Below the pieces are notes generated by a model, which saw only the letters and a list, made by a program, of their open reading frames with translations, did not search any database and was not told where the DNA came from. The position numbers were made by a program, and so were the translations under genes. From Cenarchaeum sp. (GTDB lineage Archaea; Thermoproteota; Nitrososphaeria; Nitrososphaerales; Nitrosopumilaceae), in NCBI GenBank assembly GCA_965212015.1, contig OZ243037.1:992001-1056000 (forward strand): a DNA stretch of 64,000 nt. The letters run 5' to 3'. Position 1 is the stretch's first letter. Each line of letters opens with the position of its first letter. Positions 1 through 64,000 of the stretch are shown here, piece after piece.

Positions 1-1
1 G

Positions 2-223
2 GAGAACGCAGGCGCCGAGATTCTGGGAATAATCGCGCATGATGCCGCAAAAAAAATCGGGGCGGCCAAGACCGTACAGATAGACACCACGGCAAAGTCG
101 GCCCGCGCCGTGGCATTGCAGACTGCCGAGGCGCTTGCAGGCAAAAAGGGCGGCGACGCAGTGGACTGGCTGTCGCTGGTCTCGCAGAAAAACGACCTGG
201 CGGAATTTTTTTCCTACGATTAA
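2..223 (+). CDS. C-terminal part of an AK6/Fap7-type adenylate/nucleoside kinase (5' truncated by window edge)
   Basis: Manual translation ENAGAEILGIIAHDA...QIDTTAK...VDWLSLV...FFSYD* resembles the C-terminus of archaeal AK6 kinases. Confidence 0.6.
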   Translation, partial: ENAGAEILGIIAHDAAKKIGAAKTVQIDTTAKSARAVALQTAEALAGKKGGDAVDWLSLVSQKNDLAEFFSYD

Positions 224-249
224 ATAATGCGGGGGGGTGGTGTCTGGTA

Positions 250-1758
250 GTGTTTGAGATACTAAAAAGCGATCTGGCAGGCAGGATAGGCGCGCTTTAC
301 ACAAACCACGGCAGGGTAGAGACGCCGGCATACGTCCCGGTAATCCACCCCGTAAGGCAGGCGATTCCGGCCGCCGTGATTGGCGACATGGGATTTGACA
401 TGGTAATCACAAACGCGTACATTGCAAGAAAAAACTATGGCAGTGACGCAGGCCGTAAAAAAATCCACGACATTATCGGCTTTGACGGGGCGGTAATGAC
501 TGATTCGGGCGGGTACCAGGTGCTCGAGTACGGCGACGTGGACGTCACGCCAGAAGAGATGGCGGCCTTTGAGACTCGAATCGGCTCGGATGTTGCAATT
601 CCGCTTGACAAGCCCACCGGATACGGCCTCTCAAAAAAACAGGCAGGCCAGTTCGTGGACCACACGCTACAGGTCTCAAAAAACACCCTGGCAGACAGCG
701 GCGATGACGGGCAGATCTGGGCAGGACCCATCCAGGGCGGCGAGCACCTGGAGCTGGTAAGAAAATCCACAAAGGCCCTGGTGGGATACGGCTTTGAAAT
801 GCTGGCACTTGGCAGCCCGGTGGAGTTTATGGAATCCTACCAGTTCAGGCTTTTGGCAGATATGATAGTGGCAGCAAGGGGGCACATGCCGGCGTCCGTA
901 CCGCTGCACCTGTTCGGCGCCGGCCACCCGCTGACAATCCCCTTTGCGGTGGCCCTGGGATGCGACACCTTTGACTCTGCATCATACATGCTATACGCAA
1001 AACAGGACAGGTACATCACCGATGACAGGACAAGGCACGTATCGGAGATGGGCTATTTCTCATGCAACTGCAAGGTGTGCTCGGCCTTTACCCCCAAGGA
1101 GCTAATGCAGCTGGAGGGGCGGCAGAGGACAAACGAGATTGCGCTCCACAACCTGTACTCCATAAAGTCCGAAGTCGACAGGGTAAAGGAGTCAATCTGC
1201 GAGGGCCGCCTGTGGGAGTATGTGATGAAAAAGATGAGGTCGCATCCCAGGCTCTTTGAGGTAATAGACGTGTTTGTGCAAAACGGCGGGGGCTTTGCCG
1301 CCACCACCCCGAGGTTCAAGGAAAAGGCGGTGTTTCTCTTTTCCAAGGAGGACCAGTTCAGGCCCGAGGTCCTGGAATACCACAGGACGGTGCGGAGATT
1401 TTCCACGAAAAAAAGAATCCTGTGCGTCACCAGGGTCACACAGCTAAAGCCGGCATACCTGTCGCCCCAGTATACAGCCCTGAGAAAGAAATTCAGGGAT
1501 GCAGACGCAGTACAGTTCTGCCAGTACAACCCGTTTCTGGGAATAATACCAGTAGAGATTTCAGACGTATATCCGGCCGCCCACCACCTCACAAGCAGGA
1601 CTGTCCTTGATCCCGCCGACTTTGCAGAGTTTGAAAAGACGTGGAGGATTTTCCTTGAGAAAAACGACTTTGCAGAGATGTACTTTGACAAGAAGGATCA
1701 TTTCCTGGGATATTTTGCAAGGCTTGCCCCAAAGACGATACGCAAAAAGTCGCTCTAA
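250..1758 (+). CDS. tgtA: archaeosine tRNA-guanine(15) transglycosylase
   Basis: ETPAYVPV, MTDSGGYQ, HLFGAGHP, GCDTFDSASY, Zn-binding CNCKVC...HN motifs. Confidence 0.95.
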   Translation: MFEILKSDLAGRIGALYTNHGRVETPAYVPVIHPVRQAIPAAVIGDMGFDMVITNAYIARKNYGSDAGRKKIHDIIGFDGAVMTDSGGYQVLEYGDVDVTPEEMAAFETRIGSDVAIPLDKPTGYGLSKKQAGQFVDHTLQVSKNTLADSGDDGQIWAGPIQGGEHLELVRKSTKALVGYGFEMLALGSPVEFMESYQFRLLADMIVAARGHMPASVPLHLFGAGHPLTIPFAVALGCDTFDSASYMLYAKQDRYITDDRTRHVSEMGYFSCNCKVCSAFTPKELMQLEGRQRTNEIALHNLYSIKSEVDRVKESICEGRLWEYVMKKMRSHPRLFEVIDVFVQNGGGFAATTPRFKEKAVFLFSKEDQFRPEVLEYHRTVRRFSTKKRILCVTRVTQLKPAYLSPQYTALRKKFRDADAVQFCQYNPFLGIIPVEISDVYPAAHHLTSRTVLDPADFAEFEKTWRIFLEKNDFAEMYFDKKDHFLGYFARLAPKTIRKKSL

Positions 1759-1794
1759 AAAATAAAAAAGAAAAAAAAGATCTGGGTGCCGTCT

Positions 1795-2097
1795 CTATAG
1801 GGCGGCGTCTTCTGCCCAGCCTTTGACGAATACCCCGTTCTTGTGCAGAGGCACAGGTTGTCCTGCGGTGTAATTCATCGGTCTCATCCAAAAGATGGAT
1901 TTTGTTGGACAAACTCCAATACATGCACCGTCTGAGATGCATCTTTCTGGATAAAAGACGAATGCTTTACCCCTCTTCCAGCCCTCAACGGGCTTTACAC
2001 GAAGTACGTCCGGACCCAGAGTTGTACAGATTTCAACGCATAGTGCGCATCCGATACATCTCTGCTCGTCAATATCTGGAAGTATTGCTATAGGCAT
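1795..2097 (-). CDS. 2x[4Fe-4S] ferredoxin
   Basis: CIGCALCVEIC and CISDGACIGVCP cluster motifs. Confidence 0.92.
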   Translation of the reverse strand: MPIAILPDIDEQRCIGCALCVEICTTLGPDVLRVKPVEGWKRGKAFVFYPERCISDGACIGVCPTKSIFWMRPMNYTAGQPVPLHKNGVFVKGWAEDAAL

Positions 2098-2256
2098 TAC
2101 AGCATGTATAGCGTCGGGTTGCTATTTAAACCATAATCAAAAACCATAACAGGGTTATTTTTAGATCGCACCCCGCCGAAACTCTGGCAAATTCTACAGG
2201 TCCCCCTCACAGCCGATTAAAAAATGAAAAAACAGGGAAAAACGTGGATCTCACGT

Positions 2257-2469
2257 TTATTTTCTCATAGCGTCGATCTGACCGGATGTGACCCAGTCGA
2301 GAAGCTCAGCCGAAGTAGGATTAAGGTCTGCCTTTTTTGCCATTAGATTGGCAACCCATATCCAATTAATTTGGTTTAAGAGTGGTTTGTTGCTTTCATC
2401 GCCCGCACGTACCTTAGATACTAGTGCCGGGTCTTGTGACTTTAGCCAATCTTGGTAACTTCTGCCCAT
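2257..2469 (-). CDS. small conserved thaumarchaeal hypothetical protein (70 aa)
   Basis: Clean ORF with AT-rich promoter-like upstream region and a T-rich tract downstream on the minus strand; resembles Nitrosopumilus hypothetical proteins. Confidence 0.75.
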   Translation of the reverse strand: MGRSYQDWLKSQDPALVSKVRAGDESNKPLLNQINWIWVANLMAKKADLNPTSAELLDWVTSGQIDAMRK

Positions 2470-2580
2470 AGGGGTGGATTCTTAGCTAACACTAATTAAA
2501 GCTTTTGAAGATTTCACCGATCAGGGAACGATCCACGTAAATAGTGAAGGTTTTAAGGCCAACAAAATCCATCTCAAGCC

Positions 2581-3846
2581 TTGAATGTAAAAGTGCTGGG
2601 GGCAGCCGGCGAGGTAGGCCGATCGGGCTTTCTGGTGGACTGCGACGGCACCAGGCTCCTGCTGGACTATGGCGTGCTGTTTGGGAGAAGGGACAAGCCT
2701 CCCCAGTACCCGCTGCACGTAAAGCCAAGGGACGTGGATTCCATAATCATAACGCACGCGCACCTGGATCACTCCGGATACGTGCCTGCCATGTACATCA
2801 GCGGAAACACCAACGTGTATGCCACCTCGCCTACCATGGAGCTCAGCCAGATGCTAATAGAGGACATGCTAAAGATCGAGAAATACGCGCACCCGTTTGG
2901 CGTCCCCGAGGTAAACAACATGGTGCGCAACTTCAAGGAGGTGCGGTACAAGGAAAAGATCAGGCGCGGAAACGCGACTTTTGAGCTAAGAGAGTCGGGC
3001 CACGTCATAGGCGGCGGCTCGGTTCTTGTGGAATCGAACAACAGGAGGCTGTTTTACACCGGCGACATACACGTAAGGGGGTCAAGGATGCTGCGCAATG
3101 CGGATCTGGACGTGGGCGAGATTGACATGCTGATTACCGAGAGCACGTACTCGCAGACAAAACAGAGCCCGCGGCAAGAGTCGGAGAAAAAGCTGGTGGA
3201 CTTTGCAAACGAGGTGCTCGACAGGAAGGGGACGCTGTTTGTCCCGTCGTTTTCAGTCGAGCGCTCACAGGAGGTGGCGTGCGTGCTAAAGAACGCCGGA
3301 TTCAAGCACAAGATAATCATGGACGGCATGGCGCTAAAGGTGAACAAGATCATGATGCGCCATCCAGAGTATCTGAGGGATCCCAAGGTGTTCTCAGATG
3401 CGATAAACCGCGTAGTCTCGATAAAGGATCAAAGGCACCGGAAAAAGGCGCTAAGCGAGCCGTGCGTGGTAATCTCGCCTGCCGGAATGCTAGTCGGGGG
3501 AAACGCCGTGTACTATCTGCAAGAGCTTGCGTTTGATCCCAAAAATGCAATCGCCCTGGTGTCGTACCAGGGAGAGGGGACCCCGGGCAAAAAGCTGCTA
3601 GACACCGGAAAGGTCACGACGCGCAACCGCGAGCTAAAGGTGACAGCCGAGGTGAAAAGGTTCGAGTTCTCCGGGCACTCTGACAGAACAGAGCTGTTTG
3701 AGATGATAAAGGGCATAAGGGGGAACCCAAAGGTGCTCACGGTGCACGGCGACAGCGAGTCGTGCGAGGTTTTTGCCCGCGAGATAAAAGAAAAATTCGG
3801 CCTTGATGCGCATGCGGCACAGATAGATGAAGTTGCCACAGTCTAG
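2581..3846 (+). CDS. MBL-fold beta-CASP ribonuclease (aCPSF-like)
   Basis: GAAGEVGRS, THAHLDHSG, GHVIGG, YTGD, ESTY, FSGHSD, VHGD motifs. Confidence 0.92.
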   Translation: MNVKVLGAAGEVGRSGFLVDCDGTRLLLDYGVLFGRRDKPPQYPLHVKPRDVDSIIITHAHLDHSGYVPAMYISGNTNVYATSPTMELSQMLIEDMLKIEKYAHPFGVPEVNNMVRNFKEVRYKEKIRRGNATFELRESGHVIGGGSVLVESNNRRLFYTGDIHVRGSRMLRNADLDVGEIDMLITESTYSQTKQSPRQESEKKLVDFANEVLDRKGTLFVPSFSVERSQEVACVLKNAGFKHKIIMDGMALKVNKIMMRHPEYLRDPKVFSDAINRVVSIKDQRHRKKALSEPCVVISPAGMLVGGNAVYYLQELAFDPKNAIALVSYQGEGTPGKKLLDTGKVTTRNRELKVTAEVKRFEFSGHSDRTELFEMIKGIRGNPKVLTVHGDSESCEVFAREIKEKFGLDAHAAQIDEVATV

Positions 3847-4672
3847 CATCGACATTGACGACACCGTAAACAGCGGCCAGGTGTTCCTGTGGGAGCGCCG
3901 GGACGGCTCGTGGTTTGGAATAGACGGGAACAACGTCATCAGGGCATCGGGGGATCCGCCGGAGATAGAGTCCATAAACCATACAGAAGGCGAGTTCTTC
4001 CGCCTCGGCGACGATATCGGGGGGATTCTCTCGAGCATATCTGCCGACAGGACGGTAAGGGACGCAGTAAGGGGAGCCCCGGGGCTGAGGCTGCTAAGGC
4101 AGGATCCATTCCAGTGCTATATCTCCTTTATAGTGTCGGCAAACTCGAATATCCGGAACATCAGGGGCAGCCTGCAAAAGCTCTGCGGGAGGTACGGCAG
4201 GAGAGTCGAGTATTGCAAAAAAGAGTTCCGTCTCTTTCCGACTGCCCAGAGGCTGTCCGGCGCAGGCATGGCCGGCCTGCTAGAGTGCGGCCTCGGGTAC
4301 CGGGCAAAGTTCGTCAGGCAGGCCTCAAGGGACGTCGCATCAGGCAGGATTGACCTCGGGGCGCTAAGGGGCGCGGACTATTACTGCGCAAGAGAAGGCC
4401 TGACTGGCGTGCCGGGGATAGGCGGCAAGGTTGCAGACTGCATCATGCTGTTTGCCCTAGACAAGCTAGAGGCGTTTCCGCTTGACAGGTGGATGTACAG
4501 GATTCTGGCAAAATACTATCCGGGGCTCGCCCCCGACGGACCTCTTGGCCCGAAAAGATACCACAGTATGCACGAGAGGATTGCCGGCCATTTCGGCCCG
4601 TACGCAGGATACGCGCAGCAGTTTCTCTTCAAGATGGAAAGAGACGCGCAGCAAAAAAAATGGCTCCAATAA
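3827..4672 (+). CDS. 8-oxoguanine DNA glycosylase (OGG1-like, HhH-GPD)
   Basis: SGQVF, LRLLRQDP, GLGYRAK, PGIGGKVADCI...FPLD, GPYAGYAQQFLF. Confidence 0.9.
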   Translation: MKLPQSSIDIDDTVNSGQVFLWERRDGSWFGIDGNNVIRASGDPPEIESINHTEGEFFRLGDDIGGILSSISADRTVRDAVRGAPGLRLLRQDPFQCYISFIVSANSNIRNIRGSLQKLCGRYGRRVEYCKKEFRLFPTAQRLSGAGMAGLLECGLGYRAKFVRQASRDVASGRIDLGALRGADYYCAREGLTGVPGIGGKVADCIMLFALDKLEAFPLDRWMYRILAKYYPGLAPDGPLGPKRYHSMHERIAGHFGPYAGYAQQFLFKMERDAQQKKWLQ

Positions 4673-4720
4673 AGCCTGAAAGTGAAATGACTTAAATTAT
4701 TGGATTACAGATTTCAGGCC

Positions 4721-5701
4721 ATGATGACAGATGCCTCCGGCGCCACGCTGCTAGAGAGAAAGGATACGCCAAAGACGCCGGACAAAAAGACAAGCTTCGA
4801 CGTCATAATCATCGGCGCCGGGCCGGCGGGATACACCGCCGGAATCTATTGCTCGAGGGCGCGCAGGGACACGCTTGTTCTTTCGGGGATTCTGCCGGGG
4901 GGGCAGCTGGTAAACACCACGGACGTGGAGAACTATCCGGGGTTTGAAAACGGCGTAATGGGCCCCGACCTGATGATAATAATGAGAAAGCAGACAGAGA
5001 GGATGGGCACCACGATAATCGACGACGAGGTCGTAAATGTCGATTTCAGGCGCAGGCCGTTTAAGGTCCTGACGGCGCAGGAGGAATACGAGGCAAAGGC
5101 CGTAATCATCGGGACCGGCGCCAATCCAAGAAAGCTCGGGGTGCAAGGCGAGCAGTCCCTGGCAGGAAAGGGCGTCTCGTACTGTGCCACGTGCGACGGG
5201 CCGTTTTTCAAAAACCAGGAGCTAATAGTGGTCGGAGGCGGGGATTCGGCCATGGAGGAGGCCACGTTTCTGACAAAGTTTGCATCCAGGGTGCACCTGG
5301 TGCACAGAAGGGACGAGCTGAGGGCAAGCAAGGTGATGCAAGAGCGCCTGCTAGACGACGAAAAGGTGGTGCTGCATTTGAGCTCCAAAGTCAAGGAGAT
5401 ACAGGGAGACGGCAAGGTCAGCAGGGTAGTCCTAAAGTCAAAGTCAGGCGAGACCACGCTGGATGTGGGCGGCGTGTTTGTGGCAATAGGCCACGAGCCC
5501 AATACAAAGCTCTTCGGGGGCCAGATAGATACCGACGAGCTGGGATACATCAGGGTGAATGGCAGCAGGACCAGCGTCGAGGGGGTCTTTGCCGCAGGCG
5601 ACGTGCACGACAGCAGGTACAGGCAGGCAGTTACCGCGGCCGGATACGGCTGCATGGCGGCAATCGACGCAGACAAGTATCTTTCAGAACACTCTGGCTG
5701 A
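4721..5701 (+). CDS. trxB: thioredoxin-disulfide reductase
   Basis: GAGPAG, GGQL, CATCDG, GGGDSAMEEA, FAAGD, YRQAVTAAG. Confidence 0.96.
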   Translation: MMTDASGATLLERKDTPKTPDKKTSFDVIIIGAGPAGYTAGIYCSRARRDTLVLSGILPGGQLVNTTDVENYPGFENGVMGPDLMIIMRKQTERMGTTIIDDEVVNVDFRRRPFKVLTAQEEYEAKAVIIGTGANPRKLGVQGEQSLAGKGVSYCATCDGPFFKNQELIVVGGGDSAMEEATFLTKFASRVHLVHRRDELRASKVMQERLLDDEKVVLHLSSKVKEIQGDGKVSRVVLKSKSGETTLDVGGVFVAIGHEPNTKLFGGQIDTDELGYIRVNGSRTSVEGVFAAGDVHDSRYRQAVTAAGYGCMAAIDADKYLSEHSG

Positions 5702-6673
5702 TCACATGTACGCAGAATCAGATAGGTGTCTTGCGTTTTGCAGCGCGCCTTCAAACTCGGCCGAGTCCATTATGTTTTGCTGCGCATAGATGCTCTTGAA
5801 CTTGCGGCCGTCGTCGGCAAAGATTCCAACGGTGCACGAGCCGCCGTCAATGCCGTATTTTTTCATGCACGCATACACTGCGGCAGACGACGGGCTGATC
5901 AGGAGGCGGTCCTTTTCGTACACCTCCCTGACGGCCCCGAATGCCTGCGCGTTTGTCACGGACACCCAGTCATCCACTATGCCCTCGCGCCTCAAAAACA
6001 GATCCGGCTTTGCGGATTCCTCAAAGTTTCTCCAGCCCTGTATGAGGTGGTTTTGCTGCGGCTGGCAGCCGATTATCCTTACGTCGGGGTTTTTTTCCTT
6101 GAGGTACGTGCCCACCCCCGTGATCGTCCCCCCCGTTCCGACGCCCGTAAAAAAATGCGTTATTTTGCCTCCGGTCTGCCTCCAGATTTCGGGCCCCGTT
6201 CCGGCATAGTGGCCCATAAAGTTCGCCTCGTTTGCATACTGGTTTGGGGAATAGTACGTGTCAGGCCTGGAGGAGGCAATCGACGTGGCAAGCGCTATGC
6301 TTTGATCGGTGCCTGCACCTACCTTGGGGCAGAGATCATCGCTTGTCTCATAGACCTTGGCGCCCAGATTCCTTATAATGTCCTTAGTCTCGCTGCTGGC
6401 CTTTTCGGGGATTACAATCTCCACCTTGTAGCCCAGAAGATTTGCAATGCCGGTCAGCGCGATTCCGGTGTTGCCCGAGGTAGGCTCGATTATTATGCTG
6501 TGATTCCTCCTTAGGATCTTTTTGTCCTCGCCGTCTTTGATCATCCAGAATGCCGCCCTGTCCTTGACGGAGCCAAACGGGTTGTGGCCCTCCAGCTTTG
6601 CGTGATACGTCCTTGTGCCGTCAGAAAGGGAGTCAAGCATTACAAGCGGGGTGTTGCCCACCTTTTCTAGCAC
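5702..6673 (-). CDS. PLP-dependent cysteine synthase family protein
   Basis: VGNTPLV, KLEGHNPFGSVKDR, EPTSGNTG, GVGTGGT. Confidence 0.92.
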   Translation of the reverse strand: MLEKVGNTPLVMLDSLSDGTRTYHAKLEGHNPFGSVKDRAAFWMIKDGEDKKILRRNHSIIIEPTSGNTGIALTGIANLLGYKVEIVIPEKASSETKDIIRNLGAKVYETSDDLCPKVGAGTDQSIALATSIASSRPDTYYSPNQYANEANFMGHYAGTGPEIWRQTGGKITHFFTGVGTGGTITGVGTYLKEKNPDVRIIGCQPQQNHLIQGWRNFEESAKPDLFLRREGIVDDWVSVTNAQAFGAVREVYEKDRLLISPSSAAVYACMKKYGIDGGSCTVGIFADDGRKFKSIYAQQNIMDSAEFEGALQNARHLSDSAYM

Positions 6674-6697
6674 GTCAGTTGCAGCCTTTGTAGCCAG

Positions 6698-6943
6698 CTA
6701 TCTCACCTTTTTGATTGAAAATTCCAGTACGGTGCCGTTTTTCTTCATTTCCAGCAGTTCGTGGCCGTTTCTAGTCGTCCACCTCGAAATGTCCTCCTCT
6801 GCTGCGGGATCGTCGGCTAGCACCAAAAGCACGTCGCCTACCTGCATCCGCTCAATCTCCATCTTTGTCCTAAACACGGGCTCCGGGCAGAACAGTCCCG
6901 TGGCATCGAGTTTTTTTGGCGCGGCTTGTGACATTTCTAGCAT
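6698..6943 (-). CDS. tusA: TusA/SirA-family sulfur carrier
   Basis: LDATGLFCPEP...LADDPAAEEDI motif; co-oriented with cysteine synthase. Confidence 0.9.
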   Translation of the reverse strand: MLEMSQAAPKKLDATGLFCPEPVFRTKMEIERMQVGDVLLVLADDPAAEEDISRWTTRNGHELLEMKKNGTVLEFSIKKVR

Positions 6944-6997
6944 GTTTGGGCACGGTCTATATTAAAAGCTATTCGGGTTTTCCGGGCCGCAGGCCGA

Positions 6998-7038
6998 GTT
7001 CAGGAGGGATGTTTGGATCCGCAGGCACGAAACCTAAC
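6998..7038 (+). repeat. partial copy of the 60-bp palindromic dispersed repeat
   Basis: GTTCAGGAGGGATGTTTGGATCCGCAGGCACGAAACCTAAC is 35/41 identical to 14421-14461, with a 17-bp exact core TTTGGATCCGCAGGCAC. Confidence 0.85.
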
Positions 7039-7128
7039 TGCCGGCTTTTCCCGAGTTGTTTCTCAAGTTCACTGCCATTCTGCGAGATGTCCGGTACGTG
7101 CCTGCAAAAACCATCATGTTCGTGCCAG

Positions 7129-10100
7129 TCACTGCCGTCCGTCATGCGAAGTGACGTACGCCCTGCCATACACGGAATCACGCAGCTCCTCCATCTGAAT
7201 AATGTGCGCGTCGCGCTTTTGGGCAAAGGCGTCGCACGCACGATTGTCCTCGTCGGTACACGCACTCGACATGTCGACTGGCGGCGCATCCACGTACGAC
7301 CACGTGCCAAACGCGTTCTTTGTCCACTGGTGTCCCAGCTGGTCGGTCCACACGTCTGCAAGCTTGTCGGTCCGAGTCAGGTGCAGCTTTACTGCGTCGC
7401 CCTGGTTTGAGTGCCTCTCGCTGAGCTCGTGCGTGGGGGGCACGTTTAGCGAGTCGCCAAACACCAGCAGCCCCTCGTTCATATAGTGGGTGGTGCCGCG
7501 CCTCTTTGAGTCCAGCGCGTTTATTGCAAACGGCTCGTCGTACAGCGTCTCGCGGAACAGTACGCCATCTATGTTCAGCCGCACGCACAGGTTGTTTTCG
7601 TCTGTAGGCAGGCATTTTACGCGCGATATCTCAAATGTGGCGTCCTCGCCTATCACGCGATTCTCGTTTGAATATTCCACAGAGTCTATCATGTACGTGG
7701 AGTTTATGGAATAGTCGCGTATCAGGTTTACGTTAATCTGCGCCTCTGCAGCATTCAGGGGCGAGCCTATTCCGGGCATGCCAAAGCCGATGTTAAACGA
7801 GCGCAGGCCGTTTTGTGCGTACGCCGTTAGCGCAAAGTCGTGAAGCGAGTCGGTCTCTATGGTATTGCGTTTGTAATCGACGTGATAGTCAGTTACGTCG
7901 CGGCAGACATTGTCCATGGAATAGCCGCAGTCCACTATTTTTTGGCCAGTCGTGTACGACTTGCCAAACGTCGGCTTTGTCCTCCACTGCGTGTCGTCAT
8001 CGCCTCCTCCCGAGCACGGTTCAAAGACAATGGTGGTAACCGTGACGGGCATGCTGCCGTCCTCGCCGGTGGTAGTGGTAGTTATGGTAAGCATCTGATC
8101 TGCCAGATCACTGCAGGCATAGTCCTCATCGGCAGTCGAGACAAGCATCGCCGTTCGTACGCCCTCCACATCAACAAACATCAAATCGAATAGGGCGTTA
8201 CCGTCACCGTCATCACCGGCGCCGGTAAGTTCCGGCTCGTACGTCACTGCGGTAAAGGTGGCATTATCCGGGGCACCCAGACTGCTTGCCGGGATGCTAA
8301 AGCCATCAGCTGTAGTCGCATCCAGCGTGATTACATCAGAGACCCGGATGTAGAGCGTGCCCAGAAATTCAGTGGTGGATACGCCGGGGCGCAGAAGAGC
8401 AGTATATTCAATGGTATAGTCTTCAGTCGCACCGGTGGGCGGCACCAGGTCAAGCGGTATGGTGCCGGACAGCCTCAGGTCGGAAGGATTCCGGTTTATG
8501 ATATTTCCGTGGCTCAGCCCGAGGGTCGCTAGCATCTCTTCGGCCACTTCGTCCAATACGAGGTCATAATTGACATTATCGGGCGTTATTGGAAACTGTA
8601 TGTCCACAGTGTCGCCGGGCGAATATACTGCTGAAAAGTTGCCGACAGTCGGGGCAAACGTCGTAAGGGTATAGAGGTTTGTGGCCCTTGCAACTACATC
8701 GCCTGCCTGTGCTGCCATTCCGTCCCTGGGACCGCCTATGGCAAGATCGCCCGGATTCATCGTGACGGAGCCTGACGTGGCGCGCAGCTCTGCTATAAAG
8801 TTCCATGTTTGGTTGCCTACAAAGTTCCTAGAGGGAATCGCCTCATCAGTGCCAGTTAAATCACCTTCAACACGGTAAAGGCCCATCAGATCGTTCTCAC
8901 GGTTGCCGCTACCGGGATTATGATGGGGGAATCCGGGCGGTGAGGGCAGCTGGTCACCCGGGAAAAAGAACTCTTCCCCGTTTGGAGCATCAATGGTTAT
9001 ACTGTCAAAAAACTCTTGTGCCGAGATCACCGAATTATGGCCTATCAGCACCCTCTTTGTAATGTCGGCAAACGATATGGAGGGCTGGGTGGAAGATGCA
9101 GTCGTCACTTGCAAACTCGAGAGGTGCGAGCCGTCACACACCAGATAATCGATGGTGGCCGTACCGCTGTTGCCAGTCGACGTAAAGGTCGCAAGGCCCG
9201 TATCGGAATCAATCGCAAGGGAGTCCGGAGTGATGGCGTTGCCTGCCAGGCCCGCAAAGGAGTACGTCAGGGTGTCCTCGGCATCGGTATCGCTGGTATA
9301 CAGGGAGAGATCCAGCTGTGTGGCAGTTCTGGCAAGCGGAATGTCCATGTTGTTCACGTTTGAGGGAAGGTCGTTGGGCGATCTTGCATTGTTGAATACA
9401 CTAACGGTATAGTCGCGCGAGACATCATCGGTATTATCGCTATCAAAGCCGTCATCAGATACCGTCACGGTAAACTCCACGCTGCCCTGCTCGAAGCACC
9501 TTGCGGGGGTATCCATGCTATCAAAAAGGGGCGAGTTGTCCTGCGGGACAATACCGGAGAGCTGTCCCGTGGCGGAATCTATGCTCAGCCAGCCCGGATG
9601 GTTCGAGAGGCTGTATTCCAGTACTGCGCCCGGGTCGTCATCGGATCCCGGAACCGGGGCCAATTCAGAGACGTCACTGTCCTCCGTAAAGCCAAAGTTC
9701 AGGTCCCCAAGCTCGGGAAGCGCCGTGTTTGTCGCAAACGCCAGAATGCCATTGCTGCTGCGTTCTGTAACGTATAGGATCCTAGAGTCCGAACCGAACT
9801 CCATCCCCGTTACCTGTGCGCTGGTTAGCGGCTGCCGCGCCCCCAAAAGGGTCAGATCACTCACGTCATGGGCGGTGCCGAGCGAATATGCATAGATATT
9901 GCGAAAGCTGTTGACTGCCTGCCCGCCCAGGACGTACAGTATGGAGCCGTCATCGGTGATTTCAGATCCGGTCGGGCGGCCATCGGGCAGAGGGGAACTT
10001 ACGGGAGGTGCAGAGATGCTTGTCAGGAAAAAGGGACCGCCTAGCGTGTACCCGTATATGCGGTCGTTTTCGGCGCCTACCACGTACATGTGCAGGCCGT

Positions 10101-13100
10101 CGCTTGAAAAGTCCAGTCCCTCCGGGACATTATCCGGAAGGGAGCCGGTGGCGGGAAAACTGCGGTCGGGGTCGGTGGGGGAGGACGGCATTGCATAGGG
10201 GGCATCGAGGATATACTCGTGTACGCGGTCGTTTTGGGTTCCAATTATAAACATGCGCTGGCCGTTATTTGAGAATTCCACCGCGGTGGGCGCAGTATCC
10301 GCAGAACCCACAAAGAACTCTGCGGTGAAATCATCAGACCTGCTCGATACGTCAAAGGCCGTACCGAGGTCATACTGGAGTATGCGATCATTTGCGCCGG
10401 ACTCTAGTACAAACAAGAGCGTGCCGTTACTGGAGAATGCCAGATCGGTGGGTATGGTATAGGTGCCGGAATGCGAGGTTGTGGGCGCATAGTCGATCAG
10501 TGGCGGAGTAAGTATCAGGTTGACAGAATAGTCGTTCGATGCCGTATTGCCGATGTTTATTGCGCTCTGGGCCGCACCTGCCGGAATTGATACGGTAATG
10601 ATGGCGTCGGTGGCCCCGCGAAGCACGTCAAAGTCAAACACGGTATTATCATCGGTTCTAAAGTTTGATACCACGTGAACGCCGGCGCTGCTCGATATTA
10701 TAATATCGGATGCCTCCAGTCCCGACACCGACTCGCTGAATGTGGCGTTAAACGCTGCAATGCCGTCGACTGTGGCATCCTCCTGGGTGGTGCTGCCGAT
10801 GATTACCGTGGGCGCGATGAGCTCGGGAAGGGAGAACCCAAAGACGTTATCAACAACTGTTCCGGAATTGCTAGAGCCGAGTGTAAACATGCGCTGGTTA
10901 TCAGCTGTTATGTGCAGGCCAACGAGGTTTCCGGTCTGGGGGTGAAAGGCAACAGAGTTTTCCATATACTCTACACCGGAGAGGATTGAGAACGGGGCGC
11001 CCAGCGCATACTCGTGGAATCTGGCGGCGAATCCTCCAATGACAAACATGGATGTGCCATCGGAGCGAAATGCCAGATCGTTTGGAAAAGTCAGGTTACG
11101 CGGCTCTGCATCGATCAGAACGACGGCGGCGCCGCTGGAGGATACATCAGAAAGGGAAAAGGGGACGCCCAGCGCAAACTCGTAGACGCTAATATCGGAA
11201 GTAGCGCCGCCAAGGACGAACAGCTTTGTGCCGTCAGATGAAAGGGCAAACCCGACTGTGGCCCCATCTATGCCGGTCAGCCTGTGCGAGTTTACCAGCG
11301 AGAGGGATTCCACATCATAGGGCGAATCCATGCTGTATTCATGGAGGTTGGGGGCTTCCAGCACAAACATGGTGCGTCCGTCGTTTGAGAATTCCGTATC
11401 CGACGGCACTGTAGTCCCCGGCAGTACGGCCACGGGGCCGCGCACAATGTCGCTGTTGGGGTTGCCCGTCGTGTTTGCAAAGACAAACGGCGTTCCGCTG
11501 GTGGAGTATGTGGTGATATCGCGATCATTGGCCTCTATTATGAACATGAGCGTGCCGTTCCTTGAAAAGTCCACGTTGCGCGGAACGTCACCTGCCGTCG
11601 ACCTCTCAAATGTCTGGTCAAATACGAGCGTGTTGTTCAGGGTAAGTGTCCTGACGTCATCCACTATGCGGAGTGTTACGGGTTCGACGTCCGCATTACT
11701 TGGACCGGTGGCAACGACGTTAAATTCAACGTTCCCGACGGCATCTGGCGTCCATGTGAACGCGCCGCCGGCCGTTATCGCGGCGGATGCCGGCGCGCCG
11801 TCGAGTGCAAAGCTTGCCGGCCGGCCCGATACCAGGCCGAACTGCAGCGAGATCGGCCCATCCACCACGTATTGGTGCGATATTACCGGCAGTATGATTA
11901 CGGGCGGCAGTCCGGCGGTAAATGTGGCCGTACGAATTTCGGATGCCGTATTGCTCTGTGGAGAGTCGTCCACATCCATGGCGATGCCCTCCGGAATGCT
12001 CACATTTATTGTGCCGTCCGTGCCGTTGCGCTGCACATCAAAGGCGAATGTGGCTGCCTGGCCGGTGGCGGGCGAAAAATTCGACGCCCTGTGGGTGCCG
12101 GCAGGCGCGGTGCTATCCACGGTAATCTCGTCTATGAAAAATTGCGACACGGGCTCGCTGAACTCGGCCATAAACCGTATGGTCTCCAGGTTGGTGGTCC
12201 CCTCGTGTTCCACATCGGTACTAGTTACGTTCACGGTGGGCCGGATGCCAAATGAAATCAGGTACGGGATGGCTGGCGCCACATTGGCGGTGCCTTGCAG
12301 ATCCATAAACGTACCGGCGGCAATGAATATGCTCAGGGTCTCCTCGGTGTCCCGGATGCCTATCTGAAAGCTGTATATGAGATCGGTTCTCCGGGTAAGG
12401 TTCTCCGGCACATAGCCCTCGCTGGAGCCGCCAAGGAAGGTAATGTCATCTAGTGTAAACGTGCTCTCCATTATGGGCTCGCTGAATGTGGCGTTAAAAT
12501 TGGCCACATCCAAGAGCGTTTCGCCGAGATCCGGCACGTCGGTGCTGGTGATTGTGACTGTGGGCGGGCCATCCGGCGCGGTAAAAGTGGCGGTATAAAC
12601 TTCGGATGCCGCATTGCCGTGTGGAAGGTGATCCACATCAATGGCGGCGCCCTCCGGAATGCTCACATTTATTGTGCCGCCCGCGTCGTTGCGCTGCACA
12701 TCAAAGGTGAATATGGTTGCCGGGCCGGTGGCGGGCAAAAGATTCGACGCCCTGTGGGTGCCGGCAGACGCGGTGCTATCCACGATAATCTCGCTTGCAA
12801 GAAACTGCGACACGGGCTCGCTGAACTCGGCCATAAACCGTATGGTCTCCAGGTTGGCGGTCCCCTCGTGTTCCACATCATCACTGGTTACGTTCACGGT
12901 GGGTATGCTGACAAATGTAAAGGAGTACGGGGCAGTTGACGCATCATTGGCGTTGCCTTGCAGATCCGTGAACGTATCGGCGAGAATGCGTATGGCCAAG
13001 GTAGCTTCGGTGTCTTCGCTGTCTATCTGAAAGCTGTATACGAAGTCGTTTACCCGGGCAACGTTCGTTGCCATATGGACTCCGGGGGGGCCGACGAAGG

Positions 13101-14358
13101 TAATGTCATCTTCTGTAAACGTGCTTTCGTCTATGCGCTCGTTGAATGTGGCGTTAAAATTGGCCACATCCGAGGTCGCATCGCCGAGATCCGGCACGAC
13201 GGTGCTGGAGATTGTGACTGTGGGCGGGGTGTTATCCACTTGGGAAAAAGCGGTGGTAAATGGAATTGCCGCAGAGTTGAAGTTATTCTGACCCACACTA
13301 CGCGCCCTGTCTACGGGAATCGACACGGTCAGATCACCGATGGAGGATCCAATACCGACGACAAACGTGTACCGGGAGGGGTTGACTTGCATAAAGCTCG
13401 ATACTTGGGGATCGCCGCCGTTTACGGTACCTGACAGTTCGATCCCCGTTGCGTTAAATCCCGTTACAGGCTCGTTGAATCGGACGTCAAATGTTATGGA
13501 TGATGCGGGCGTGAATGTGCCGTTTGCCAGAGGCGAACCGTCATTGGCCGTGATTGTCGGGATGGTGGGCAGCGTAAAGGCGGCGCGGAGCGGATACTGG
13601 AGGACGGTGTCGGTAGTCGAGGAGACGATATACATGGTCCTGCCGTCAACTGAAAAGTCTATTCCGCGGTAATTAGTAGATGGTGGGGTAAAAGTGTCAA
13701 CGGCTGCACCGAGACCGTCCAGGTTAAAGGGCGGATTCAGGTTGAACTGCTCAATCGCCCTCGCACCCATCACAAACAGCCTTGTGCCGTCAGTGGAGAT
13801 TGCCACGCCGAGAGCACCACCAAACGTGCCTGGATTAAAACTGCTGTCGGCTGCACCGGCGGAGGAAACATCAAAGGGCGTTGAGAGCCGGTATCCAGAA
13901 ATACTACCCCCTCCAATAAACACCCAATCGCCGTTAGCAGAGAATGTAGCACCTAGTCCGCCGCTGATGCAGCAGCCGACGTTTTCGAGTGGAGTGTATG
14001 AATTACTACCATCAATGCTGTACGGGGCAAGACTGTTTCGCCCGTTATTTAGAACATACAAGGTACTCCCGTCATTGGAGACTAGTACGTCCTGAAACTC
14101 GAATGCGTGAGAAGGGGGAAAGTTTCCGCCAGTCGTGCCGGGTACGGTGGCGCTAGCTATGTCAAAGGGGGTACTGAGCGAGAATGTAATGATACTATTG
14201 GTTCCTGAAACATACAATGTCATGCCGTCGTTGGACATGGTCAGCCCCGTGGGTATGCTTTCAGGAGGATTGACGCTGATGGATGTCTGGGCATAAGCCG
14301 AGACTGGGATCAAAACCAACAGTGGCAACAGAAAGGCTACCATCATGCTCTTTTGCAT
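7129..14358 (-). CDS. giant secreted surface protein A (about 2409 aa): signal peptide, beta-propeller repeats, bacterial-Ig-like repeats, cadherin/He_PIG-like modules, conserved C-terminal domain
   Basis: Start MQKSMMVAFLLPLLVLIPVSAYAQ at 14358 matches the paralog start and lies 22 nt from a TATA box; recurrent FSxDGxxMF/Y..L..PFD blades; PTVTI.S...FSEPV..F Ig repeats; YSLSNHPGWLSIDSATGQLSG. Confidence 0.88.
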   Translation of the reverse strand: MQKSMMVAFLLPLLVLIPVSAYAQTSISVNPPESIPTGLTMSNDGMTLYVSGTNSIITFSLSTPFDIASATVPGTTGGNFPPSHAFEFQDVLVSNDGSTLYVLNNGRNSLAPYSIDGSNSYTPLENVGCCISGGLGATFSANGDWVFIGGGSISGYRLSTPFDVSSAGAADSSFNPGTFGGALGVAISTDGTRLFVMGARAIEQFNLNPPFNLDGLGAAVDTFTPPSTNYRGIDFSVDGRTMYIVSSTTDTVLQYPLRAAFTLPTIPTITANDGSPLANGTFTPASSITFDVRFNEPVTGFNATGIELSGTVNGGDPQVSSFMQVNPSRYTFVVGIGSSIGDLTVSIPVDRARSVGQNNFNSAAIPFTTAFSQVDNTPPTVTISSTVVPDLGDATSDVANFNATFNERIDESTFTEDDITFVGPPGVHMATNVARVNDFVYSFQIDSEDTEATLAIRILADTFTDLQGNANDASTAPYSFTFVSIPTVNVTSDDVEHEGTANLETIRFMAEFSEPVSQFLASEIIVDSTASAGTHRASNLLPATGPATIFTFDVQRNDAGGTINVSIPEGAAIDVDHLPHGNAASEVYTATFTAPDGPPTVTITSTDVPDLGETLLDVANFNATFSEPIMESTFTLDDITFLGGSSEGYVPENLTRRTDLIYSFQIGIRDTEETLSIFIAAGTFMDLQGTANVAPAIPYLISFGIRPTVNVTSTDVEHEGTTNLETIRFMAEFSEPVSQFFIDEITVDSTAPAGTHRASNFSPATGQAATFAFDVQRNGTDGTINVSIPEGIAMDVDDSPQSNTASEIRTATFTAGLPPVIILPVISHQYVVDGPISLQFGLVSGRPASFALDGAPASAAITAGGAFTWTPDAVGNVEFNVVATGPSNADVEPVTLRIVDDVRTLTLNNTLVFDQTFERSTAGDVPRNVDFSRNGTLMFIIEANDRDITTYSTSGTPFVFANTTGNPNSDIVRGPVAVLPGTTVPSDTEFSNDGRTMFVLEAPNLHEYSMDSPYDVESLSLVNSHRLTGIDGATVGFALSSDGTKLFVLGGATSDISVYEFALGVPFSLSDVSSSGAAVVLIDAEPRNLTFPNDLAFRSDGTSMFVIGGFAARFHEYALGAPFSILSGVEYMENSVAFHPQTGNLVGLHITADNQRMFTLGSSNSGTVVDNVFGFSLPELIAPTVIIGSTTQEDATVDGIAAFNATFSESVSGLEASDIIISSSAGVHVVSNFRTDDNTVFDFDVLRGATDAIITVSIPAGAAQSAINIGNTASNDYSVNLILTPPLIDYAPTTSHSGTYTIPTDLAFSSNGTLLFVLESGANDRILQYDLGTAFDVSSRSDDFTAEFFVGSADTAPTAVEFSNNGQRMFIIGTQNDRVHEYILDAPYAMPSSPTDPDRSFPATGSLPDNVPEGLDFSSDGLHMYVVGAENDRIYGYTLGGPFFLTSISAPPVSSPLPDGRPTGSEITDDGSILYVLGGQAVNSFRNIYAYSLGTAHDVSDLTLLGARQPLTSAQVTGMEFGSDSRILYVTERSSNGILAFATNTALPELGDLNFGFTEDSDVSELAPVPGSDDDPGAVLEYSLSNHPGWLSIDSATGQLSGIVPQDNSPLFDSMDTPARCFEQGSVEFTVTVSDDGFDSDNTDDVSRDYTVSVFNNARSPNDLPSNVNNMDIPLARTATQLDLSLYTSDTDAEDTLTYSFAGLAGNAITPDSLAIDSDTGLATFTSTGNSGTATIDYLVCDGSHLSSLQVTTASSTQPSISFADITKRVLIGHNSVISAQEFFDSITIDAPNGEEFFFPGDQLPSPPGFPHHNPGSGNRENDLMGLYRVEGDLTGTDEAIPSRNFVGNQTWNFIAELRATSGSVTMNPGDLAIGGPRDGMAAQAGDVVARATNLYTLTTFAPTVGNFSAVYSPGDTVDIQFPITPDNVNYDLVLDEVAEEMLATLGLSHGNIINRNPSDLRLSGTIPLDLVPPTGATEDYTIEYTALLRPGVSTTEFLGTLYIRVSDVITLDATTADGFSIPASSLGAPDNATFTAVTYEPELTGAGDDGDGNALFDLMFVDVEGVRTAMLVSTADEDYACSDLADQMLTITTTTTGEDGSMPVTVTTIVFEPCSGGGDDDTQWRTKPTFGKSYTTGQKIVDCGYSMDNVCRDVTDYHVDYKRNTIETDSLHDFALTAYAQNGLRSFNIGFGMPGIGSPLNAAEAQINVNLIRDYSINSTYMIDSVEYSNENRVIGEDATFEISRVKCLPTDENNLCVRLNIDGVLFRETLYDEPFAINALDSKRRGTTHYMNEGLLVFGDSLNVPPTHELSERHSNQGDAVKLHLTRTDKLADVWTDQLGHQWTKNAFGTWSYVDAPPVDMSSACTDEDNRACDAFAQKRDAHIIQMEELRDSVYGRAYVTSHDGRQ

Positions 14359-14390
14359 ATACAACCCCCCCCCCCAACTGCTTATAAAAG
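14359..14390 (-). promoter_or_regulatory. TATA box plus G11 homopolymer spacer of giant gene A
   Basis: Minus strand CTTTTATAAG-CAGTT-G11-TTGTAT-ATG; C run at 14365-14375 on the plus strand. Confidence 0.8.
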
Positions 14391-14408
14391 TATAATCATC
14401 GGTTTTTT

Positions 14409-14468
14409 GTAACCGGTTAGGTTCAAGCGGGATATTTGGATCCGCAGGCACCGGACCTAACCGGTTAC
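14409..14468 (+). repeat. complete 60-bp palindromic element with perfect 14-bp terminal inverted repeats
   Basis: GTAACCGGTTAGGT (14409-14422) ... ACCTAACCGGTTAC (14455-14468). Confidence 0.9.
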
Positions 14469-14521
14469 GAACCGGTTCTTGACTGCGATCATGCGGGATC
14501 AGGGTGAACATGGCGTCAGGA

Positions 14522-14764
14522 CTAGAACTTCCATTCTTCACACAGTCCGTTCCACAGGGGACGGAACACGTCCGGATCCTTTCCAATCTCCTGCGTGATG
14601 CGGTTTTTGAGCACGAATGAAAAGTTCTCCAGCGCATCAATGCCGCCGTCATTATACAGCTCTTCTCCAATCTCGGAGATCCGGGCCTTTTTTGCCTCGG
14701 CTTCCCCGGATTCCGGGTTTTGGAGGCAGAACGTCATCAGGTCGATTAGCTCCTCCTCCAGCAT
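14522..14764 (-). CDS. conserved thaumarchaeal hypothetical protein (about 80 aa)
   Basis: MLEEELIDLMTFCLQNP...IGEELYNDGGIDALENF...LWNGLCEEWKF; protein-like composition and host-like codon usage. Confidence 0.75.
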   Translation of the reverse strand: MLEEELIDLMTFCLQNPESGEAEAKKARISEIGEELYNDGGIDALENFSFVLKNRITQEIGKDPDVFRPLWNGLCEEWKF

Positions 14765-14934
14765 AAAGTCCATAAGGAATTGCGGCATTTTCCGATATTT
14801 ACCGGTATCGAAGGACGCCTGTCCGGGAGTTTACACAGCAGGCCGAATACTAGCCGGACTGGCAGATAAACTAGCAGGTTCCCCGCTTTTGGATGCGCGC
14901 TTTAAGACGGGTTGGCCGGGCTTGTTAGCTTGTC

Positions 14935-15240
14935 TATTCGATCCAGGCCAGAACGTCCGGGATGCGTTCTCAGGGGCAGATGTCTTTCTCAACATGAACT
15001 TGGAGCTGCGCGAATCAATCTACAAGTTTGTCGAGCTGTTGTTTGAAAATACGCTCAAGACGCCCCACATAAGAGTCCGGAATGATGCATGCCTTTACAG
15101 TCTCGATGGCATCCTCCCCGTTATCAAGACAAGCGGGAGTCTCGATTCTCACAAAAACTGGTGATTTGATATCCGCTGGAATCAATGAGGTCCCAAAGGC
15201 TGGCAGTGGCCATTATCTGGCCGGGGACAAAAATGATGCG
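14935..15240 (+). pseudogene. internal fragment of an anti-phage-type dCTP/dCMP deaminase (kinase-deaminase fusion)
   Basis: Frame A GQNVRDAFSGADVF...LRESIYKFVELLFENTLKTP, then a frameshift and TAA near 15063-15072, then frame B GMMHAF...SSPLSRQAGVSI...GDLISAGINEVPKAGSGHYLAGDKNDA; HAE/PCxxC part absent. Confidence 0.75.
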
Positions 15241-15265
15241 GCTTGTTCCATATTACATGCCGCAT

Positions 15266-15526
15266 CTACAGCCCGATGAGGTCGTCATCAGACGCCCTTG
15301 TGCAGTCTGTCCCCACCGGCCTGAGCTCAGTAAAGGTGATCTTTCCCTCCGGAATCCTTGCCATGCCCTGCAGTGCGCCGAGTTTTTCACGCACGGCCCT
15401 TTTATGCCTGCCGCAAGTCACCCCCACCATGTACTCTCCGTCGCCGGAGGCCACAGAGATGACAAACTCCGGCGGGTTGACGCACAGCTTGCCGCCTTTT
15501 TTTACGGAACACCTGTCGGGAAGCAT
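15266..15526 (-). CDS. conserved Cys-containing hypothetical protein
   Basis: MLPDRCSV...CVNPPEFVI...YMVGVTCGRH...VGTDC; directly downstream of the FAD oxidoreductase. Confidence 0.7.
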   Translation of the reverse strand: MLPDRCSVKKGGKLCVNPPEFVISVASGDGEYMVGVTCGRHKRAVREKLGALQGMARIPEGKITFTELRPVGTDCTRASDDDLIGL

Positions 15527-15557
15527 GAGTGACACCGGAATGATGGCGATATTAATC

Positions 15558-16853
15558 TTAGTCGAACACGCCGGCATGGCGCCAAATGGATTCGCGCGAG
15601 CAATCCCCGTAATCCAAAAAACCCCCCTCCTGCAGCTTTTTTACTACAAACGCAGAATATGCAGGCGCGCCGGTGGCGCCAGGCGAGTTGTAGTTTATTA
15701 TGCTAAGGGAACCCTCGCCTTTTAGCTCCAGCACGTCTGAGAGAAACCCGCCCTCCGGCGTGATTATCTGCGAACGTATTCCCGCAGTGCCCCTGCCGCT
15801 AAAAAATTCCGGCCTCACCCGGGGGATGAATTTTTTGAGGCGCCCGACCATCGCCGTCTTTGAGACCGAGCTGAGCCATTCCTTGCACACCATGGACAAA
15901 AATTCCGGATCAAGGAGCAGTTTTTTTGCATTTCCCGTCACCAGGCCCCCTAGCTTGCATAGCGACTCGCCAATGTCACCCACGTAACCCTCGTATATCT
16001 CCGAGCCCAGAACGGGAACGGCGTTTGGGCCGATCTCGACTGTGCCGTCGGCCTTTTTTATCCAGTGCGGATCCAAAAAAGGATACCCCTCAAACTCTGC
16101 GACGGTGTATGCCGTGGTCCCGACCAGTCCGGCATGCTGCGCGTCTGCGACCCAGTACTCGCCCCGGAAATGAAGATCAGAGTACTGTGTGGCCGTCCCC
16201 AAAAGATGCGCAACATCCAAAGAGTTCCCCCCCGCGCAGTTGATCACAAAGTCGGCCGATATTTCTGGGCCGCCTTCAAGTAGCATGGTGTGGCCGTCCG
16301 GGTTTTTTTGTATGTCCGTTACGTTTTTTTGCATCAAAAAGTCGGTCCCGTTTTTTTGCGACTCGTTTTTTGTCGCGCGGCACAGCGCCCCGAAATCCGT
16401 CGACGCCTCTCGCGTGCAGTGTATGGCCGAGTGGCACCGGATGTTTGGCTCCATTTTTGAGACCTGGGCCCCGTCTAGCAGGCGCATGTCGTCTGGCGGA
16501 ATCCCGTTTTCATCCCCCCATTTCATGTACCGCTCGAGGCTCTTGTGTTGCCCCTCGTCTAGTGCCAGCTCCAAGACCCCGGTCCTCGCCCACGGTATTT
16601 TTTCCCTTTTTGCAAGATCCTCCCACATTCCGCGGGATAACAGGGCCGATCTTGCCAGCATTCCCCTTGTCTTTGGATTCAGATAAAACGGAGAGTGCAC
16701 CACGCCGGTATTGCGCCCGCTGGCATGCATTGCGACGCCGGATTCCTTTTCTATTACAGCCGTCCTTGCACCACAAAGCGACGAGATCCAGTACGATATG
16801 CTGGTGCCAAGGATTCCTCCCCCGATGATTGCAATGTCGTATCGCTCCAACAC
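15558..16853 (-). CDS. FAD-dependent oxidoreductase, L-2-hydroxyglutarate oxidase (LhgO)-like
   Basis: IIGGGILG, HASGRNTGVVH, INCAG, FRGEY, IGPNA, AGIRSQ, SPGATGA. Confidence 0.88.
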   Translation of the reverse strand: MLERYDIAIIGGGILGTSISYWISSLCGARTAVIEKESGVAMHASGRNTGVVHSPFYLNPKTRGMLARSALLSRGMWEDLAKREKIPWARTGVLELALDEGQHKSLERYMKWGDENGIPPDDMRLLDGAQVSKMEPNIRCHSAIHCTREASTDFGALCRATKNESQKNGTDFLMQKNVTDIQKNPDGHTMLLEGGPEISADFVINCAGGNSLDVAHLLGTATQYSDLHFRGEYWVADAQHAGLVGTTAYTVAEFEGYPFLDPHWIKKADGTVEIGPNAVPVLGSEIYEGYVGDIGESLCKLGGLVTGNAKKLLLDPEFLSMVCKEWLSSVSKTAMVGRLKKFIPRVRPEFFSGRGTAGIRSQIITPEGGFLSDVLELKGEGSLSIINYNSPGATGAPAYSAFVVKKLQEGGFLDYGDCSRESIWRHAGVFD

Positions 16854-17092
16854 ACGTGGATCGTCGTGTTCACATTAATTGATTTTGAATCACGGCACGC
16901 AGGCGGCGCCGGGAGGCAGACTGGCATTCCCGGGGGCCGTCCCCGTCACGGCCGGGATCCATCCCGGCTGCTCAAAAGGCCTTCATTTTGGGGCCGGTCT
17001 TGTTACAGATGGGTCCGTACCAGCTATATCATAATCAGGGCATCGTTGCCTGCATTTCACGCAAGACGCGGATTTGTTCGGCGTATGTTCAA

Positions 17093-20000
17093 CTAGGGAT
17101 CCTGCATGCCGTGAAGAACCAAAAAGGCCTCGCGTGAGTCGCCGTCGGCATTATGGATGCTGACTGTCGTTTCCAGGTCGTCAAAGGCCGGAACGGTATA
17201 GATGCCGCCGTAATAGAAATCACGCAGCTCCTCCATCTGAATAATGTGCGCGTCGCGCTTTTGGGCAAAGGCGTCGCACGCACGATTGTCCTCGTCGGTA
17301 CACGCACTCGACATGTCGACTGGCGGCGCATCCACGTACGACCACGTGCCAAACGCGTTCTTTGTCCACTGGTGTCCCAGCTGGTCGGTCCACACGTCTG
17401 CAAGCTTGTCGGTCCGAGTCAGGTGCAGCTTTACTGCGTCGCCCTGGTTTGAGTGCCTCTCGCTGAGCTCGTGCGTGGGGGGCACGTTTAGCGAGTCGCC
17501 ATACACCAGCAGTCCCTCGTTCATATAGTGGGTGGTGCCGCGCCTCTTTGAGTCCAGCGCGTTTATTGCAAACGGCTCGTCGTACAGCGTCTCGCGGAAC
17601 AGTACGCCATCTATGTTCAGCCGCACGCACAGGTTATTTTCGTCTGTAGGCAGGCATTTTACGCGCGATATCTCAAATGTGGCGTCCTCGCCTATCACGC
17701 GATTCTCGTTTGAATATTCCACGGAATCTATCATGTACGTGGAGTTTATGGAATAGTCGCGTATCAGGTTTACGTTAATCTGCGCCTCTGCAGCATTCAG
17801 GGGCGAGCCTATTCCGGGCATGCCAAAGCCGATGTTAAACGAGCGCAGGCCGTTTTGTGCGTACGCCGTTAGCGCAAAGTCGTGAAGCGAGTCAGTCTCT
17901 ATGGTATTGCGTTTGTAATCGACGTGATAGTCAGTTACGTCGCGGCAGACATTGTCCATGGAATAGCCGCAGTCCACTATTTTTTGGCCAGTCGTGTACG
18001 ACTTGCCAAACGTCGGCTTTGTCCTCCACTGCGTGTCGTCATCGCCGCCTCCCGAGCACGGTTCAAAGACAATGGTGGTAACCGTGACGGCCGTGCTGCC
18101 GTCCTCGCCGGTGGTAGTGGTAGTTATGGTAAGCATCTGATCTGCCAGATCACTGCAGACATAGTCCTCATCGGCAGTCGAGGCAAGCGACACCGTTTGT
18201 ACACCCTCCACATCAACAACCATCAATTCGAATAGATCGTTACCTTCACCGTCATCACCGGCGCCGGTAAGTTCCGGCGCGTACGTCGCTCCAGTAAAGG
18301 TGGCATTATCCGGGGCACCCAGACTGCTTGCCGGGATGCTAAATGTCTCAAGTGCGGCCACATCCAGCGTGATTACATCAGAGACCCGGATGTTGAGCGT
18401 GCCCGGAAATGTAATGGTGGATACGCCGGGGCGCAGAAGAGCAGTATATTCAATGGTATAGTCTACAGTCGCACCGGTGGACGGCACCAGGTCAAGCGGG
18501 ATGGTGCCGGACAGCCTCAGGTCGGCAGGATTCCGGTTTATGATATTTCCGTGGCTCAGCCCGAGGGTCGCCAACATCTCTTCGGCCTCTGCGTCCAATA
18601 CGAGGTCATAATTGACATTATCGGGCGTTATTGGAAACGATATGTCCACAGTGTCGCCGGGCGAATATACTGCTGAAAAGTTGCCGACAGTCGGGGCAAA
18701 CGTCGTAAGGGTATAGAGGTTCGTGGCCCTTTCAACTACATCGTCTACCACTGCGTCACCGGTCTCCACACCGTTGGCATCTATTGCCTGGTCGTTCGGA
18801 TTATTCGTGACGGATTCTGCCGTGGCGCGCAACTCTACTATAAAGTTCCATGTTTGGTTGCCTATAAAGTTCCTAGAGGCAAGTGTCTCATCACCATCTA
18901 GTGTACCTTGAACAGGGTAAAAGCCCCTCTGAGCGCTTTCACGGGCGCCGTTACCGGGATTATGATGGGGGAATCCGGGCGGTGAGGGCAGTTGGAACTC
19001 TGGGAAAAAGAGCGCTTCCCCGTTTGGATTATCAAAAGTTACACTTTCAAGAAACTCTTGTGCCGAGATAAACGAATTATGACCTACCAGCACCCTCTGT
19101 GTAATGTCGGCAAACAATATGGAGGGCTGGGTGGCCGATGCAGTCGTCACTTGCAAACTCGAGAGGTGCGAGCCGTCACACACCAGATAATCGATGGTTG
19201 CCGTACCGGTGTTGCCAGTCGACGTAAAGGTCGCAATGCCCGTATCGGAATCAATCGCAAGGGAGTCCGGAGTGATGGCGTTGCCTGCCAGGCCCGCAAA
19301 GGAGTACGTCAGGGTGTCCTCGGCATCGGTATCGCTGGTATACAGGGAGAGATCCAGCTGTGTGGCAGTTCTGGCAAGCGGAATGTCCATGTTGTTCACG
19401 TTTGAGGGAAGGTCGTTGGGCGATCTTGCATTGTTAAATACACTAACGGTATAGTCGCGCGAGACATCATCGGTATTATCGGCATCAAAGCCGTCATCAG
19501 ATACCGTCACGGTAAACTCTACGCTGCCCTGTGTGAAGCACCTTGCGGGGGTATCCATGCTATCAAAAAGGGGCGAGTTGTCCTGCGGGACAATACCGGA
19601 GAGCTGTCCCGTGGCGGAATCTATGCTCAGCCAGCCCGGATGGTTCGAGAGGCTGTATTCCAGTACTGCGCCCGGGTCGTCATCGGATCCCGGAACCGGG
19701 GCCAATTCAGAGACGTCACTGTCCTCCGTAAAGCCAAAGTTCAGGTCCCCAAGCTCGGGAAGCGCCGTGTTTACCGCAAACGCCAGGATGCCATTGCCTG
19801 TGCGTTCTGTAACGTATAGGATCCTAGAGTCCGAACCGAACTCCATCTCTGTTAACTGTACGCCGGCTAGCGGCCGCGTCTCTAAAAGGGTCAGATCACT
19901 CACGTCATGGGCGGTGCCAAGCGAATATACAAAGAGATTGCGAAAGCCGTTCCTGCCCTGCTCGTCCAAAACGTACAGTATGGAGCCGTCATCGGTGATT

Positions 20001-23000
20001 TCAGATCCGGTCGGGCGGCCAACGGTCAGGTCAGAGAATACCGGGGGTTTCGTGATGCTTCCCAGGAGAAACGGACTGCCTAGCTCGTACCCGAATATGC
20101 GGTCGTTTTGGGCGCCTGTCATGTACATGTACCGGCCGTCACTTGAAAAGTCCAGTCCTTCCGGGAAACTATCCGGAAGCCTGCCGGTGGCGGGAAAACT
20201 GCGGTCGGGGTCGGTGGGGGAGGACGGCATTGCATAGGGGGCATCGAGGATATACTCGTGTATGCGGTCGTTTTGGGTTCCAATTATAAACATGCGCTGG
20301 CCGTTATTTGAGAATTCCACCCCGTTGGGCGAATTATCTGCAGAACCCACAAAGAACTCTGCGGTGAAATCATCGGACCTGCTCGATACGTCAAAGGCCG
20401 TACCGAGGTCATACTGGAGTATGCGATCATTCGTACCGGTCTCGACTACAAACAAGAGCGTGCCGTTACTGGAAAATGCCAGATCGGTGGGCAGGGAGTA
20501 GGTGCCGGAATGCGAGGTTGTGGGCGCATAGTCAATCGATGGCGGAGTAAGTATCAGGTTGACAGAATAGTCGTTCGATGCCGTATTGCCGACGTTTATT
20601 GCGTTCTGGGCCGCACCTGCCGGAATCGATACGGTAATGATGGCGTCGGTGGCCCCGCGAAGCACGTCAAAGTCAAACACGGTATTATCATCGGTTCTAA
20701 AGTTTGATACCACGTGAACGCCCGTGCTGCTCGATATTATAATATCGGATGCCTCCAGTCCCGACACCGACTCGCTGAATGTGGCGTTAAACGCTGCAAT
20801 GCCGTCGACTGTGGCATCCTCCGGGGTGGCGCTGTTGATTGTTACCGTGGGTGTGATGATCTCGGGAAGGGAGAACCCAAAGACGTTATCAACAGCTCCG
20901 GTAGCGCTAGAGCCGAGTGTAAACATGTGCTGGTTGTCAGCTGTTATACGCAGGCCATTGACGTTTCCGGTCTGGGGGTGAAAGGAAACAGAGTTGTCCA
21001 CATACGTTACACCGGAGAGGATTGAGAACGGGGCGCCCAGCGCATACTCGTGGAATCTGCCGGCGAATCCTCCAATGACAAACATGGATGTGCCATCGGA
21101 GCGAAATGCCAGATCGTTCGGAAAAGTCAGGTTACGCGGCTCTGCATCGATCAGATCGACGGCGGCGCCGCTGGAGGATACGTCAGAAAGGGAAAAGGGG
21201 ACGCCCAGCGCAAACTCATAGACGCTAATATCGGAAGTAGCGCCGCCAAGGACGAACAGCTTTGTGCCGTCAGATGAAAGGGTAAACCCGACTATGCCCC
21301 CATCTATGCCGGTCAGCCTGTGCGAGTTTACCAGCGAGAGGGATTCCACATCATAGGGCGAATCCATGCTGTATTCATGGAGGGATCTGGGGGTTCCCAG
21401 CACAAACATGGTGCGTCCGTCGTTTGAGAATTCCGCATCCGACGGCTCTGTAGTCCCCGGCAGTACGGCCACGGGGCCGCGCACAATGTCGCTGTTGGGG
21501 TTGCCCGTCGTGTTTGCAAAGACAAACGGCGTTCCGCTGGTAGAGTATGTGGTGATATCGCGATCATTGGCCTCCATTATGAACATGAGCGTGCCGTTCC
21601 TTGAAAAGTCCACGTTGCGCGGAGTGTCACCTGCCGTCGACCTCTCAAAGGTCTGGTCAAATACGAGCGTGTTGTTCAGGGTAAGTGTCCTGACGTCATC
21701 CACTATGCGGAGTGTTACGGGTTCGACGTCCGTATTACTTGGACCTGTGGCAACGACGTTAAATTCAACGTTCCCGACGGTATCTGGCGTCCATGTGAAC
21801 GCGCCGCCGGGCGTTATCGCGGCGGATGCCGGCGCGCCGTCGAGTGCAAGGGTTGCCGACCGGCCCGATACCAGGCCGAACTGCAGCGAGATCGGCCCAT
21901 CCACCACGTATTGGTGCGATATTACCGGCAGTATGATTACGGGCGGCAGTCCGGCGGCAAATGTGGCCGTACGAACTTCGGATGCCGCATTGCCGTGTGG
22001 AGTGCGATCCACATCAACGGCGGCGCCCTCCGGAATGCTCACATTTATTGTGCCGTCCGTGCCGTTGCGCTGCACATCAAAGGTGAATGTGTCTGCCTGG
22101 CCGGTGGCGGGCAAAAGATTCGACGCCTTGTGGGTGCCGGCAGGTGCGGTGCTAACCACGGTAATCTCGTCTACTGAAAATTGCGTCACGGGCTCGCTGA
22201 ACTCGGCCATAAACCGTATGGTCTCCAGGTTGGCGGTCCCCTCGTGTTCCACATCATCACTGGTTATGGTCACGGTGGGCGTGGTGACAAATGTAAAGGA
22301 GTACGGGGCAGTTGACTCCTCATTGAGGTTGCCTTGCAGATCCGTGAACGCACCGGCGTCAATGCGTATGATCAAGTTAGCTTCGATGTCTTCGCTGTCT
22401 ATCTGAAAGCTGTATACGAGGTTGTTTACCCGGGCAACGTTCGTTGCCATGTGGACTCCGGGGGGGCCGACGAAGGTAATGTCATCTTCTGTAAACGTGC
22501 TTGCGACTATGCGCTCGCTGAACTCGGCCCTAAAAGTGGCCACATCCAAGGTCGTCTCGCCGCGATCCTCCACGTCGGTGCTGGTGATTGTGACTGTGGG
22601 CGGGGTCTCATCAAGGACCAGCTGGACAACAGGCGCATCGTCAAACTCGAGCCTGTATGACGTAAACACCGTCACATCAACAGGGTCGTCTGCAAACCTT
22701 ACATCAAACGTTATTACTTCAAATCCGATAACGTCATTCGTGCCGGGGGCTATTTGGTAATGGGTGGCATTGAGCCTGGTTGCAGTGATGTGAGAGTTAT
22801 CCCGGGCGCCACTACCGTCCTCGGGCAGCTGAACGTTACTGATCGTAACATGCTCCACAAAGGCGGCATCCCCCCTGGCGACCAGATCTGGAAGATTTAG
22901 GAGGAACGGCTCAAATCCGGGTGTCAAAAAGAGCCGGCCTACCGGGGATTGTGGAAATCCCAGCGGTACGGTTCCGGCAGGATCCGACTCGAATCGGAAT

Positions 23001-25609
23001 AACAGTTGTTCGCTTTGGGGCAGATTTACCCCGTCATCCAGGGCAAAGGTAAACCTGGTCTGGCAGTTACACCCGGGACCGGGGGGCGTTACGATGAGAC
23101 GATCGCCCACTATATTGGCGGATAACGCCTGGTTGCTCTGGCCCGTTATGGTAACATCAAGGCGGGGCCTGCTGTTGTCATTATCCACAAACAGGTCATT
23201 CAGTGGGATGGCAAACCGGTCATTGACGGCGTTGCGCGGTCCAAACTTCAGGCCACTATGCAGTTCCCCGGGTGCCGCGTCGGTGTTACGGGTGACAATT
23301 GTGTAATTGACTATCAGGCTGTCGTGGACCAGCGGAATGATATCTCCCACAACGACCCCCGTGGACGGGATTATTGTCGGACCGTGCAGGACGGCAGTGA
23401 ACGTTACAGAATCCGTGGGGGTTGTAAAGTCGGATGTCGGATTATACGATATGGACCCAGAGCCGTTGGATGGGAATACTCTAATCTGGACTGTGGTCCC
23501 GTTCGAGGTCAGCTCGGGAACAAGGGTGGCGGGATCGGTCTGGTTGATTCGAATCTCCCCCGTTGCATCCGCATTGTCGGCAGTTATTATAATGTGGTTA
23601 AACGCCACCCTCGGGTCTATGGCAAAGTCGTCCCAGTTCAGGACGACATCCTCAGCCAAAAGGCCATGGTTTACATTAATTGAGGAGTCCAGGAATATGC
23701 CGGACTCGGTCGTCTCTATGTCCCGCACTGTAACCGTTATAGTCTCACAGGTGATAGCGTTTGGCACGCCCGTGGCCTGGCTTTCGGCGCACAGCTTGGC
23801 GGCCACTATGCCTGATGATACCGGGTCTATGGACAGTATATCTCCTGTAATGCTCAAATCTACGATTCCGGGATCCAGGTTGGTCACAGTGTATATGATG
23901 TCATCGCCCTCCGGATCCATAAAAAATTCGTTCAACATTACCGTCATGTCCGCATCCGAGGAATCAACTATGTATCCTGCCGTCAGGTTGGATATGGGGG
24001 CCGCATCGGTCTTGTTTACAGTTATATCAAATATGCCAGAGAACATGCTTCCGTCCTGTAAGGCAAACGTATAGGTTATCGGGATGGGATCCGACTGTAT
24101 GCCGGTGGTCACAAATGTGTCGGATATCGTGTGTCTTGTTCTTTCGTCCGTTTCTTCGTCTATCGTCTGGCTGACTATCTGAAATCCATTTATGAATATT
24201 ACACCTGTGGTGTCGTTAAACTGCAGAGGGTCGGCACCACTCGCTACAAGTTCTTGTATCGACTGTAGATCCAGGTTTTCTAGGTCTACCACCCTAGAAA
24301 AATTAATTACACTTAGCGGTATTCCCAGCTCGCCGGTTACCACCGGAATAGTGCCCCTGTCGATGGGGGATTCGGTATGGGAGAGGATATACAATAGCAG
24401 GGAATTCAGCGTCTGCCCCTCGTTTATCGTCTGATCCGGGATGCTCCTGATCACAACGGGCGGGAGGGTAACTGCCTGGGTAAAAGTGGCGGTAAACGGA
24501 ACGGACGCCGAACTGCGGTGACTATTCGCACCCATTGCCGCGCCTTCGGGAATCGATACGGTCACAGTGCCAGCGATGGATCCAACACCGACGACAAACG
24601 TGTACTTGGAGGGGTCGGTAGGGTTTGCCGTAAATTCCGATATTATTAGATTGCCGTCGGTTGCGGTACCCGTCAACACAATATCCTCTTCAACAAATCC
24701 CGTCACATCCTCGCTGAATTGGACGTTAAATGTTATGGCTGGCTCGGCCGTGGATGCGCCGTTTGCCAGATTGCCCCCGGCATCGGCGGTAATTCTCATC
24801 GCGGTGGGCAGGGTAAAGGGCTCGGGAAGCGCATACTGGAGCATGCGATCACCGCCGGAGGTATCCAAAAGATACATGGTCCTACCGTCGGTTGAAAAGT
24901 CCATGCCGCGTGCATTAACAAATGGTATGAGGGAGGTAAAAGTATCAACGGGTGTTGAGCTGGTACCGTTCAGGTGAAATGGCGTACTTAGGGCATACTG
25001 GCTAACCGTAGTACCAAAAAAAGTAAACAGCCTTGTGCCGTCATTGGAGATTGACACGCCCTGCCCCATATGGCCCGTGTCAAACGTGCCGTGAAAGCTA
25101 ACGTCGTCAGTTATATCAAAGGGGTTTTCGAGCCGGTATGAAACGACACCATTATCGCGTCCAAGAAATATCCAGTTACCGCCCCTAGAGATTCCACCAT
25201 CAAAATTCCCGCCATCACAGCAGTCTGGGGGATCAATTAAGAGGGTAAGCTCACCAGTCATAGGATCTGCCGGTAACGTGATAACGCGGGATTGAGATCC
25301 GCTGCTGACTAGAAATACTGTGGCACCGTTATTGTGAACCATTACGCCCTGTGCATTATTCGTAGGAGGGTCAAAACGCTGCATTATGCCCGCATCGACG
25401 ATGCTGGTTATATCAAAGGGGGTAGTGAGCGTGAATCTGGTAAGCTCGCTAGGTTCTGCGACATACACTCTCAGTCCGTCGTTGGATATTGTCATTCCCA
25501 CGGGAAGTCCTGCGGGCGCTATACTGACGGGAAACTGTGCGTGAGCCGAAATGGGGATTAAAACCAACAATGGCAATAGGAAGGCTGCTACCAGCATGCT
25601 CTTTTGCAT
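17093..25609 (-). CDS. giant secreted surface protein B (2838 aa), paralog of 7129-14358 with an extra block of about 620 aa
   Basis: Signal peptide MQKSMLVAAFLLPLLVLIPISAHAQ; same propeller/Ig/cadherin-like architecture; 17218 to about 22270 collinear with 7176 to about 12230. Confidence 0.9.
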   Translation of the reverse strand: MQKSMLVAAFLLPLLVLIPISAHAQFPVSIAPAGLPVGMTISNDGLRVYVAEPSELTRFTLTTPFDITSIVDAGIMQRFDPPTNNAQGVMVHNNGATVFLVSSGSQSRVITLPADPMTGELTLLIDPPDCCDGGNFDGGISRGGNWIFLGRDNGVVSYRLENPFDITDDVSFHGTFDTGHMGQGVSISNDGTRLFTFFGTTVSQYALSTPFHLNGTSSTPVDTFTSLIPFVNARGMDFSTDGRTMYLLDTSGGDRMLQYALPEPFTLPTAMRITADAGGNLANGASTAEPAITFNVQFSEDVTGFVEEDIVLTGTATDGNLIISEFTANPTDPSKYTFVVGVGSIAGTVTVSIPEGAAMGANSHRSSASVPFTATFTQAVTLPPVVIRSIPDQTINEGQTLNSLLLYILSHTESPIDRGTIPVVTGELGIPLSVINFSRVVDLENLDLQSIQELVASGADPLQFNDTTGVIFINGFQIVSQTIDEETDERTRHTISDTFVTTGIQSDPIPITYTFALQDGSMFSGIFDITVNKTDAAPISNLTAGYIVDSSDADMTVMLNEFFMDPEGDDIIYTVTNLDPGIVDLSITGDILSIDPVSSGIVAAKLCAESQATGVPNAITCETITVTVRDIETTESGIFLDSSINVNHGLLAEDVVLNWDDFAIDPRVAFNHIIITADNADATGEIRINQTDPATLVPELTSNGTTVQIRVFPSNGSGSISYNPTSDFTTPTDSVTFTAVLHGPTIIPSTGVVVGDIIPLVHDSLIVNYTIVTRNTDAAPGELHSGLKFGPRNAVNDRFAIPLNDLFVDNDNSRPRLDVTITGQSNQALSANIVGDRLIVTPPGPGCNCQTRFTFALDDGVNLPQSEQLLFRFESDPAGTVPLGFPQSPVGRLFLTPGFEPFLLNLPDLVARGDAAFVEHVTISNVQLPEDGSGARDNSHITATRLNATHYQIAPGTNDVIGFEVITFDVRFADDPVDVTVFTSYRLEFDDAPVVQLVLDETPPTVTITSTDVEDRGETTLDVATFRAEFSERIVASTFTEDDITFVGPPGVHMATNVARVNNLVYSFQIDSEDIEANLIIRIDAGAFTDLQGNLNEESTAPYSFTFVTTPTVTITSDDVEHEGTANLETIRFMAEFSEPVTQFSVDEITVVSTAPAGTHKASNLLPATGQADTFTFDVQRNGTDGTINVSIPEGAAVDVDRTPHGNAASEVRTATFAAGLPPVIILPVISHQYVVDGPISLQFGLVSGRSATLALDGAPASAAITPGGAFTWTPDTVGNVEFNVVATGPSNTDVEPVTLRIVDDVRTLTLNNTLVFDQTFERSTAGDTPRNVDFSRNGTLMFIMEANDRDITTYSTSGTPFVFANTTGNPNSDIVRGPVAVLPGTTEPSDAEFSNDGRTMFVLGTPRSLHEYSMDSPYDVESLSLVNSHRLTGIDGGIVGFTLSSDGTKLFVLGGATSDISVYEFALGVPFSLSDVSSSGAAVDLIDAEPRNLTFPNDLAFRSDGTSMFVIGGFAGRFHEYALGAPFSILSGVTYVDNSVSFHPQTGNVNGLRITADNQHMFTLGSSATGAVDNVFGFSLPEIITPTVTINSATPEDATVDGIAAFNATFSESVSGLEASDIIISSSTGVHVVSNFRTDDNTVFDFDVLRGATDAIITVSIPAGAAQNAINVGNTASNDYSVNLILTPPSIDYAPTTSHSGTYSLPTDLAFSSNGTLLFVVETGTNDRILQYDLGTAFDVSSRSDDFTAEFFVGSADNSPNGVEFSNNGQRMFIIGTQNDRIHEYILDAPYAMPSSPTDPDRSFPATGRLPDSFPEGLDFSSDGRYMYMTGAQNDRIFGYELGSPFLLGSITKPPVFSDLTVGRPTGSEITDDGSILYVLDEQGRNGFRNLFVYSLGTAHDVSDLTLLETRPLAGVQLTEMEFGSDSRILYVTERTGNGILAFAVNTALPELGDLNFGFTEDSDVSELAPVPGSDDDPGAVLEYSLSNHPGWLSIDSATGQLSGIVPQDNSPLFDSMDTPARCFTQGSVEFTVTVSDDGFDADNTDDVSRDYTVSVFNNARSPNDLPSNVNNMDIPLARTATQLDLSLYTSDTDAEDTLTYSFAGLAGNAITPDSLAIDSDTGIATFTSTGNTGTATIDYLVCDGSHLSSLQVTTASATQPSILFADITQRVLVGHNSFISAQEFLESVTFDNPNGEALFFPEFQLPSPPGFPHHNPGNGARESAQRGFYPVQGTLDGDETLASRNFIGNQTWNFIVELRATAESVTNNPNDQAIDANGVETGDAVVDDVVERATNLYTLTTFAPTVGNFSAVYSPGDTVDISFPITPDNVNYDLVLDAEAEEMLATLGLSHGNIINRNPADLRLSGTIPLDLVPSTGATVDYTIEYTALLRPGVSTITFPGTLNIRVSDVITLDVAALETFSIPASSLGAPDNATFTGATYAPELTGAGDDGEGNDLFELMVVDVEGVQTVSLASTADEDYVCSDLADQMLTITTTTTGEDGSTAVTVTTIVFEPCSGGGDDDTQWRTKPTFGKSYTTGQKIVDCGYSMDNVCRDVTDYHVDYKRNTIETDSLHDFALTAYAQNGLRSFNIGFGMPGIGSPLNAAEAQINVNLIRDYSINSTYMIDSVEYSNENRVIGEDATFEISRVKCLPTDENNLCVRLNIDGVLFRETLYDEPFAINALDSKRRGTTHYMNEGLLVYGDSLNVPPTHELSERHSNQGDAVKLHLTRTDKLADVWTDQLGHQWTKNAFGTWSYVDAPPVDMSSACTDEDNRACDAFAQKRDAHIIQMEELRDFYYGGIYTVPAFDDLETTVSIHNADGDSREAFLVLHGMQDP
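17218..22270 (+). repeat. direct repeat of about 5 kb matching 7176 to about 12230 (3' halves of the two giant genes)
   Basis: Long near-identical stretches at an offset of about 10040 bp, e.g. AATCACGCAGCTCCTCCATCTGAATAATG at 7176 and 17218. Confidence 0.95.
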
Positions 25610-25642
25610 ATACCACCCCCCCCCCCCAATTGCTTATAAAAG
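25610..25642 (-). promoter_or_regulatory. TATA box plus G12 homopolymer spacer of giant gene B
   Basis: Minus strand CTTTTATAAG-CAATT-G12-TGGTAT-ATG; C run at 25616-25627 on the plus strand. Confidence 0.8.
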
Positions 25643-26584
25643 TATGCTGTCAAAAAAATGATCGGTTTGGACATTAAAGCCAATTCATGATCCGGGGTTC
25701 ATGGATTCCGGGCCGCCGCCCTCCCACATTATGATCCAGTCCGATCCGCACCATATCGTGCCTGTACATAATACCTTGGCGCCGCCATGGCATTTTACGG
25801 GCATTATCGCGGAAAACGGCGATCCGCCGCCTGAGAGTCGCGTTTCGGATCTGCCATTGGGCGCGGATGCGACGGAATATCAGATCCAGAATCCGATGGA
25901 TGCTGCCTGTTTAATCCCGTACAAATATCACGCCGGAATCGTGCTCCCCGCCTGCCAGTCCGCGCATTGCCGTGGTCATGCCATCCCCGCAAAAGGATTC
26001 AAATCGCACAATTTCACCCGTAACTGCCAGTCCCGTCGCCATTCCGGAATCCGCATCCACTGCGGCGTGCAATTTCCTGTTTTATCGCGCTTTGCATCCG
26101 GCAACTGCCTGTCACCATTCCGGTACTGTCGCGATTGTACCGTGAATTTTCCCCCGGCAGGGGCCAAATCCGGCGCGATGCCGCCTGCGGAATGCGACGG
26201 CACTGCAGGACGGCGGTTCTGCACGCTTGTGCCTGCCGATATGCACCGGGACGATCTAGTCGGAATACGAGTCCGTCTTTTCCGTTCATGCCGCGATCCC
26301 CATCTGGTTATTCCAGGGCACGTTTGTCGATGCGGATCGGCGGCATTGTCATGATCCAAAGCTCCCGGTCTTGCTGTGCGGACAAACGGCCCAGATTTGT
26401 CCATGTGGAAAAATCAGGCAGCCTGTGACAGGGCATTCCTTCTTTGATCATTAAAGGCACACTCGTGATCCAAATGTATGGCCGGATCCGCAGTTCGGAT
26501 GGGATTAGGCGACGGCCGGGTTTTTCATTCGTGTCGGCCCGGTACTGTACGATCAGGGGCAGGCGGTGCCGGCTTTGCAAAAAG

Positions 26585-26659
26585 TGGGCCTGAAGAGCTT
26601 CGATCTCTTGACCATTGGATTAGAAGTCCAACACTCTATCCATGCTGAGCTACAGGCCC
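26585..26659 (-). tRNA. tRNA-Arg(UCU)
   Basis: GGGCCTG TAGCTCAGCATGGATAGAGTG TTGGA CT-TCT-AA TCCAA TGGTC AAGAG ATCGAAG CTCTT CAGGCCC A folds as a cloverleaf. Confidence 0.93.
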
Positions 26660-26753
26660 ACAAAAATTTTGATGGCCGCTTCCATTTTAAGGGTTTAGAA
26701 GCATCCGGCATGATACCACAAAAGCATTAAGGGGCCATACGCGGGGTTTTGTC

Positions 26754-27632
26754 ATGCGTCCGGATCAAATAATCTGCGGGGACAATGCGGAGGTATTGTC
26801 CGGGATGGACGGCGATACGGTGGATCTCACCATAACGTCGCCCCCGTACAGAAACGCCATAGACTACAACCTGCACGCACAGCACGGCCACGATCCGGAA
26901 AAGAACTATCGCGGCAAGCTCACCATTACGGTTCCCCAATACATCGCAGACATGGGCCGCATCTTCGGCCAGGTGCACAGGGTGACCAAGCCGGGGGGCT
27001 ATTGCTGTATAGTGATAGGAAACGAGATAAACCACGGGACGCTCGAGCCCCTGCCCGCGCTGCTCGCAGCAGAGCTGTACAAGCAGGGGTGGTTCCTGCA
27101 CGAGGAGATAGTCTGGCACAAGGTGACCGGCGGGGCAAACAGGGCCGGAAGCTTTGTCCAGCGGCCGTATCCCACATATTTCAGGGCAAACATAATGCAC
27201 GAGACAATCCTGGTGATGAGAAAGGGTGAAAACCGCCTGAGAAAGACGCAGTGCGCGTTTGCAGAGATCAACCAGGATGTGACGTGGAAGGAGATTGTAA
27301 ACTCTGTATGGCATATCGCCCCGGTGCCCCCCAGATTCCTGAACCATCCGTGCCCGTATCCAGAAGAGATACCGTACAGGCTGATAAACCTCTACTCAAA
27401 CGAGGGCGACCTGGTGCTAGACCCGTTCAACGGGGCCGGCCAGACCACAAAGGCCGCCAGATACCTGCAAAGGAGGTTTTTGGGAATCGACATACAGGAG
27501 AGCTATGTGAGATACGCAAGGGAGCGCCTCGGCGAGGAGCCGCACATCAGGGACGAGTCGCTCACGCTAGAGTTTGAGCGGCAGGGCGGATCCATTCCAA
27601 AGTGGAAGAAAATCCCCACAAAAAGGGTCTAG
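26754..27632 (+). CDS. orphan beta-class DNA methyltransferase (probably m4C)
   Basis: TSPPY motif IV precedes HPCPYP and VLDPFNGAGQT motif I; no adjacent endonuclease. Confidence 0.9.
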   Translation: MRPDQIICGDNAEVLSGMDGDTVDLTITSPPYRNAIDYNLHAQHGHDPEKNYRGKLTITVPQYIADMGRIFGQVHRVTKPGGYCCIVIGNEINHGTLEPLPALLAAELYKQGWFLHEEIVWHKVTGGANRAGSFVQRPYPTYFRANIMHETILVMRKGENRLRKTQCAFAEINQDVTWKEIVNSVWHIAPVPPRFLNHPCPYPEEIPYRLINLYSNEGDLVLDPFNGAGQTTKAARYLQRRFLGIDIQESYVRYARERLGEEPHIRDESLTLEFERQGGSIPKWKKIPTKRV

Positions 27633-27713
27633 CGGTGTGAGGCGGCATCAAGACTCGGGTTAGCTTATAGCTACCCAATCTTTTTAATTCGGACTAGCTG
27701 AATCAAGGCCGGA

Positions 27714-29594
27714 TTGCGACTAGTAATATCCGTGTTGATTGCTGCTGCGCTTGCGGCAGGCCTGGGCCACGCCGGCGCAGTGATGTACCAGAGCGAGTAT
27801 GCGGTACTGGACATCAGGGAGCCGTTTGAGACTGCACACTGGAGCGACGGCACGGTCATGTCGACTAGCACCACGGTGGACGGGTTTGTGACCATAGGCG
27901 GCAACGACTACCGGGTGAAAAACGTAAAGGCCCAGGTTTTGGGCGATTCAATCGTGTTTAGCACCGAGAGCATTACCGCATACATGACAAAGCACCGGGG
28001 CGGATGGGACATTAGCGCCCACACGTATGATCCGGGGCAAAACAAGCTGGTTTCGTCGTCCACAAAGACCGCAGCAGACAAGCCTGTCGTCAAAACGACG
28101 GAGGAAACGCCGGAGGAGATAAAGACGGTACAGGGCGGCGAGGCAAAGCTGGACGGAAAGAACCTAAAGGTGCTCATAGACAACCCGGTAAGGACCAGAC
28201 TATACCAGACCTTTACCGTGGAGGTGACCATATACGATACGGACATAAACTCCCAGCCGGAGCTGTTCCCGCATAATGGCGGGCTGGTAAACGACATTCC
28301 GGTAAAGGTGTCCCTTACCGGCAAGATTGACGGCAAAAAGCTGGTCGAAAAGGGCGGCGTTACCAAAAAGGGGGTGTATGACTTTGAATATTACTGGAAG
28401 TTCAGCGACGTCAGGCAAGAGTACGCCGTGCTAGTAGACGTCGATGATGGCGGATTTACCAAGACCGTAAAGACGTACTATTACGGGTTTATAGACGATT
28501 TGGTCTCAGACGTGACGCCGCCGATGTTCATGCCGCCGCCGATGAATCGTACTATAGTGCAAGGCGAGTCGATAAAAATCGAGGGCAATATGATGAGCGG
28601 TTATATAATAAACAGCAGTAGAATAGAGGCCAACGGCACGAAAACCCCCGTGGACATTTGGGAGGTAGAGCATAGTAATGGCACCGTGACCAGAGTAAAT
28701 GCAATAGACTTTGTGGATCCGAATCCGATAATATTGAATAGTTTGGGAATCGATGATGAGGGTGATGATGGAATTGGCATGTTTAAGCTAGGCAATCATA
28801 CAATAATGTGGAATGCCATGGACTTTAAAGAGAATACGTCATACGCAACACAGATGATTATCGTAGAGGACACTACGCCGCCGGAGCTTACGATACCAAT
28901 GGATAGTACGAGAGAGGCGAAAAATCAGACCAACACTCTTACAATATTGAACATTACCAATGCCATTGAAGGCGAGATGCCAGATTTAGTCTCCGCAGTG
29001 GATATAGTGGATGGAGAGGTAATGCATATAGGCAGTATGAATAAAACGGTGTCAGAAAATGGAAAAATGACATTAATGCACAATTTCACGACGGGAAATT
29101 ATAAATTGAACAATGCTAATCCATCAATCACAATACCGATACTGTGGAATGCCACAGATGCTAGTGGAAATTCAGCGTTTGGAATACAAAATGTCACATT
29201 AAACGACACGGCTCCTCCTATGTTTGTTGAAAATGGTACGGTGATATATGTAGAAGATATGATGGTGATGAATTCAACAGGTACGAAGGATAATCCAGTG
29301 TTATTGATGGATATCGTTAGGATGACCCCAGTCATGCTGGAGGAGATTATGATTATGATGGGAACAGTCATGCTGAATAACACCGTAATATTCAATGCGA
29401 CGGATCTCGTGGATCCGAATCCCACTATAACTCCGACTTATGAGCCAGAAATTCCAGAGGATGCATCCTCAATAAGCAACACCACCATAACATGGAAGGC
29501 CACAGATTTCAACGGAAATTCGAATTTCGCAATGCAAACAATCACAATAACAAATTCAAGTACAAGTTCAGAGTCAGATACAGAAGATCCATAA
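27714..29594 (+). CDS. secreted protein with three HYR/Ig-like repeats (626 aa)
   Basis: Signal peptide; three repeats starting D[VT][TA]PP and ending W.A[MT]D...N.....Q.[IV].[VLI]. Confidence 0.8.
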   Translation: MRLVISVLIAAALAAGLGHAGAVMYQSEYAVLDIREPFETAHWSDGTVMSTSTTVDGFVTIGGNDYRVKNVKAQVLGDSIVFSTESITAYMTKHRGGWDISAHTYDPGQNKLVSSSTKTAADKPVVKTTEETPEEIKTVQGGEAKLDGKNLKVLIDNPVRTRLYQTFTVEVTIYDTDINSQPELFPHNGGLVNDIPVKVSLTGKIDGKKLVEKGGVTKKGVYDFEYYWKFSDVRQEYAVLVDVDDGGFTKTVKTYYYGFIDDLVSDVTPPMFMPPPMNRTIVQGESIKIEGNMMSGYIINSSRIEANGTKTPVDIWEVEHSNGTVTRVNAIDFVDPNPIILNSLGIDDEGDDGIGMFKLGNHTIMWNAMDFKENTSYATQMIIVEDTTPPELTIPMDSTREAKNQTNTLTILNITNAIEGEMPDLVSAVDIVDGEVMHIGSMNKTVSENGKMTLMHNFTTGNYKLNNANPSITIPILWNATDASGNSAFGIQNVTLNDTAPPMFVENGTVIYVEDMMVMNSTGTKDNPVLLMDIVRMTPVMLEEIMIMMGTVMLNNTVIFNATDLVDPNPTITPTYEPEIPEDASSISNTTITWKATDFNGNSNFAMQTITITNSSTSSESDTEDP

Positions 29595-29613
29595 TACGCC
29601 GGTTAGCCGGGAG

Positions 29614-31056
29614 TCACTCTGTCAGTTCCTTGACCCTGCGCGACAGCTCATCCAGAGAATTTGATATCTCATTATCCCGCCTCGTAATCTCGGTGCGCCG
29701 CGCGTTTATCGTCTTTTTCCTGGCCCGTATCATGCGCCTCTGCTCTGCAAACCCCGACGAGCCCTGCGATGTCCTGTCACGAAGCGACGAGGAGACCGTA
29801 ACTGAGTGCAGAATTTCTGCAATCACGCCAGAGTCCACGCCCTCAATCTCGCCGGGCGTGATCTTATTCAGCGGCTTTTTTGACTCGTGGGCCTGCTGCA
29901 CCAGGCGGCCAGTTATCTTGTGCGCGGTCCGAAACGGGACCCCCCGCTGCACTAGCTTTTCTGCAATGTCAAGGGCCACAAGATATCCGCCACGGGCGGC
30001 CTTTGCCATCGCCTTTTCATTTACGTAAAGCGTCAGCAGTACTGACTTTACCATTACGAGTGCGCCTATCGCATCGCGGGACGCGCCCCAGACCGGCGAC
30101 TTTATCTCCTGCAAATCCCGGCCGTATCCGCTGGCCAATCCCTTGAGCGAGGAGAGCACGCCGACAAGGCCGCCTGTCGCGCGCGCAGTCTTGCCGCGCA
30201 CCAGCTCCATTACGTCGGGGTTTTTCTTTTGCGGCATTACGCTGGAGGGCGAGGCAAACTCGTCGGCAAGCTCGATAAACGAGAACTCCGTGCTGGACCA
30301 TATCACAAAGTCCTCGGCAAGCCTGCTCATGTTGGTCATCATTATGCATATGGCAGACATGTATTCGGCCACAAAGTCCCTCGCACTTGTGGCGTCAAGC
30401 GAGTTCTCCACCAGGCCGCAGAATCCCAGCAGCTTTGCAGTCGTGTTGCGGTCAATTGGCAGGCTTGTTCCCCCCACGGGGCCCGCCCCAAGCGGGCTCT
30501 GGTTTACTCGCGCAAACACCTCGGATAACCTCTCCAAATCGCGCAGCAGCGCGTCGGCGTGCGCCAAAAGATAGTGCGAAAACGTGCCGGCCTGCGCCTG
30601 CTGCAGGTGCGTGTAAAGCGGCATTACGGTTTTTTTGTGCCTGTCGGCAAGCGAGACTAGCGCCTCTATCGCATCCAAAAGGCAGCCGCACGCAATGTTA
30701 ATGTCATCACGCATCTTCATCCTCATGTCAAGGGCGACCTGGTCGTTTCTGGAGCGGGCAGTGTGCATCCTTCCGCCGTGCTCGGGGCCCGCCCTTTTTA
30801 TCACGGCGGCCTCTATCTGCTCGTGAATGTCCTCAGAACCGTCCACGACTGGTCCTGCGTCTTTTATCTCCAAAAGGGCGCCTAGTATCCTTTTTGCGCT
30901 CTCGGCAGTTATCAGATCATTTTCGTACAGCATTATAACGTGGGCCTGGCTGCCCAGAATGTCGTATATGGCAATCTCAGAGTCGTCTGATACGGATGAG
31001 ACAAAATCAAGCGTAATCCCGCCTAGATCGTTTCCAAGTCTGGATCGGTACAACAC
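29614..31056 (-). CDS. argH: argininosuccinate lyase
   Basis: HTARSRNDQVA, YTHLQQAQ, SSVMPQKKNPD, GVPFRTAH. Confidence 0.96.
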   Translation of the reverse strand: MLYRSRLGNDLGGITLDFVSSVSDDSEIAIYDILGSQAHVIMLYENDLITAESAKRILGALLEIKDAGPVVDGSEDIHEQIEAAVIKRAGPEHGGRMHTARSRNDQVALDMRMKMRDDINIACGCLLDAIEALVSLADRHKKTVMPLYTHLQQAQAGTFSHYLLAHADALLRDLERLSEVFARVNQSPLGAGPVGGTSLPIDRNTTAKLLGFCGLVENSLDATSARDFVAEYMSAICIMMTNMSRLAEDFVIWSSTEFSFIELADEFASPSSVMPQKKNPDVMELVRGKTARATGGLVGVLSSLKGLASGYGRDLQEIKSPVWGASRDAIGALVMVKSVLLTLYVNEKAMAKAARGGYLVALDIAEKLVQRGVPFRTAHKITGRLVQQAHESKKPLNKITPGEIEGVDSGVIAEILHSVTVSSSLRDRTSQGSSGFAEQRRMIRARKKTINARRTEITRRDNEISNSLDELSRRVKELTE

Positions 31057-31101
31057 TGGGATTCTTGAATGGTTATATATAGCATAAACGCTTTGCCATT
31101 C

Positions 31102-31416
31102 ATGACACAGGACATAAAGCAGCTGCGCGTAAAGATCTTCGATGAGCTCTCAAAGATTGTCGATCCAGAGATAAACACGACAATAACTGAGCTGGAGCTG
31201 ATCGACGAGGTGGACATTGCCGACTCTACAGTCAAAGTCGACTTGCACCTGACCAGCCCGTTCTGCCCGGCAGTCTTTGGCTTTAAGATCTGCCAGGACA
31301 TACACGACAACCTCCTAAAGGTGGACGGAATAGACGACGTAAAGGTGAACGTCTCGAATCACTTTATGGCAGAGCAGATAAACAACCAGGTAAACAACAG
31401 TCCAAAGCCGCAATAG
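31102..31416 (+). CDS. DUF59/SufT-like Fe-S assembly protein
   Basis: IVDPEI...LELID...LTSPFCP motif. Confidence 0.88.
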   Translation: MTQDIKQLRVKIFDELSKIVDPEINTTITELELIDEVDIADSTVKVDLHLTSPFCPAVFGFKICQDIHDNLLKVDGIDDVKVNVSNHFMAEQINNQVNNSPKPQ

Positions 31417-31561
31417 GGTTCTGCTATACCCGGCAATCCGGGGGGTGCAGAGGCCCATATCGACACAGTCAGAGTTTTTCCATATCATTTATGGACAAAA
31501 TCAGCTGTGCGGTGCAATGTTTGGTATCGCTATACTCATAGTCAGGGAAACAGTTTCGGAT

Positions 31562-32365
31562 TCATATAGTTTGGCAGTCACAGGCCCCCCTGTTTTTTAA
31601 AAACAATGACGATCTAAGGTATAATTCCCAAATCCAGTACCATAACTCACTATCGGGATTAATCGGCTCGACATTGAGTTTCAAAACGTTTTTTGCCTCT
31701 GTATAATCTATAACTTTGCCGTGGGATTTGTACGTCTTGCCGTCAGATAGCCAAGTGGCCACTTGCTTTGCTTGTTTTTCATCGTCTTTTAACATGTACC
31801 GTGAAAGCCAAGTGGATGCAAAGCATTTTGCGTCATCTATGGCGGATTGACATATGGAAATCAATTCAGGTCTTACTTGTTGTAGCATGGACAGATACAT
31901 GTTAGGAGGATCACCTTCTCTGACGTTTTTTCTTACAAATTCCAAACCATCGATGAAAGAACGTGCTGGAATGGGAGGTTCTGATCGATTGAGTGAAATC
32001 TGAGGATCAATTGGTCCCAGTTCTGCCAAATATCCCATCATGATTTTATCCGCACCCAGACACATCATCGTAGCCGCACTTTTTGCAAAGTTTGGTATGA
32101 TGATTGTGAAATTTTCGGTAAATCGTTTTCTGCACATAATTAGTAATTTTTCAGCAGCATTGCCATTACCACCATTAGAATTTACAATCAAAATGCCTTT
32201 TTTAGAATCGCCTACCGAACGTAACATTTCTTCAAAATAGGTAGTATCATGCAAACCTATACCGGAGAAGGGATGTTCAGGATTTTCAATATAAGATATT
32301 AATTTCCCGCCTAATTTTTTCTCGATTAATTGAATTAATTTTTTGCGAGAGATGTGAATGCCCAT
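31562..32365 (-). CDS. S49/ClpP-like serine protease (SDH_sah/DUF114 type), low GC, probably frameshifted near its 3' end
   Basis: VNSNGG...AAEK, IIPNFAKSAATMMCLGADKIMMG...ELGPIDPQI, KSHGKVI. Confidence 0.82.
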   Translation of the reverse strand: MGIHISRKKLIQLIEKKLGGKLISYIENPEHPFSGIGLHDTTYFEEMLRSVGDSKKGILIVNSNGGNGNAAEKLLIMCRKRFTENFTIIIPNFAKSAATMMCLGADKIMMGYLAELGPIDPQISLNRSEPPIPARSFIDGLEFVRKNVREGDPPNMYLSMLQQVRPELISICQSAIDDAKCFASTWLSRYMLKDDEKQAKQVATWLSDGKTYKSHGKVIDYTEAKNVLKLNVEPINPDSELWYWIWELYLRSSLFLKNRGACDCQTI

Positions 32366-32404
32366 TTAATGTTTGAGTAAAAATTGGATCCTTGATAATG
32401 TCTT

Positions 32405-32554
32405 TCAAATGTTTGAGACCACGTCATAGGATCTATATACCATTTTGGGTTTTGTACTCAGTTTTTCCAGAATGTCCTGTAATTCCTTAAGTTCGTTATT
32501 GCCGTTTTTTCCCTGTTCCACTATTGATCCTACAAATTCCTTCAAATCAGACAT
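32405..32554 (-). CDS. 49-aa low-GC ORF upstream of the S49 protease
   Basis: Manual translation MSDLKEFVGSIVEQGKNGNNELKELQDILEKLSTKPKMVYRSYDVVSNI*; TATA-like TTTTTAAATA about 20 nt upstream. Confidence 0.5.
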   Translation of the reverse strand: MSDLKEFVGSIVEQGKNGNNELKELQDILEKLSTKPKMVYRSYDVVSNI

Positions 32555-32597
32555 GTTATCTAGGCAGTATTGGTATTTAAAAATGTATGTCTCTTGT

Positions 32598-32657
32598 GTA
32601 AGCGGCTAGGTCCGGTGCCCGCAGAGCCAAGTATCCCTCCCGAATCTGACTGATTAC
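32598..32657 (-). repeat. inverted, diverged full-length copy of the 60-bp palindromic element
   Basis: Reverse complement GTAATCAGTCAGATTCGGGAGGGATACTTGGCTCTGCGGGCACCGGACCTAGCCGCTTAC aligns ungapped to 14409-14468 at 47/60. Confidence 0.85.
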
Positions 32658-32767
32658 TCGTTTGTACATCACGCCATGCAAGACACCCGTGATGCAAAGT
32701 TTGAACCTGGTCGCAGTGGGGCATTACCACTCATTTTGCCCGACGGTGAATTCCAGCCGGCAATGGC

Positions 32768-33514
32768 TCACTTTTTAAAGCCAAGCAGGTATCCGCGTAA
32801 TAGCTGTATTCCCATGGCGGGATCGACGCCCTTTGGGCACACCTGGCTGCACGAGCCGGCAAAATGGCACCGGCATATGCCGTGCGAGTCGTCAATTACC
32901 TTGAGCCTGTCGTCCTTGCCCCTGTCGCGGCTGTCAGCCACGTACCTGTATGCCTGCGCTAGCGCCTGCGGGCCGATGAATGACGAGTCCGTCGCCATCG
33001 TGGGGCACGCAGAATTGCACAGGCCGCACTTTATGCAGCCAGAAAACTGCACAAACCGGTCTAGCTCCTCGGGGCTTTGCAAAAGCTCCTTTGGGTTCTC
33101 CGGTACCGCATCATCCCGTATAAGGTACGGCTTTAGCCTGTGGTGGGTCTCAAACATCCGATCAAAGCGCACCGCCAGATCGCGCATTACTGGAAAGTTC
33201 TTCATGGGCTCGACTGTTATGGTGTCGGAGTTTAGCTCGTCTATCTTTGTAAAGCACGCAAGGCGCGGCCTGCCGTTGATTATCATGCCGCAAGAGCCGC
33301 ACGTGGCCTGCCTGCACGAGTACCTCACCCCGATGCCGTGATCCAGGTTGTTTTTCACGTACAGTATGGCATCAAGCACGGTGGTCCATTTTTGCACGGG
33401 AACCTGGAATTGCGCGAACTTTCTTTTTTCGTCCGTGTCCGGGTTGTACCTTGCAATCCTTACCGTTATCATCCGGGACGGGGCTGGCCGCACCTCCGCA
33501 GGCTGTAGCGTCAT
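32768..33514 (-). CDS. sdhB: succinate dehydrogenase Fe-S subunit
   Basis: YSCRQATCGSC, CIKCGLCNSACP, CHFAGSCSQVCP. Confidence 0.96.
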   Translation of the reverse strand: MTLQPAEVRPAPSRMITVRIARYNPDTDEKRKFAQFQVPVQKWTTVLDAILYVKNNLDHGIGVRYSCRQATCGSCGMIINGRPRLACFTKIDELNSDTITVEPMKNFPVMRDLAVRFDRMFETHHRLKPYLIRDDAVPENPKELLQSPEELDRFVQFSGCIKCGLCNSACPTMATDSSFIGPQALAQAYRYVADSRDRGKDDRLKVIDDSHGICRCHFAGSCSQVCPKGVDPAMGIQLLRGYLLGFKK

Positions 33515-33858
33515 GCTATTCCCCCGGTACTGGCGATAAATATAGTTCGCGAACCGTACGCAATCACGGCTATCATTGCCGCTACACAGCCGTACGAGAC
33601 TGCCTTTTCGTACCTTTGTCCCTGCCTCAGCTCAAGCAGGATGACCCTCAGGCCGTTAAAGCCGTGTATGGAGAGCAGCACCAGTATTATCTCGAGCATT
33701 CCCGCGTACGGCAGGAACTGATAGTTTGCAATCACGTTTTCGTACTCGAGGGATTCCGAAAAGTCCTTTGTCAGCCTGAACAGTATGTGGACTGCCACCA
33801 GCGCCACGGCGCCTAGCGCAGTCCCATAGTGGACCTTCATTATGGTGCTCTCCCTCAA
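33511..33858 (-). CDS. sdhD: succinate dehydrogenase membrane anchor subunit D
   Basis: TTG start overlapping the sdhC stop; three hydrophobic helices; HGFNGLRVIL. Confidence 0.85.
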   Translation of the reverse strand: MRESTIMKVHYGTALGAVALVAVHILFRLTKDFSESLEYENVIANYQFLPYAGMLEIILVLLSIHGFNGLRVILLELRQGQRYEKAVSYGCVAAMIAVIAYGSRTIFIASTGGIA

Positions 33859-34292
33859 GGCACACCACCGAACATCACCGAAAGGCCGTACATCATTGCG
33901 GCGGCGGCAAGGACTATGGACGAGTATATGCCGATCTTGTGCCTTGCGTTCTGGGATCTGGGCGAGTACGGATAGTCCGGCCTCGCAGGCCTGCCGACGC
34001 CCACGCCGCCGTGGCCCAGCATTACGCGTATTCCGTTGGCAGTATGAAAGACGCACATTCCAATCACGATTGCAAGCACGATATGCCCCTCTGTAGTCTG
34101 CGTCATTGCGATCAGCTCGTCCCACCCTGCCTTGCCGCGCAGTATGTTGCTAGTCTCGTAAATGTGCGCCACAAAATACGCCAGCAGCCCGAGGCCGCTG
34201 AGCCGCATCAGCCAGTAGGCCACCCGCTCTATGCCGTAGCGCCGGGGGTTTGCCATCCCGCGGATTCCCTCGTTGTTTGGACTCTCCGACAT
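33855..34292 (-). CDS. sdhC: succinate dehydrogenase cytochrome b subunit C
   Basis: WLMRLSGLGLL.YF..HI, FHTANGIRVML; operon position. Confidence 0.9.
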   Translation of the reverse strand: MSESPNNEGIRGMANPRRYGIERVAYWLMRLSGLGLLAYFVAHIYETSNILRGKAGWDELIAMTQTTEGHIVLAIVIGMCVFHTANGIRVMLGHGGVGVGRPARPDYPYSPRSQNARHKIGIYSSIVLAAAAMMYGLSVMFGGVP

Positions 34293-36004
34293 TAGTACTT
34301 CCTCTCTACTGGCTGGTAATTAGTTATCGTCACGGGGTGCGTCTTCATTATGGGCTCATTTGGATCATAATAGGCAAGCGTGTGGTGCATAAAGTGCGCA
34401 TCGTCCCTCCCCGTATAGTCAGTCCTGGCATGGGCCCCGCGCGATTCGCGCCTGTTTATGGCCCCGATCAGCACTATTTCCGAGGCCCGGAACATGGAAT
34501 CAAGCTCCATTACGTTGCTAAAGTTGGTATTGTACCGCTTTTCCTGGTCATCCACGTGCTTCCAGCTCTGATCGCGGAGCTGCCTTATCTTTTTCAGGCC
34601 CTCTGTCAGGTCGCGCTCGTTTCTGTACACGTACGCCTTTTCGTTCATCGTATCAGTCAGGGCCTGCCTTATCTCGTACGGGTTGACCCCGCCCTTGCCC
34701 CGGAATATTCCGTCATAGATTCTCTTTTCCTCAAGAGTGACAAGGTGGTGCGGAAACGGTATGTCGGTAAATCCTTTTTCAATATAGTCCACTGCCAGCT
34801 CGCCTGTTATCTTTCCCCACACAATACACTCGGATGTAGAGTTGGCGCCGAGCCGGTTGGAGCCGTGCGTGCTGTTGCATGCGGCCTCGCCTGCGGCCCA
34901 GACGCCGGCAAGCTCAGTTGCGCCGTCAATGTCGGTGTGTATGCCGCCCATCATGTAGTGGCATACGGGCCTGATGTCAAGTATGTCCTCTGCGGGATCT
35001 ATCCCCGAGAACTTTATGGAAATCTCCCTGATGCCGCCGAGCTTTTCCTTGATTATCTCGTCGCCCACGTGGCGCAGGTCAAGCTTCATACAGTCGACGC
35101 CGGTCTCGTGCTTGAACCCCCGGCCCTCGTTGATTTCCGTGATTATCGATCTGGACACAATGTCCCTCGGGGCCAGCTCCATCTTGCCGGGTGCGTACCT
35201 CTTCATGAACCGCTCCCCCTTACTGTTGACCAGGTGTCCGCCCTCGCCCCTTGCGCCCTCTGTAATTAGTATCCCCGACGGCAGTATTCCGGTGGGATGA
35301 AACTGTACAAACTCCATGTCCTTGAGTGCAATGCCGGCCCGGTACGCCATGTCCAGCCCGTCAGGCGTCGAGGAGTGCGCGTACGTCGAAAAGCTGTACA
35401 GCCGTCCGGCCCCGCCGGTTGCAATTATCAGCGCCTTTGCCTTTATGGCGTAAAACGTTCCAGACGACAGCTCGATTGCCGTTATTCCCAGAAACCGCTG
35501 CCCGTCGTGTATTATCGAGGTGGCAAACCACTCGTTGAGGTACTCTATGTTTTCGAATTTTTGGCACGTGTCATATAGTGTCTGCATCTCGTAGAATCCC
35601 ACCTTGTCAGACGCATACGTCGCCCGGGGATAGCTGTACCCCCCAAACGCCCTCTGATCAATCCTGCCGTCCTTTCGCCGCGACCACGGCATGCCCCAGC
35701 GGTCGAGCTGGTATATCTCCCTGGGCATCTCGCGGCAGAGCCGCTCTACTACGTCCTGGTCTGCCAGAAAGTCGCTGCCCTTTATGGTGTCATAAATGTG
35801 GGACTCTATCGAGTCGCCCTCGTCTTGCGCAATTACCGCCGCAGTGCCGCCCTCGGCAGAGACCGAATGCGAGCGCATGACCTGCACCTTTGAGACGACG
35901 CCGATCCTGATCTTTGGGTTTTTCTGCGCAGCCGAGATGGCGGCCCTCAGGCCCGCCAGGCCGGAGCCGCAGATGACAAGATCATACTCTATGGATTCCG
36001 TCAA
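34292..36004 (-). CDS. sdhA: succinate dehydrogenase flavoprotein subunit
   Basis: GSGLAGLRAA, RSHSVSAEGG, QFHPTG, HYMMGG, HGSNRLGANS, RESRGAH; probable TTG start at 36004. Confidence 0.96.
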   Translation of the reverse strand: MTESIEYDLVICGSGLAGLRAAISAAQKNPKIRIGVVSKVQVMRSHSVSAEGGTAAVIAQDEGDSIESHIYDTIKGSDFLADQDVVERLCREMPREIYQLDRWGMPWSRRKDGRIDQRAFGGYSYPRATYASDKVGFYEMQTLYDTCQKFENIEYLNEWFATSIIHDGQRFLGITAIELSSGTFYAIKAKALIIATGGAGRLYSFSTYAHSSTPDGLDMAYRAGIALKDMEFVQFHPTGILPSGILITEGARGEGGHLVNSKGERFMKRYAPGKMELAPRDIVSRSIITEINEGRGFKHETGVDCMKLDLRHVGDEIIKEKLGGIREISIKFSGIDPAEDILDIRPVCHYMMGGIHTDIDGATELAGVWAAGEAACNSTHGSNRLGANSTSECIVWGKITGELAVDYIEKGFTDIPFPHHLVTLEEKRIYDGIFRGKGGVNPYEIRQALTDTMNEKAYVYRNERDLTEGLKKIRQLRDQSWKHVDDQEKRYNTNFSNVMELDSMFRASEIVLIGAINRRESRGAHARTDYTGRDDAHFMHHTLAYYDPNEPIMKTHPVTITNYQPVERKY

Positions 36005-36107
36005 TTTCAGCCAGACTAGGAACTGGGCGGTTAAATATGTAATAACGCCCCGCGGGCAAGTGCCCGATCTTTTCAAGGCTTTTATTGCATCACGCCACCC
36101 AAGATTG

Positions 36108-36353
36108 ATGATAGACCCAAAGGACGCGTCTGCCGTGGCAGACGTTCTGGCAAAAAACCTGCTCGGCGTGGCCAAAAACCCGGTGAATTTCCAAAAGCTT
36201 CCGGATAGTTTCTGGGGCTATTTTGCAAGGGGGCACGACAAAAAGGGCGGCTTTGGGATTTTTGTGGCATACTCGGAGGACGAGTCGGACATTGACGGCC
36301 TGATAGGCATCTACGAGCAGTGGGTTGCAAAAAACAAGCCAAAAGGGAATTAA
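36108..36353 (+). CDS. small hypothetical protein (81 aa)
   Basis: 3' part of the 35796-36353 ORF, starting at an ATG after TATA-like sequence; abuts the next gene. Confidence 0.65.
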   Translation: MIDPKDASAVADVLAKNLLGVAKNPVNFQKLPDSFWGYFARGHDKKGGFGIFVAYSEDESDIDGLIGIYEQWVAKNKPKGN

Positions 36354-36377
36354 ATGGTCCGGCCCCGTACAAGGGTG

Positions 36378-37241
36378 ATGAAAAAGCTCAGGCAGCTCAT
36401 AAGGCGCGACGGGCCGCTGGTAATTCCGGGCGTCTATGACGCCATCGGCGCCAGGATAGTGCAGAGGACCGGCTTTGAGGCAATGTTTCAGACAGGCTAT
36501 GGCACGTCTGCCACGCTGTTTGGCATGCCAGACTATGGCTTTGTCGGCGCAGCAGAGACTGTCGGAAACGCAAAAAGAATCTGCAGTGCGGTGTCTGCCC
36601 CGGTCATTGTAGACGCAGACACCGGCTATGGAAACGCGCTAAGCGTGTGGAGGCTGGTCAGGGAGCTGGAGGCCGCAGGCGCATCTGGCATGTTCCTTGA
36701 GGATCAAAGGTGGCCAAAAAGGTGCGGGCACATGCAGGGAAAGGAGGTGGTGCCGCGCGAAGAGTATGCAGAAAAGCTGCAGGCCGCAGCAGACGCAAGG
36801 AGCAGCAGGGACTTTATCATTGTCGCGCGGACCGATGCGAGGGCGACAGACGGGCTGGAGGAGGCAATACAGCGCGGCAAGACAAACAAGAAAAACGGGG
36901 CAGACGTGATCTTTATAGAGGCGCCAAAATCCGTCGACGAGATGAGGATCATCGGCAAGTCGATTAACGCGCCGCTGGTGGCAAACATGATCGAAGGCGG
37001 CGGCACGCCGATGAGCTCCGCTGCCTCCCTGCACAGGATGGGCTTCAAGATTGTCCTGTACCCGCTCTCAATCCTGTATGCGAGCACGTTTGCCACACTG
37101 CGCATAATGGGGGAGCTAAAAAGGACGGGAACCACAAGGAGGCTGGAGGGGGAGATGGTGAGCTTTGATCAGTTCAACGATCTGGTGGATCTCCCAAAGT
37201 TCAAAAAGCTCGAAAAAAGATACTCTGGAAAGGATAAATAA
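36378..37241 (+). CDS. prpB: methylisocitrate lyase / ICL-PEP mutase family enzyme
   Basis: PGVYDA, DADTGYG, LEDQRWPKRCGH, VARTDA, FIEAP, ANMIEGG. Confidence 0.85.
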   Translation: MKKLRQLIRRDGPLVIPGVYDAIGARIVQRTGFEAMFQTGYGTSATLFGMPDYGFVGAAETVGNAKRICSAVSAPVIVDADTGYGNALSVWRLVRELEAAGASGMFLEDQRWPKRCGHMQGKEVVPREEYAEKLQAAADARSSRDFIIVARTDARATDGLEEAIQRGKTNKKNGADVIFIEAPKSVDEMRIIGKSINAPLVANMIEGGGTPMSSAASLHRMGFKIVLYPLSILYASTFATLRIMGELKRTGTTRRLEGEMVSFDQFNDLVDLPKFKKLEKRYSGKDK

Positions 37242-37266
37242 AAAATTGTGCAAGTAAAGCACACAA

Positions 37267-37554
37267 CTATGCTGTCTTTCTCTTTACTTCGATCTCTATT
37301 GTTGAAACATTTCTGGATTTGCCGTCATTAGATTCTAGCGTCTCTGATCCGAGGTGAATGTTGCCTATCATATATCCGGCATTTTCGGATTTTCGCACGA
37401 TGATTTGCGATACATCCACGGCGCGTCCGATGCTCATGCCCCTGGCCTTGATGCTAACGGCGGGCAGGTTTGCTAGCTGCATTAGAGTCGATGTCACGTA
37501 TGCCATCAGCGGCTTTTTGCCTATGTAGATGGTGTCTCTTGTTTCAGTTGTCAT
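37267..37554 (-). CDS. albA: Alba chromatin protein
   Basis: IYIGKKPLMAYV, IKARGMSIGRAVDV, RNVSTIEI. Confidence 0.95.
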   Translation of the reverse strand: MTTETRDTIYIGKKPLMAYVTSTLMQLANLPAVSIKARGMSIGRAVDVSQIIVRKSENAGYMIGNIHLGSETLESNDGKSRNVSTIEIEVKRKTA

Positions 37555-37646
37555 GGTACATCAGGCGCCCGTCGATAATTTAAATCTAGGATAGGGATCT
37601 GCCAGAAAACGAGGCTTTTTATGAAAAACACCCCCGTACAGTTCCC

Positions 37647-38213
37647 ATGGCATGCAGTCAAGCCGAGGCAAGGAGGATCCTGGAGGGCAGCTCAAAGCAG
37701 GAAAAGATCCGGTGTCTTGAGGGTCTTGCAGAGTCAAAGGACCCCGGCGTGATGCGGCTAGTCACTGCCAGGCTGGATGACGCAGACATCGAGGTCCGCG
37801 GCGAGGCCTTTGGATGCCTGATGGCAGGCAGGCAGGCCGAAGCATGCCTTATCGAGGGCCTCGACTCGGAAAAAAGAAACGTCAGGGGTTTTTGCGCGCT
37901 AATCCTGGCAAACCGCGGGGACAGGGGCGGAATCGACAGGATTGCAGAGATGACAGGTGATCCGGAATCCATGGTGCGCGAGTGCGCACTTGGGGCGCTG
38001 GGGTTTCTCGGCGCAGGGCAGGCGCGCAAAGAGATTCACGGGTGTCTTGCAGATCCCAGCCCGGAGGTGGTAAAGAGTGCGCTGAGGGCGGCAGCGGACA
38101 TTGGCGGCGGAATTTCAAAAAAAGAGGTGCAGGGTATTGCCGGCGGTGACGATGAGCTTGAGGAGCTAGTCAGGATGGCACAGGCGGGGACGCGACGCAG
38201 GCAGATCCCCTGA
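37647..38213 (+). CDS. HEAT-repeat protein
   Basis: Repeated L.D....VR..A..ALG motifs. Confidence 0.85.
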   Translation: MACSQAEARRILEGSSKQEKIRCLEGLAESKDPGVMRLVTARLDDADIEVRGEAFGCLMAGRQAEACLIEGLDSEKRNVRGFCALILANRGDRGGIDRIAEMTGDPESMVRECALGALGFLGAGQARKEIHGCLADPSPEVVKSALRAAADIGGGISKKEVQGIAGGDDELEELVRMAQAGTRRRQIP

Positions 38214-38346
38214 ACTGGCAACGCCTGCCAGTACGCCGATGCGGGAATTGCGCAGGCAGGAATTTTGCGCGCGCCTCCAGCTCAACTGTTGATCAATTTC
38301 ACATGACTGTAATCTGTTATTACGAGGCCGGCATGTCAGTGTGCAG

Positions 38347-39070
38347 TTGACCTGAAACATAATCGTCGCCCTTGCCGCCGCCGCGTCCAGCACCGCGCTT
38401 TATGCGTCAAGTACTGAGAGCGACGAGGAATGGTTTGAGATTTATGCGGACGGCGATACGGTGTATTATAATGGCGCCATAAACACACAGGGCTATGAGG
38501 AATTCAGGCGGGTGATGGATGTGAATCAGGACGTGGATGCCATTGTCATAAATTCCGGCGGCGACACGGCGGCCGGAAGGGACATCGGGGAAATCGTACA
38601 CGAAAGCTAGATAGCAGACGAGATGTGCTTTTCATCCTGTGCAAATTACGTCTTTACAAGCGCCGCCAACAAGTACATCAGAGAAGACAGCCTTGTGGGA
38701 TGGCACGGCTCGGAGTCACAGTACGAAATCCTGGCAAAGACGGCGTGACGTACAGAGTGTCACCGACATCATAAGCGAGGGATACGCCGAGTCCGGCTTT
38801 TTTTTTTGGCGCATTGACGTGGATGTGGAAGAACAGTACAGCATACTGCTAGCCCGGCTGGCAGAAGAGTCGGAATTTTTCGACATGATAGGTCTGGACA
38901 AACAGGTGACATTAAACGGGCTGTCCGTTCTAGATGACGATGCCTGCATTGGCTGGACACATACAATCCAGACTGTGAACCGGTACAATATCGGCAGCAT
39001 AGAGTATCTCTCAGACGACGAATATCCCAGCAAAAAAGTGCTGGCAGACAATAAAATTTGCCTGATCTGA
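38347..39070 (+). pseudogene. decayed secreted ClpP/crotonase-fold protein (COG3904-like)
   Basis: Manual translation VYYNGAI...AIVINSGG...GRDIGEIVHES*IADEMCFSSCANYVF...VGWHG with in-frame stops and a frameshift into the 38639-39070 ORF. Confidence 0.65.
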
Positions 39071-39233
39071 TGCGGCAGGGAGAGTGGCGCACCCGCCATA
39101 AAATTACGAAAAAACGCACGATCTGCATGAAAACCGAGTCCGGCGGGCCAAATGCCTGCAATCCGGGCCATCCGTCCCGAATCCGGATCGCAAATAATCC
39201 GTTTTATCCTGTCCAAAAAGTAGTTCACCCTGC

Positions 39234-39509
39234 CTGCTTGCCCGTGTGAGGCATCCGCAGACCAGCGGCAAGCTAGAAAGGCTGCGCGGGGAGATACAGC
39301 GTAAATTGCCCGAGTTTGAGGCCATAATGCAGCGTACAGGCGATCTGAGGTGGTACAACCATGACAGGCCGCACATGTCCCCCAATGATGACACGCCTGT
39401 CCAGGCATTCGCAAAAAAGATGCCCCCCAAGGGGACGACGGTTATTGACGGCCAGTCAGGAGAGATGTACGATGTCCGGTAAAAGGCGAACAGATTTCAG
39501 GATAGCACA
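39234..39509 (+). mobile_element. 3' remnant of an IS481-family transposase with right end
   Basis: ARVRHPQTSGKLER...WYNHDRPHMS...TP rve-type motif; ends ...GGATAGCACA (IS481 elements end TGT/ACA). Confidence 0.8.
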
Positions 39510-39686
39510 GGTCAAATTGTCTCAAACAATAGACATATAGAAGGTAATCGTCCATATATGATATGAATCGCATTTGGGCGGTTCTAGGGGGGTAGCACTC
39601 TGCAACTGTGCGGACCTACTTCCTGGATCCCACACGCACAACTCGATCACTGATACAATTAAGTACTCGTATTGCGAAATACTAGC

Positions 39687-39890
39687 ATGGCTTTGCTGGT
39701 CACAAAAAATGATTTTGTAGAAGTGGTGTGCAAATTCAAGGGCCATATTGTAAACAAGTCCGATGTCCAATACATTCGAGAGCATCCTGATGAGACACGT
39801 TTGGCAGTGTGCAAAAGATGCAATTTCCAAGTTTTAATAAAAATGGATCCGGACGATGATGATTATTACCTGATCTCAGATGCTGACTAG
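39687..39890 (+). CDS. small Cys/His zinc-ribbon-like protein
   Basis: MALLV...VCKFKGH...VCKRCNF...DPDDDDYYLISDAD; TATA-like AATTAAGTA upstream. Confidence 0.55.
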   Translation: MALLVTKNDFVEVVCKFKGHIVNKSDVQYIREHPDETRLAVCKRCNFQVLIKMDPDDDDYYLISDAD

Positions 39891-40575
39891 TTCACATGAC
39901 AACGTCCAATAGCAACAAACGTGCCGAAAGTAACCGTAGGGATTTTTACCACATTGCCATTCATTTTGTTTTTGCCATATAGCCCAAAGCTTTACAATCG
40001 CTTCTGAAATACTGATCCCGATACACGGTGCGTTTACCAATGAAACATTTCTTGTAACGACGTCCCTATTTTTATCATATGTGATCACAGTATCAGGATG
40101 GGTGGGATATGCGCGTTCAATATCCGTAAAGCCTGCTGATATGCGCGTCCATACTTGTTGCGTATCATCTTTTAGTCGTCGTTGAGGTCACGGATCTTGA
40201 AATTTTCAGGAAAAGACTCGCAACTGTTCTCATTCATCATTATGATCGGAATGCTGATAGTGGGGTACAGGGTTTGGAAGTGGGACGTTAGAGACAAAAA
40301 TGCCTATTTCCAAATAATGTGAAAGATTCAAAAATGCTATTTGGAAACAGTAATTTTTAATCCTTACAGTCACGGGGGAAAAACCGATGATTTTTGCATG
40401 CCGGATTAGGGCCTTTTTTGTGGCAAGATATCCTGGATTTTCATCTGATGTTCTTTGAATTTCTGCGATGGTCCGAATTGCTGATCGCCGACGGCATTGC
40501 CGCATACTCGCCGTATCAGGCCAACGGTTCCATACCGGAGAACACGTCCATGATAGACTTTGTACTAAAGGCCGT

Positions 40576-40654
40576 GGGGACGACAGTTGTTGACGAGCAG
40601 AGCGGGGAGGAATGCCATGTCGAGTGAGGGGGGGAACGACTTTTTGGATCCCAC
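40576..40654 (+). mobile_element. second, shorter IS481-like right-end remnant
   Basis: GTTVVDEQSGEECHVE* versus GTTVIDGQSGEMYDVR* at 39431-39482; similar terminal sequence GGATCCCAC. Confidence 0.7.
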
Positions 40655-40736
40655 CGTAAATAATCCGTTAGTAAACTTTATAAGCAATGTTGCAGTAATG
40701 GTTATATAGAAGGAAAAATGGATGTGACGATTTGAG

Positions 40737-41648
40737 ATGGTAAAAACTAGCAATCAAAAGGCAAAATGCCCGCGCTGTGGCAAGGGGTCTCTGGTGACTG
40801 ACGCAAGCACCGGCGAGAATTTCTGCGGCAAGTGCGGCTTTGTGATAACTGACAAGATAGCAGAGTCGGGGCCCGAATGGCGCTCCTTTTCCAAGGAGGA
40901 GAACGACGGAAGGAGCAGGGCCGGCGTGCCGACCTCGCTTGCCATGCACGACATGGGACTTGCGACCATAATCGGCACCGCAGACAGGGACGCCACCGGA
41001 AAGCCTCTTTCTGCATCCATGCGAAGCACGATTGAGCGGCTAAGGACGTGGGACAGCAGGAGCCAGGTCCACGAGCCAATAGACAGGAATTTCAGGCAGG
41101 CCTTCAGCGAGCTGGACAGGCTAAAGGACAAGCTGGCAGTGGGCGACGCAGTCATTGAAAAGGCCGCATACATTTACAGAAAGGCCCTGGAAAAGGGGCT
41201 GGTCAGGGGCCGCTCCATCTCTGCGCTGATCGCATCAGCATTGTACGCCGCCTGCCGCGACACCGAGACGCCAAGGACGCTCAAGGACATTGGCAACTCT
41301 AGCAATATCAAGCGAAAGGACATTGCAAGGTGCTACAGGCTGCTTCTTCGGGAGCTCGATCTCAAGATGCCCGTGGTCAATCCCGTAAAATGCGTGGCAA
41401 GAATCGCAAGCAAGGCCGGACTCTCTGAAAAGACAAAGCGCGATGCCACAAAGATACTCCAGACTGCCGAAAGGGTAAAGATATCTGCCGGCAAGGATCC
41501 CATGGGCCTTGCTGCTGCCGCGCTGTACGTGGCATGCGTGACGAACAACGAGAACAAGACGCAGCGGGACGTGGCAGAGGCGGCAGGAGTCACGGAGGTC
41601 ACCATACGTAACAGGTACAAGGGCCTCAAAGTGGTGCTAAACCTCTAG
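40737..41648 (+). CDS. tfb: transcription initiation factor IIB
   Basis: CPRC...CGKCG Zn ribbon, GPEWRSF, two cyclin repeats, GKDPMGLAAAALY, VTEVTIRNRYK. Confidence 0.97.
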   Translation: MVKTSNQKAKCPRCGKGSLVTDASTGENFCGKCGFVITDKIAESGPEWRSFSKEENDGRSRAGVPTSLAMHDMGLATIIGTADRDATGKPLSASMRSTIERLRTWDSRSQVHEPIDRNFRQAFSELDRLKDKLAVGDAVIEKAAYIYRKALEKGLVRGRSISALIASALYAACRDTETPRTLKDIGNSSNIKRKDIARCYRLLLRELDLKMPVVNPVKCVARIASKAGLSEKTKRDATKILQTAERVKISAGKDPMGLAAAALYVACVTNNENKTQRDVAEAAGVTEVTIRNRYKGLKVVLNL

Positions 41649-42606
41649 GGCCTTTTTTGGAGACTCGGCGGCGTATCAGCATCATTGCAACAGAGACGCA
41701 GCCGGCCAGCACGATTATGCCCTCGATCGTCTGCATCATGGAGTGCGAAAACGCGTCATTGACCGTCACAGAGTTGACATCGGCTATCAAAAACGCGTAT
41801 GAAAAGACGAAATAGTTGGCGGCCCAGTGTATGAGCAGCGCGGGCGCAAAGCCGTACCTAAAGTACACCCATCCCAGTATCAGCCCGCTTGCAGTGGCCT
41901 GGACGAACTTGCCGCCGCTCCACGACTCGCCAAAAACAACGTGCCCCGCCCCAAAGAGTATTGCAACTACGACTATCAGTGCGGCGATTTTTTTGTTCTC
42001 GTGCACGTGAAGGTGCCTGTACGGGTGCCAGAGCGACCTGAGGAGGTGCCTTGCTGACGCCCTGTGGGAATAAATCAGGTACGCCGGAATCCCTATCAGA
42101 ACCAGCCTGAATCCGACCTCTTCTGTTATTGGGGCCTGCATGACGCCAAGGAACTGCACCAGCCCGTTCTCAAAGGGAGGGGGCGCTGTGTCAACTCCGA
42201 GGTATTCCTGCACCCCGTATATCAGCGCGGATGCCAGGACCAGTATCGCAAACCACCGTATCATGCCGACCATATAGTTTGAGGCAGGCACGCCGCGGTG
42301 CATTGCCGATCCCAGCTCGGCGAACATGCTTTTCTTTGGCCCAAACACAGAGATTGCAAATACTATAGCATAGGCGCACCACAGTACAATGAATGCATCG
42401 CCAAGCTCAAGGTCAAGCGGCGCGGCAATCCAGCCGATTGGAAAGTCCAGGTTTTGCAGCGGGTACCGGTAGTTGATCTCGTCTCCAATCTCGGAATCAA
42501 ACACGACGTATGCGCCCACCGGAAACGAGATTATCATCAGGCCAAATATGATCGAGACTGACGCAGAAAACGGAATTCCCAGAGCCTGCAGGATCTTTTC
42601 TTGCAA
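41626..42606 (-). CDS. CPBP/CAAX (Abi) intramembrane metalloprotease
   Basis: APITEEVGFR, FGAGH, LIHWAANY; multiple TM helices; probable TTG start at 42606. Confidence 0.88.
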   Translation of the reverse strand: MQEKILQALGIPFSASVSIIFGLMIISFPVGAYVVFDSEIGDEINYRYPLQNLDFPIGWIAAPLDLELGDAFIVLWCAYAIVFAISVFGPKKSMFAELGSAMHRGVPASNYMVGMIRWFAILVLASALIYGVQEYLGVDTAPPPFENGLVQFLGVMQAPITEEVGFRLVLIGIPAYLIYSHRASARHLLRSLWHPYRHLHVHENKKIAALIVVVAILFGAGHVVFGESWSGGKFVQATASGLILGWVYFRYGFAPALLIHWAANYFVFSYAFLIADVNSVTVNDAFSHSMMQTIEGIIVLAGCVSVAMMLIRRRVSKKGPRGLAPL

Positions 42607-42611
42607 TTCCG

Positions 42612-42920
42612 CTAGTGCAGCTCGATGCTGGATTCTGCAAACCCGAGGCGCACCAGCGTCTCCTTTATGGTGTCGCGGTGATCGCCCTGAAGGAAGACAT
42701 AGCCGTCCTTTGCGGTTCCGCCGCACGCATACTTGTTTTTTAGCTCCTTGGCGACGTTCTCCAGATTGTTCAGCTTTGGATCAAGGCCCTCAATCATGGT
42801 GCCCTTTTTCCTGAAACGGCGCGTCTCGAGTCTTACAATTATCTTGGTGCTGTCTTTAGCTAAATCACCACAAGCGCACAAATCTTCGGGAAGGCCACAC
42901 GTATTACAAATAACTGCCAT
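42612..42920 (-). CDS. translation initiation factor aIF1 (SUI1)
   Basis: CNTCGLPEDLCAC, ELKNKYACGGT, LQGDHR. Confidence 0.94.
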   Translation of the reverse strand: MAVICNTCGLPEDLCACGDLAKDSTKIIVRLETRRFRKKGTMIEGLDPKLNNLENVAKELKNKYACGGTAKDGYVFLQGDHRDTIKETLVRLGFAESSIELH

Positions 42921-43193
42921 TCGTTCGAAATACATGCCGCATACACACTATTAAGCCTTATCTTGACGGCTGTGCAACCGGCGGCCGGCAGACATGGAAA
43001 TTTCTCCCAATTACGACAATCATGGGCATGGACAAACCCCGTATCGTAGTAGTAGAATGTGAATGGCAACCGGCGGGAGTCGTTGTTCATTTTCATATGC
43101 CCTTAATTTTGGTCTCCCGATGGGCATCGATCATGGGAACATAGACTCGCGCCATGGCAAACTTTTAACGCCCATTTACGCACATATTCACTG

Positions 43194-43703
43194 ATGGAAC
43201 AGCCTATTCCCAGACTGCCAAAAAATGCGCATAGTGTGGCCGGCCATATCATCCTGAACGGCAGGGAAAATTTCACGCCGCTTCAGATAAACAAACTCGT
43301 CTTTTTCAGCCACGGCTGGATGCTTGGAATACACGGCAGATCGCTCATAAAAGAAGAGATTGAAGCATGGAAGTACGGCCCGGTAATTCCTGCCATTTAT
43401 CACACATTCAAGGGGTATGGGGGTGAGTCTGTCAAAGCTGACGAATACTTTTCCATGAGTGACGGAAATTTGGATTGTGTAAGGGATGTGCTGAACAAGA
43501 TGTTTGATGAAAAGGACAAGGAGATTATGGATCAGGTAATTGATCTTTACGGGCCGTTAGCGGGGGCAAGGATGATCGCCATCACGCATGCCGAGGACAG
43601 TCCATGGTCGACGTATTATGATCCCGACCAGTCCTATACCCGGATTCCAAATCGTGCCATCGAGTCATACTATAAGGAAGAATTAAAGAAACGTGTCCAG
43701 TAA
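43194..43703 (+). CDS. Panacea-domain (DUF4065/SocA-like) antitoxin
   Basis: TPLQINKLVFFSHGW, EAWKYGPVIPAIY, THAEDSPW. Confidence 0.88.
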   Translation: MEQPIPRLPKNAHSVAGHIILNGRENFTPLQINKLVFFSHGWMLGIHGRSLIKEEIEAWKYGPVIPAIYHTFKGYGGESVKADEYFSMSDGNLDCVRDVLNKMFDEKDKEIMDQVIDLYGPLAGARMIAITHAEDSPWSTYYDPDQSYTRIPNRAIESYYKEELKKRVQ

Positions 43704-43745
43704 GGGAATGGAGATTCCCCTACCCCATAAAATACGCCGACTGAT

Positions 43746-44000
43746 GTGGATAAAAAACAGGCAGACGAATATGGTGTCAAAGAATTAAGGGATACTCGAC
43801 GTAAGGTAGCCTCACAGTTGGCAAATACATGGATGGGTTTGACCGTATTTATCGTCTCATTTTTTGCCCTGATTACCATTCTTTTGGGCTTTAACGTGTG
43901 GGGTTTCCATATAGAGCATTTCAATTTAGGGATATTGGCAGGCGGCATGGCCGTATCTCCCATCGCCTTGAGAGTCATTCCGATCCTGCTAAAGGACTAG
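43746..44000 (+). CDS. small two-TM membrane protein, putative partner of the Panacea antitoxin
   Basis: DTRRKVASQLA followed by two hydrophobic segments; 42 nt after DUF4065; same lower GC. Confidence 0.55.
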   Translation: MDKKQADEYGVKELRDTRRKVASQLANTWMGLTVFIVSFFALITILLGFNVWGFHIEHFNLGILAGGMAVSPIALRVIPILLKD

Positions 44001-44238
44001 ATTCACAATATTCGGCAGATTCCAGCTGCGAGCTTTATCGCAGTATCAAGTTTGTGCCCGCCTGCCAGAGCAGGGCGTAAATTTCGCATCACGGCAGTTG
44101 GGCGGAATGTGCGGCCCCCCGCACTGGCCGTGTCAACTGCCGGCGCCTGGTGCGGGTATGGCCATGGATTCGCAGGCACAAGGCACGCCTGTCTGCCGTC
44201 CAATGGATTTTTTATAGAACGGACAGTCCCATTGGATC

Positions 44239-44559
44239 ATGGCAGACGAGCTACGAAAAAAGGCAGTAGAGATGCTCCTAAACGGGGCCACGCTGCTAGC
44301 AGATCCGTGCCCGTACTGCAAGGGCGTAAGGGTCATGCAGGACGGCCACGCCCTGTGCGTCGGCTGCGGCAGGGAGCCAAAGGAGGCAGAAAAGGCCAAA
44401 GTGCAAAAGGAGGATCCGGTTAAAAGCCTGGAGAAAAAGCTGCAGGCGCTCAGCCAGGAGCTGGGCCAAGAGACGGACCACAAAAAACAGCAGGACATTC
44501 TAAAGTCCATGGACTCACTCGTGGGCGTCATCAACAAGATGAGGCAAAAGCCCGCATGA
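44239..44559 (+). CDS. autoantigen-p27/UPF0148 Zn-finger protein
   Basis: MLLNGATLLADPCPYC...CVGC followed by a coiled coil. Confidence 0.85.
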   Translation: MADELRKKAVEMLLNGATLLADPCPYCKGVRVMQDGHALCVGCGREPKEAEKAKVQKEDPVKSLEKKLQALSQELGQETDHKKQQDILKSMDSLVGVINKMRQKPA

Positions 44560-44749
44560 CTGGCATGCGACAGAACCCCGGACCAGACTGCGCAAAGAGA
44601 TGTAGTTTAAATGAGGCATAAAAGCCGGTACAGCATATGCCGTGTTTTCTATGTACGCTAGCGCCAAGTTCCGGCGTCGCGCCACCCGCCACAGGCAGGG
44701 CAGGCGCCTCGGGAACCGCCACGACGAGGATCAGGTAGGGCGTCTAGAA

Positions 44750-45652
44750 ATGGTTCGGGGCAATTATAAAAGCGAGGCAAACTGTATGCGGTGCGGAAAA
44801 AACTCCATGCTGACTGACGGCGAGACTGGCGAAAAATTCTGCCAGAAATGCGGCTATGTAATATCAGAAAAGACGGAGGATTCCGGCCCCGAATGGAGAT
44901 CGTTTTCCAAGGACGGCGGCACGGATCCCACGAGAACCGGGGCGCCAACATCCCTTACAATGCACGACAGGGGCCTGTCCACAAAGATCGGCGCAGTAAA
45001 CAGGGATTCGGCCGGAAAGCCGCTGTCCTCGTCGATGAAGAGCACCATAGAGAGGCTGCGGACGTGGGACAGCAGAAGCCAGTCCAGCCAGGCAGCCGAC
45101 AGGAACCTCAGGACGGCCCTGAGCGACCTGAGCAGGCTCAAGGACAAGCTTACAATATCGCCCAGCGTGATTGAAAAGTCCGCATACATTTACAGAAAGG
45201 CCATAGAAAAGGGCCTGGTGCGCGGCAGATCCATCTCTGGGCTGCTTGCCGCGTCGCTTTATGCAGCATGCAGGGAGACGGGCACGCCGCGGACGATAAA
45301 GGACATTGCCGATGCGGCCAACATAAAAAGAAAGGACATTGCAAGGTGCTACAGGCTGCTGCACTATGAGCTGGAGCTCAAAATGCCCGTCACCGACTCG
45401 ATTCAGTGCGTTGCAAGGATTGCAAGCACCATAAACATTTCAGAAAAGACCAAGCGGTACGCCACCATTGTGCTAAAAAAAGCGCAAAAAAACGAGGAAT
45501 CGGCAGGCAAGGATCCGATGGGCCTGGCAGCTGCTGCGCTGTATCTGGCATGCGTCAAAAACGGCGAGGATAGGACCCAGAGGGACATAGCCGAGGCGGC
45601 AAACGTGACTGAGGTCACCATACGGAACAGGTACAAGGGGCTAAAGGAGTAG
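44750..45652 (+). CDS. tfb: transcription initiation factor IIB (second paralog)
   Basis: CMRC...CQKCG, GPEWRSF, GKDPMGLAAAALY, VTEVTIRNRYK. Confidence 0.96.
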   Translation: MVRGNYKSEANCMRCGKNSMLTDGETGEKFCQKCGYVISEKTEDSGPEWRSFSKDGGTDPTRTGAPTSLTMHDRGLSTKIGAVNRDSAGKPLSSSMKSTIERLRTWDSRSQSSQAADRNLRTALSDLSRLKDKLTISPSVIEKSAYIYRKAIEKGLVRGRSISGLLAASLYAACRETGTPRTIKDIADAANIKRKDIARCYRLLHYELELKMPVTDSIQCVARIASTINISEKTKRYATIVLKKAQKNEESAGKDPMGLAAAALYLACVKNGEDRTQRDIAEAANVTEVTIRNRYKGLKE

Positions 45653-45713
45653 GGGCCCGAGATCCGGCATCGTGAAAAGTTTTTAAGTAAAAATCATTCC
45701 TGATTATCTGACC

Positions 45714-45881
45714 ATGAGTAGCAAAAAGAAGGGTGCGCCGCTGCCGGCGTCAAGCGCGGGCCTGCTGAGGTTCTTTGAGGACGAGACCAAGGGCTTCAAG
45801 ATCGACCCAAAGATAGTAGTCTCCATCCCGATCAGCCTGATAGTCCTGTCCTGGCTTATGGACAAGTTCCTGATCACGTGA
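45714..45881 (+). CDS. preprotein translocase Sec61beta subunit (55 aa, below ORF-track cutoff)
   Basis: Manual translation MSSKKKGAPLPASSAGLLRFFEDETKGFKIDPKIVVSIPISLIVLSWLMDKFLIT*. Confidence 0.92.
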   Translation: MSSKKKGAPLPASSAGLLRFFEDETKGFKIDPKIVVSIPISLIVLSWLMDKFLIT

Positions 45882-45888
45882 TGCCGAA

Positions 45889-47628
45889 ATGACAGAGTCC
45901 TTTGGCGACGTATCGAGGATACACAGCAAATATTCCGTAACGCTGTTTACTCCATCATCGTACTATCTGTCGCTTGCGATATCAGTCCTGCTGGCGTGCG
46001 CCATAGTAGCGGCGACATACCTGGGATACCTGCAGGACGGCGACGTCCTTATTCCCATGGCCTCAGTAGTCGCAGTCCTGGTCGCATCGCAGCTGCTCGA
46101 CTCTAGGTTCATCAGGAACAAGGAATACTCTAAAGTGCTGCACCTGTCGCTGTTTGGCAACCTGATCTGGTTTTTGATCTGCATGACCGGAATTGCCGCG
46201 TTTTACGTACTTGCAAAGCCAGAGCCGCCGCTGTTCTATGTCACGCTGGGCGCGTTTATCTTTGCAAGCTTTAGGATAGGCATATTCACCACCACCCTTG
46301 GCGTAAGCCTGAGGAGGGCGTGGGCCCTGTGTCTCATCCAGCCGATCGGAATGCTCGTAGCAATGGTGCCGGCTGGACTCGAGTCGGTGCTGTATGATCC
46401 CGTGGCACTGGGGTACGGCACTGCGTTTCTGATAATCGCCACGGTCTGGTCGTATCTTACGGACAAGGCAGGAAGGCCGCACATACAGAGCACGCACAAG
46501 CTGGTGCAGGCATACCTTTCCTCGCGCCGCAACGATTACTCGGAGATCGAGACCATGATAGAGGGGTGCTCAAAGCAGTCCAGGGTGTCGACATCGCAGA
46601 TCAGGCTGCAGACAAGCGACGGAAAGACCGACGTCAGGCTGGTGCTGCCGGAAATTCATCCGGGCCCGTACCACCCGATAGGCGGAAGCAACATACCGTA
46701 TCTGATCTACAAGAATCTCGACTCGTCGGCAATCGTAATGCACAGCATCTCTGATCACGCACTCAACCTTCCCTCAAAACAGCAGGTGGAAAACTATCTT
46801 GAGAGCCTCTCAGATAGCGACATCTCGCAGGAGGGCCTCACGTGTACAGAGCCTGTCACGGTCCAGATAAACAAGGCAAGGGTAGTCGGCCTGCTTTTTG
46901 GAAAAAACGTCCTGCTGTTCATGTCGCTCTCACCGCACGGAATGGAGGATCTTCCAAGCTATATCAAAAGCGAGATCGACCAGTACTCAAAGAACCGCAA
47001 CTTTGAGCGCACGATGCTGGTGGACTGCCACAACGCGATGGGAAAGGAGATCTCAAAGATGGACTCCGAGGACATGCTAAAGGCCGCAAAGTCGTGCCTC
47101 GACACGATGATAACCAAGGAGAGCTATAGGCTAGAGTTCGGATACGCCAACTCAAAGTCGATGGACCTGCAGGCCTCCGACCTGGGGCTGGGCGGGCTCG
47201 GGATACTGTGCCTAAAGGTAAACGGCAAAAAGTACTTTTTTGGCTGGGCCGACTCGAACAATATGGAAAACGGGGTGCGCGAGTTTGTCGTCTCGCATCT
47301 TGAGAAAAGCGGATACAGGCTCTTGGAGATCTGCACGTCAGACACCCACTTTACGCAGACGCTGGTCAGGACAAAGCAGGGGTACTATCAGTTCGGACTG
47401 GTGACAAAAAAGGAAAAGATCGCCGACTGGTACTTGCAGATTGCAAGGCACGCAGACCGGATTGTAAAGCCCGCCGCGTTTGAAATACTGGAAAACCACA
47501 CGCAGGTGAAAATCATGGGCCCAAAGATCTTTGAGGACTATACAAAGGCGATGGACAACTCGCTGCGCCTGACAAAGACGTTTATGACATGCAGCATGAT
47601 ACTGTTCGTGTCTAGTCTTTTTTTATAG
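45889..47628 (+). CDS. DUF2070-family membrane protein
   Basis: N-terminal TM bundle; IHPGPYHPIGGSNIP, DCHNA, DSNNME, CTSDTH. Confidence 0.85.
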   Translation: MTESFGDVSRIHSKYSVTLFTPSSYYLSLAISVLLACAIVAATYLGYLQDGDVLIPMASVVAVLVASQLLDSRFIRNKEYSKVLHLSLFGNLIWFLICMTGIAAFYVLAKPEPPLFYVTLGAFIFASFRIGIFTTTLGVSLRRAWALCLIQPIGMLVAMVPAGLESVLYDPVALGYGTAFLIIATVWSYLTDKAGRPHIQSTHKLVQAYLSSRRNDYSEIETMIEGCSKQSRVSTSQIRLQTSDGKTDVRLVLPEIHPGPYHPIGGSNIPYLIYKNLDSSAIVMHSISDHALNLPSKQQVENYLESLSDSDISQEGLTCTEPVTVQINKARVVGLLFGKNVLLFMSLSPHGMEDLPSYIKSEIDQYSKNRNFERTMLVDCHNAMGKEISKMDSEDMLKAAKSCLDTMITKESYRLEFGYANSKSMDLQASDLGLGGLGILCLKVNGKKYFFGWADSNNMENGVREFVVSHLEKSGYRLLEICTSDTHFTQTLVRTKQGYYQFGLVTKKEKIADWYLQIARHADRIVKPAAFEILENHTQVKIMGPKIFEDYTKAMDNSLRLTKTFMTCSMILFVSSLFL

Positions 47629-48238
47629 TCCTCATCCCGTCCATGTTGCCGTAAAACTCGTCGACAAACGACGAGAACTGGAATATCGGGACTATCGGAA
47701 CCCCGTCTATAAAGCCGACTGCGTCCCGGTACAGCGTCACTATAACCGGCGCTGCGACTGCACCGGGAGTAGAGTCCACATAGTGCCTGGTCCTTTGGAT
47801 CTGCTTTTGGACCATCGTCCTTAGCGCAGAGTCGCTGTTTTTCCTCCAGTGCTTGCAGTCAATGAGCATGGCTACTCCGTGCTTTATTCCCACCACGTCG
47901 ATCTCCATGCGCGGTTTTTTAAGCACCAGGTTTCTCATCGTGGCAAAGCCCTTTTCCCCCAGTATCTGGGCGGCGAGCCCCTCAAAATCCCGCCAGCCCA
48001 GCTTTTCGGCTACGGCATCAATTGCCGCCCCGCGCTCCAGGGCGAGTATGGCCGCCCTCAGGCGGTCGGCCTCGGAAAAATCAAACACGCGGCCGTCCGT
48101 GCTGCCAATGCCGTGTCTTACCAGATCACACAGGACTGCTTTTGCGGCGGCCCGATCGATTCCCGCAGCAGCCGCAAAATCCGCCACCGATACTCCCCCC
48201 GGGATTATCCCCGGAATATAGCAGTGTATGTCACGCAT
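47612..48238 (-). CDS. Mrr-like PD-(D/E)XK nuclease-domain protein, thaumarchaeal core type
   Basis: LGWRDFEGLAAQIL...EIDVVG...IDCKHW. Confidence 0.75.
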   Translation of the reverse strand: MRDIHCYIPGIIPGGVSVADFAAAAGIDRAAAKAVLCDLVRHGIGSTDGRVFDFSEADRLRAAILALERGAAIDAVAEKLGWRDFEGLAAQILGEKGFATMRNLVLKKPRMEIDVVGIKHGVAMLIDCKHWRKNSDSALRTMVQKQIQRTRHYVDSTPGAVAAPVIVTLYRDAVGFIDGVPIVPIFQFSSFVDEFYGNMDGMRTIKKD

Positions 48239-48352
48239 TGCAGATTCCAAGCAATGTGATTCAGATAAATGTTTTATAAAAAAATCCGCGCAGGCATTCG
48301 CATAGACCATTACATGAAAGACCTTTAACTAGAATTGCCCCGAGTCTGGCTG

Positions 48353-50806
48353 ATGAGGCTATTGCTGGCGTGCATGGTGCTGCTTGTCGCCCCGGCGGTA
48401 CCGGCCCTTGCAGAAAAGGGGACGTACGTGGACAGCGTACAGTTCATCCAGTACCTGGATGAAAACACCGCACTGGAGCAGGTCAGGAACGGAAACCTTG
48501 ACATGTACTATTACAGGATTTCATCAGACCGGCTGGAGAGCCCCAAGGACAGGGAGGGCATACAGGTCTTTGACTCGACGGGCGGCTCGTACAGCCTGCT
48601 TGTGAATCCGGCGGCATCAAAAGAGTTCAACCCGTTTTCAATAAAGGAGGTCAGGTACGCCCTGAACTATCTGGTGGACAGAAAGTTAATAGTAAATGAG
48701 CTCATGGGCGGCTTTGGGACCGTAATGATCTCCAATTACGGCCCGTATGACCCCGACTATCTTGCGATTCTAGAGCAGACAGAGTCGTTTAACTTCAAGT
48801 ACAACCCGTCGCTGGCAGGGGAGATCATAGGCGGGTCGCTTCGCGACGCAGGCGCAGGCCAGTCAGACGGCCAGTGGAGAATGGACGGCGCGCCCATAGA
48901 GATATCCGTGTTTATTCGCAGCGACGATCCAATAAGAAAGTCAATCGGCGAGCTCTTGGCCTCTGAGCTAGAGTCGCTGGGGTTTGCCGTGAAAAGGGAC
49001 TATGGCGATCTGAACAAGGCATTCGTTATAGTGTATGGCTCTGATCCGTCTGAGCTAAAGTGGTCCGTATACACCGAGGGGTGGGCCGGACGGTCGGCGT
49101 TTGTAAGGTATGACTCGCTGGGGCTCAGCCAGATGTACTCGCCGTGGTTCTCCAACATGCCGGGATTCAACGATCCCTCGTACTGGAACTATGAGAACGA
49201 CCGGCTGGATTCGCTGACCCAGAAAATCTATACCGGAAATTTCAGCACGCCGCAGGAGAGGGCAGGACTAATCCAGGACGCCACTATAGAGGGAATCGGC
49301 GAGTCGGTGCGGATTTTTCTGGCAGGCACGATCAACCGGTACGTGGCAAACGACGGTGTTGACGGCGTGATAAACGACTTTGGCGCAGGCGTGCCAGGCA
49401 GGTTTACGCCCATCAATTCAAGGTCGGATTCTGACTCGCTTGCGATCGGCGTAAAGCACATCTATCAGGGGGCGTGGAATCCCGTGGTGGGCATGAGTGA
49501 CGTGTACAGCAGGTACATCTGGGACGCGCTCTTTGATCCCGGCGTCTTCAAGCACCCGTATACGGGCAAGAGCTTTCCTGTCCGCACCGACTGGCATACA
49601 GAGACTGCCGGACCGGACGGAAAGATAATGGTGCCCAGCGATGCGATAATCTGGAATGTCCAGGAACAGCGGTGGCTAAAAGTACCTGCGGGAACGCAGG
49701 CGACAAGCAAGGTTACCTTTGATCTCCTGCTGGGCGACTGGCACCACGGGCGGCCAATGGAGATGAGCGACGTGCTGTATTCGCTGTACTTTACGCTAGA
49801 GTGGGGCTCTGAGCAGCAAAAAGGCGACAGGACGTTTGATGCAGAATACACCCCCAGGGCAGCACAGCTGGTAAACACGCTGGTGGGCATAAGGCCGATA
49901 GATGCGGACACCATCGAGGTTTACACGGACTATTGGCACTTTGACGAGTCAGAGATTGCACACTGGGCGTCAGTCTGGAGCTCCACGCCGTGGGAGATTC
50001 AGGCGGCAATGGAGCAGGCCGTAATCGACGGCAAGGCGGCATTTTCGCGCTCTTCGGCAACAAGCAAGGGGATAAACTGGCTTTCTCTTATTGTCCCGCG
50101 CGATGCGGCGATAATCAGGGAGGGCATTGCGCAGCTACGGGACTCGGGGAGCGTTCCAAGGCCGCTGGAGGGATTCGTCGCAGGCGACGGCCACATACAA
50201 AGATACCAGGCATCACTGGAATGGATAGACGCGAATAATCACGCAGTGATCAGCAACGGGCCGTTTTATCTGGACAGGTATTCCCCAGAGTCAAGGACGA
50301 TTCAGATCAACGCGTTTGCAGACGACTCGTACCCGTTTGGCGCCGGATACTGGGGCGAATTCGAGCATGTCAGATTCCCAAGGATCACCGGCGTGTCCGT
50401 GCCGGATCTAGTCCGGATAGGCCAGACAGTATCCATACCGGTATCCACAGAATATGCCTCGAGGCTGCATTATTTTTTCACAAACACGACGGGCTCGCAC
50501 GTCTCATCGGGTATAATAGAGATAGAGTCAGACTCGGCCCTGCTGGTGCTGACCGGAGCCCAAAGCAGGCTTTTGGGCGGCGGCGCAAATGATCTAAAGC
50601 TGTTTGCAGTGTCCGATGACGTCCTGAGGCCGGACGGCTATGCCACCAGCTTTTTTGCGACAGACGCCATCACAGAGCTTCCCGCAGTCCGGACGGATCC
50701 GCAAAAAGAGCAGCCAGAGACACAGTACGCCCCGGCAATAGTGGCGGTTCTGGCGGCTGTTGCGATAGTTTTTGCACTCCTCAGGTTCCGCAGATCTAGC
50801 ACTTGA
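48353..50806 (+). CDS. ABC transporter substrate-binding protein, family 5 (peptide/nickel), with C-terminal TM anchor
   Basis: Signal peptide, NPFSIKEVRYALNYLVDR, WHHGRPM...DV.YS, ISNGPFYL; hydrophobic C-terminus plus RFRR. Confidence 0.88.
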   Translation: MRLLLACMVLLVAPAVPALAEKGTYVDSVQFIQYLDENTALEQVRNGNLDMYYYRISSDRLESPKDREGIQVFDSTGGSYSLLVNPAASKEFNPFSIKEVRYALNYLVDRKLIVNELMGGFGTVMISNYGPYDPDYLAILEQTESFNFKYNPSLAGEIIGGSLRDAGAGQSDGQWRMDGAPIEISVFIRSDDPIRKSIGELLASELESLGFAVKRDYGDLNKAFVIVYGSDPSELKWSVYTEGWAGRSAFVRYDSLGLSQMYSPWFSNMPGFNDPSYWNYENDRLDSLTQKIYTGNFSTPQERAGLIQDATIEGIGESVRIFLAGTINRYVANDGVDGVINDFGAGVPGRFTPINSRSDSDSLAIGVKHIYQGAWNPVVGMSDVYSRYIWDALFDPGVFKHPYTGKSFPVRTDWHTETAGPDGKIMVPSDAIIWNVQEQRWLKVPAGTQATSKVTFDLLLGDWHHGRPMEMSDVLYSLYFTLEWGSEQQKGDRTFDAEYTPRAAQLVNTLVGIRPIDADTIEVYTDYWHFDESEIAHWASVWSSTPWEIQAAMEQAVIDGKAAFSRSSATSKGINWLSLIVPRDAAIIREGIAQLRDSGSVPRPLEGFVAGDGHIQRYQASLEWIDANNHAVISNGPFYLDRYSPESRTIQINAFADDSYPFGAGYWGEFEHVRFPRITGVSVPDLVRIGQTVSIPVSTEYASRLHYFFTNTTGSHVSSGIIEIESDSALLVLTGAQSRLLGGGANDLKLFAVSDDVLRPDGYATSFFATDAITELPAVRTDPQKEQPETQYAPAIVAVLAAVAIVFALLRFRRSST

Positions 50807-51410
50807 GGCCTATTACAAACAGCGTTCCAAAATCCCGCCTCCATTTTTTACTGCTTGCGGGATCCCTTATCTGCACGGACCTGGTTTGAAACCCCGCACC
50901 GGCAAGCGCCATTTTCCACTCTGCCCGCGACAGCAGATGCATCCGCAGGCCCGTCATCTCTGGCCAGTCCGACGTGGCCTTGTTGTCCCTGTAAAAATCC
51001 GTGCCGCAAAAAAACTCGCCGCCGTCATTTAGCATCCGGAACACCTTTGCGACTGATTTTTGCACGGAATCCGAATAGTATATCGACTCCATGGCAAAGG
51101 CATAGTCGAATGTCCCGCCGTACCCCCACGACTCGATGCCAGTCTCCACGTACAGCTCCTTTTTGGAGCGGGACTTTGATCTTGCGATTTTGATCATGTT
51201 TTTGCTCTTGTCTATTCCCACCGCCCTGGTGCACTTTTCCAGCCCAGAGACTGCCCTTACCACCCAGCCGTTGCCGCACCCTATATCCAGAAAGGAGAAC
51301 GGCCGCTCAAAGGGGACAGACCGCAGCAGCTTCATGACGCTTTTGCCGTGTTCTGCCTCCATGCGCTCTGAGCGCCCGTCTAGCGCCCACTCATCGAAGG
51401 TCCTGCCCAC
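50796..51410 (-). CDS. class I SAM-dependent methyltransferase
   Basis: FLDIGCGNGW, GIDKSKNMI, FAMESIYY; start uncertain (GTG at 51410). Confidence 0.85.
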   Translation of the reverse strand: MGRTFDEWALDGRSERMEAEHGKSVMKLLRSVPFERPFSFLDIGCGNGWVVRAVSGLEKCTRAVGIDKSKNMIKIARSKSRSKKELYVETGIESWGYGGTFDYAFAMESIYYSDSVQKSVAKVFRMLNDGGEFFCGTDFYRDNKATSDWPEMTGLRMHLLSRAEWKMALAGAGFQTRSVQIRDPASSKKWRRDFGTLFVIGLKC

Positions 51411-51520
51411 CTTGTCCGTCGCACGGTGTTTTTGTTTGTCATGATTCAAAGTATCGATTCTGTCCAGATAGAAGCAATGATGCCCAAGTTTTAAGTATGT
51501 CCGGTTGCGGTTGAATCGTA

Positions 51521-54487
51521 TTGAACCTGACTGCCGCGATGGTTGCATTGGCGTTTTTGATGCTGGTTCCCGCCTATGCTGCGGCCCAAAGCACCGACAA
51601 GATAGTAATACAGGACAATTTCGGCGAATTTGACCGCGGAGACCTGGTCTTTCTCTTTGGCAGCATAACGCAGGTCGAGGCCGAGTCCTTTCTGATACTG
51701 CAGATAATCAACCCCGACGGCGACATTTGCAACATACAGCAGCTGACCCCGCTCTCAAACGGGATATTCCTCACAGAGCAGATTCCGCTGCAGGGAAGCA
51801 TCTGCGGGCTGGAGGGCAGGTACGACGTCAGGGTGTTTTACGGCGACAGCTCGGCTAGCGCGGAATTTACCACCACTTCAGAGATTTACCAGAAACCCTC
51901 CCCCGGGAATTATCTTGACATTGCAGCGGACCTTACAAGCCAAAAGATTGCCTCGCTTGAGAAAAACGTCGGCACGACGCTGACGGAATACACGTACAGG
52001 CTGGGCAATGCCACTGCCGGCGGCTCCCTTGAGAAAGTCGAGGGCGTTTACACCGACTTGTGGCTCGACTTTGTGGCAGACGACGAGATACACGAGATTG
52101 ATCCCGGTATTAGGCCCGCGGTGATTTCCGCACTGGACACTACGACGGGCCTGCTTGAGGAGGACAAGTTTTCATTTGATATTGCAAACGACATAGACCG
52201 GGACATATTTTCGGCAGTCTTTTACTATGAGATCGGCGACAAAAAGGCCGCAATCGACAAGCTAAACGACGTGTTTGTATCCATAAAGAACGTGGATCCG
52301 ATCAAGGTCAAAAGAAAGGCGCTGTCGTTTGCAGAGCTGGAGCAGACAGTCCAGAACCTGATGACCAAGACGGGCTTTATCCTGAGCAAGGACGTAAAGG
52401 AAGAGCTGGCCTTTATCTTTTCGCGGGGGACAGCCCCCATATACGCAACTGAGCTCAACGACCTGCTGGACTTGCTGACTGAGGCAAGATACCTTGATGT
52501 TATATCCCGCAAGGACAGCCCGCTTTACCGGCTGGTTCAAAACGAGTGGGAGTCGCGCAGGGCCTCACTGGCAGACAAGGGCAGCATCGAGGATCTCTTG
52601 GAGCCAAAAGAAAAGGTCACAAAGCTGCACAGCGCCGCCCTGCTGCTGCGCGACCTGGACAACGTGGACAGGTTCATCAGCAGGGATTCAAAAAGCAACT
52701 CGGATCTGGCAAACGTGATAATGCCGGACTGGAGGGATCTAGAGTCGGACCTGAGGCTTGCAACGTCAGTCGACGACATACTCGATGCGGCAACTGAGAT
52801 CAGGAACATGAGGGACATTGTGGATATTTCCTCGCGAATCACAAAGGTGGTGGAGATTTCAGAGTCGACTAGTATAGACAGCGGAATCGTCGACGGGTGG
52901 GAGAACCTGCTAGAGGAGATAAAGATGGCCCGCTCCGTCCCAGAGATGCTGCTGATAGTCTCAGAGTTCGACCGATCCATCAACGAGTTCAGAGAAAAGC
53001 GCAGCCCGCTGACGATATTAAAGTTCGAGTACGAAAAGCTAAAGGCAAAGGCAAACTTGCAGGCAGACTATGACAACATACTGAAAATCAACGACGCGCT
53101 GAGGATAATTGAGACTGCCCAGCAGATAGAGGCGGGCAATCCCACCGTGAGCAGAATCGACAGGATAGAGGTGCTGCTAGTCGGGGTAAGCGAGGCGGTC
53201 CCCGCGATAAGGGCGGATCTAGAGTCGTATACGAAGGATGCGTACAATGTTCGCGCAGGCGACATACTAAAGAGGATAAAATCAATCGAGAACCTGGTAG
53301 AGTCCAGCCTGATCAGCAAGAGGTTCCTGCCAGGATTTACCGACTTTGCAGAGTCGATGAACGTGAGGCTTGACGAGATTCGCGAGCTTGTCATAAACGA
53401 CGAGCTGGCCAGGGCAGACGACCTGGTAGGCGAGATGTTCTCAGAATGGCAGCTAGTCACCTCGGCGTACGCCAAGGATCCGTACGGCTCCAAAAAGGGC
53501 TACAACCTTGACGAGCTAAAAAAGATAGAGTTCCGCGAGAGAATAGAGGTCATGAACGTTGCAGTAAAGAACTTTTACAATGTAAACTTTGAGCCGCACG
53601 CCGACGAGTATTCGGATCTTACAAGCGACGCATACGACCTGATAGATCGCGGCAATTTCATCGACGCCGAGTCAAAGATACTGGAGATCGGGGACTTTTT
53701 GGGGGAAAACCTGGCCCTCAAGCACGACAGGATAATATTCGACATATCATATGACCAGGAGGACGCAAACTGGGTGCTCTCCGGATACCTCAACAAGATG
53801 ATCGACTGGAGGCAGAACATCTATCTGACGATATACGACAAGGACGCCAACATACAAAACGAGCTAAAGTTCACAGACACGAGGCAGGGCGAGTTCCTGA
53901 CCAGGTGGCACTCCCCCACGGAGCCCGGGATGTACATAGTGTCACTAGAGTGGGAGAACACAGAGGCCTCGCAGATAGTCTATGTGCCAAAGGTGGTGGA
54001 TTACGACTATACCGACAAGGATCTTAGTATAGTGGAGCTTGCCCGGGAGTTTGAGGAGCTAGAGTCGTTCATCGAGTCCTTTGGCGGCGACAATTACAAA
54101 AACGACAGGTTCGGCGATCTGATGCTTGACATTGAAAAGGCGCTGGAGGACAAGGACGCGCAAAAGGCAAAGAGGGGCATAACGACGCTGACGACTGCAA
54201 TCGAGAGGTACCTGCCAGAAAGGTCAAAGAACGCAGTAATCGAGGTGAGCTATGACAACGGCAAGCTCGTGCTTGCCGGCGCCGTAAAAAAGACGCTGGT
54301 CTTCAGCGAGGACCTCTTTGTGGACGTGTTTGACCAGAAAAAGAAACAGATCGACGAGATATTCCTCAAGGACTCCTCATCAGGACAGTTCAGCGAGACT
54401 GTGTTTTTGCCGCTAAAACCAGGCACGTACGTGGCGCAGCTGGACTATCACGGCACACTGGTCACCGACTTTTTCACCGTGGACTAG
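51521..54487 (+). CDS. large secreted hypothetical protein (988 aa), helical core with beta-sandwich ends
   Basis: Signal peptide; long ORF with host codon usage. Confidence 0.8.
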   Translation: MNLTAAMVALAFLMLVPAYAAAQSTDKIVIQDNFGEFDRGDLVFLFGSITQVEAESFLILQIINPDGDICNIQQLTPLSNGIFLTEQIPLQGSICGLEGRYDVRVFYGDSSASAEFTTTSEIYQKPSPGNYLDIAADLTSQKIASLEKNVGTTLTEYTYRLGNATAGGSLEKVEGVYTDLWLDFVADDEIHEIDPGIRPAVISALDTTTGLLEEDKFSFDIANDIDRDIFSAVFYYEIGDKKAAIDKLNDVFVSIKNVDPIKVKRKALSFAELEQTVQNLMTKTGFILSKDVKEELAFIFSRGTAPIYATELNDLLDLLTEARYLDVISRKDSPLYRLVQNEWESRRASLADKGSIEDLLEPKEKVTKLHSAALLLRDLDNVDRFISRDSKSNSDLANVIMPDWRDLESDLRLATSVDDILDAATEIRNMRDIVDISSRITKVVEISESTSIDSGIVDGWENLLEEIKMARSVPEMLLIVSEFDRSINEFREKRSPLTILKFEYEKLKAKANLQADYDNILKINDALRIIETAQQIEAGNPTVSRIDRIEVLLVGVSEAVPAIRADLESYTKDAYNVRAGDILKRIKSIENLVESSLISKRFLPGFTDFAESMNVRLDEIRELVINDELARADDLVGEMFSEWQLVTSAYAKDPYGSKKGYNLDELKKIEFRERIEVMNVAVKNFYNVNFEPHADEYSDLTSDAYDLIDRGNFIDAESKILEIGDFLGENLALKHDRIIFDISYDQEDANWVLSGYLNKMIDWRQNIYLTIYDKDANIQNELKFTDTRQGEFLTRWHSPTEPGMYIVSLEWENTEASQIVYVPKVVDYDYTDKDLSIVELAREFEELESFIESFGGDNYKNDRFGDLMLDIEKALEDKDAQKAKRGITTLTTAIERYLPERSKNAVIEVSYDNGKLVLAGAVKKTLVFSEDLFVDVFDQKKKQIDEIFLKDSSSGQFSETVFLPLKPGTYVAQLDYHGTLVTDFFTVD

Positions 54488-55703
54488 CGCGCACTGCGTC
54501 TTTTACCATTCCGAATAGCTGCCGCACTGCCAGGTGTGGATGGCGCGATGCCAGCCTTGCGGCGTATTGGAGCCCAAAGTCGGCCTTTATAAAATCGACA
54601 AACTCTTTTGCGTCAAGCTCCCTGATGGCGTCAAGCTCGGCGTCCCACTGTTTGTCAGTCAGGCCAATCCACCTGTCCTGTATTCTGCCTGCGGAGCGTA
54701 TCTTTGATTGAATTTCCGCGCGCCACTGCCTCTCATATCGCCAAAGGGCCTTTTTTGACGTATCACCATTCCTGACTGCCCGGCTTGCTATGCCGCCGGC
54801 AAGCCGGCCGAACTTTATGGCGTACCGGATTCCCTCAAGTACTAGCGGGTTTGCCTGTCCCGCAGAGTCTCCCACCAGTATGAGGTTGTCGTGTACGGTC
54901 CTGCGGGAAAGGCCGTCGTTTGGAATCAGGCCGTAATGGGACTCTATGAGCTCAAGGCCTCCGAGACTTCCTATGGGTCCCAGCTTTTTTGCAATTATCT
55001 CATCGAGTCTTTTGGCAGGATCCACGCCGGATTCCGGCCTGCCGATTCCCACGCCTATGCGGACCCTGTCGCCGCCCAGCGGAAATATCCAGGCATATCC
55101 GGCGGGCGAATACTGCTGGCCTACCATCAGCCACCACGTGTGCGCATCGGCGCCCTGCGCGCGCATCTCGTATTCGGCGCCCACCCCGAACCTCTTCCAC
55201 CGTTCTACTAGCCCCATGGATTTAGAGACAACAGAGGCAAACCCGCTTGCGTCAATGACGGTCTTTGCAAAAAATTCCCGGCGCGAGTCGCCATCGCCTG
55301 CAGCTATTCCGGCTATCCTGCCAGCATCGTCCTTTAGCACGCCGGTGGCAACAGTCCCCGTAAAGATTTCCGCGCCCTGCTCCCTTGCCTGTTCTGCCAG
55401 CCACCTGTATGTTTTTCTGACGTCCAGTACTGCTGCCATCGGGGTTTTGGAGCTGATTGTGACTGTATTGTTTGGCGAGCAAAAGGAATAGTTTCTCACC
55501 GGATTGTAAAGACTGTCCGGAATACCGAGGGATTCTGCGTCGGATATCCAGGTGACCCCGCTGGTCCTGACGCTTTGCGCGATTGACTCCTCCTTTTCTA
55601 GCAGGGCCACGCTAGAGCCGTCCCTTGCGCAGGCGTATGCAGCAGAGGATCCAGCGGGGCCTCCCCCCACCACTATGACGTCAAAATCGTATCGTTTTGG
55701 CAA
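54474..55703 (-). CDS. geranylgeranyl reductase-family FAD oxidoreductase
   Basis: VVGGGPAGS, IDASG, PAGYAWIFP, LVGDSAGQANPLVLEGI. Confidence 0.9.
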   Translation of the reverse strand: MPKRYDFDVIVVGGGPAGSSAAYACARDGSSVALLEKEESIAQSVRTSGVTWISDAESLGIPDSLYNPVRNYSFCSPNNTVTISSKTPMAAVLDVRKTYRWLAEQAREQGAEIFTGTVATGVLKDDAGRIAGIAAGDGDSRREFFAKTVIDASGFASVVSKSMGLVERWKRFGVGAEYEMRAQGADAHTWWLMVGQQYSPAGYAWIFPLGGDRVRIGVGIGRPESGVDPAKRLDEIIAKKLGPIGSLGGLELIESHYGLIPNDGLSRRTVHDNLILVGDSAGQANPLVLEGIRYAIKFGRLAGGIASRAVRNGDTSKKALWRYERQWRAEIQSKIRSAGRIQDRWIGLTDKQWDAELDAIRELDAKEFVDFIKADFGLQYAARLASRHPHLAVRQLFGMVKDAVRASPR

Positions 55704-55731
55704 CAGATCACCAGTAGAATGACGGCTAGAT

Positions 55732-55947
55732 TTACTTTTTGAGTACCGGCCTGCCCTCGGTATCTGCCTGTCTTTCCGGATCAAAGGTCTGATCGTGGCC
55801 GTGTTCTTTGTGCATATAGCTGTGCGTCTCGCCCTCCCTCTTGCGGCAGAATTTCTTGTGAATCTTGTTTTCAATGTCCAGCGTGGTCTGGTTTTCGTGG
55901 TAAAGCCTCTTTCCACAGTCCTCGCAGATTATCTCCGGCATGCTCAA
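55732..55947 (-). CDS. small Zn-finger-like protein
   Basis: CEDCG...HKKFC motif; TATA-like sequence upstream. Confidence 0.65.
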   Translation of the reverse strand: MSMPEIICEDCGKRLYHENQTTLDIENKIHKKFCRKREGETHSYMHKEHGHDQTFDPERQADTEGRPVLKK

Positions 55948-56185
55948 GAGTCAGGTGCGAATGTATTTAGATGTTTTTTTACCCCCTGCGGCCATCCCGG
56001 TACGTCAAGCAGGACAATTATGTGCAAAATTAGACTCTAAATGGCTTAAAAGAGGATTGCGGGATGATCGCAATAATACATATACGGCCCACTATGATCC
56101 GATCAAATATTGATCACAGGCTAAAATTACCCCTATTTGGAGCACAGGATGGAATTGTTGTTGACCCAAGGTATGCTGTAAACCG

Positions 56186-56590
56186 ATGAGGCAATTTATG
56201 TACAAGGTGAATCATATTGATCTAGTGTCACTTCAAATTGAAACCGAATCGTCACAAAATCAGGCGATGAATCTTGCAAGCAATCATCTCAAAATAGTCC
56301 TGAATGAAACGGAATATGAATTTCCACATATGGGCGCAGCGTTTTCCGATTACGACAAGAGTGCCACGGCACGTATTCCACTGGAAACAGACATTTTTGA
56401 CTATTACCACAAAATAGACCCAAACAGGCCGATAACACGATTAGACGTACAACAGATAATCAGGAACAAATTCACCGATATAGTAAACACACGCAATCCA
56501 GGCATCCCGTCAATTAATTTCGAACATGCAGTCCGAATGCCTGTGAATATGGTCAGGACATTCGCATATGAGACCGGAGTCTGTCTTTGA
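56186..56590 (+). pseudogene. low-GC hypothetical gene fragment fused to antisense transposase sequence
   Basis: Protein-like up to ...PSINFEH; the tail overlaps the minus-strand SWIM fragment. Confidence 0.4.
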
Positions 56591-56710
56591 AATAGTATAG
56601 AATTTGTTCTGATCGGACTGTGAAACTACCTTGAATTTGCCGATGGCGATCTGAGACACGTTGTCTGGTTCCTTGAGAATCTGCCTTGCCTGTTTGATTC
56701 TTTTGTTCAT
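56510..56710 (-). pseudogene. N-terminal SWIM zinc-finger fragment of a thaumarchaeal IS6/DDE-type transposase
   Basis: MNKRIKQARQIL...FKVVSQS...YTIS...ICECPDHIHRHSDC breaks off before the expected KH. Confidence 0.65.
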
Positions 56711-56715
56711 ATGTG

Positions 56716-56784
56716 ATATTATCACTAGGGATATAATAATATTATTATCACTAGGGATATAATAATATTACTATCACTAGGGAT
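56716..56784. repeat. tandem repeat, period 26 bp, about 2.6 copies, with palindromic core ATCACTAGGGAT
   Basis: TATCACTAGGGAT at 56720, 56746 and 56772 with near-identical ATAATAATATTA(T/C) linkers. Confidence 0.92.
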
Positions 56785-56823
56785 CGTATTAATCTTTATA
56801 AGGGGGTAAATTGTAAATACAGT

Positions 56824-57003
56824 ATGCCAAAATGGAAGAAAGATCAAAAAATATTCAGAATTCATTTACATTATGATGATCGACGTGGCTGTATGACCAC
56901 ATTGCCAAAACCTATTTTAGATTTTTTTAAAACCCCCGATAATCTTGTAATAAAAATTACAAAATCTGGAAAAGTGAACATAATAAACGAGGATGTGGTA
57001 TAA
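56824..57003 (+). CDS. AbrB/MazE-like small DNA-binding protein (59 aa, below ORF-track cutoff)
   Basis: MPKWKKDQKIFRIHLHYDDRRGCMTTLPKPILDFFKTPDNLVIKITKSGKVNIINEDVV*; TATA CTTTATAAG upstream; TAATG coupling to the MTase. Confidence 0.7.
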   Translation: MPKWKKDQKIFRIHLHYDDRRGCMTTLPKPILDFFKTPDNLVIKITKSGKVNIINEDVV

Positions 57004-57965
57004 TGTCAAAACAGATTATGAAAACACCTTGGTTAGATACTATTGAAGAAAAGCGTGAAAATGGAGTGTATTATACAATTAACAATCCATTCAAATTATT
57101 GCCGTTTAAGAAATGGGCAAAAGAATCAAAGATTACAAAATCTAAGATCTTAGAACCATTTGCAGGAGCCAATAATATTATTACTATGTTAAAACAAGAA
57201 AAATTATGTGGTAAATTTTGCTCATATGATATAGATCCAAAAAATAAAATTGTAAAAAGAAAAAATACTATAGTTGATTTTCCCACCGGATACAAAACTT
57301 GCATTACTAATCCTCCATGGCTGACCAATTATTTTGCAAAGCGAAATAAAGTATTTTTCCCAGATACAAAACATGATAATTTATATAAAATATGTCTAGA
57401 ATTAGCATTAACAAAATGTGATAATGTGGCTTTTATAATTCCGGGTACATTTTTAAGAACTAAATTATTCAGAGAAAGACTAACATCAATTATTTTCATA
57501 AATAAAAAACTTTTTGTAGATACTGATCATCCTGTATGTATTGGACTTTTTAATAAAAATAAAGTAAATGATACTGATGTTTATTACGATAATGTTAATA
57601 TTGGAAAATTGAACAAGTTGGAAAAATATATGCCAAAACAGAATAATCATAAAATAAAAATTAAATTCAATGATCCAAATGGAAAAATTGGTCTATATGC
57701 AATAGATAATACAAAAGAGGAAACTATTAGATTTTGTAGAGGAGACGAAATTAAACGACGAGTCATATACAGTGATCGGTTAATAACTCGTATAAGTGTA
57801 GATCGCAAAATTGATATAGACATACTAAATCAACGTTTAAACATGATTAGGAAAAAAACCCATGATGTATTTTTTGCACCATTCAAAGGATTAAGAAAAG
57901 ATGGACAATATCGAAGGCGTATCGACTATGAATTTGTGAGGAATTTGATCAATGACATCTCCTGA
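57003..57965 (+). CDS. gamma-class amino-DNA methyltransferase (probably m6A), very low GC
   Basis: GVYYT (motif X), ILEPFAG (motif I), ITNPPW (motif IV), AFIIP. Confidence 0.85.
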   Translation: MSKQIMKTPWLDTIEEKRENGVYYTINNPFKLLPFKKWAKESKITKSKILEPFAGANNIITMLKQEKLCGKFCSYDIDPKNKIVKRKNTIVDFPTGYKTCITNPPWLTNYFAKRNKVFFPDTKHDNLYKICLELALTKCDNVAFIIPGTFLRTKLFRERLTSIIFINKKLFVDTDHPVCIGLFNKNKVNDTDVYYDNVNIGKLNKLEKYMPKQNNHKIKIKFNDPNGKIGLYAIDNTKEETIRFCRGDEIKRRVIYSDRLITRISVDRKIDIDILNQRLNMIRKKTHDVFFAPFKGLRKDGQYRRRIDYEFVRNLINDIS

Positions 57966-58611
57966 TTATGAACATGGCAGATTTACTCTAAAAAGACAAT
58001 TTGTTAAAGATGGCATAAATGTATCCGAAGACAAAATAAAATCATATTGTAATGAAGGTGGATATGATGAACAGGTGGTTAGAACTAAAATTAATGACGA
58101 TATAATGTTCCGATGGTTTTTTGTTAAAGATCCTATACGACAAAATTTTTATGAATTATTATTTTTGGATTTTGTTAAAGAAATAAATGGAATATCTAAT
58201 GCGGAAAAACCGTCTCCAGTGCTTCAACTTTATGAAGGTGAAATATTATCAACTGAGGAAATAAAAAAGAGAAATATTTATCCACCTTGTAAAAGCATTG
58301 ATTTTTCATGGAAATATAAAAATAATGATTTTTATGTATATCATAAATATGCTAAAGATTCTGGCGGTCATCAAGATAATCAATACCAAGATTTACAATG
58401 TTTTATAGAGGAAGCGAATAAAGTGAAAATACAAAATACGTTTTTCCTTGCTGTTGCAGATGGAGAATTTTGGAATACAATGAATGGAAAAGCTAGAATG
58501 ACTAAAATTGAAAGATTAAGAACTCTTGTAAATAATACAACTGTTTTTGCATTACAAAGTTCTGATCTAATTACGTTATTAGGAAACATAACGAACAATG
58601 AAACGACTTAA
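57952..58611 (+). CDS. putative type II restriction endonuclease (PD-(D/E)XK-like)
   Basis: Overlaps the MTase stop; KSIDF...YHKY...SGGHQDNQ...AVADG pattern. Confidence 0.65.
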   Translation: MTSPDYEHGRFTLKRQFVKDGINVSEDKIKSYCNEGGYDEQVVRTKINDDIMFRWFFVKDPIRQNFYELLFLDFVKEINGISNAEKPSPVLQLYEGEILSTEEIKKRNIYPPCKSIDFSWKYKNNDFYVYHKYAKDSGGHQDNQYQDLQCFIEEANKVKIQNTFFLAVADGEFWNTMNGKARMTKIERLRTLVNNTTVFALQSSDLITLLGNITNNETT

Positions 58612-58864
58612 TGCAGGTTATGGGTTTAGACCTGAAAAAATAAATCCATTATGCAGTGATAAATGTCTGAAATATAAAGCAAAACAAAAGTGGGGAATGA
58701 GCCGTTATGACGACGGGCAAAAATTTTGCCCAATATGTCATGTATTCATCAGATTTAACGATTCTAAATGTCCATGTTGTAAATCTAATCTGAACACAAA
58801 AGGCAAAGATTCAAAAAACCGTATAAGAAAAAAGGCAAAAAATTCAGATAAAATTAAAGATTAA
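58598..58864 (+). CDS. small Cys-rich zinc-ribbon protein
   Basis: CSDKC...RYDDGQKFCPIC...CPCC; overlaps the previous stop. Confidence 0.7.
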   Translation: MKRLNAGYGFRPEKINPLCSDKCLKYKAKQKWGMSRYDDGQKFCPICHVFIRFNDSKCPCCKSNLNTKGKDSKNRIRKKAKNSDKIKD

Positions 58865-58974
58865 TATCGTTCCTGATCAGATCGCAAAAATCCCGAGATC
58901 CATGCCTAGGCCACGTTGATTATACAGAACCGGACGCAGATAAGTTTTTATATCAAACAAGCCTAGTACTATCA

Positions 58975-59277
58975 ATGAGTGAATCAAACGATCGATACAA
59001 TAACGCAAAAAAAATCGCTGAAGAGTCGGGAACACTTCTAAAGAATGAATTCGGCTCTGACCTTGATTGGAATTCTTCTCCAAGTACTAATCTTTCATTT
59101 GTCGTAAAGAAAGACAAGAATTACGAGATTATACTAGAGTATAATGCGGCTGATGATTTGTTTTTATTGTATGATAAAAACGCTAGAGCACAAAAAGACG
59201 AGACACTTGGAACCTTCTCCCCAACTGATGCCACGCCTTCAGATATTGTCAAGGCCGTAAAAAACCACGCAGTTTGA
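58975..59277 (+). CDS. hypothetical protein (100 aa), low GC
   Basis: Clean ORF with TATA-like TTTTTATA about 23 nt upstream. Confidence 0.65.
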   Translation: MSESNDRYNNAKKIAEESGTLLKNEFGSDLDWNSSPSTNLSFVVKKDKNYEIILEYNAADDLFLLYDKNARAQKDETLGTFSPTDATPSDIVKAVKNHAV

Positions 59278-59695
59278 AGGTTTAGCTCGTTATCATTTTT
59301 TATCAACTGCCATATTGGCCTCTGAAATGGAGGTTCAGGAATGGATCAAGGTATCTGTTCAGGTCCCTTTACACGTAATTTGCCACTTCTGAGAGGGGAA
59401 CACCCGTATTCTTCCACGACATCCGGTACTATCGTACCGATGAACGTTGTTCCCGTAATCTGTACCTCATCCGATGGTGAGTAAGTCCTGTCAGGCGGAT
59501 AGCTGTAGAACCGTACGAGGTCACCTGTCACGCCTAAAGACAACCATGACGCAAAATTCGCGCCTAGTTCCAGTAGGACGTGGCCTCATACGTAGAACCC
59601 TGCTCAAGATTTAAATGAAAATGCGCCCAACCATACCAGAATGCACGAAAAACACCACAGTCCGGGCACATGCGGGCGGTGCCCCGGGACGCGGC

Positions 59696-59812
59696 ATGGA
59701 GTTTGACATTGCCGCGTTTGCAGCATGGTGTGCCGCCGCCGGAATAATAATTGCAGTATCCGGCCTCAGCTATCGCGCATACCAAAAATCAAGGGGCGAA
59801 TCGACAGACTAG
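59696..59812 (+). CDS. possible 38-aa single-TM protein
   Basis: [38 protein letters not shown]. Confidence 0.35.
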
Positions 59813-60325
59813 GGCATAATGCCGCGCCGGCAAGTACGCCCCCGTCGACGTCAAGGACCGCGCCAGCTATCCGGCTTGCCTCGTCATATGCCATAAACAG
59901 AACCACGTTTGCGACATCCTGCGGCTCGCCGACCCGCCCCAGCCCCTCTATCACCTTTCGCGCGTCCGGATCCTCGAGGTACGGCTTTATCATTCGAGTT
60001 GACAATCCCGGGGCTTGTGCAGTTGCAGCGGATGTTCTGCCCGGCGTATTTGACTGCGATTGATTTTGTAGACATTGCCACGCCGGCCTTGGTTGACGAG
60101 TATGCGGCCAGGCATTCGCGGGACGGCCCTCTCGCCTGAGATGGATTCGGTGTTTATAATGACGCCGCTTTTTGCGTCGCTCATTTTTTTCAGTACCGCC
60201 CTGTCGGAAAAAACACCCACAGGATGTTGGTATGAATCATTTTTTTAACCTCCGCATGCTGTAAAAGTGCACCGGATCATTTGGCGCCCCCGCTGACGAT
60301 TGCGACCCACCTGCACGAGTTACAT
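59808..60325 (-). pseudogene. short-chain dehydrogenase (SDR) pseudogene
   Basis: [47 protein letters not shown]...DVDGG spread over different frames with deletions. Confidence 0.8.
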
Positions 60326-60338
60326 GCGCGCCCTTGAA

Positions 60339-61208
60339 TTACCCCGGTCCCGTGGATTCCAGATATGCCAGTATTCCCGTATAGTCCAAATCCCCAAACC
60401 CCCCGTCGACTGCCCTCCGGTATGTGGCCTCTGCCAGCGTGCTCATCGGGAGGCTCAGCCCCAGTGATCTTGCCGACTCGTTGATTGTCTTTAGATCCTT
60501 TTTGAGGTTCTGCAGTAGAAAGGTGGGCTCGAATTTGCCGTCGATCATCTTGTACGCCTTGTTCTGGCTCATTCCGGTCTTGAAATACGTAGAGTTGAGA
60601 ATCTCAAGGAACACCTTGGGGTCTATGGAGGCGCCGCGGCAAAGCATTATGCCCTCAGAGAGCGACATTGCAAGCATGGCTATCTGGAGATTCATTGCCA
60701 GCTTTACAGAGTGTGCAGTGCCGCTGTCCCCCAGATAAAACACCCTGCCTGCCACTACATCGAGGACGTTTTTGTACCTGTCAAAGCTGGCCTTGTCGCC
60801 GGAGGCCATCATGACTAGCTCCCCCTTTATGGCCACATCGGGGCCCCCCATTACCGGCGTGTCCAGCATTATCGAGCCGGCCTCAGAAAACCGTCTTGCA
60901 ATCTCTTTTGTAGAGTGCGGGTTTATGGTGCTCATGTCGCAGACAGTCAGGCGGTGCGCACCATATACCAGGCCATCGCGCCCAAAGGAGACCTCGCGCA
61001 CTGCATCTGCGTCCCTGACGCACGTTATTACCAGCTCGCACAGGTCTGCCACATCCCGGGGATGCGAGACGATGTTTGCCCCGTGACGCAGCAGCTCGTG
61101 CGTCTTTGCCCTAGTTCTGTTTTGTGCGACGAGCTCAAAGCCGCTATTTAGCAGGCACAGTCCCACCGCGCTGCCCAGCATTCCGGTACCGACAAGACCA
61201 ACCCTCAT
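60339..61208 (-). CDS. beta-hydroxyacid dehydrogenase (3-hydroxyisobutyrate DH family)
   Basis: VGLVGTGMLG, DMSTI, DTPVMGG, VKLAMN, KKDL. Confidence 0.9.
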   Translation of the reverse strand: MRVGLVGTGMLGSAVGLCLLNSGFELVAQNRTRAKTHELLRHGANIVSHPRDVADLCELVITCVRDADAVREVSFGRDGLVYGAHRLTVCDMSTINPHSTKEIARRFSEAGSIMLDTPVMGGPDVAIKGELVMMASGDKASFDRYKNVLDVVAGRVFYLGDSGTAHSVKLAMNLQIAMLAMSLSEGIMLCRGASIDPKVFLEILNSTYFKTGMSQNKAYKMIDGKFEPTFLLQNLKKDLKTINESARSLGLSLPMSTLAEATYRRAVDGGFGDLDYTGILAYLESTGPG

Positions 61209-61304
61209 GATTCCCTTGCATGGGTTGCGCAGGTATTTGAGTGGTTGCCCGGGCGCCGCCAAAAAGTCACAGGATTTTTAAGCGCAGCACGTGTCATACT
61301 CGGG

Positions 61305-62249
61305 ATGAACAGAATGGTTATAGTTTTGATCCTTCTTTGCGCGGCCTTACAGTACGGACTCGAGGCGCACGCAACGCCGCTAGAGCAGACAAGGGCCGGC
61401 ACAGAGCCTGCCGACGTGAAATGCCGGCAGGACCTAGAGCTTGTACTAAGAACTGCAGACGGCAGCCCCGCATGCCTAAAGCCCGGCTCTGTTGCCGAGC
61501 TGATAAAGCGCGGCTGGGCGATTCACGTCCTGCCCGATTACACAGACGGCGGCAATTCAGAGATGTTTGCAGCAGGCGGATTTCAGGTGGAATCCGAGCG
61601 CATAAGCTATTCGCAGAATTCCACCGGATACCTGGCAAGGCCCGCAGCCGACGGGCAGTATCCGGCGGTAATCATGATCCACGAGTGGTGGGGCCTAAAC
61701 GAAAACATGCTTGATATGGCAGAAATACTAGCATCCCACGGATATACGGTTCTGGCAGTCGACCTGTATGACGGGCAGGTCGCCACCACGCCAGAAGAGG
61801 CGCGCAGGCTGCTAGGCTCCTTTGGGCAGCAGTACTGGACTGAAAACATCAGTGCTGCGTCAGAATACGTGCAGGAAAACCACTCGCCTGAAAAGATTGG
61901 CATCATCGGGTGGTGCTTTGGCGGCGGACAGTCGCTGAAACACTCGCTGAATGGTAACGTGGATGCGACGGTAATCTATTACGGACAGCTGGTGACTGAG
62001 AAAAAAGAGCTCGCAGCGCTTGACGCGCCAGTCCTTGGAATCTTTGCGCAGCTTGACTCTGGAATCCCGCCAGAACAGGCGGGCATGTTTAGAAATGCGC
62101 TAGACGAGCTCGGGATACCCAACGAGATTCATGTTTACGAGGGCGTAAAGCACGCCTTTGCAAACCCGTCTGGCGCGCAGTATGCGCCGGATGCGGCCGC
62201 AGACGCATGGGAAAAGACCGTGCGGTTTCTAGAGGCCAGCCTGAAATAG
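61305..62249 (+). CDS. secreted dienelactone hydrolase-family alpha/beta hydrolase with small N-terminal Cys domain
   Basis: HEWWGLN, GWCFGG, YYG, HAFAN; signal peptide followed by CRQDLELV...GSPACLKP...RGW. Confidence 0.9.
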   Translation: MNRMVIVLILLCAALQYGLEAHATPLEQTRAGTEPADVKCRQDLELVLRTADGSPACLKPGSVAELIKRGWAIHVLPDYTDGGNSEMFAAGGFQVESERISYSQNSTGYLARPAADGQYPAVIMIHEWWGLNENMLDMAEILASHGYTVLAVDLYDGQVATTPEEARRLLGSFGQQYWTENISAASEYVQENHSPEKIGIIGWCFGGGQSLKHSLNGNVDATVIYYGQLVTEKKELAALDAPVLGIFAQLDSGIPPEQAGMFRNALDELGIPNEIHVYEGVKHAFANPSGAQYAPDAAADAWEKTVRFLEASLK

Positions 62250-62261
62250 ATGCCGGCGGCG

Positions 62262-62648
62262 CTATTTGCGTTCCTCTTTTTTTATCCTCCACATCTCGCG
62301 GCCCAGCCGGGACGCCTCAAACTCGATGTGCCCTATTATCCTGTCCCCCCTTCTGACCATCCCAAAGTCCGACTTTTTCAGGTGGAATATCTGCTCCCGG
62401 GTCTTGTAGCCGCCCTCGATTATCCTTACCTTGAACCTCTTGCTGGCCCTGACTGCCAGCTTTCTTGCGTCCTTGACGTCGCCCATCCAGGAGAACATTT
62501 CAAACGTCCCGAAATTCGCAGTTTCAAGATCATGGCTGTACAGCCGGGCCTGGAATTTCAGGTTTTTTTCGGCCGCCTGCGCGTTTAGCCATTCGATCAC
62601 CTGCCTGCCGTACCCCTTTTCAACTCCAAACGACTCTGAATCACCCAT
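62262..62648 (-). CDS. conserved thaumarchaeal hypothetical protein
   Basis: Clean 128-aa ORF with host codon usage. Confidence 0.72.
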   Translation of the reverse strand: MGDSESFGVEKGYGRQVIEWLNAQAAEKNLKFQARLYSHDLETANFGTFEMFSWMGDVKDARKLAVRASKRFKVRIIEGGYKTREQIFHLKKSDFGMVRRGDRIIGHIEFEASRLGREMWRIKKEERK

Positions 62649-62726
62649 CGAGATCTACCGCATATGGTGTGTGTGCTCATCTCATAATCCTTTCCCTGTT
62701 AGACTAAAATAGCATCCCGCCGTCCG

Positions 62727-63101
62727 GTGTGTGTGATTACGGTGGACTGCAGGGAGGTGGAATCCATAAAGCACGAGCTTTTGGTGTACGTCTCTGACAA
62801 CGTGGGGGCGATTCCCGCAATAAAGCTGCACGAGTTCATGCTCTCGCCCATAGAAGACGAGGCAATCGATCTTGGTGAAGTGGTCACCTCCATCAAGGAA
62901 TTCCTCAACTCCATCGGGGAGGGCAGGAATTTCGCGGTACTTTCCAGATCAGAATCAGTCATGATAAAGTCCATTACGGGAAAGACCATAAGCCGGGACC
63001 GGCCAAAGCCAGTCGCGGAACTCTTTTCGTGCCCGCACTGCGGGTTTGTCACCCAGTACGAGATAGAGTTCAACAACCACAAAAAGATCCACTATCTGTA
63101 G
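62727..63101 (+). CDS. hypothetical protein with C-terminal C2H2 zinc finger
   Basis: FSCPHCGF...HKKIHY. Confidence 0.75.
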   Translation: MCVITVDCREVESIKHELLVYVSDNVGAIPAIKLHEFMLSPIEDEAIDLGEVVTSIKEFLNSIGEGRNFAVLSRSESVMIKSITGKTISRDRPKPVAELFSCPHCGFVTQYEIEFNNHKKIHYL

Positions 63102-63153
63102 ATCCTGCCGCACGGCAGGATGTTTATAAGCAGACGGGCCCCTCACCAGATGC

Positions 63154-63315
63154 ATGGATGAGGGGGAAAACGCCACAAAGGTATACTGTGAAAAATGCGA
63201 CAGCGTGTTTGGATCCAAGGCAGAGTACGAGAGGCATTTTGACTCGCATACGGTGTGCGAATCGTGCCCGATTGACACCGTAATTGGCAGGATTGTCGGG
63301 TTTTTCAGGAAATAG
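63154..63315 (+). CDS. small C2H2 zinc-finger protein (53 aa, below ORF-track cutoff)
   Basis: MDEGENATKVYCEKCDSVFGSKAEYERHFDSHTVCESCPIDTVIGRIVGFFRK*; TATA TTTATAAG at about 63123. Confidence 0.75.
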   Translation: MDEGENATKVYCEKCDSVFGSKAEYERHFDSHTVCESCPIDTVIGRIVGFFRK

Positions 63316-63370
63316 CAGTACGGCCGCATGCGGCGCTGATTTTTAAGTATGCTGTATGCTCTGATCAGAG

Positions 63371-63874
63371 TTGAGCGCGCCGGGACTTGTCTTTTCAGAC
63401 TATAGATACGTCCTGCTGGCCGCAGCGATATTTGCCGGCATGCTGTTTCCGCTGTTGCTGGTGTCTGAGTATGTTTTTTTGGAGCCGTACTTTGTAGGCC
63501 ACATCCTACAGGGCACTGAGCTTGGCCTGGTGCTGATCGTGGCGCTGGCCGGCCTGGCAGGGGTGGTGCTGCCAATGAACGTATACCGTATTAGCATGCT
63601 CAAGACGTCAAGAAAAAAAATGTCCGGCGGGGTCCTGGGATCCATGATCGGCTCTGTTGCGGGGGCGTGCGGATGCGGACCGGTGGGCTTTGCACTGTTC
63701 TCGACCTTTGGGAGCATCGGTGCGACGGCCTCTGCGTTTTTGTCAAACTATGAAATCCCGATACGTCTGGTGGCGGTGGGGCTGCTGGCAGTCACATACT
63801 ATACCACGGTCCGATCACTAAAAATGGAATGCCGCGTGGGACAAACAGATGCAACGCAGTCCGGACGGGGCTAG
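63371..63874 (+). CDS. conserved membrane protein with CxC motif
   Basis: Four hydrophobic segments; AGACGCGP. Confidence 0.75.
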   Translation: MSAPGLVFSDYRYVLLAAAIFAGMLFPLLLVSEYVFLEPYFVGHILQGTELGLVLIVALAGLAGVVLPMNVYRISMLKTSRKKMSGGVLGSMIGSVAGACGCGPVGFALFSTFGSIGATASAFLSNYEIPIRLVAVGLLAVTYYTTVRSLKMECRVGQTDATQSGRG

Positions 63875-64000
63875 CTGCGGATTGCAGAAAACCGGTCCGT
63901 GCGGGAATCCCTGACGGCGGTGGACAGGGATTTACAGTTGAGATATCATTGTCAGGGACAAGAACAAGGCATCGTGTTGTGATTTTATCCGTCCATGCGC

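What the first reader, a model, noticed from the sequence alone, without database searches (positions are those of the whole stretch)
14359..25642. Poly-G tracts between TATA box and start codon of both giant surface genes: candidate archaeal promoter phase variation
Seen: both paralogs have the same minus-strand promoter, CTTTTATAAG-CA(G/A)TT-Gn-T(T/G)GTAT-ATG. n=11 for gene A (14365-14375) and n=12 for gene B (25616-25627), giving TATA-to-ATG spacers of 22 and 23 nt. These are the longest homopolymers I noticed in the window, and they persist although the adjacent 5' coding regions have diverged strongly. Known: archaeal TBP/TFB place the start site at a roughly fixed distance from TATA, many archaeal mRNAs are leaderless, and G/C tracts of this length are slipped-strand switches in bacterial contingency loci. 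Inference: one-base changes would shift the start site relative to the ATG and tune or switch each adhesin, giving a two-gene surface-variation system. I do not know of this being described in Thaumarchaeota.
Basis: partly seen in the sequence, partly recalled or inferred. Interest (0 to 1): 0.88.

Follow-up and report, generated by a model that had tools for sequence, protein, structure and literature searches.

The report
Poly-G switches before archaeal surface genes
Every long run of G or C in this ammonia-oxidising archaeon's genome sits at the very start of a giant secreted-protein gene, which looks like the slippage-prone on/off switches bacteria use to vary their surface, but switching itself has not been seen.

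Summary
G11 (window 14365-14375) and G12 (25616-25627) lie on the minus strand between a TTTATAA box and the ATG of two giant secreted beta-propeller/Ig genes.

It is much larger than a two-gene system:
- Ten paralogous giant genes (1476-3861 aa, 4.1% of the 1.76 Mb genome) share this promoter and signal-peptide cassette. Seven carry pure G10-G13 tracts and three carry interrupted G-rich tracts.
- All 10 of 10 G/C runs of at least 10 nt in the genome lie within -27 to +26 nt of the start codon of a large signal-peptide gene.
- Runs of 8 nt (5 seen) and 9 nt (none) are depleted elsewhere.
- The box-to-ATG spacers (21-25 nt) match the genome's own leaderless-promoter geometry (mode 23).
- Four further genes carry C8-C11 runs inside their first dozen codons. 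Three of these are one base out of frame.
- Three related Nitrosopumilaceae genomes show the same designs in unrelated sequence.

Best reading, at 0.6: these are archaeal contingency loci driven by slippage.

Not shown: length variation within a population, the transcription start sites, or any effect on expression. Only assembled contigs were available, and they were ambiguous.

My literature searches found no such system described in archaea. Earlier notes of this scan report similar repeats in DPANN archaeal promoters.

The parts
7129..14358 (-). Gene A: 2409-aa secreted giant protein with beta-propeller (SGL/Lactonase-like) repeats
   Evidence: ORF list and script. Pfam hits PF10282 and PF08450. 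The exact product is in the protein collection.
14287..14358 (-). Signal peptide of gene A (24 codons). This is the conserved coding part of the cassette.
   Evidence: The first ~25 codons are nearly invariant across the 10 paralogs, and the mature parts fall to 26-54% identity, apart from one 91% pair.
14359..14364 (-). TTGTAT hexamer between tract and ATG. The T-A step at the ATG fits the archaeal initiator preference.
   Evidence: The initiator rule T(A/G) is taken from passages of PMC7289017. That it acts as an initiator here is inference.
14365..14375 (-). G11 homopolymer of gene A, at about -17 to -7 from the ATG
14376..14393 (-). Conserved core promoter ATACT-TTTATAA-GCAGTT. The TATA box is at 14382-14388, 23 nt before the ATG.
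   Evidence: The spacing matches the genome-wide leaderless peak.
17093..25609 (-). Gene B: 2838-aa secreted giant protein with beta-propeller and Big_12 Ig-like domains
25535..25609 (-). Signal peptide of gene B (25 codons)
25610..25615 (-). TGGTAT hexamer between tract and ATG
25616..25627 (-). G12 homopolymer of gene B
   Evidence: Contigs with a 1-nt deletion occur here in runs X1 and X2, but they are ambiguous with a paralog.
25628..25645 (-). Conserved core promoter ATACT-TTTATAA-GCAATT. The TATA box is at 25634-25640, 24 nt before the ATG.

Best explanation
The two tracts belong to a genome-wide set of slippage-prone G/C homopolymers. These sit at the 5' ends of genes for giant secreted proteins and look like the archaeal counterpart of bacterial contingency loci.

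At genes A and B, and at eight paralogs plus one unrelated 5168-aa gene, the tract fills most of the spacer between the TATA box and the start site of a leaderless mRNA.

In archaea the distance from the TATA box (bound by TBP/TFB) largely sets the start site. Gain or loss of one G during replication should therefore move the start site by one base relative to the ATG:
- A shorter tract would put the start inside the start codon, and the 5'-terminal AUG would be lost.
- A longer tract would add a 1-2 nt leader.

The tract also places G:C pairs in the upstream half of the region that must melt. Each gene's output would then be switched or tuned at random, heritably and reversibly, giving a mixed population of surface types.

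Four other genes use the classical coding-frame version, with C8-C11 inside the first dozen codons.

Shown: the anatomy, the genome-wide association, the promoter geometry, the depletion of such runs elsewhere, and the recurrence in relatives.

Inferred: slippage in vivo, the start sites, and any effect on expression.
For: 1. Bimodal run lengths. G/C runs of 7, 8 and 9 nt number 84, 5 and 0, yet 10 runs have 10-13 nt. The iid expectations are 35.7, 9.1 and 3.1 for 8 nt, 9 nt and 10 nt or more.

2. Position. All 10 of these 10 runs lie -27 to +26 nt from the start codon of a signal-peptide ORF of 1021-5168 aa. None of the 10 A/T runs of 10 nt or more lies within 13 kb of such a start.

3. At least four unrelated sequence contexts:
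- the 10-gene cassette, with G on the coding strand in the promoter spacer
- a TAAAATA-G12-15 nt-ATG promoter before a 5168-aa gene
- a 3-gene FG-GAP/HYR family with C8, C8 and C10 in codons 9-12
- an S8 subtilase with C11 starting 26 nt after its leaderless-type ATG

4. Frame states. In the coding-tract group, 3 of 4 genes are one base out of frame in the assembly. The 104k copy keeps only a truncated signal peptide if translation starts after the tract.

5. Promoter geometry. In non-family genes, 92 of 243 WTTAWAW hits upstream of a first ATG have spacers of 20-27 nt, with mode 23; amoA has 24. The cassette spacers are 21, 23 (x4), 24 (x4) and 25. Passages of PMC6028130 put Thaumarchaeota, 11 of 11 genomes, in the class where leaderless mRNAs prevail.

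6. Tract length changes faster than the flanks. Gene B and the copy at genome position 92k share 98% of the 45 nt upstream and the same core, but carry G12 and G11. The family spans G10-G13, and three copies carry interrupted, shorter-run tracts.

7. No MutS homolog was found in this 99.7%-complete single-contig genome.

8. Recurrence in relatives:
- Congener G001 has 17 runs. About 9 sit at ORF 5' ends, including propeller giants and a secreted S8 protease.
- G017, from another genus, has 20 runs. Nine lie in a different cassette (TATA-like box, C10-12, then a start codon) before secreted paralogs. Two lie inside codons, with C11 in frame and C10 out of frame.
- G019 has TTTTTAT-7 nt-G11-TT-ATG before a secreted S8 protease.
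Against: - No population data. The four runs that hold this DNA are assembled contigs only. The one indel seen at a tract is a 1-nt deletion at 25616. It has depth 680.8 of 11741 in X1 and 25.4 of 642.7 in X2. The paralog at genome position 92k explains it equally well, because its flanks are identical and it carries G11. No indel at the gene A tract was among the rows shown.
- A second assembly's 97%-identical allele of the one in-frame coding-tract gene has the same N-terminus, so no variation is seen there.
- The seven pure cassette tracts are paralogs. Their co-occurrence is partly inheritance and not seven independent events.
- Ordinary leaderless promoters here tolerate spacers of 20-27 nt. 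All ten cassette spacers fall inside that range, so a change of one base may have little effect.
- One in-frame gene out of 4 in the coding-tract group is also what chance gives if the upstream ATGs are not used.
- The sequencing platform is unknown. If the assembly rests on error-prone long reads, exact tract lengths and the out-of-frame states could be errors.
- Not all giant secreted genes have a tract; those starting at genome positions 519845, 553446 and 504863 do not.
Confidence: 0.6

Rival explanations
1. The G-rich spacer is a fixed promoter element of a surface-protein regulon and not a switch. It might bind a regulator, set how easily the promoter melts (dependence on TFE, temperature or supercoiling), or exclude histones. 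On this reading the length differences are tolerated noise.
For: - The three paralogs with interrupted tracts keep a G-rich stretch of 8-12 nt and a similar total spacer of 21-24 nt. G-richness and spacing may therefore be what is conserved, and not purity.
- The tract covers about -17 to -7, overlapping the 12-bp initially melted region described in passages of PMC7289017.
- All cassette spacers lie inside the range used by ordinary promoters.
Against: - It cannot explain tracts on either strand, at varying positions, or inside coding regions of other secreted-protein genes in this genome and in G017.
- It does not explain why runs of 8-9 nt are depleted while runs of 10-13 nt exist only at these genes.
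- No candidate regulator was identified.
Confidence: 0.2
2. The tracts are a neutral by-product. One ancestral cassette happened to hold a G run and was copied with the gene family. The run drifts in length by slippage without any selected function.
For: - The ten cassette copies are homologous (one search finds exactly 10 matches in the genome).
- The cassette recombines among paralogs, giving mosaic upstream and downstream partners.
- Three copies have already decayed by substitution.
Against: - The same association appears in at least three other unrelated contexts in this genome and in unrelated cassettes in three relatives.
- In the seven pure copies, none of the 79 tract positions carries a substitution, although the 6-7 nt on either side vary between copies.
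- Strong genome-wide depletion of 8-9 nt runs suggests that long runs are costly unless kept for a reason.
Confidence: 0.13
3. The tract is transcribed and acts in the mRNA leader. It could be a Shine-Dalgarno-like G stretch 6-7 nt before the ATG, or the target of a small RNA as with H. pylori tlpB/RepG. Transcription would then come from a promoter further upstream.
For: - The 3' end of the tract lies 6-7 nt before the ATG, a good Shine-Dalgarno distance.
- In congener G001, one propeller giant has G12 three nt before the ATG, with the nearest TATA-like box about 48 nt upstream. There the tract should lie in a leader.
- RepG precedent: abstract of PMC8295292.
Against: - In this genome the conserved TTTATAA box lies only 6 nt upstream of the tract. 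Sequence upstream of ATACT is not conserved among paralogs.
- The box-to-ATG distance equals the leaderless mode, so transcripts from this promoter should start after the tract.
- No RNA data were available to test this.
Confidence: 0.05

Closest known systems
Bacterial promoter-spacer contingency loci: Bordetella pertussis fim2/fim3 'C-stretch', Neisseria meningitidis porA/opc poly-G/C, Haemophilus influenzae hifA/B (TA)n. These examples are recalled, not read here; the fim example was also named in earlier scan notes.
   Same: - A G/C homopolymer of 10-15 nt lies inside the core promoter of surface-protein genes.
- Its length sets the spacing between promoter elements.
- Several paralogous genes each have their own tract.
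- The general concept and its bias toward surface proteins are stated in passages of the 2025 review PMC11868660.
   Different: - Here the promoter is of archaeal TATA/TFB type, and the spacer lies between the TATA box and the start of a leaderless mRNA. It does not lie between -35 and -10 boxes or next to an activator site.
- A length change would also move the 5' end relative to the start codon.
- Switching has been demonstrated in the bacteria and not here.
Bacterial coding-region homopolymer phase variation (frameshift switches near the 5' end of surface or restriction-modification genes)
   Same: - C8-C11 runs lie in codons 9-12 of four secreted-protein genes.
- Three of these are one base out of frame in the assembly.
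- G017 has a paralog pair with C11 in frame and C10 out of frame.
   Different: - The host is an archaeon, and the mRNAs are apparently leaderless.
- No strain-to-strain ON/OFF difference has been seen yet.
- The survey in PMC2831843 (passages) found that poly(C)/poly(G) tracts are not placed closer to 5' ends across its 99 genomes, 18 of them archaeal.
SSRs in TATA-to-ATG spacers of secreted-protein genes in DPANN archaea
   Same: - A repeat fills the spacer of a leaderless-type archaeal promoter before surface-protein genes.
- In some cases a shared cassette is reused before several genes.
   Different: - A different phylum: here a free-standing chemolithoautotroph of Nitrososphaeria.
- Longer tracts, a 10-gene giant-protein family, coexistence with coding-frame tracts, and a whole-genome census in which 10 of 10 long G/C runs are of this kind.
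H. pylori tlpB G-repeat in the mRNA leader, targeted by the sRNA RepG (abstract of PMC8295292)
   Same: A variable G run just upstream of the start codon of an envelope-related gene, giving graded rather than on/off control.
   Different: That repeat is transcribed and acts through an antisense sRNA. Here the geometry puts the tract upstream of the start site.

Membership tests
SSR contingency locus (phase-variable gene) | Simple repeat long enough for frequent slippage (G/C run of about 8 nt or more) | tested here: met
   G11 and G12 in the window; G10-G13 in seven cassette copies.
SSR contingency locus (phase-variable gene) | Repeat placed where its length matters: core promoter spacer or 5' coding region | tested here: met
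   The tract lies between the TATA box and the ATG at the leaderless distance. In four other genes it lies in codons 9-12.
SSR contingency locus (phase-variable gene) | Over-representation against the genome background, with enrichment at surface or secreted functions | tested here: met
   All 10 of 10 G/C runs of 10 nt or more lie at starts of signal-peptide ORFs of 1021-5168 aa. Runs of 8-9 nt are depleted: 5 and 0 seen against 35.7 and 9.1 expected. Pfam: propeller/Ig, FG-GAP/HYR, S8.
SSR contingency locus (phase-variable gene) | Repeat number varies reversibly within clonal populations or among close strains | tested here: inconclusive
   Only assembled contigs were available. The 1-nt deletion at 25616 in X1 and X2 is ambiguous with the paralog at genome position 92k. 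One allele from a second assembly shows no change. Paralogs with near-identical flanks differ, G11 against G12.
SSR contingency locus (phase-variable gene) | Expression or phenotype changes with repeat number | not testable with these tools
   No RNA run was listed. This needs reporters or in vitro transcription.
Bacterial -35/-10 spacer switch (porA, fim, hif type) | Repeat lies between sigma-70 promoter hexamers or next to an activator site | tested here: not met
   The host is an archaeon: AmoA is present and the promoter geometry is TATA-box type. It works like this family but is not a member.
Archaeal leaderless promoter | TATA box about 22-27 nt upstream of the start codon, no leader, pyrimidine-purine step at the start | tested here: met
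   Spacers are 23 and 24 nt against a genome mode of 23. There is a T-A step at the ATG. Literature values are 22-24 nt or about 26 nt (PMC6028130 passages). The actual TSS has not been mapped.
Giant beta-propeller/Ig surface proteins of Nitrosopumilaceae | N-terminal signal peptide, repeated SGL/Lactonase-like propeller blades and Ig-like domains | tested here: met
   Pfam PF08450, PF10282, PF19078 and PF05345 in the ten paralogs. There are 191 blade-like matches in giant frames of congener G001. Signal peptides were judged by eye; no predictor was run.

The most novel reading that the evidence does not exclude
Ammonia-oxidising archaea of the Nitrosopumilaceae run a true contingency-locus system. 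G/C homopolymers sit in the TATA-to-start spacer of leaderless promoters and in the first dozen codons. They switch at random a repertoire of at least 15 giant surface proteins and secreted proteases in this genome. Independently evolved cassettes do the same in other genera. This would give combinatorial surface variation, for example against viruses, grazers or a host. It would be the first such system in archaea with a eukaryote-like core promoter as the switch.
Probability: 0.5. Interest if true: 0.87.

Novelty: new variant of a known kind. Interest (0 to 1): 0.78.

Why it matters
Phase variation by repeat slippage is a textbook bacterial strategy. The 2025 review I read in passages (PMC11868660) still lists its distribution in archaea as future work.

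Here a complete, closed genome of a globally important nitrifier lineage shows an all-or-none rule: every long G/C run lies at the start of a giant secreted-protein gene. This makes the question directly testable with existing metagenomic reads.

If confirmed, three things would follow:
- Stochastic surface variation exists in free-living or symbiotic archaea.
- A TATA/TFB promoter with a leaderless mRNA can be used as a one-base ruler.
- The hypervariable giant genes of marine Thaumarchaeota are individually switchable. That matters for virus-host and symbiosis studies, and for reading 'frameshifted' genes in archaeal MAGs.

Tried and rejected
- **RNA evidence.** No RNA holder was listed among the 9 runs returned, so expression could not be examined.
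- **Reads.** All four runs laid (X1-X4) are Logan contigs.
  - Contigs break at the repeated cassette; for example, X1 record 3 ends at 25591.
  - Depth at 25616 sums paralogs (11741 against about 490 for single-copy DNA).
  - The 'goes back' joint from 25645 to 14512 is explained by paralog 391k, which has A-like upstream DNA.
  - I could not see the 12 indel rows that were not shown.
- **Cassette in other DNA.** I found none.
  - 0 matches in genome contigs.
  - 0 of 40 relatives by BLAST.
  - The one metagenome scan gave 8 loci, all chance matches without the tract or the gene.
- **Protein-level search for strain variants of the coding-tract family.** It found only this genome's three paralogs. 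One extra allele turned up by cluster look-up.
- **Earlier notes of this scan.** There were none for this genome.
- **Poly-G as a sequencing artefact.** I rejected this. The tracts have conserved flanks on both sides, occur on both strands at 10 loci, and are covered in two independent samples.
- **G-quadruplex or reiterative transcription.** I considered these, but nothing here bears on them.
- **Long G runs in same-genus genomes G002-G004.** There are hundreds, but they lie in GC-rich dispersed repeats and are a different phenomenon.
- **Supplements.** I did not open the supplements of the papers read. Supplemental Table S4D of PMC6028130 may list which Thaumarchaeota were classified.

Full report
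**1. The observation**

- Gene A, minus strand: ATACT-TTTATAA-GCAGTT-G11-TTGTAT-ATG, with the G run at 14375-14365 and the ATG at 14358.
- Gene B, minus strand: ATACT-TTTATAA-GCAATT-G12-TGGTAT-ATG, with the G run at 25627-25616 and the ATG at 25609.

The spacers from the last A of the box to the ATG are 23 and 24 nt.

A G9 search of the window gives 7 overlapping matches, all inside these two tracts. Shuffling predicts 0.88, and 0 of 100 shuffles reach 7.

The ORFs run 7129-14358 (2409 aa) and 17093-25609 (2838 aa). Both products, read from exactly these ATGs, are in the public protein collection.

Pfam finds SGL/Lactonase-type beta-propeller repeats in both and a Big_12 Ig-like domain in B. 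Both begin with a conserved signal-peptide-like segment, which I judged by eye. The promoter and signal-peptide stretch aligns well, while the sequence on either side has diverged.

**2. The organism**

The window lies in a single-contig genome of 1,764,220 bp with 51.1% GC. The genome encodes archaeal AmoA. The nearest named relatives of its argininosuccinate lyase are Nitrosopumilaceae and Nitrosotenuis MAGs, at 62-65% identity.

The genes around A and B are housekeeping genes: TGT, beta-CASP nuclease, OGG, thioredoxin-reductase-like, a PLP enzyme, a DAO oxidoreductase between A and B, a tRNA, a DNA methylase and ASL.

**3. It is a genome-wide system**

*Run-length distribution.*

| G/C run length | Observed | iid expectation |
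|---|---|---|
| 7 nt | 84 | 139.6 |
| 8 nt | 5 | 35.7 |
| 9 nt | 0 | 9.1 |
| 10 nt or more | 10 (two of 10, five of 11, two of 12, one of 13) | 3.1 |

The distribution is bimodal. Medium runs are avoided, and a separate class of long runs exists.

*The cassette family.* Seven of the ten long runs lie in the same cassette as genes A and B. A BLAST of the 141-nt cassette finds exactly 10 copies in the genome and none in 40 relatives. The other three copies have interrupted G-rich tracts: GGGGGGTTGGGG, GGGGTGGG and GGGGGGATGGGA.

The ten genes encode proteins of 1476-3861 aa and together make up 4.1% of the genome. Five of them stand in tandem at genome positions 379.9-422.5 kb. All have propeller and/or Ig-like domains.

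*The remaining three long runs.*

- A G12 follows a TAAAATA box directly and lies 15 nt before the ATG of a 5168-aa Big_12/SWM-repeat protein.
- A C10 lies 25 nt after the ATG of a 1021-aa FG-GAP/HYR protein.
- A C11 lies 26 nt after an ATG that precedes a secreted S8 subtilase.

*Census.* All 10 of 10 long G/C runs lie between -27 and +26 nt of the start of a large ORF with a signal-peptide-like N-terminus. None of the 10 A/T runs of 10 nt or more lies within 13 kb of such a start.

I compiled the list of starts after seeing the tracts. The feature-blind list of all 57 open frames of 900 codons or more independently flags the same genes. It also shows that several giant secreted genes have no tract.

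**4. Promoter geometry**

I took every first-ATG ORF of 120 aa or more (2186, spurious ones included). Leaving out the family, WTTAWAW boxes upstream pile up at spacers of 20-27 nt. That range holds 92 of the 243 hits within 0-73 nt, with a mode of 23. The amoA gene has a spacer of 24.

This is the signature of leaderless transcription. Passages of PMC6028130 place all 11 Thaumarchaeota it analysed in the class where leaderless mRNAs prevail. The same paper puts the promoter box about 26 nt from the gene start, with a spacer of 22-24 nt in H. salinarum.

The cassette spacers are 21, 23 (x4), 24 (x4) and 25. The G tract therefore occupies about -17 to -7 of a leaderless promoter. That overlaps the 12-bp initially melted region, and the T-A step at the ATG fits the T(A/G) initiator (PMC7289017 passages).

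Among the 68 non-family promoters with spacers of 21-25 nt, none has a G run longer than 3. Long G runs are thus not a general promoter feature.

Conservation among the paralogs starts sharply at ATACT and ends with the signal peptide. Upstream DNA falls into unrelated groups, with different partners than the downstream DNA. A shares 98% of its upstream 45 nt with the 391k copy, but its coding start is 91% identical with the 422k copy. The cassette therefore also serves as a recombination patch.

**5. Evidence that tract length is the fast-changing character**

- Gene B and the 92k copy share 98% of the upstream 45 nt and an identical core, yet carry G12 and G11.
- The family spans G10, G11 (x4), G12 and G13.
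- The hexamers flanking the tract vary between copies, while none of the 79 tract positions in the seven pure copies is substituted.
- No MutS homolog is detectable in this 99.7%-complete genome, while 11 of 14 control genomes gave a hit. Only a partial NucS_C match exists.

**6. The coding-frame version**

The FG-GAP/HYR family has three paralogs. Each has an A/T-rich box 22-23 nt before an ATG and a C run starting 25 nt after it.

- With C10 the 228k copy is open for 1021 aa.
- With C8 the 222k and 104k copies stop after 11 codons. One more C would open 923 and 917 aa.
- The subtilase has C11 and stops after 37 codons. C10 would open 1778 aa.

Deposited gene calls for the two C8 copies start after the tract. 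For the 104k copy this leaves a truncated signal peptide, which argues that the upstream ATG is the real start.

There are two caveats. One in-frame gene out of four is also what chance predicts. The sequencing platform is unknown, so homopolymer miscalls cannot be excluded.

**7. Relatives**

Fourteen of 41 genomes searched have any G10, including all five of the genus.

- **G002-G004.** The runs number in the hundreds and lie in GC-rich dispersed repeats. That is a different matter.
- **G001 (congener, 2.0 Mb, closed).** It has many giant propeller frames of up to 12,016 codons and 17 runs of 10 nt or more.
  - About 9 of these lie at the 5' end of an open frame of 150 aa or more.
  - They include G12 three nt before the ATG of a propeller giant, ATTATAAG-9 nt-G11-C-ATG before a small secreted protein, G11 before two paralogous propeller proteins, and C17 64 nt before a secreted S8 protease.
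- **G017 (another genus, 20 runs).**
  - Nine lie in one cassette unrelated to ours: a TATA-like box, C10-12, then a GTG or ATG start 8-9 nt later in eight of the nine, before paralogous secreted proteins.
  - Two more lie inside codons of near-identical paralogs, with C11 in frame and C10 out of frame.
- **G019.** It has TTTTTAT-7 nt-G11-TT-ATG before a secreted S8 protease.

The same two designs thus recur in unrelated sequence, on either strand, at the same classes of genes. Mutability is the property these cases share; a fixed binding site is not.

**8. What could not be shown**

Nine runs were listed for the window DNA, and none is on record as RNA. The four runs I laid are assembled contigs.

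At the gene B tract, contigs with a 1-nt deletion occur in X1 (2 contigs, depth 680.8 of 11741.2) and X2 (1 contig, 25.4 of 642.7). The 92k paralog has the same flanks and G11, and the summed depth shows that paralogs pile up there. This is therefore not evidence of heteroplasmy. No row for the gene A tract was among those shown.

A 97%-identical allele of the 1021-aa gene from a second assembly has the same N-terminus. The cassette was not found in other collections.

**9. Mechanism**

- **Most likely (0.6).** Replication slippage changes the run by one base. Start-site choice in archaea follows the distance from the TATA box; I recall this from the classical in vitro work of Reiter et al. 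1990 and did not read it here. A change of one base would therefore move the 5' end relative to the ATG of a leaderless mRNA. A contraction should delete the 5'-terminal AUG. In the MQKT-type paralogs there is no second Met in the signal peptide. An expansion should add a short leader.
- **Graded effect possible.** Ordinary promoters here work with spacers of 20-27 nt, so the effect may be graded rather than on/off.
- **Rivals.** A fixed G-rich promoter element (0.2), a neutral hitch-hiker (0.13) and a transcribed SD-like or sRNA-target leader (0.05).

**10. Comparison and novelty**

The closest known systems are bacterial promoter-spacer switches (Bordetella fim C-stretch, Neisseria porA/opc, Haemophilus hif; recalled) and coding-frame homopolymer switches. 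This system works like them. It fails the membership test for the bacterial promoter type, because the promoter is archaeal.

Six literature searches found no description of such a system in archaea. The search terms were:

- phase variation + archaea + homopolymeric
- Thaumarchaeota + poly-G
- ammonia-oxidizing archaea + phase variation
- archaea + contingency loci + simple sequence repeats
- slipped-strand + TATA box + archaeal
- Cenarchaeum + homopolymer

Related statements I read in passages:

- PMC2831843 reports statistics for homopolymers in coding genes only. It found no 5' bias for poly(C)/poly(G).
- PMC11868660 names the archaeal distribution of phase variation as future work.
- A 2025 preprint states that contingency loci are known in archaea, without a specific archaeal example in the passages I saw.

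Earlier notes of this scan report similar repeats in TATA-to-ATG spacers of DPANN archaea. The idea is therefore not new to the scan, but it is new for this lineage and at this scale.

Verdict: a real feature and a new variant of a known kind, with high interest. It awaits read-level and TSS evidence.

Noticed in passing
window 7129-7350 and 17093-17400; genome copies at 92k, 380k, 392k, 399k, 407k, 415k, 814k: Nine of the ten cassette genes, and the 5168-aa gene at 535k, end in a conserved Cys-containing C-terminal module (…C.D.D.R.C.AF..K…). An identical 24-nt, 2.2-copy repeat lies near the 3' end of both A and B (7322-7373, 17364-17415). There is no C-terminal hydrophobic anchor, so how these proteins stay on the cell is open.
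   Followed up: partly
genome 537124-541554 (tenth cassette gene) and 1137421-1142758 (S8 subtilase): These two otherwise unrelated secreted proteins share a C-terminal tail ending in a DWF.GL.RWLG.A-like motif. It may be a C-terminal sorting signal.
   Followed up: no
window 17000-25400 (gene B body): In runs X1 and X2 the gene bodies attract many variant contigs: 638 were laid in X1, split 294/191/153 across the identity classes 99+, 95-99 and 90-95%. Summed depth is 4-10 times that of neighbouring single-copy genes. The giant genes are highly polymorphic or multi-copy in the sampled populations.
   Followed up: no
G002, G003, G004 (same genus; e.g. L012, L026, L038): These 3.2-3.9 Mb congeners hold roughly 700-800 overlapping G10 matches each. 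Many lie in a dispersed GC-rich repeat of the form …GGGA-G10-AGGTAAGTGTGTAC…. This may be a mobile or MITE-like element carrying a homopolymer.
   Followed up: partly
whole genome G000: No MutS homolog was found, and there is only a partial NucS_C match (2-67 of 124 positions, in a 337-codon frame at 1566235). How this archaeon repairs indels is unclear.
   Followed up: partly
window 26585-27632: A tRNA gene (26585-26659, minus strand) and an N6/N4 DNA methylase gene (26754-27632) lie about 1 kb upstream of gene B's promoter. No link to the tracts was examined.
   Followed up: no
genome 379915-422510: Five cassette genes stand head-to-tail on one strand within 42.6 kb. Upstream and downstream segments are mosaic among paralogs, which suggests recombination at the cassette.
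   Followed up: partly
genome 19454, 873682, 1185656: The three G/C runs of 8 nt that do not belong to the FG-GAP/HYR family were printed, but their gene context was not worked out.
   Followed up: no
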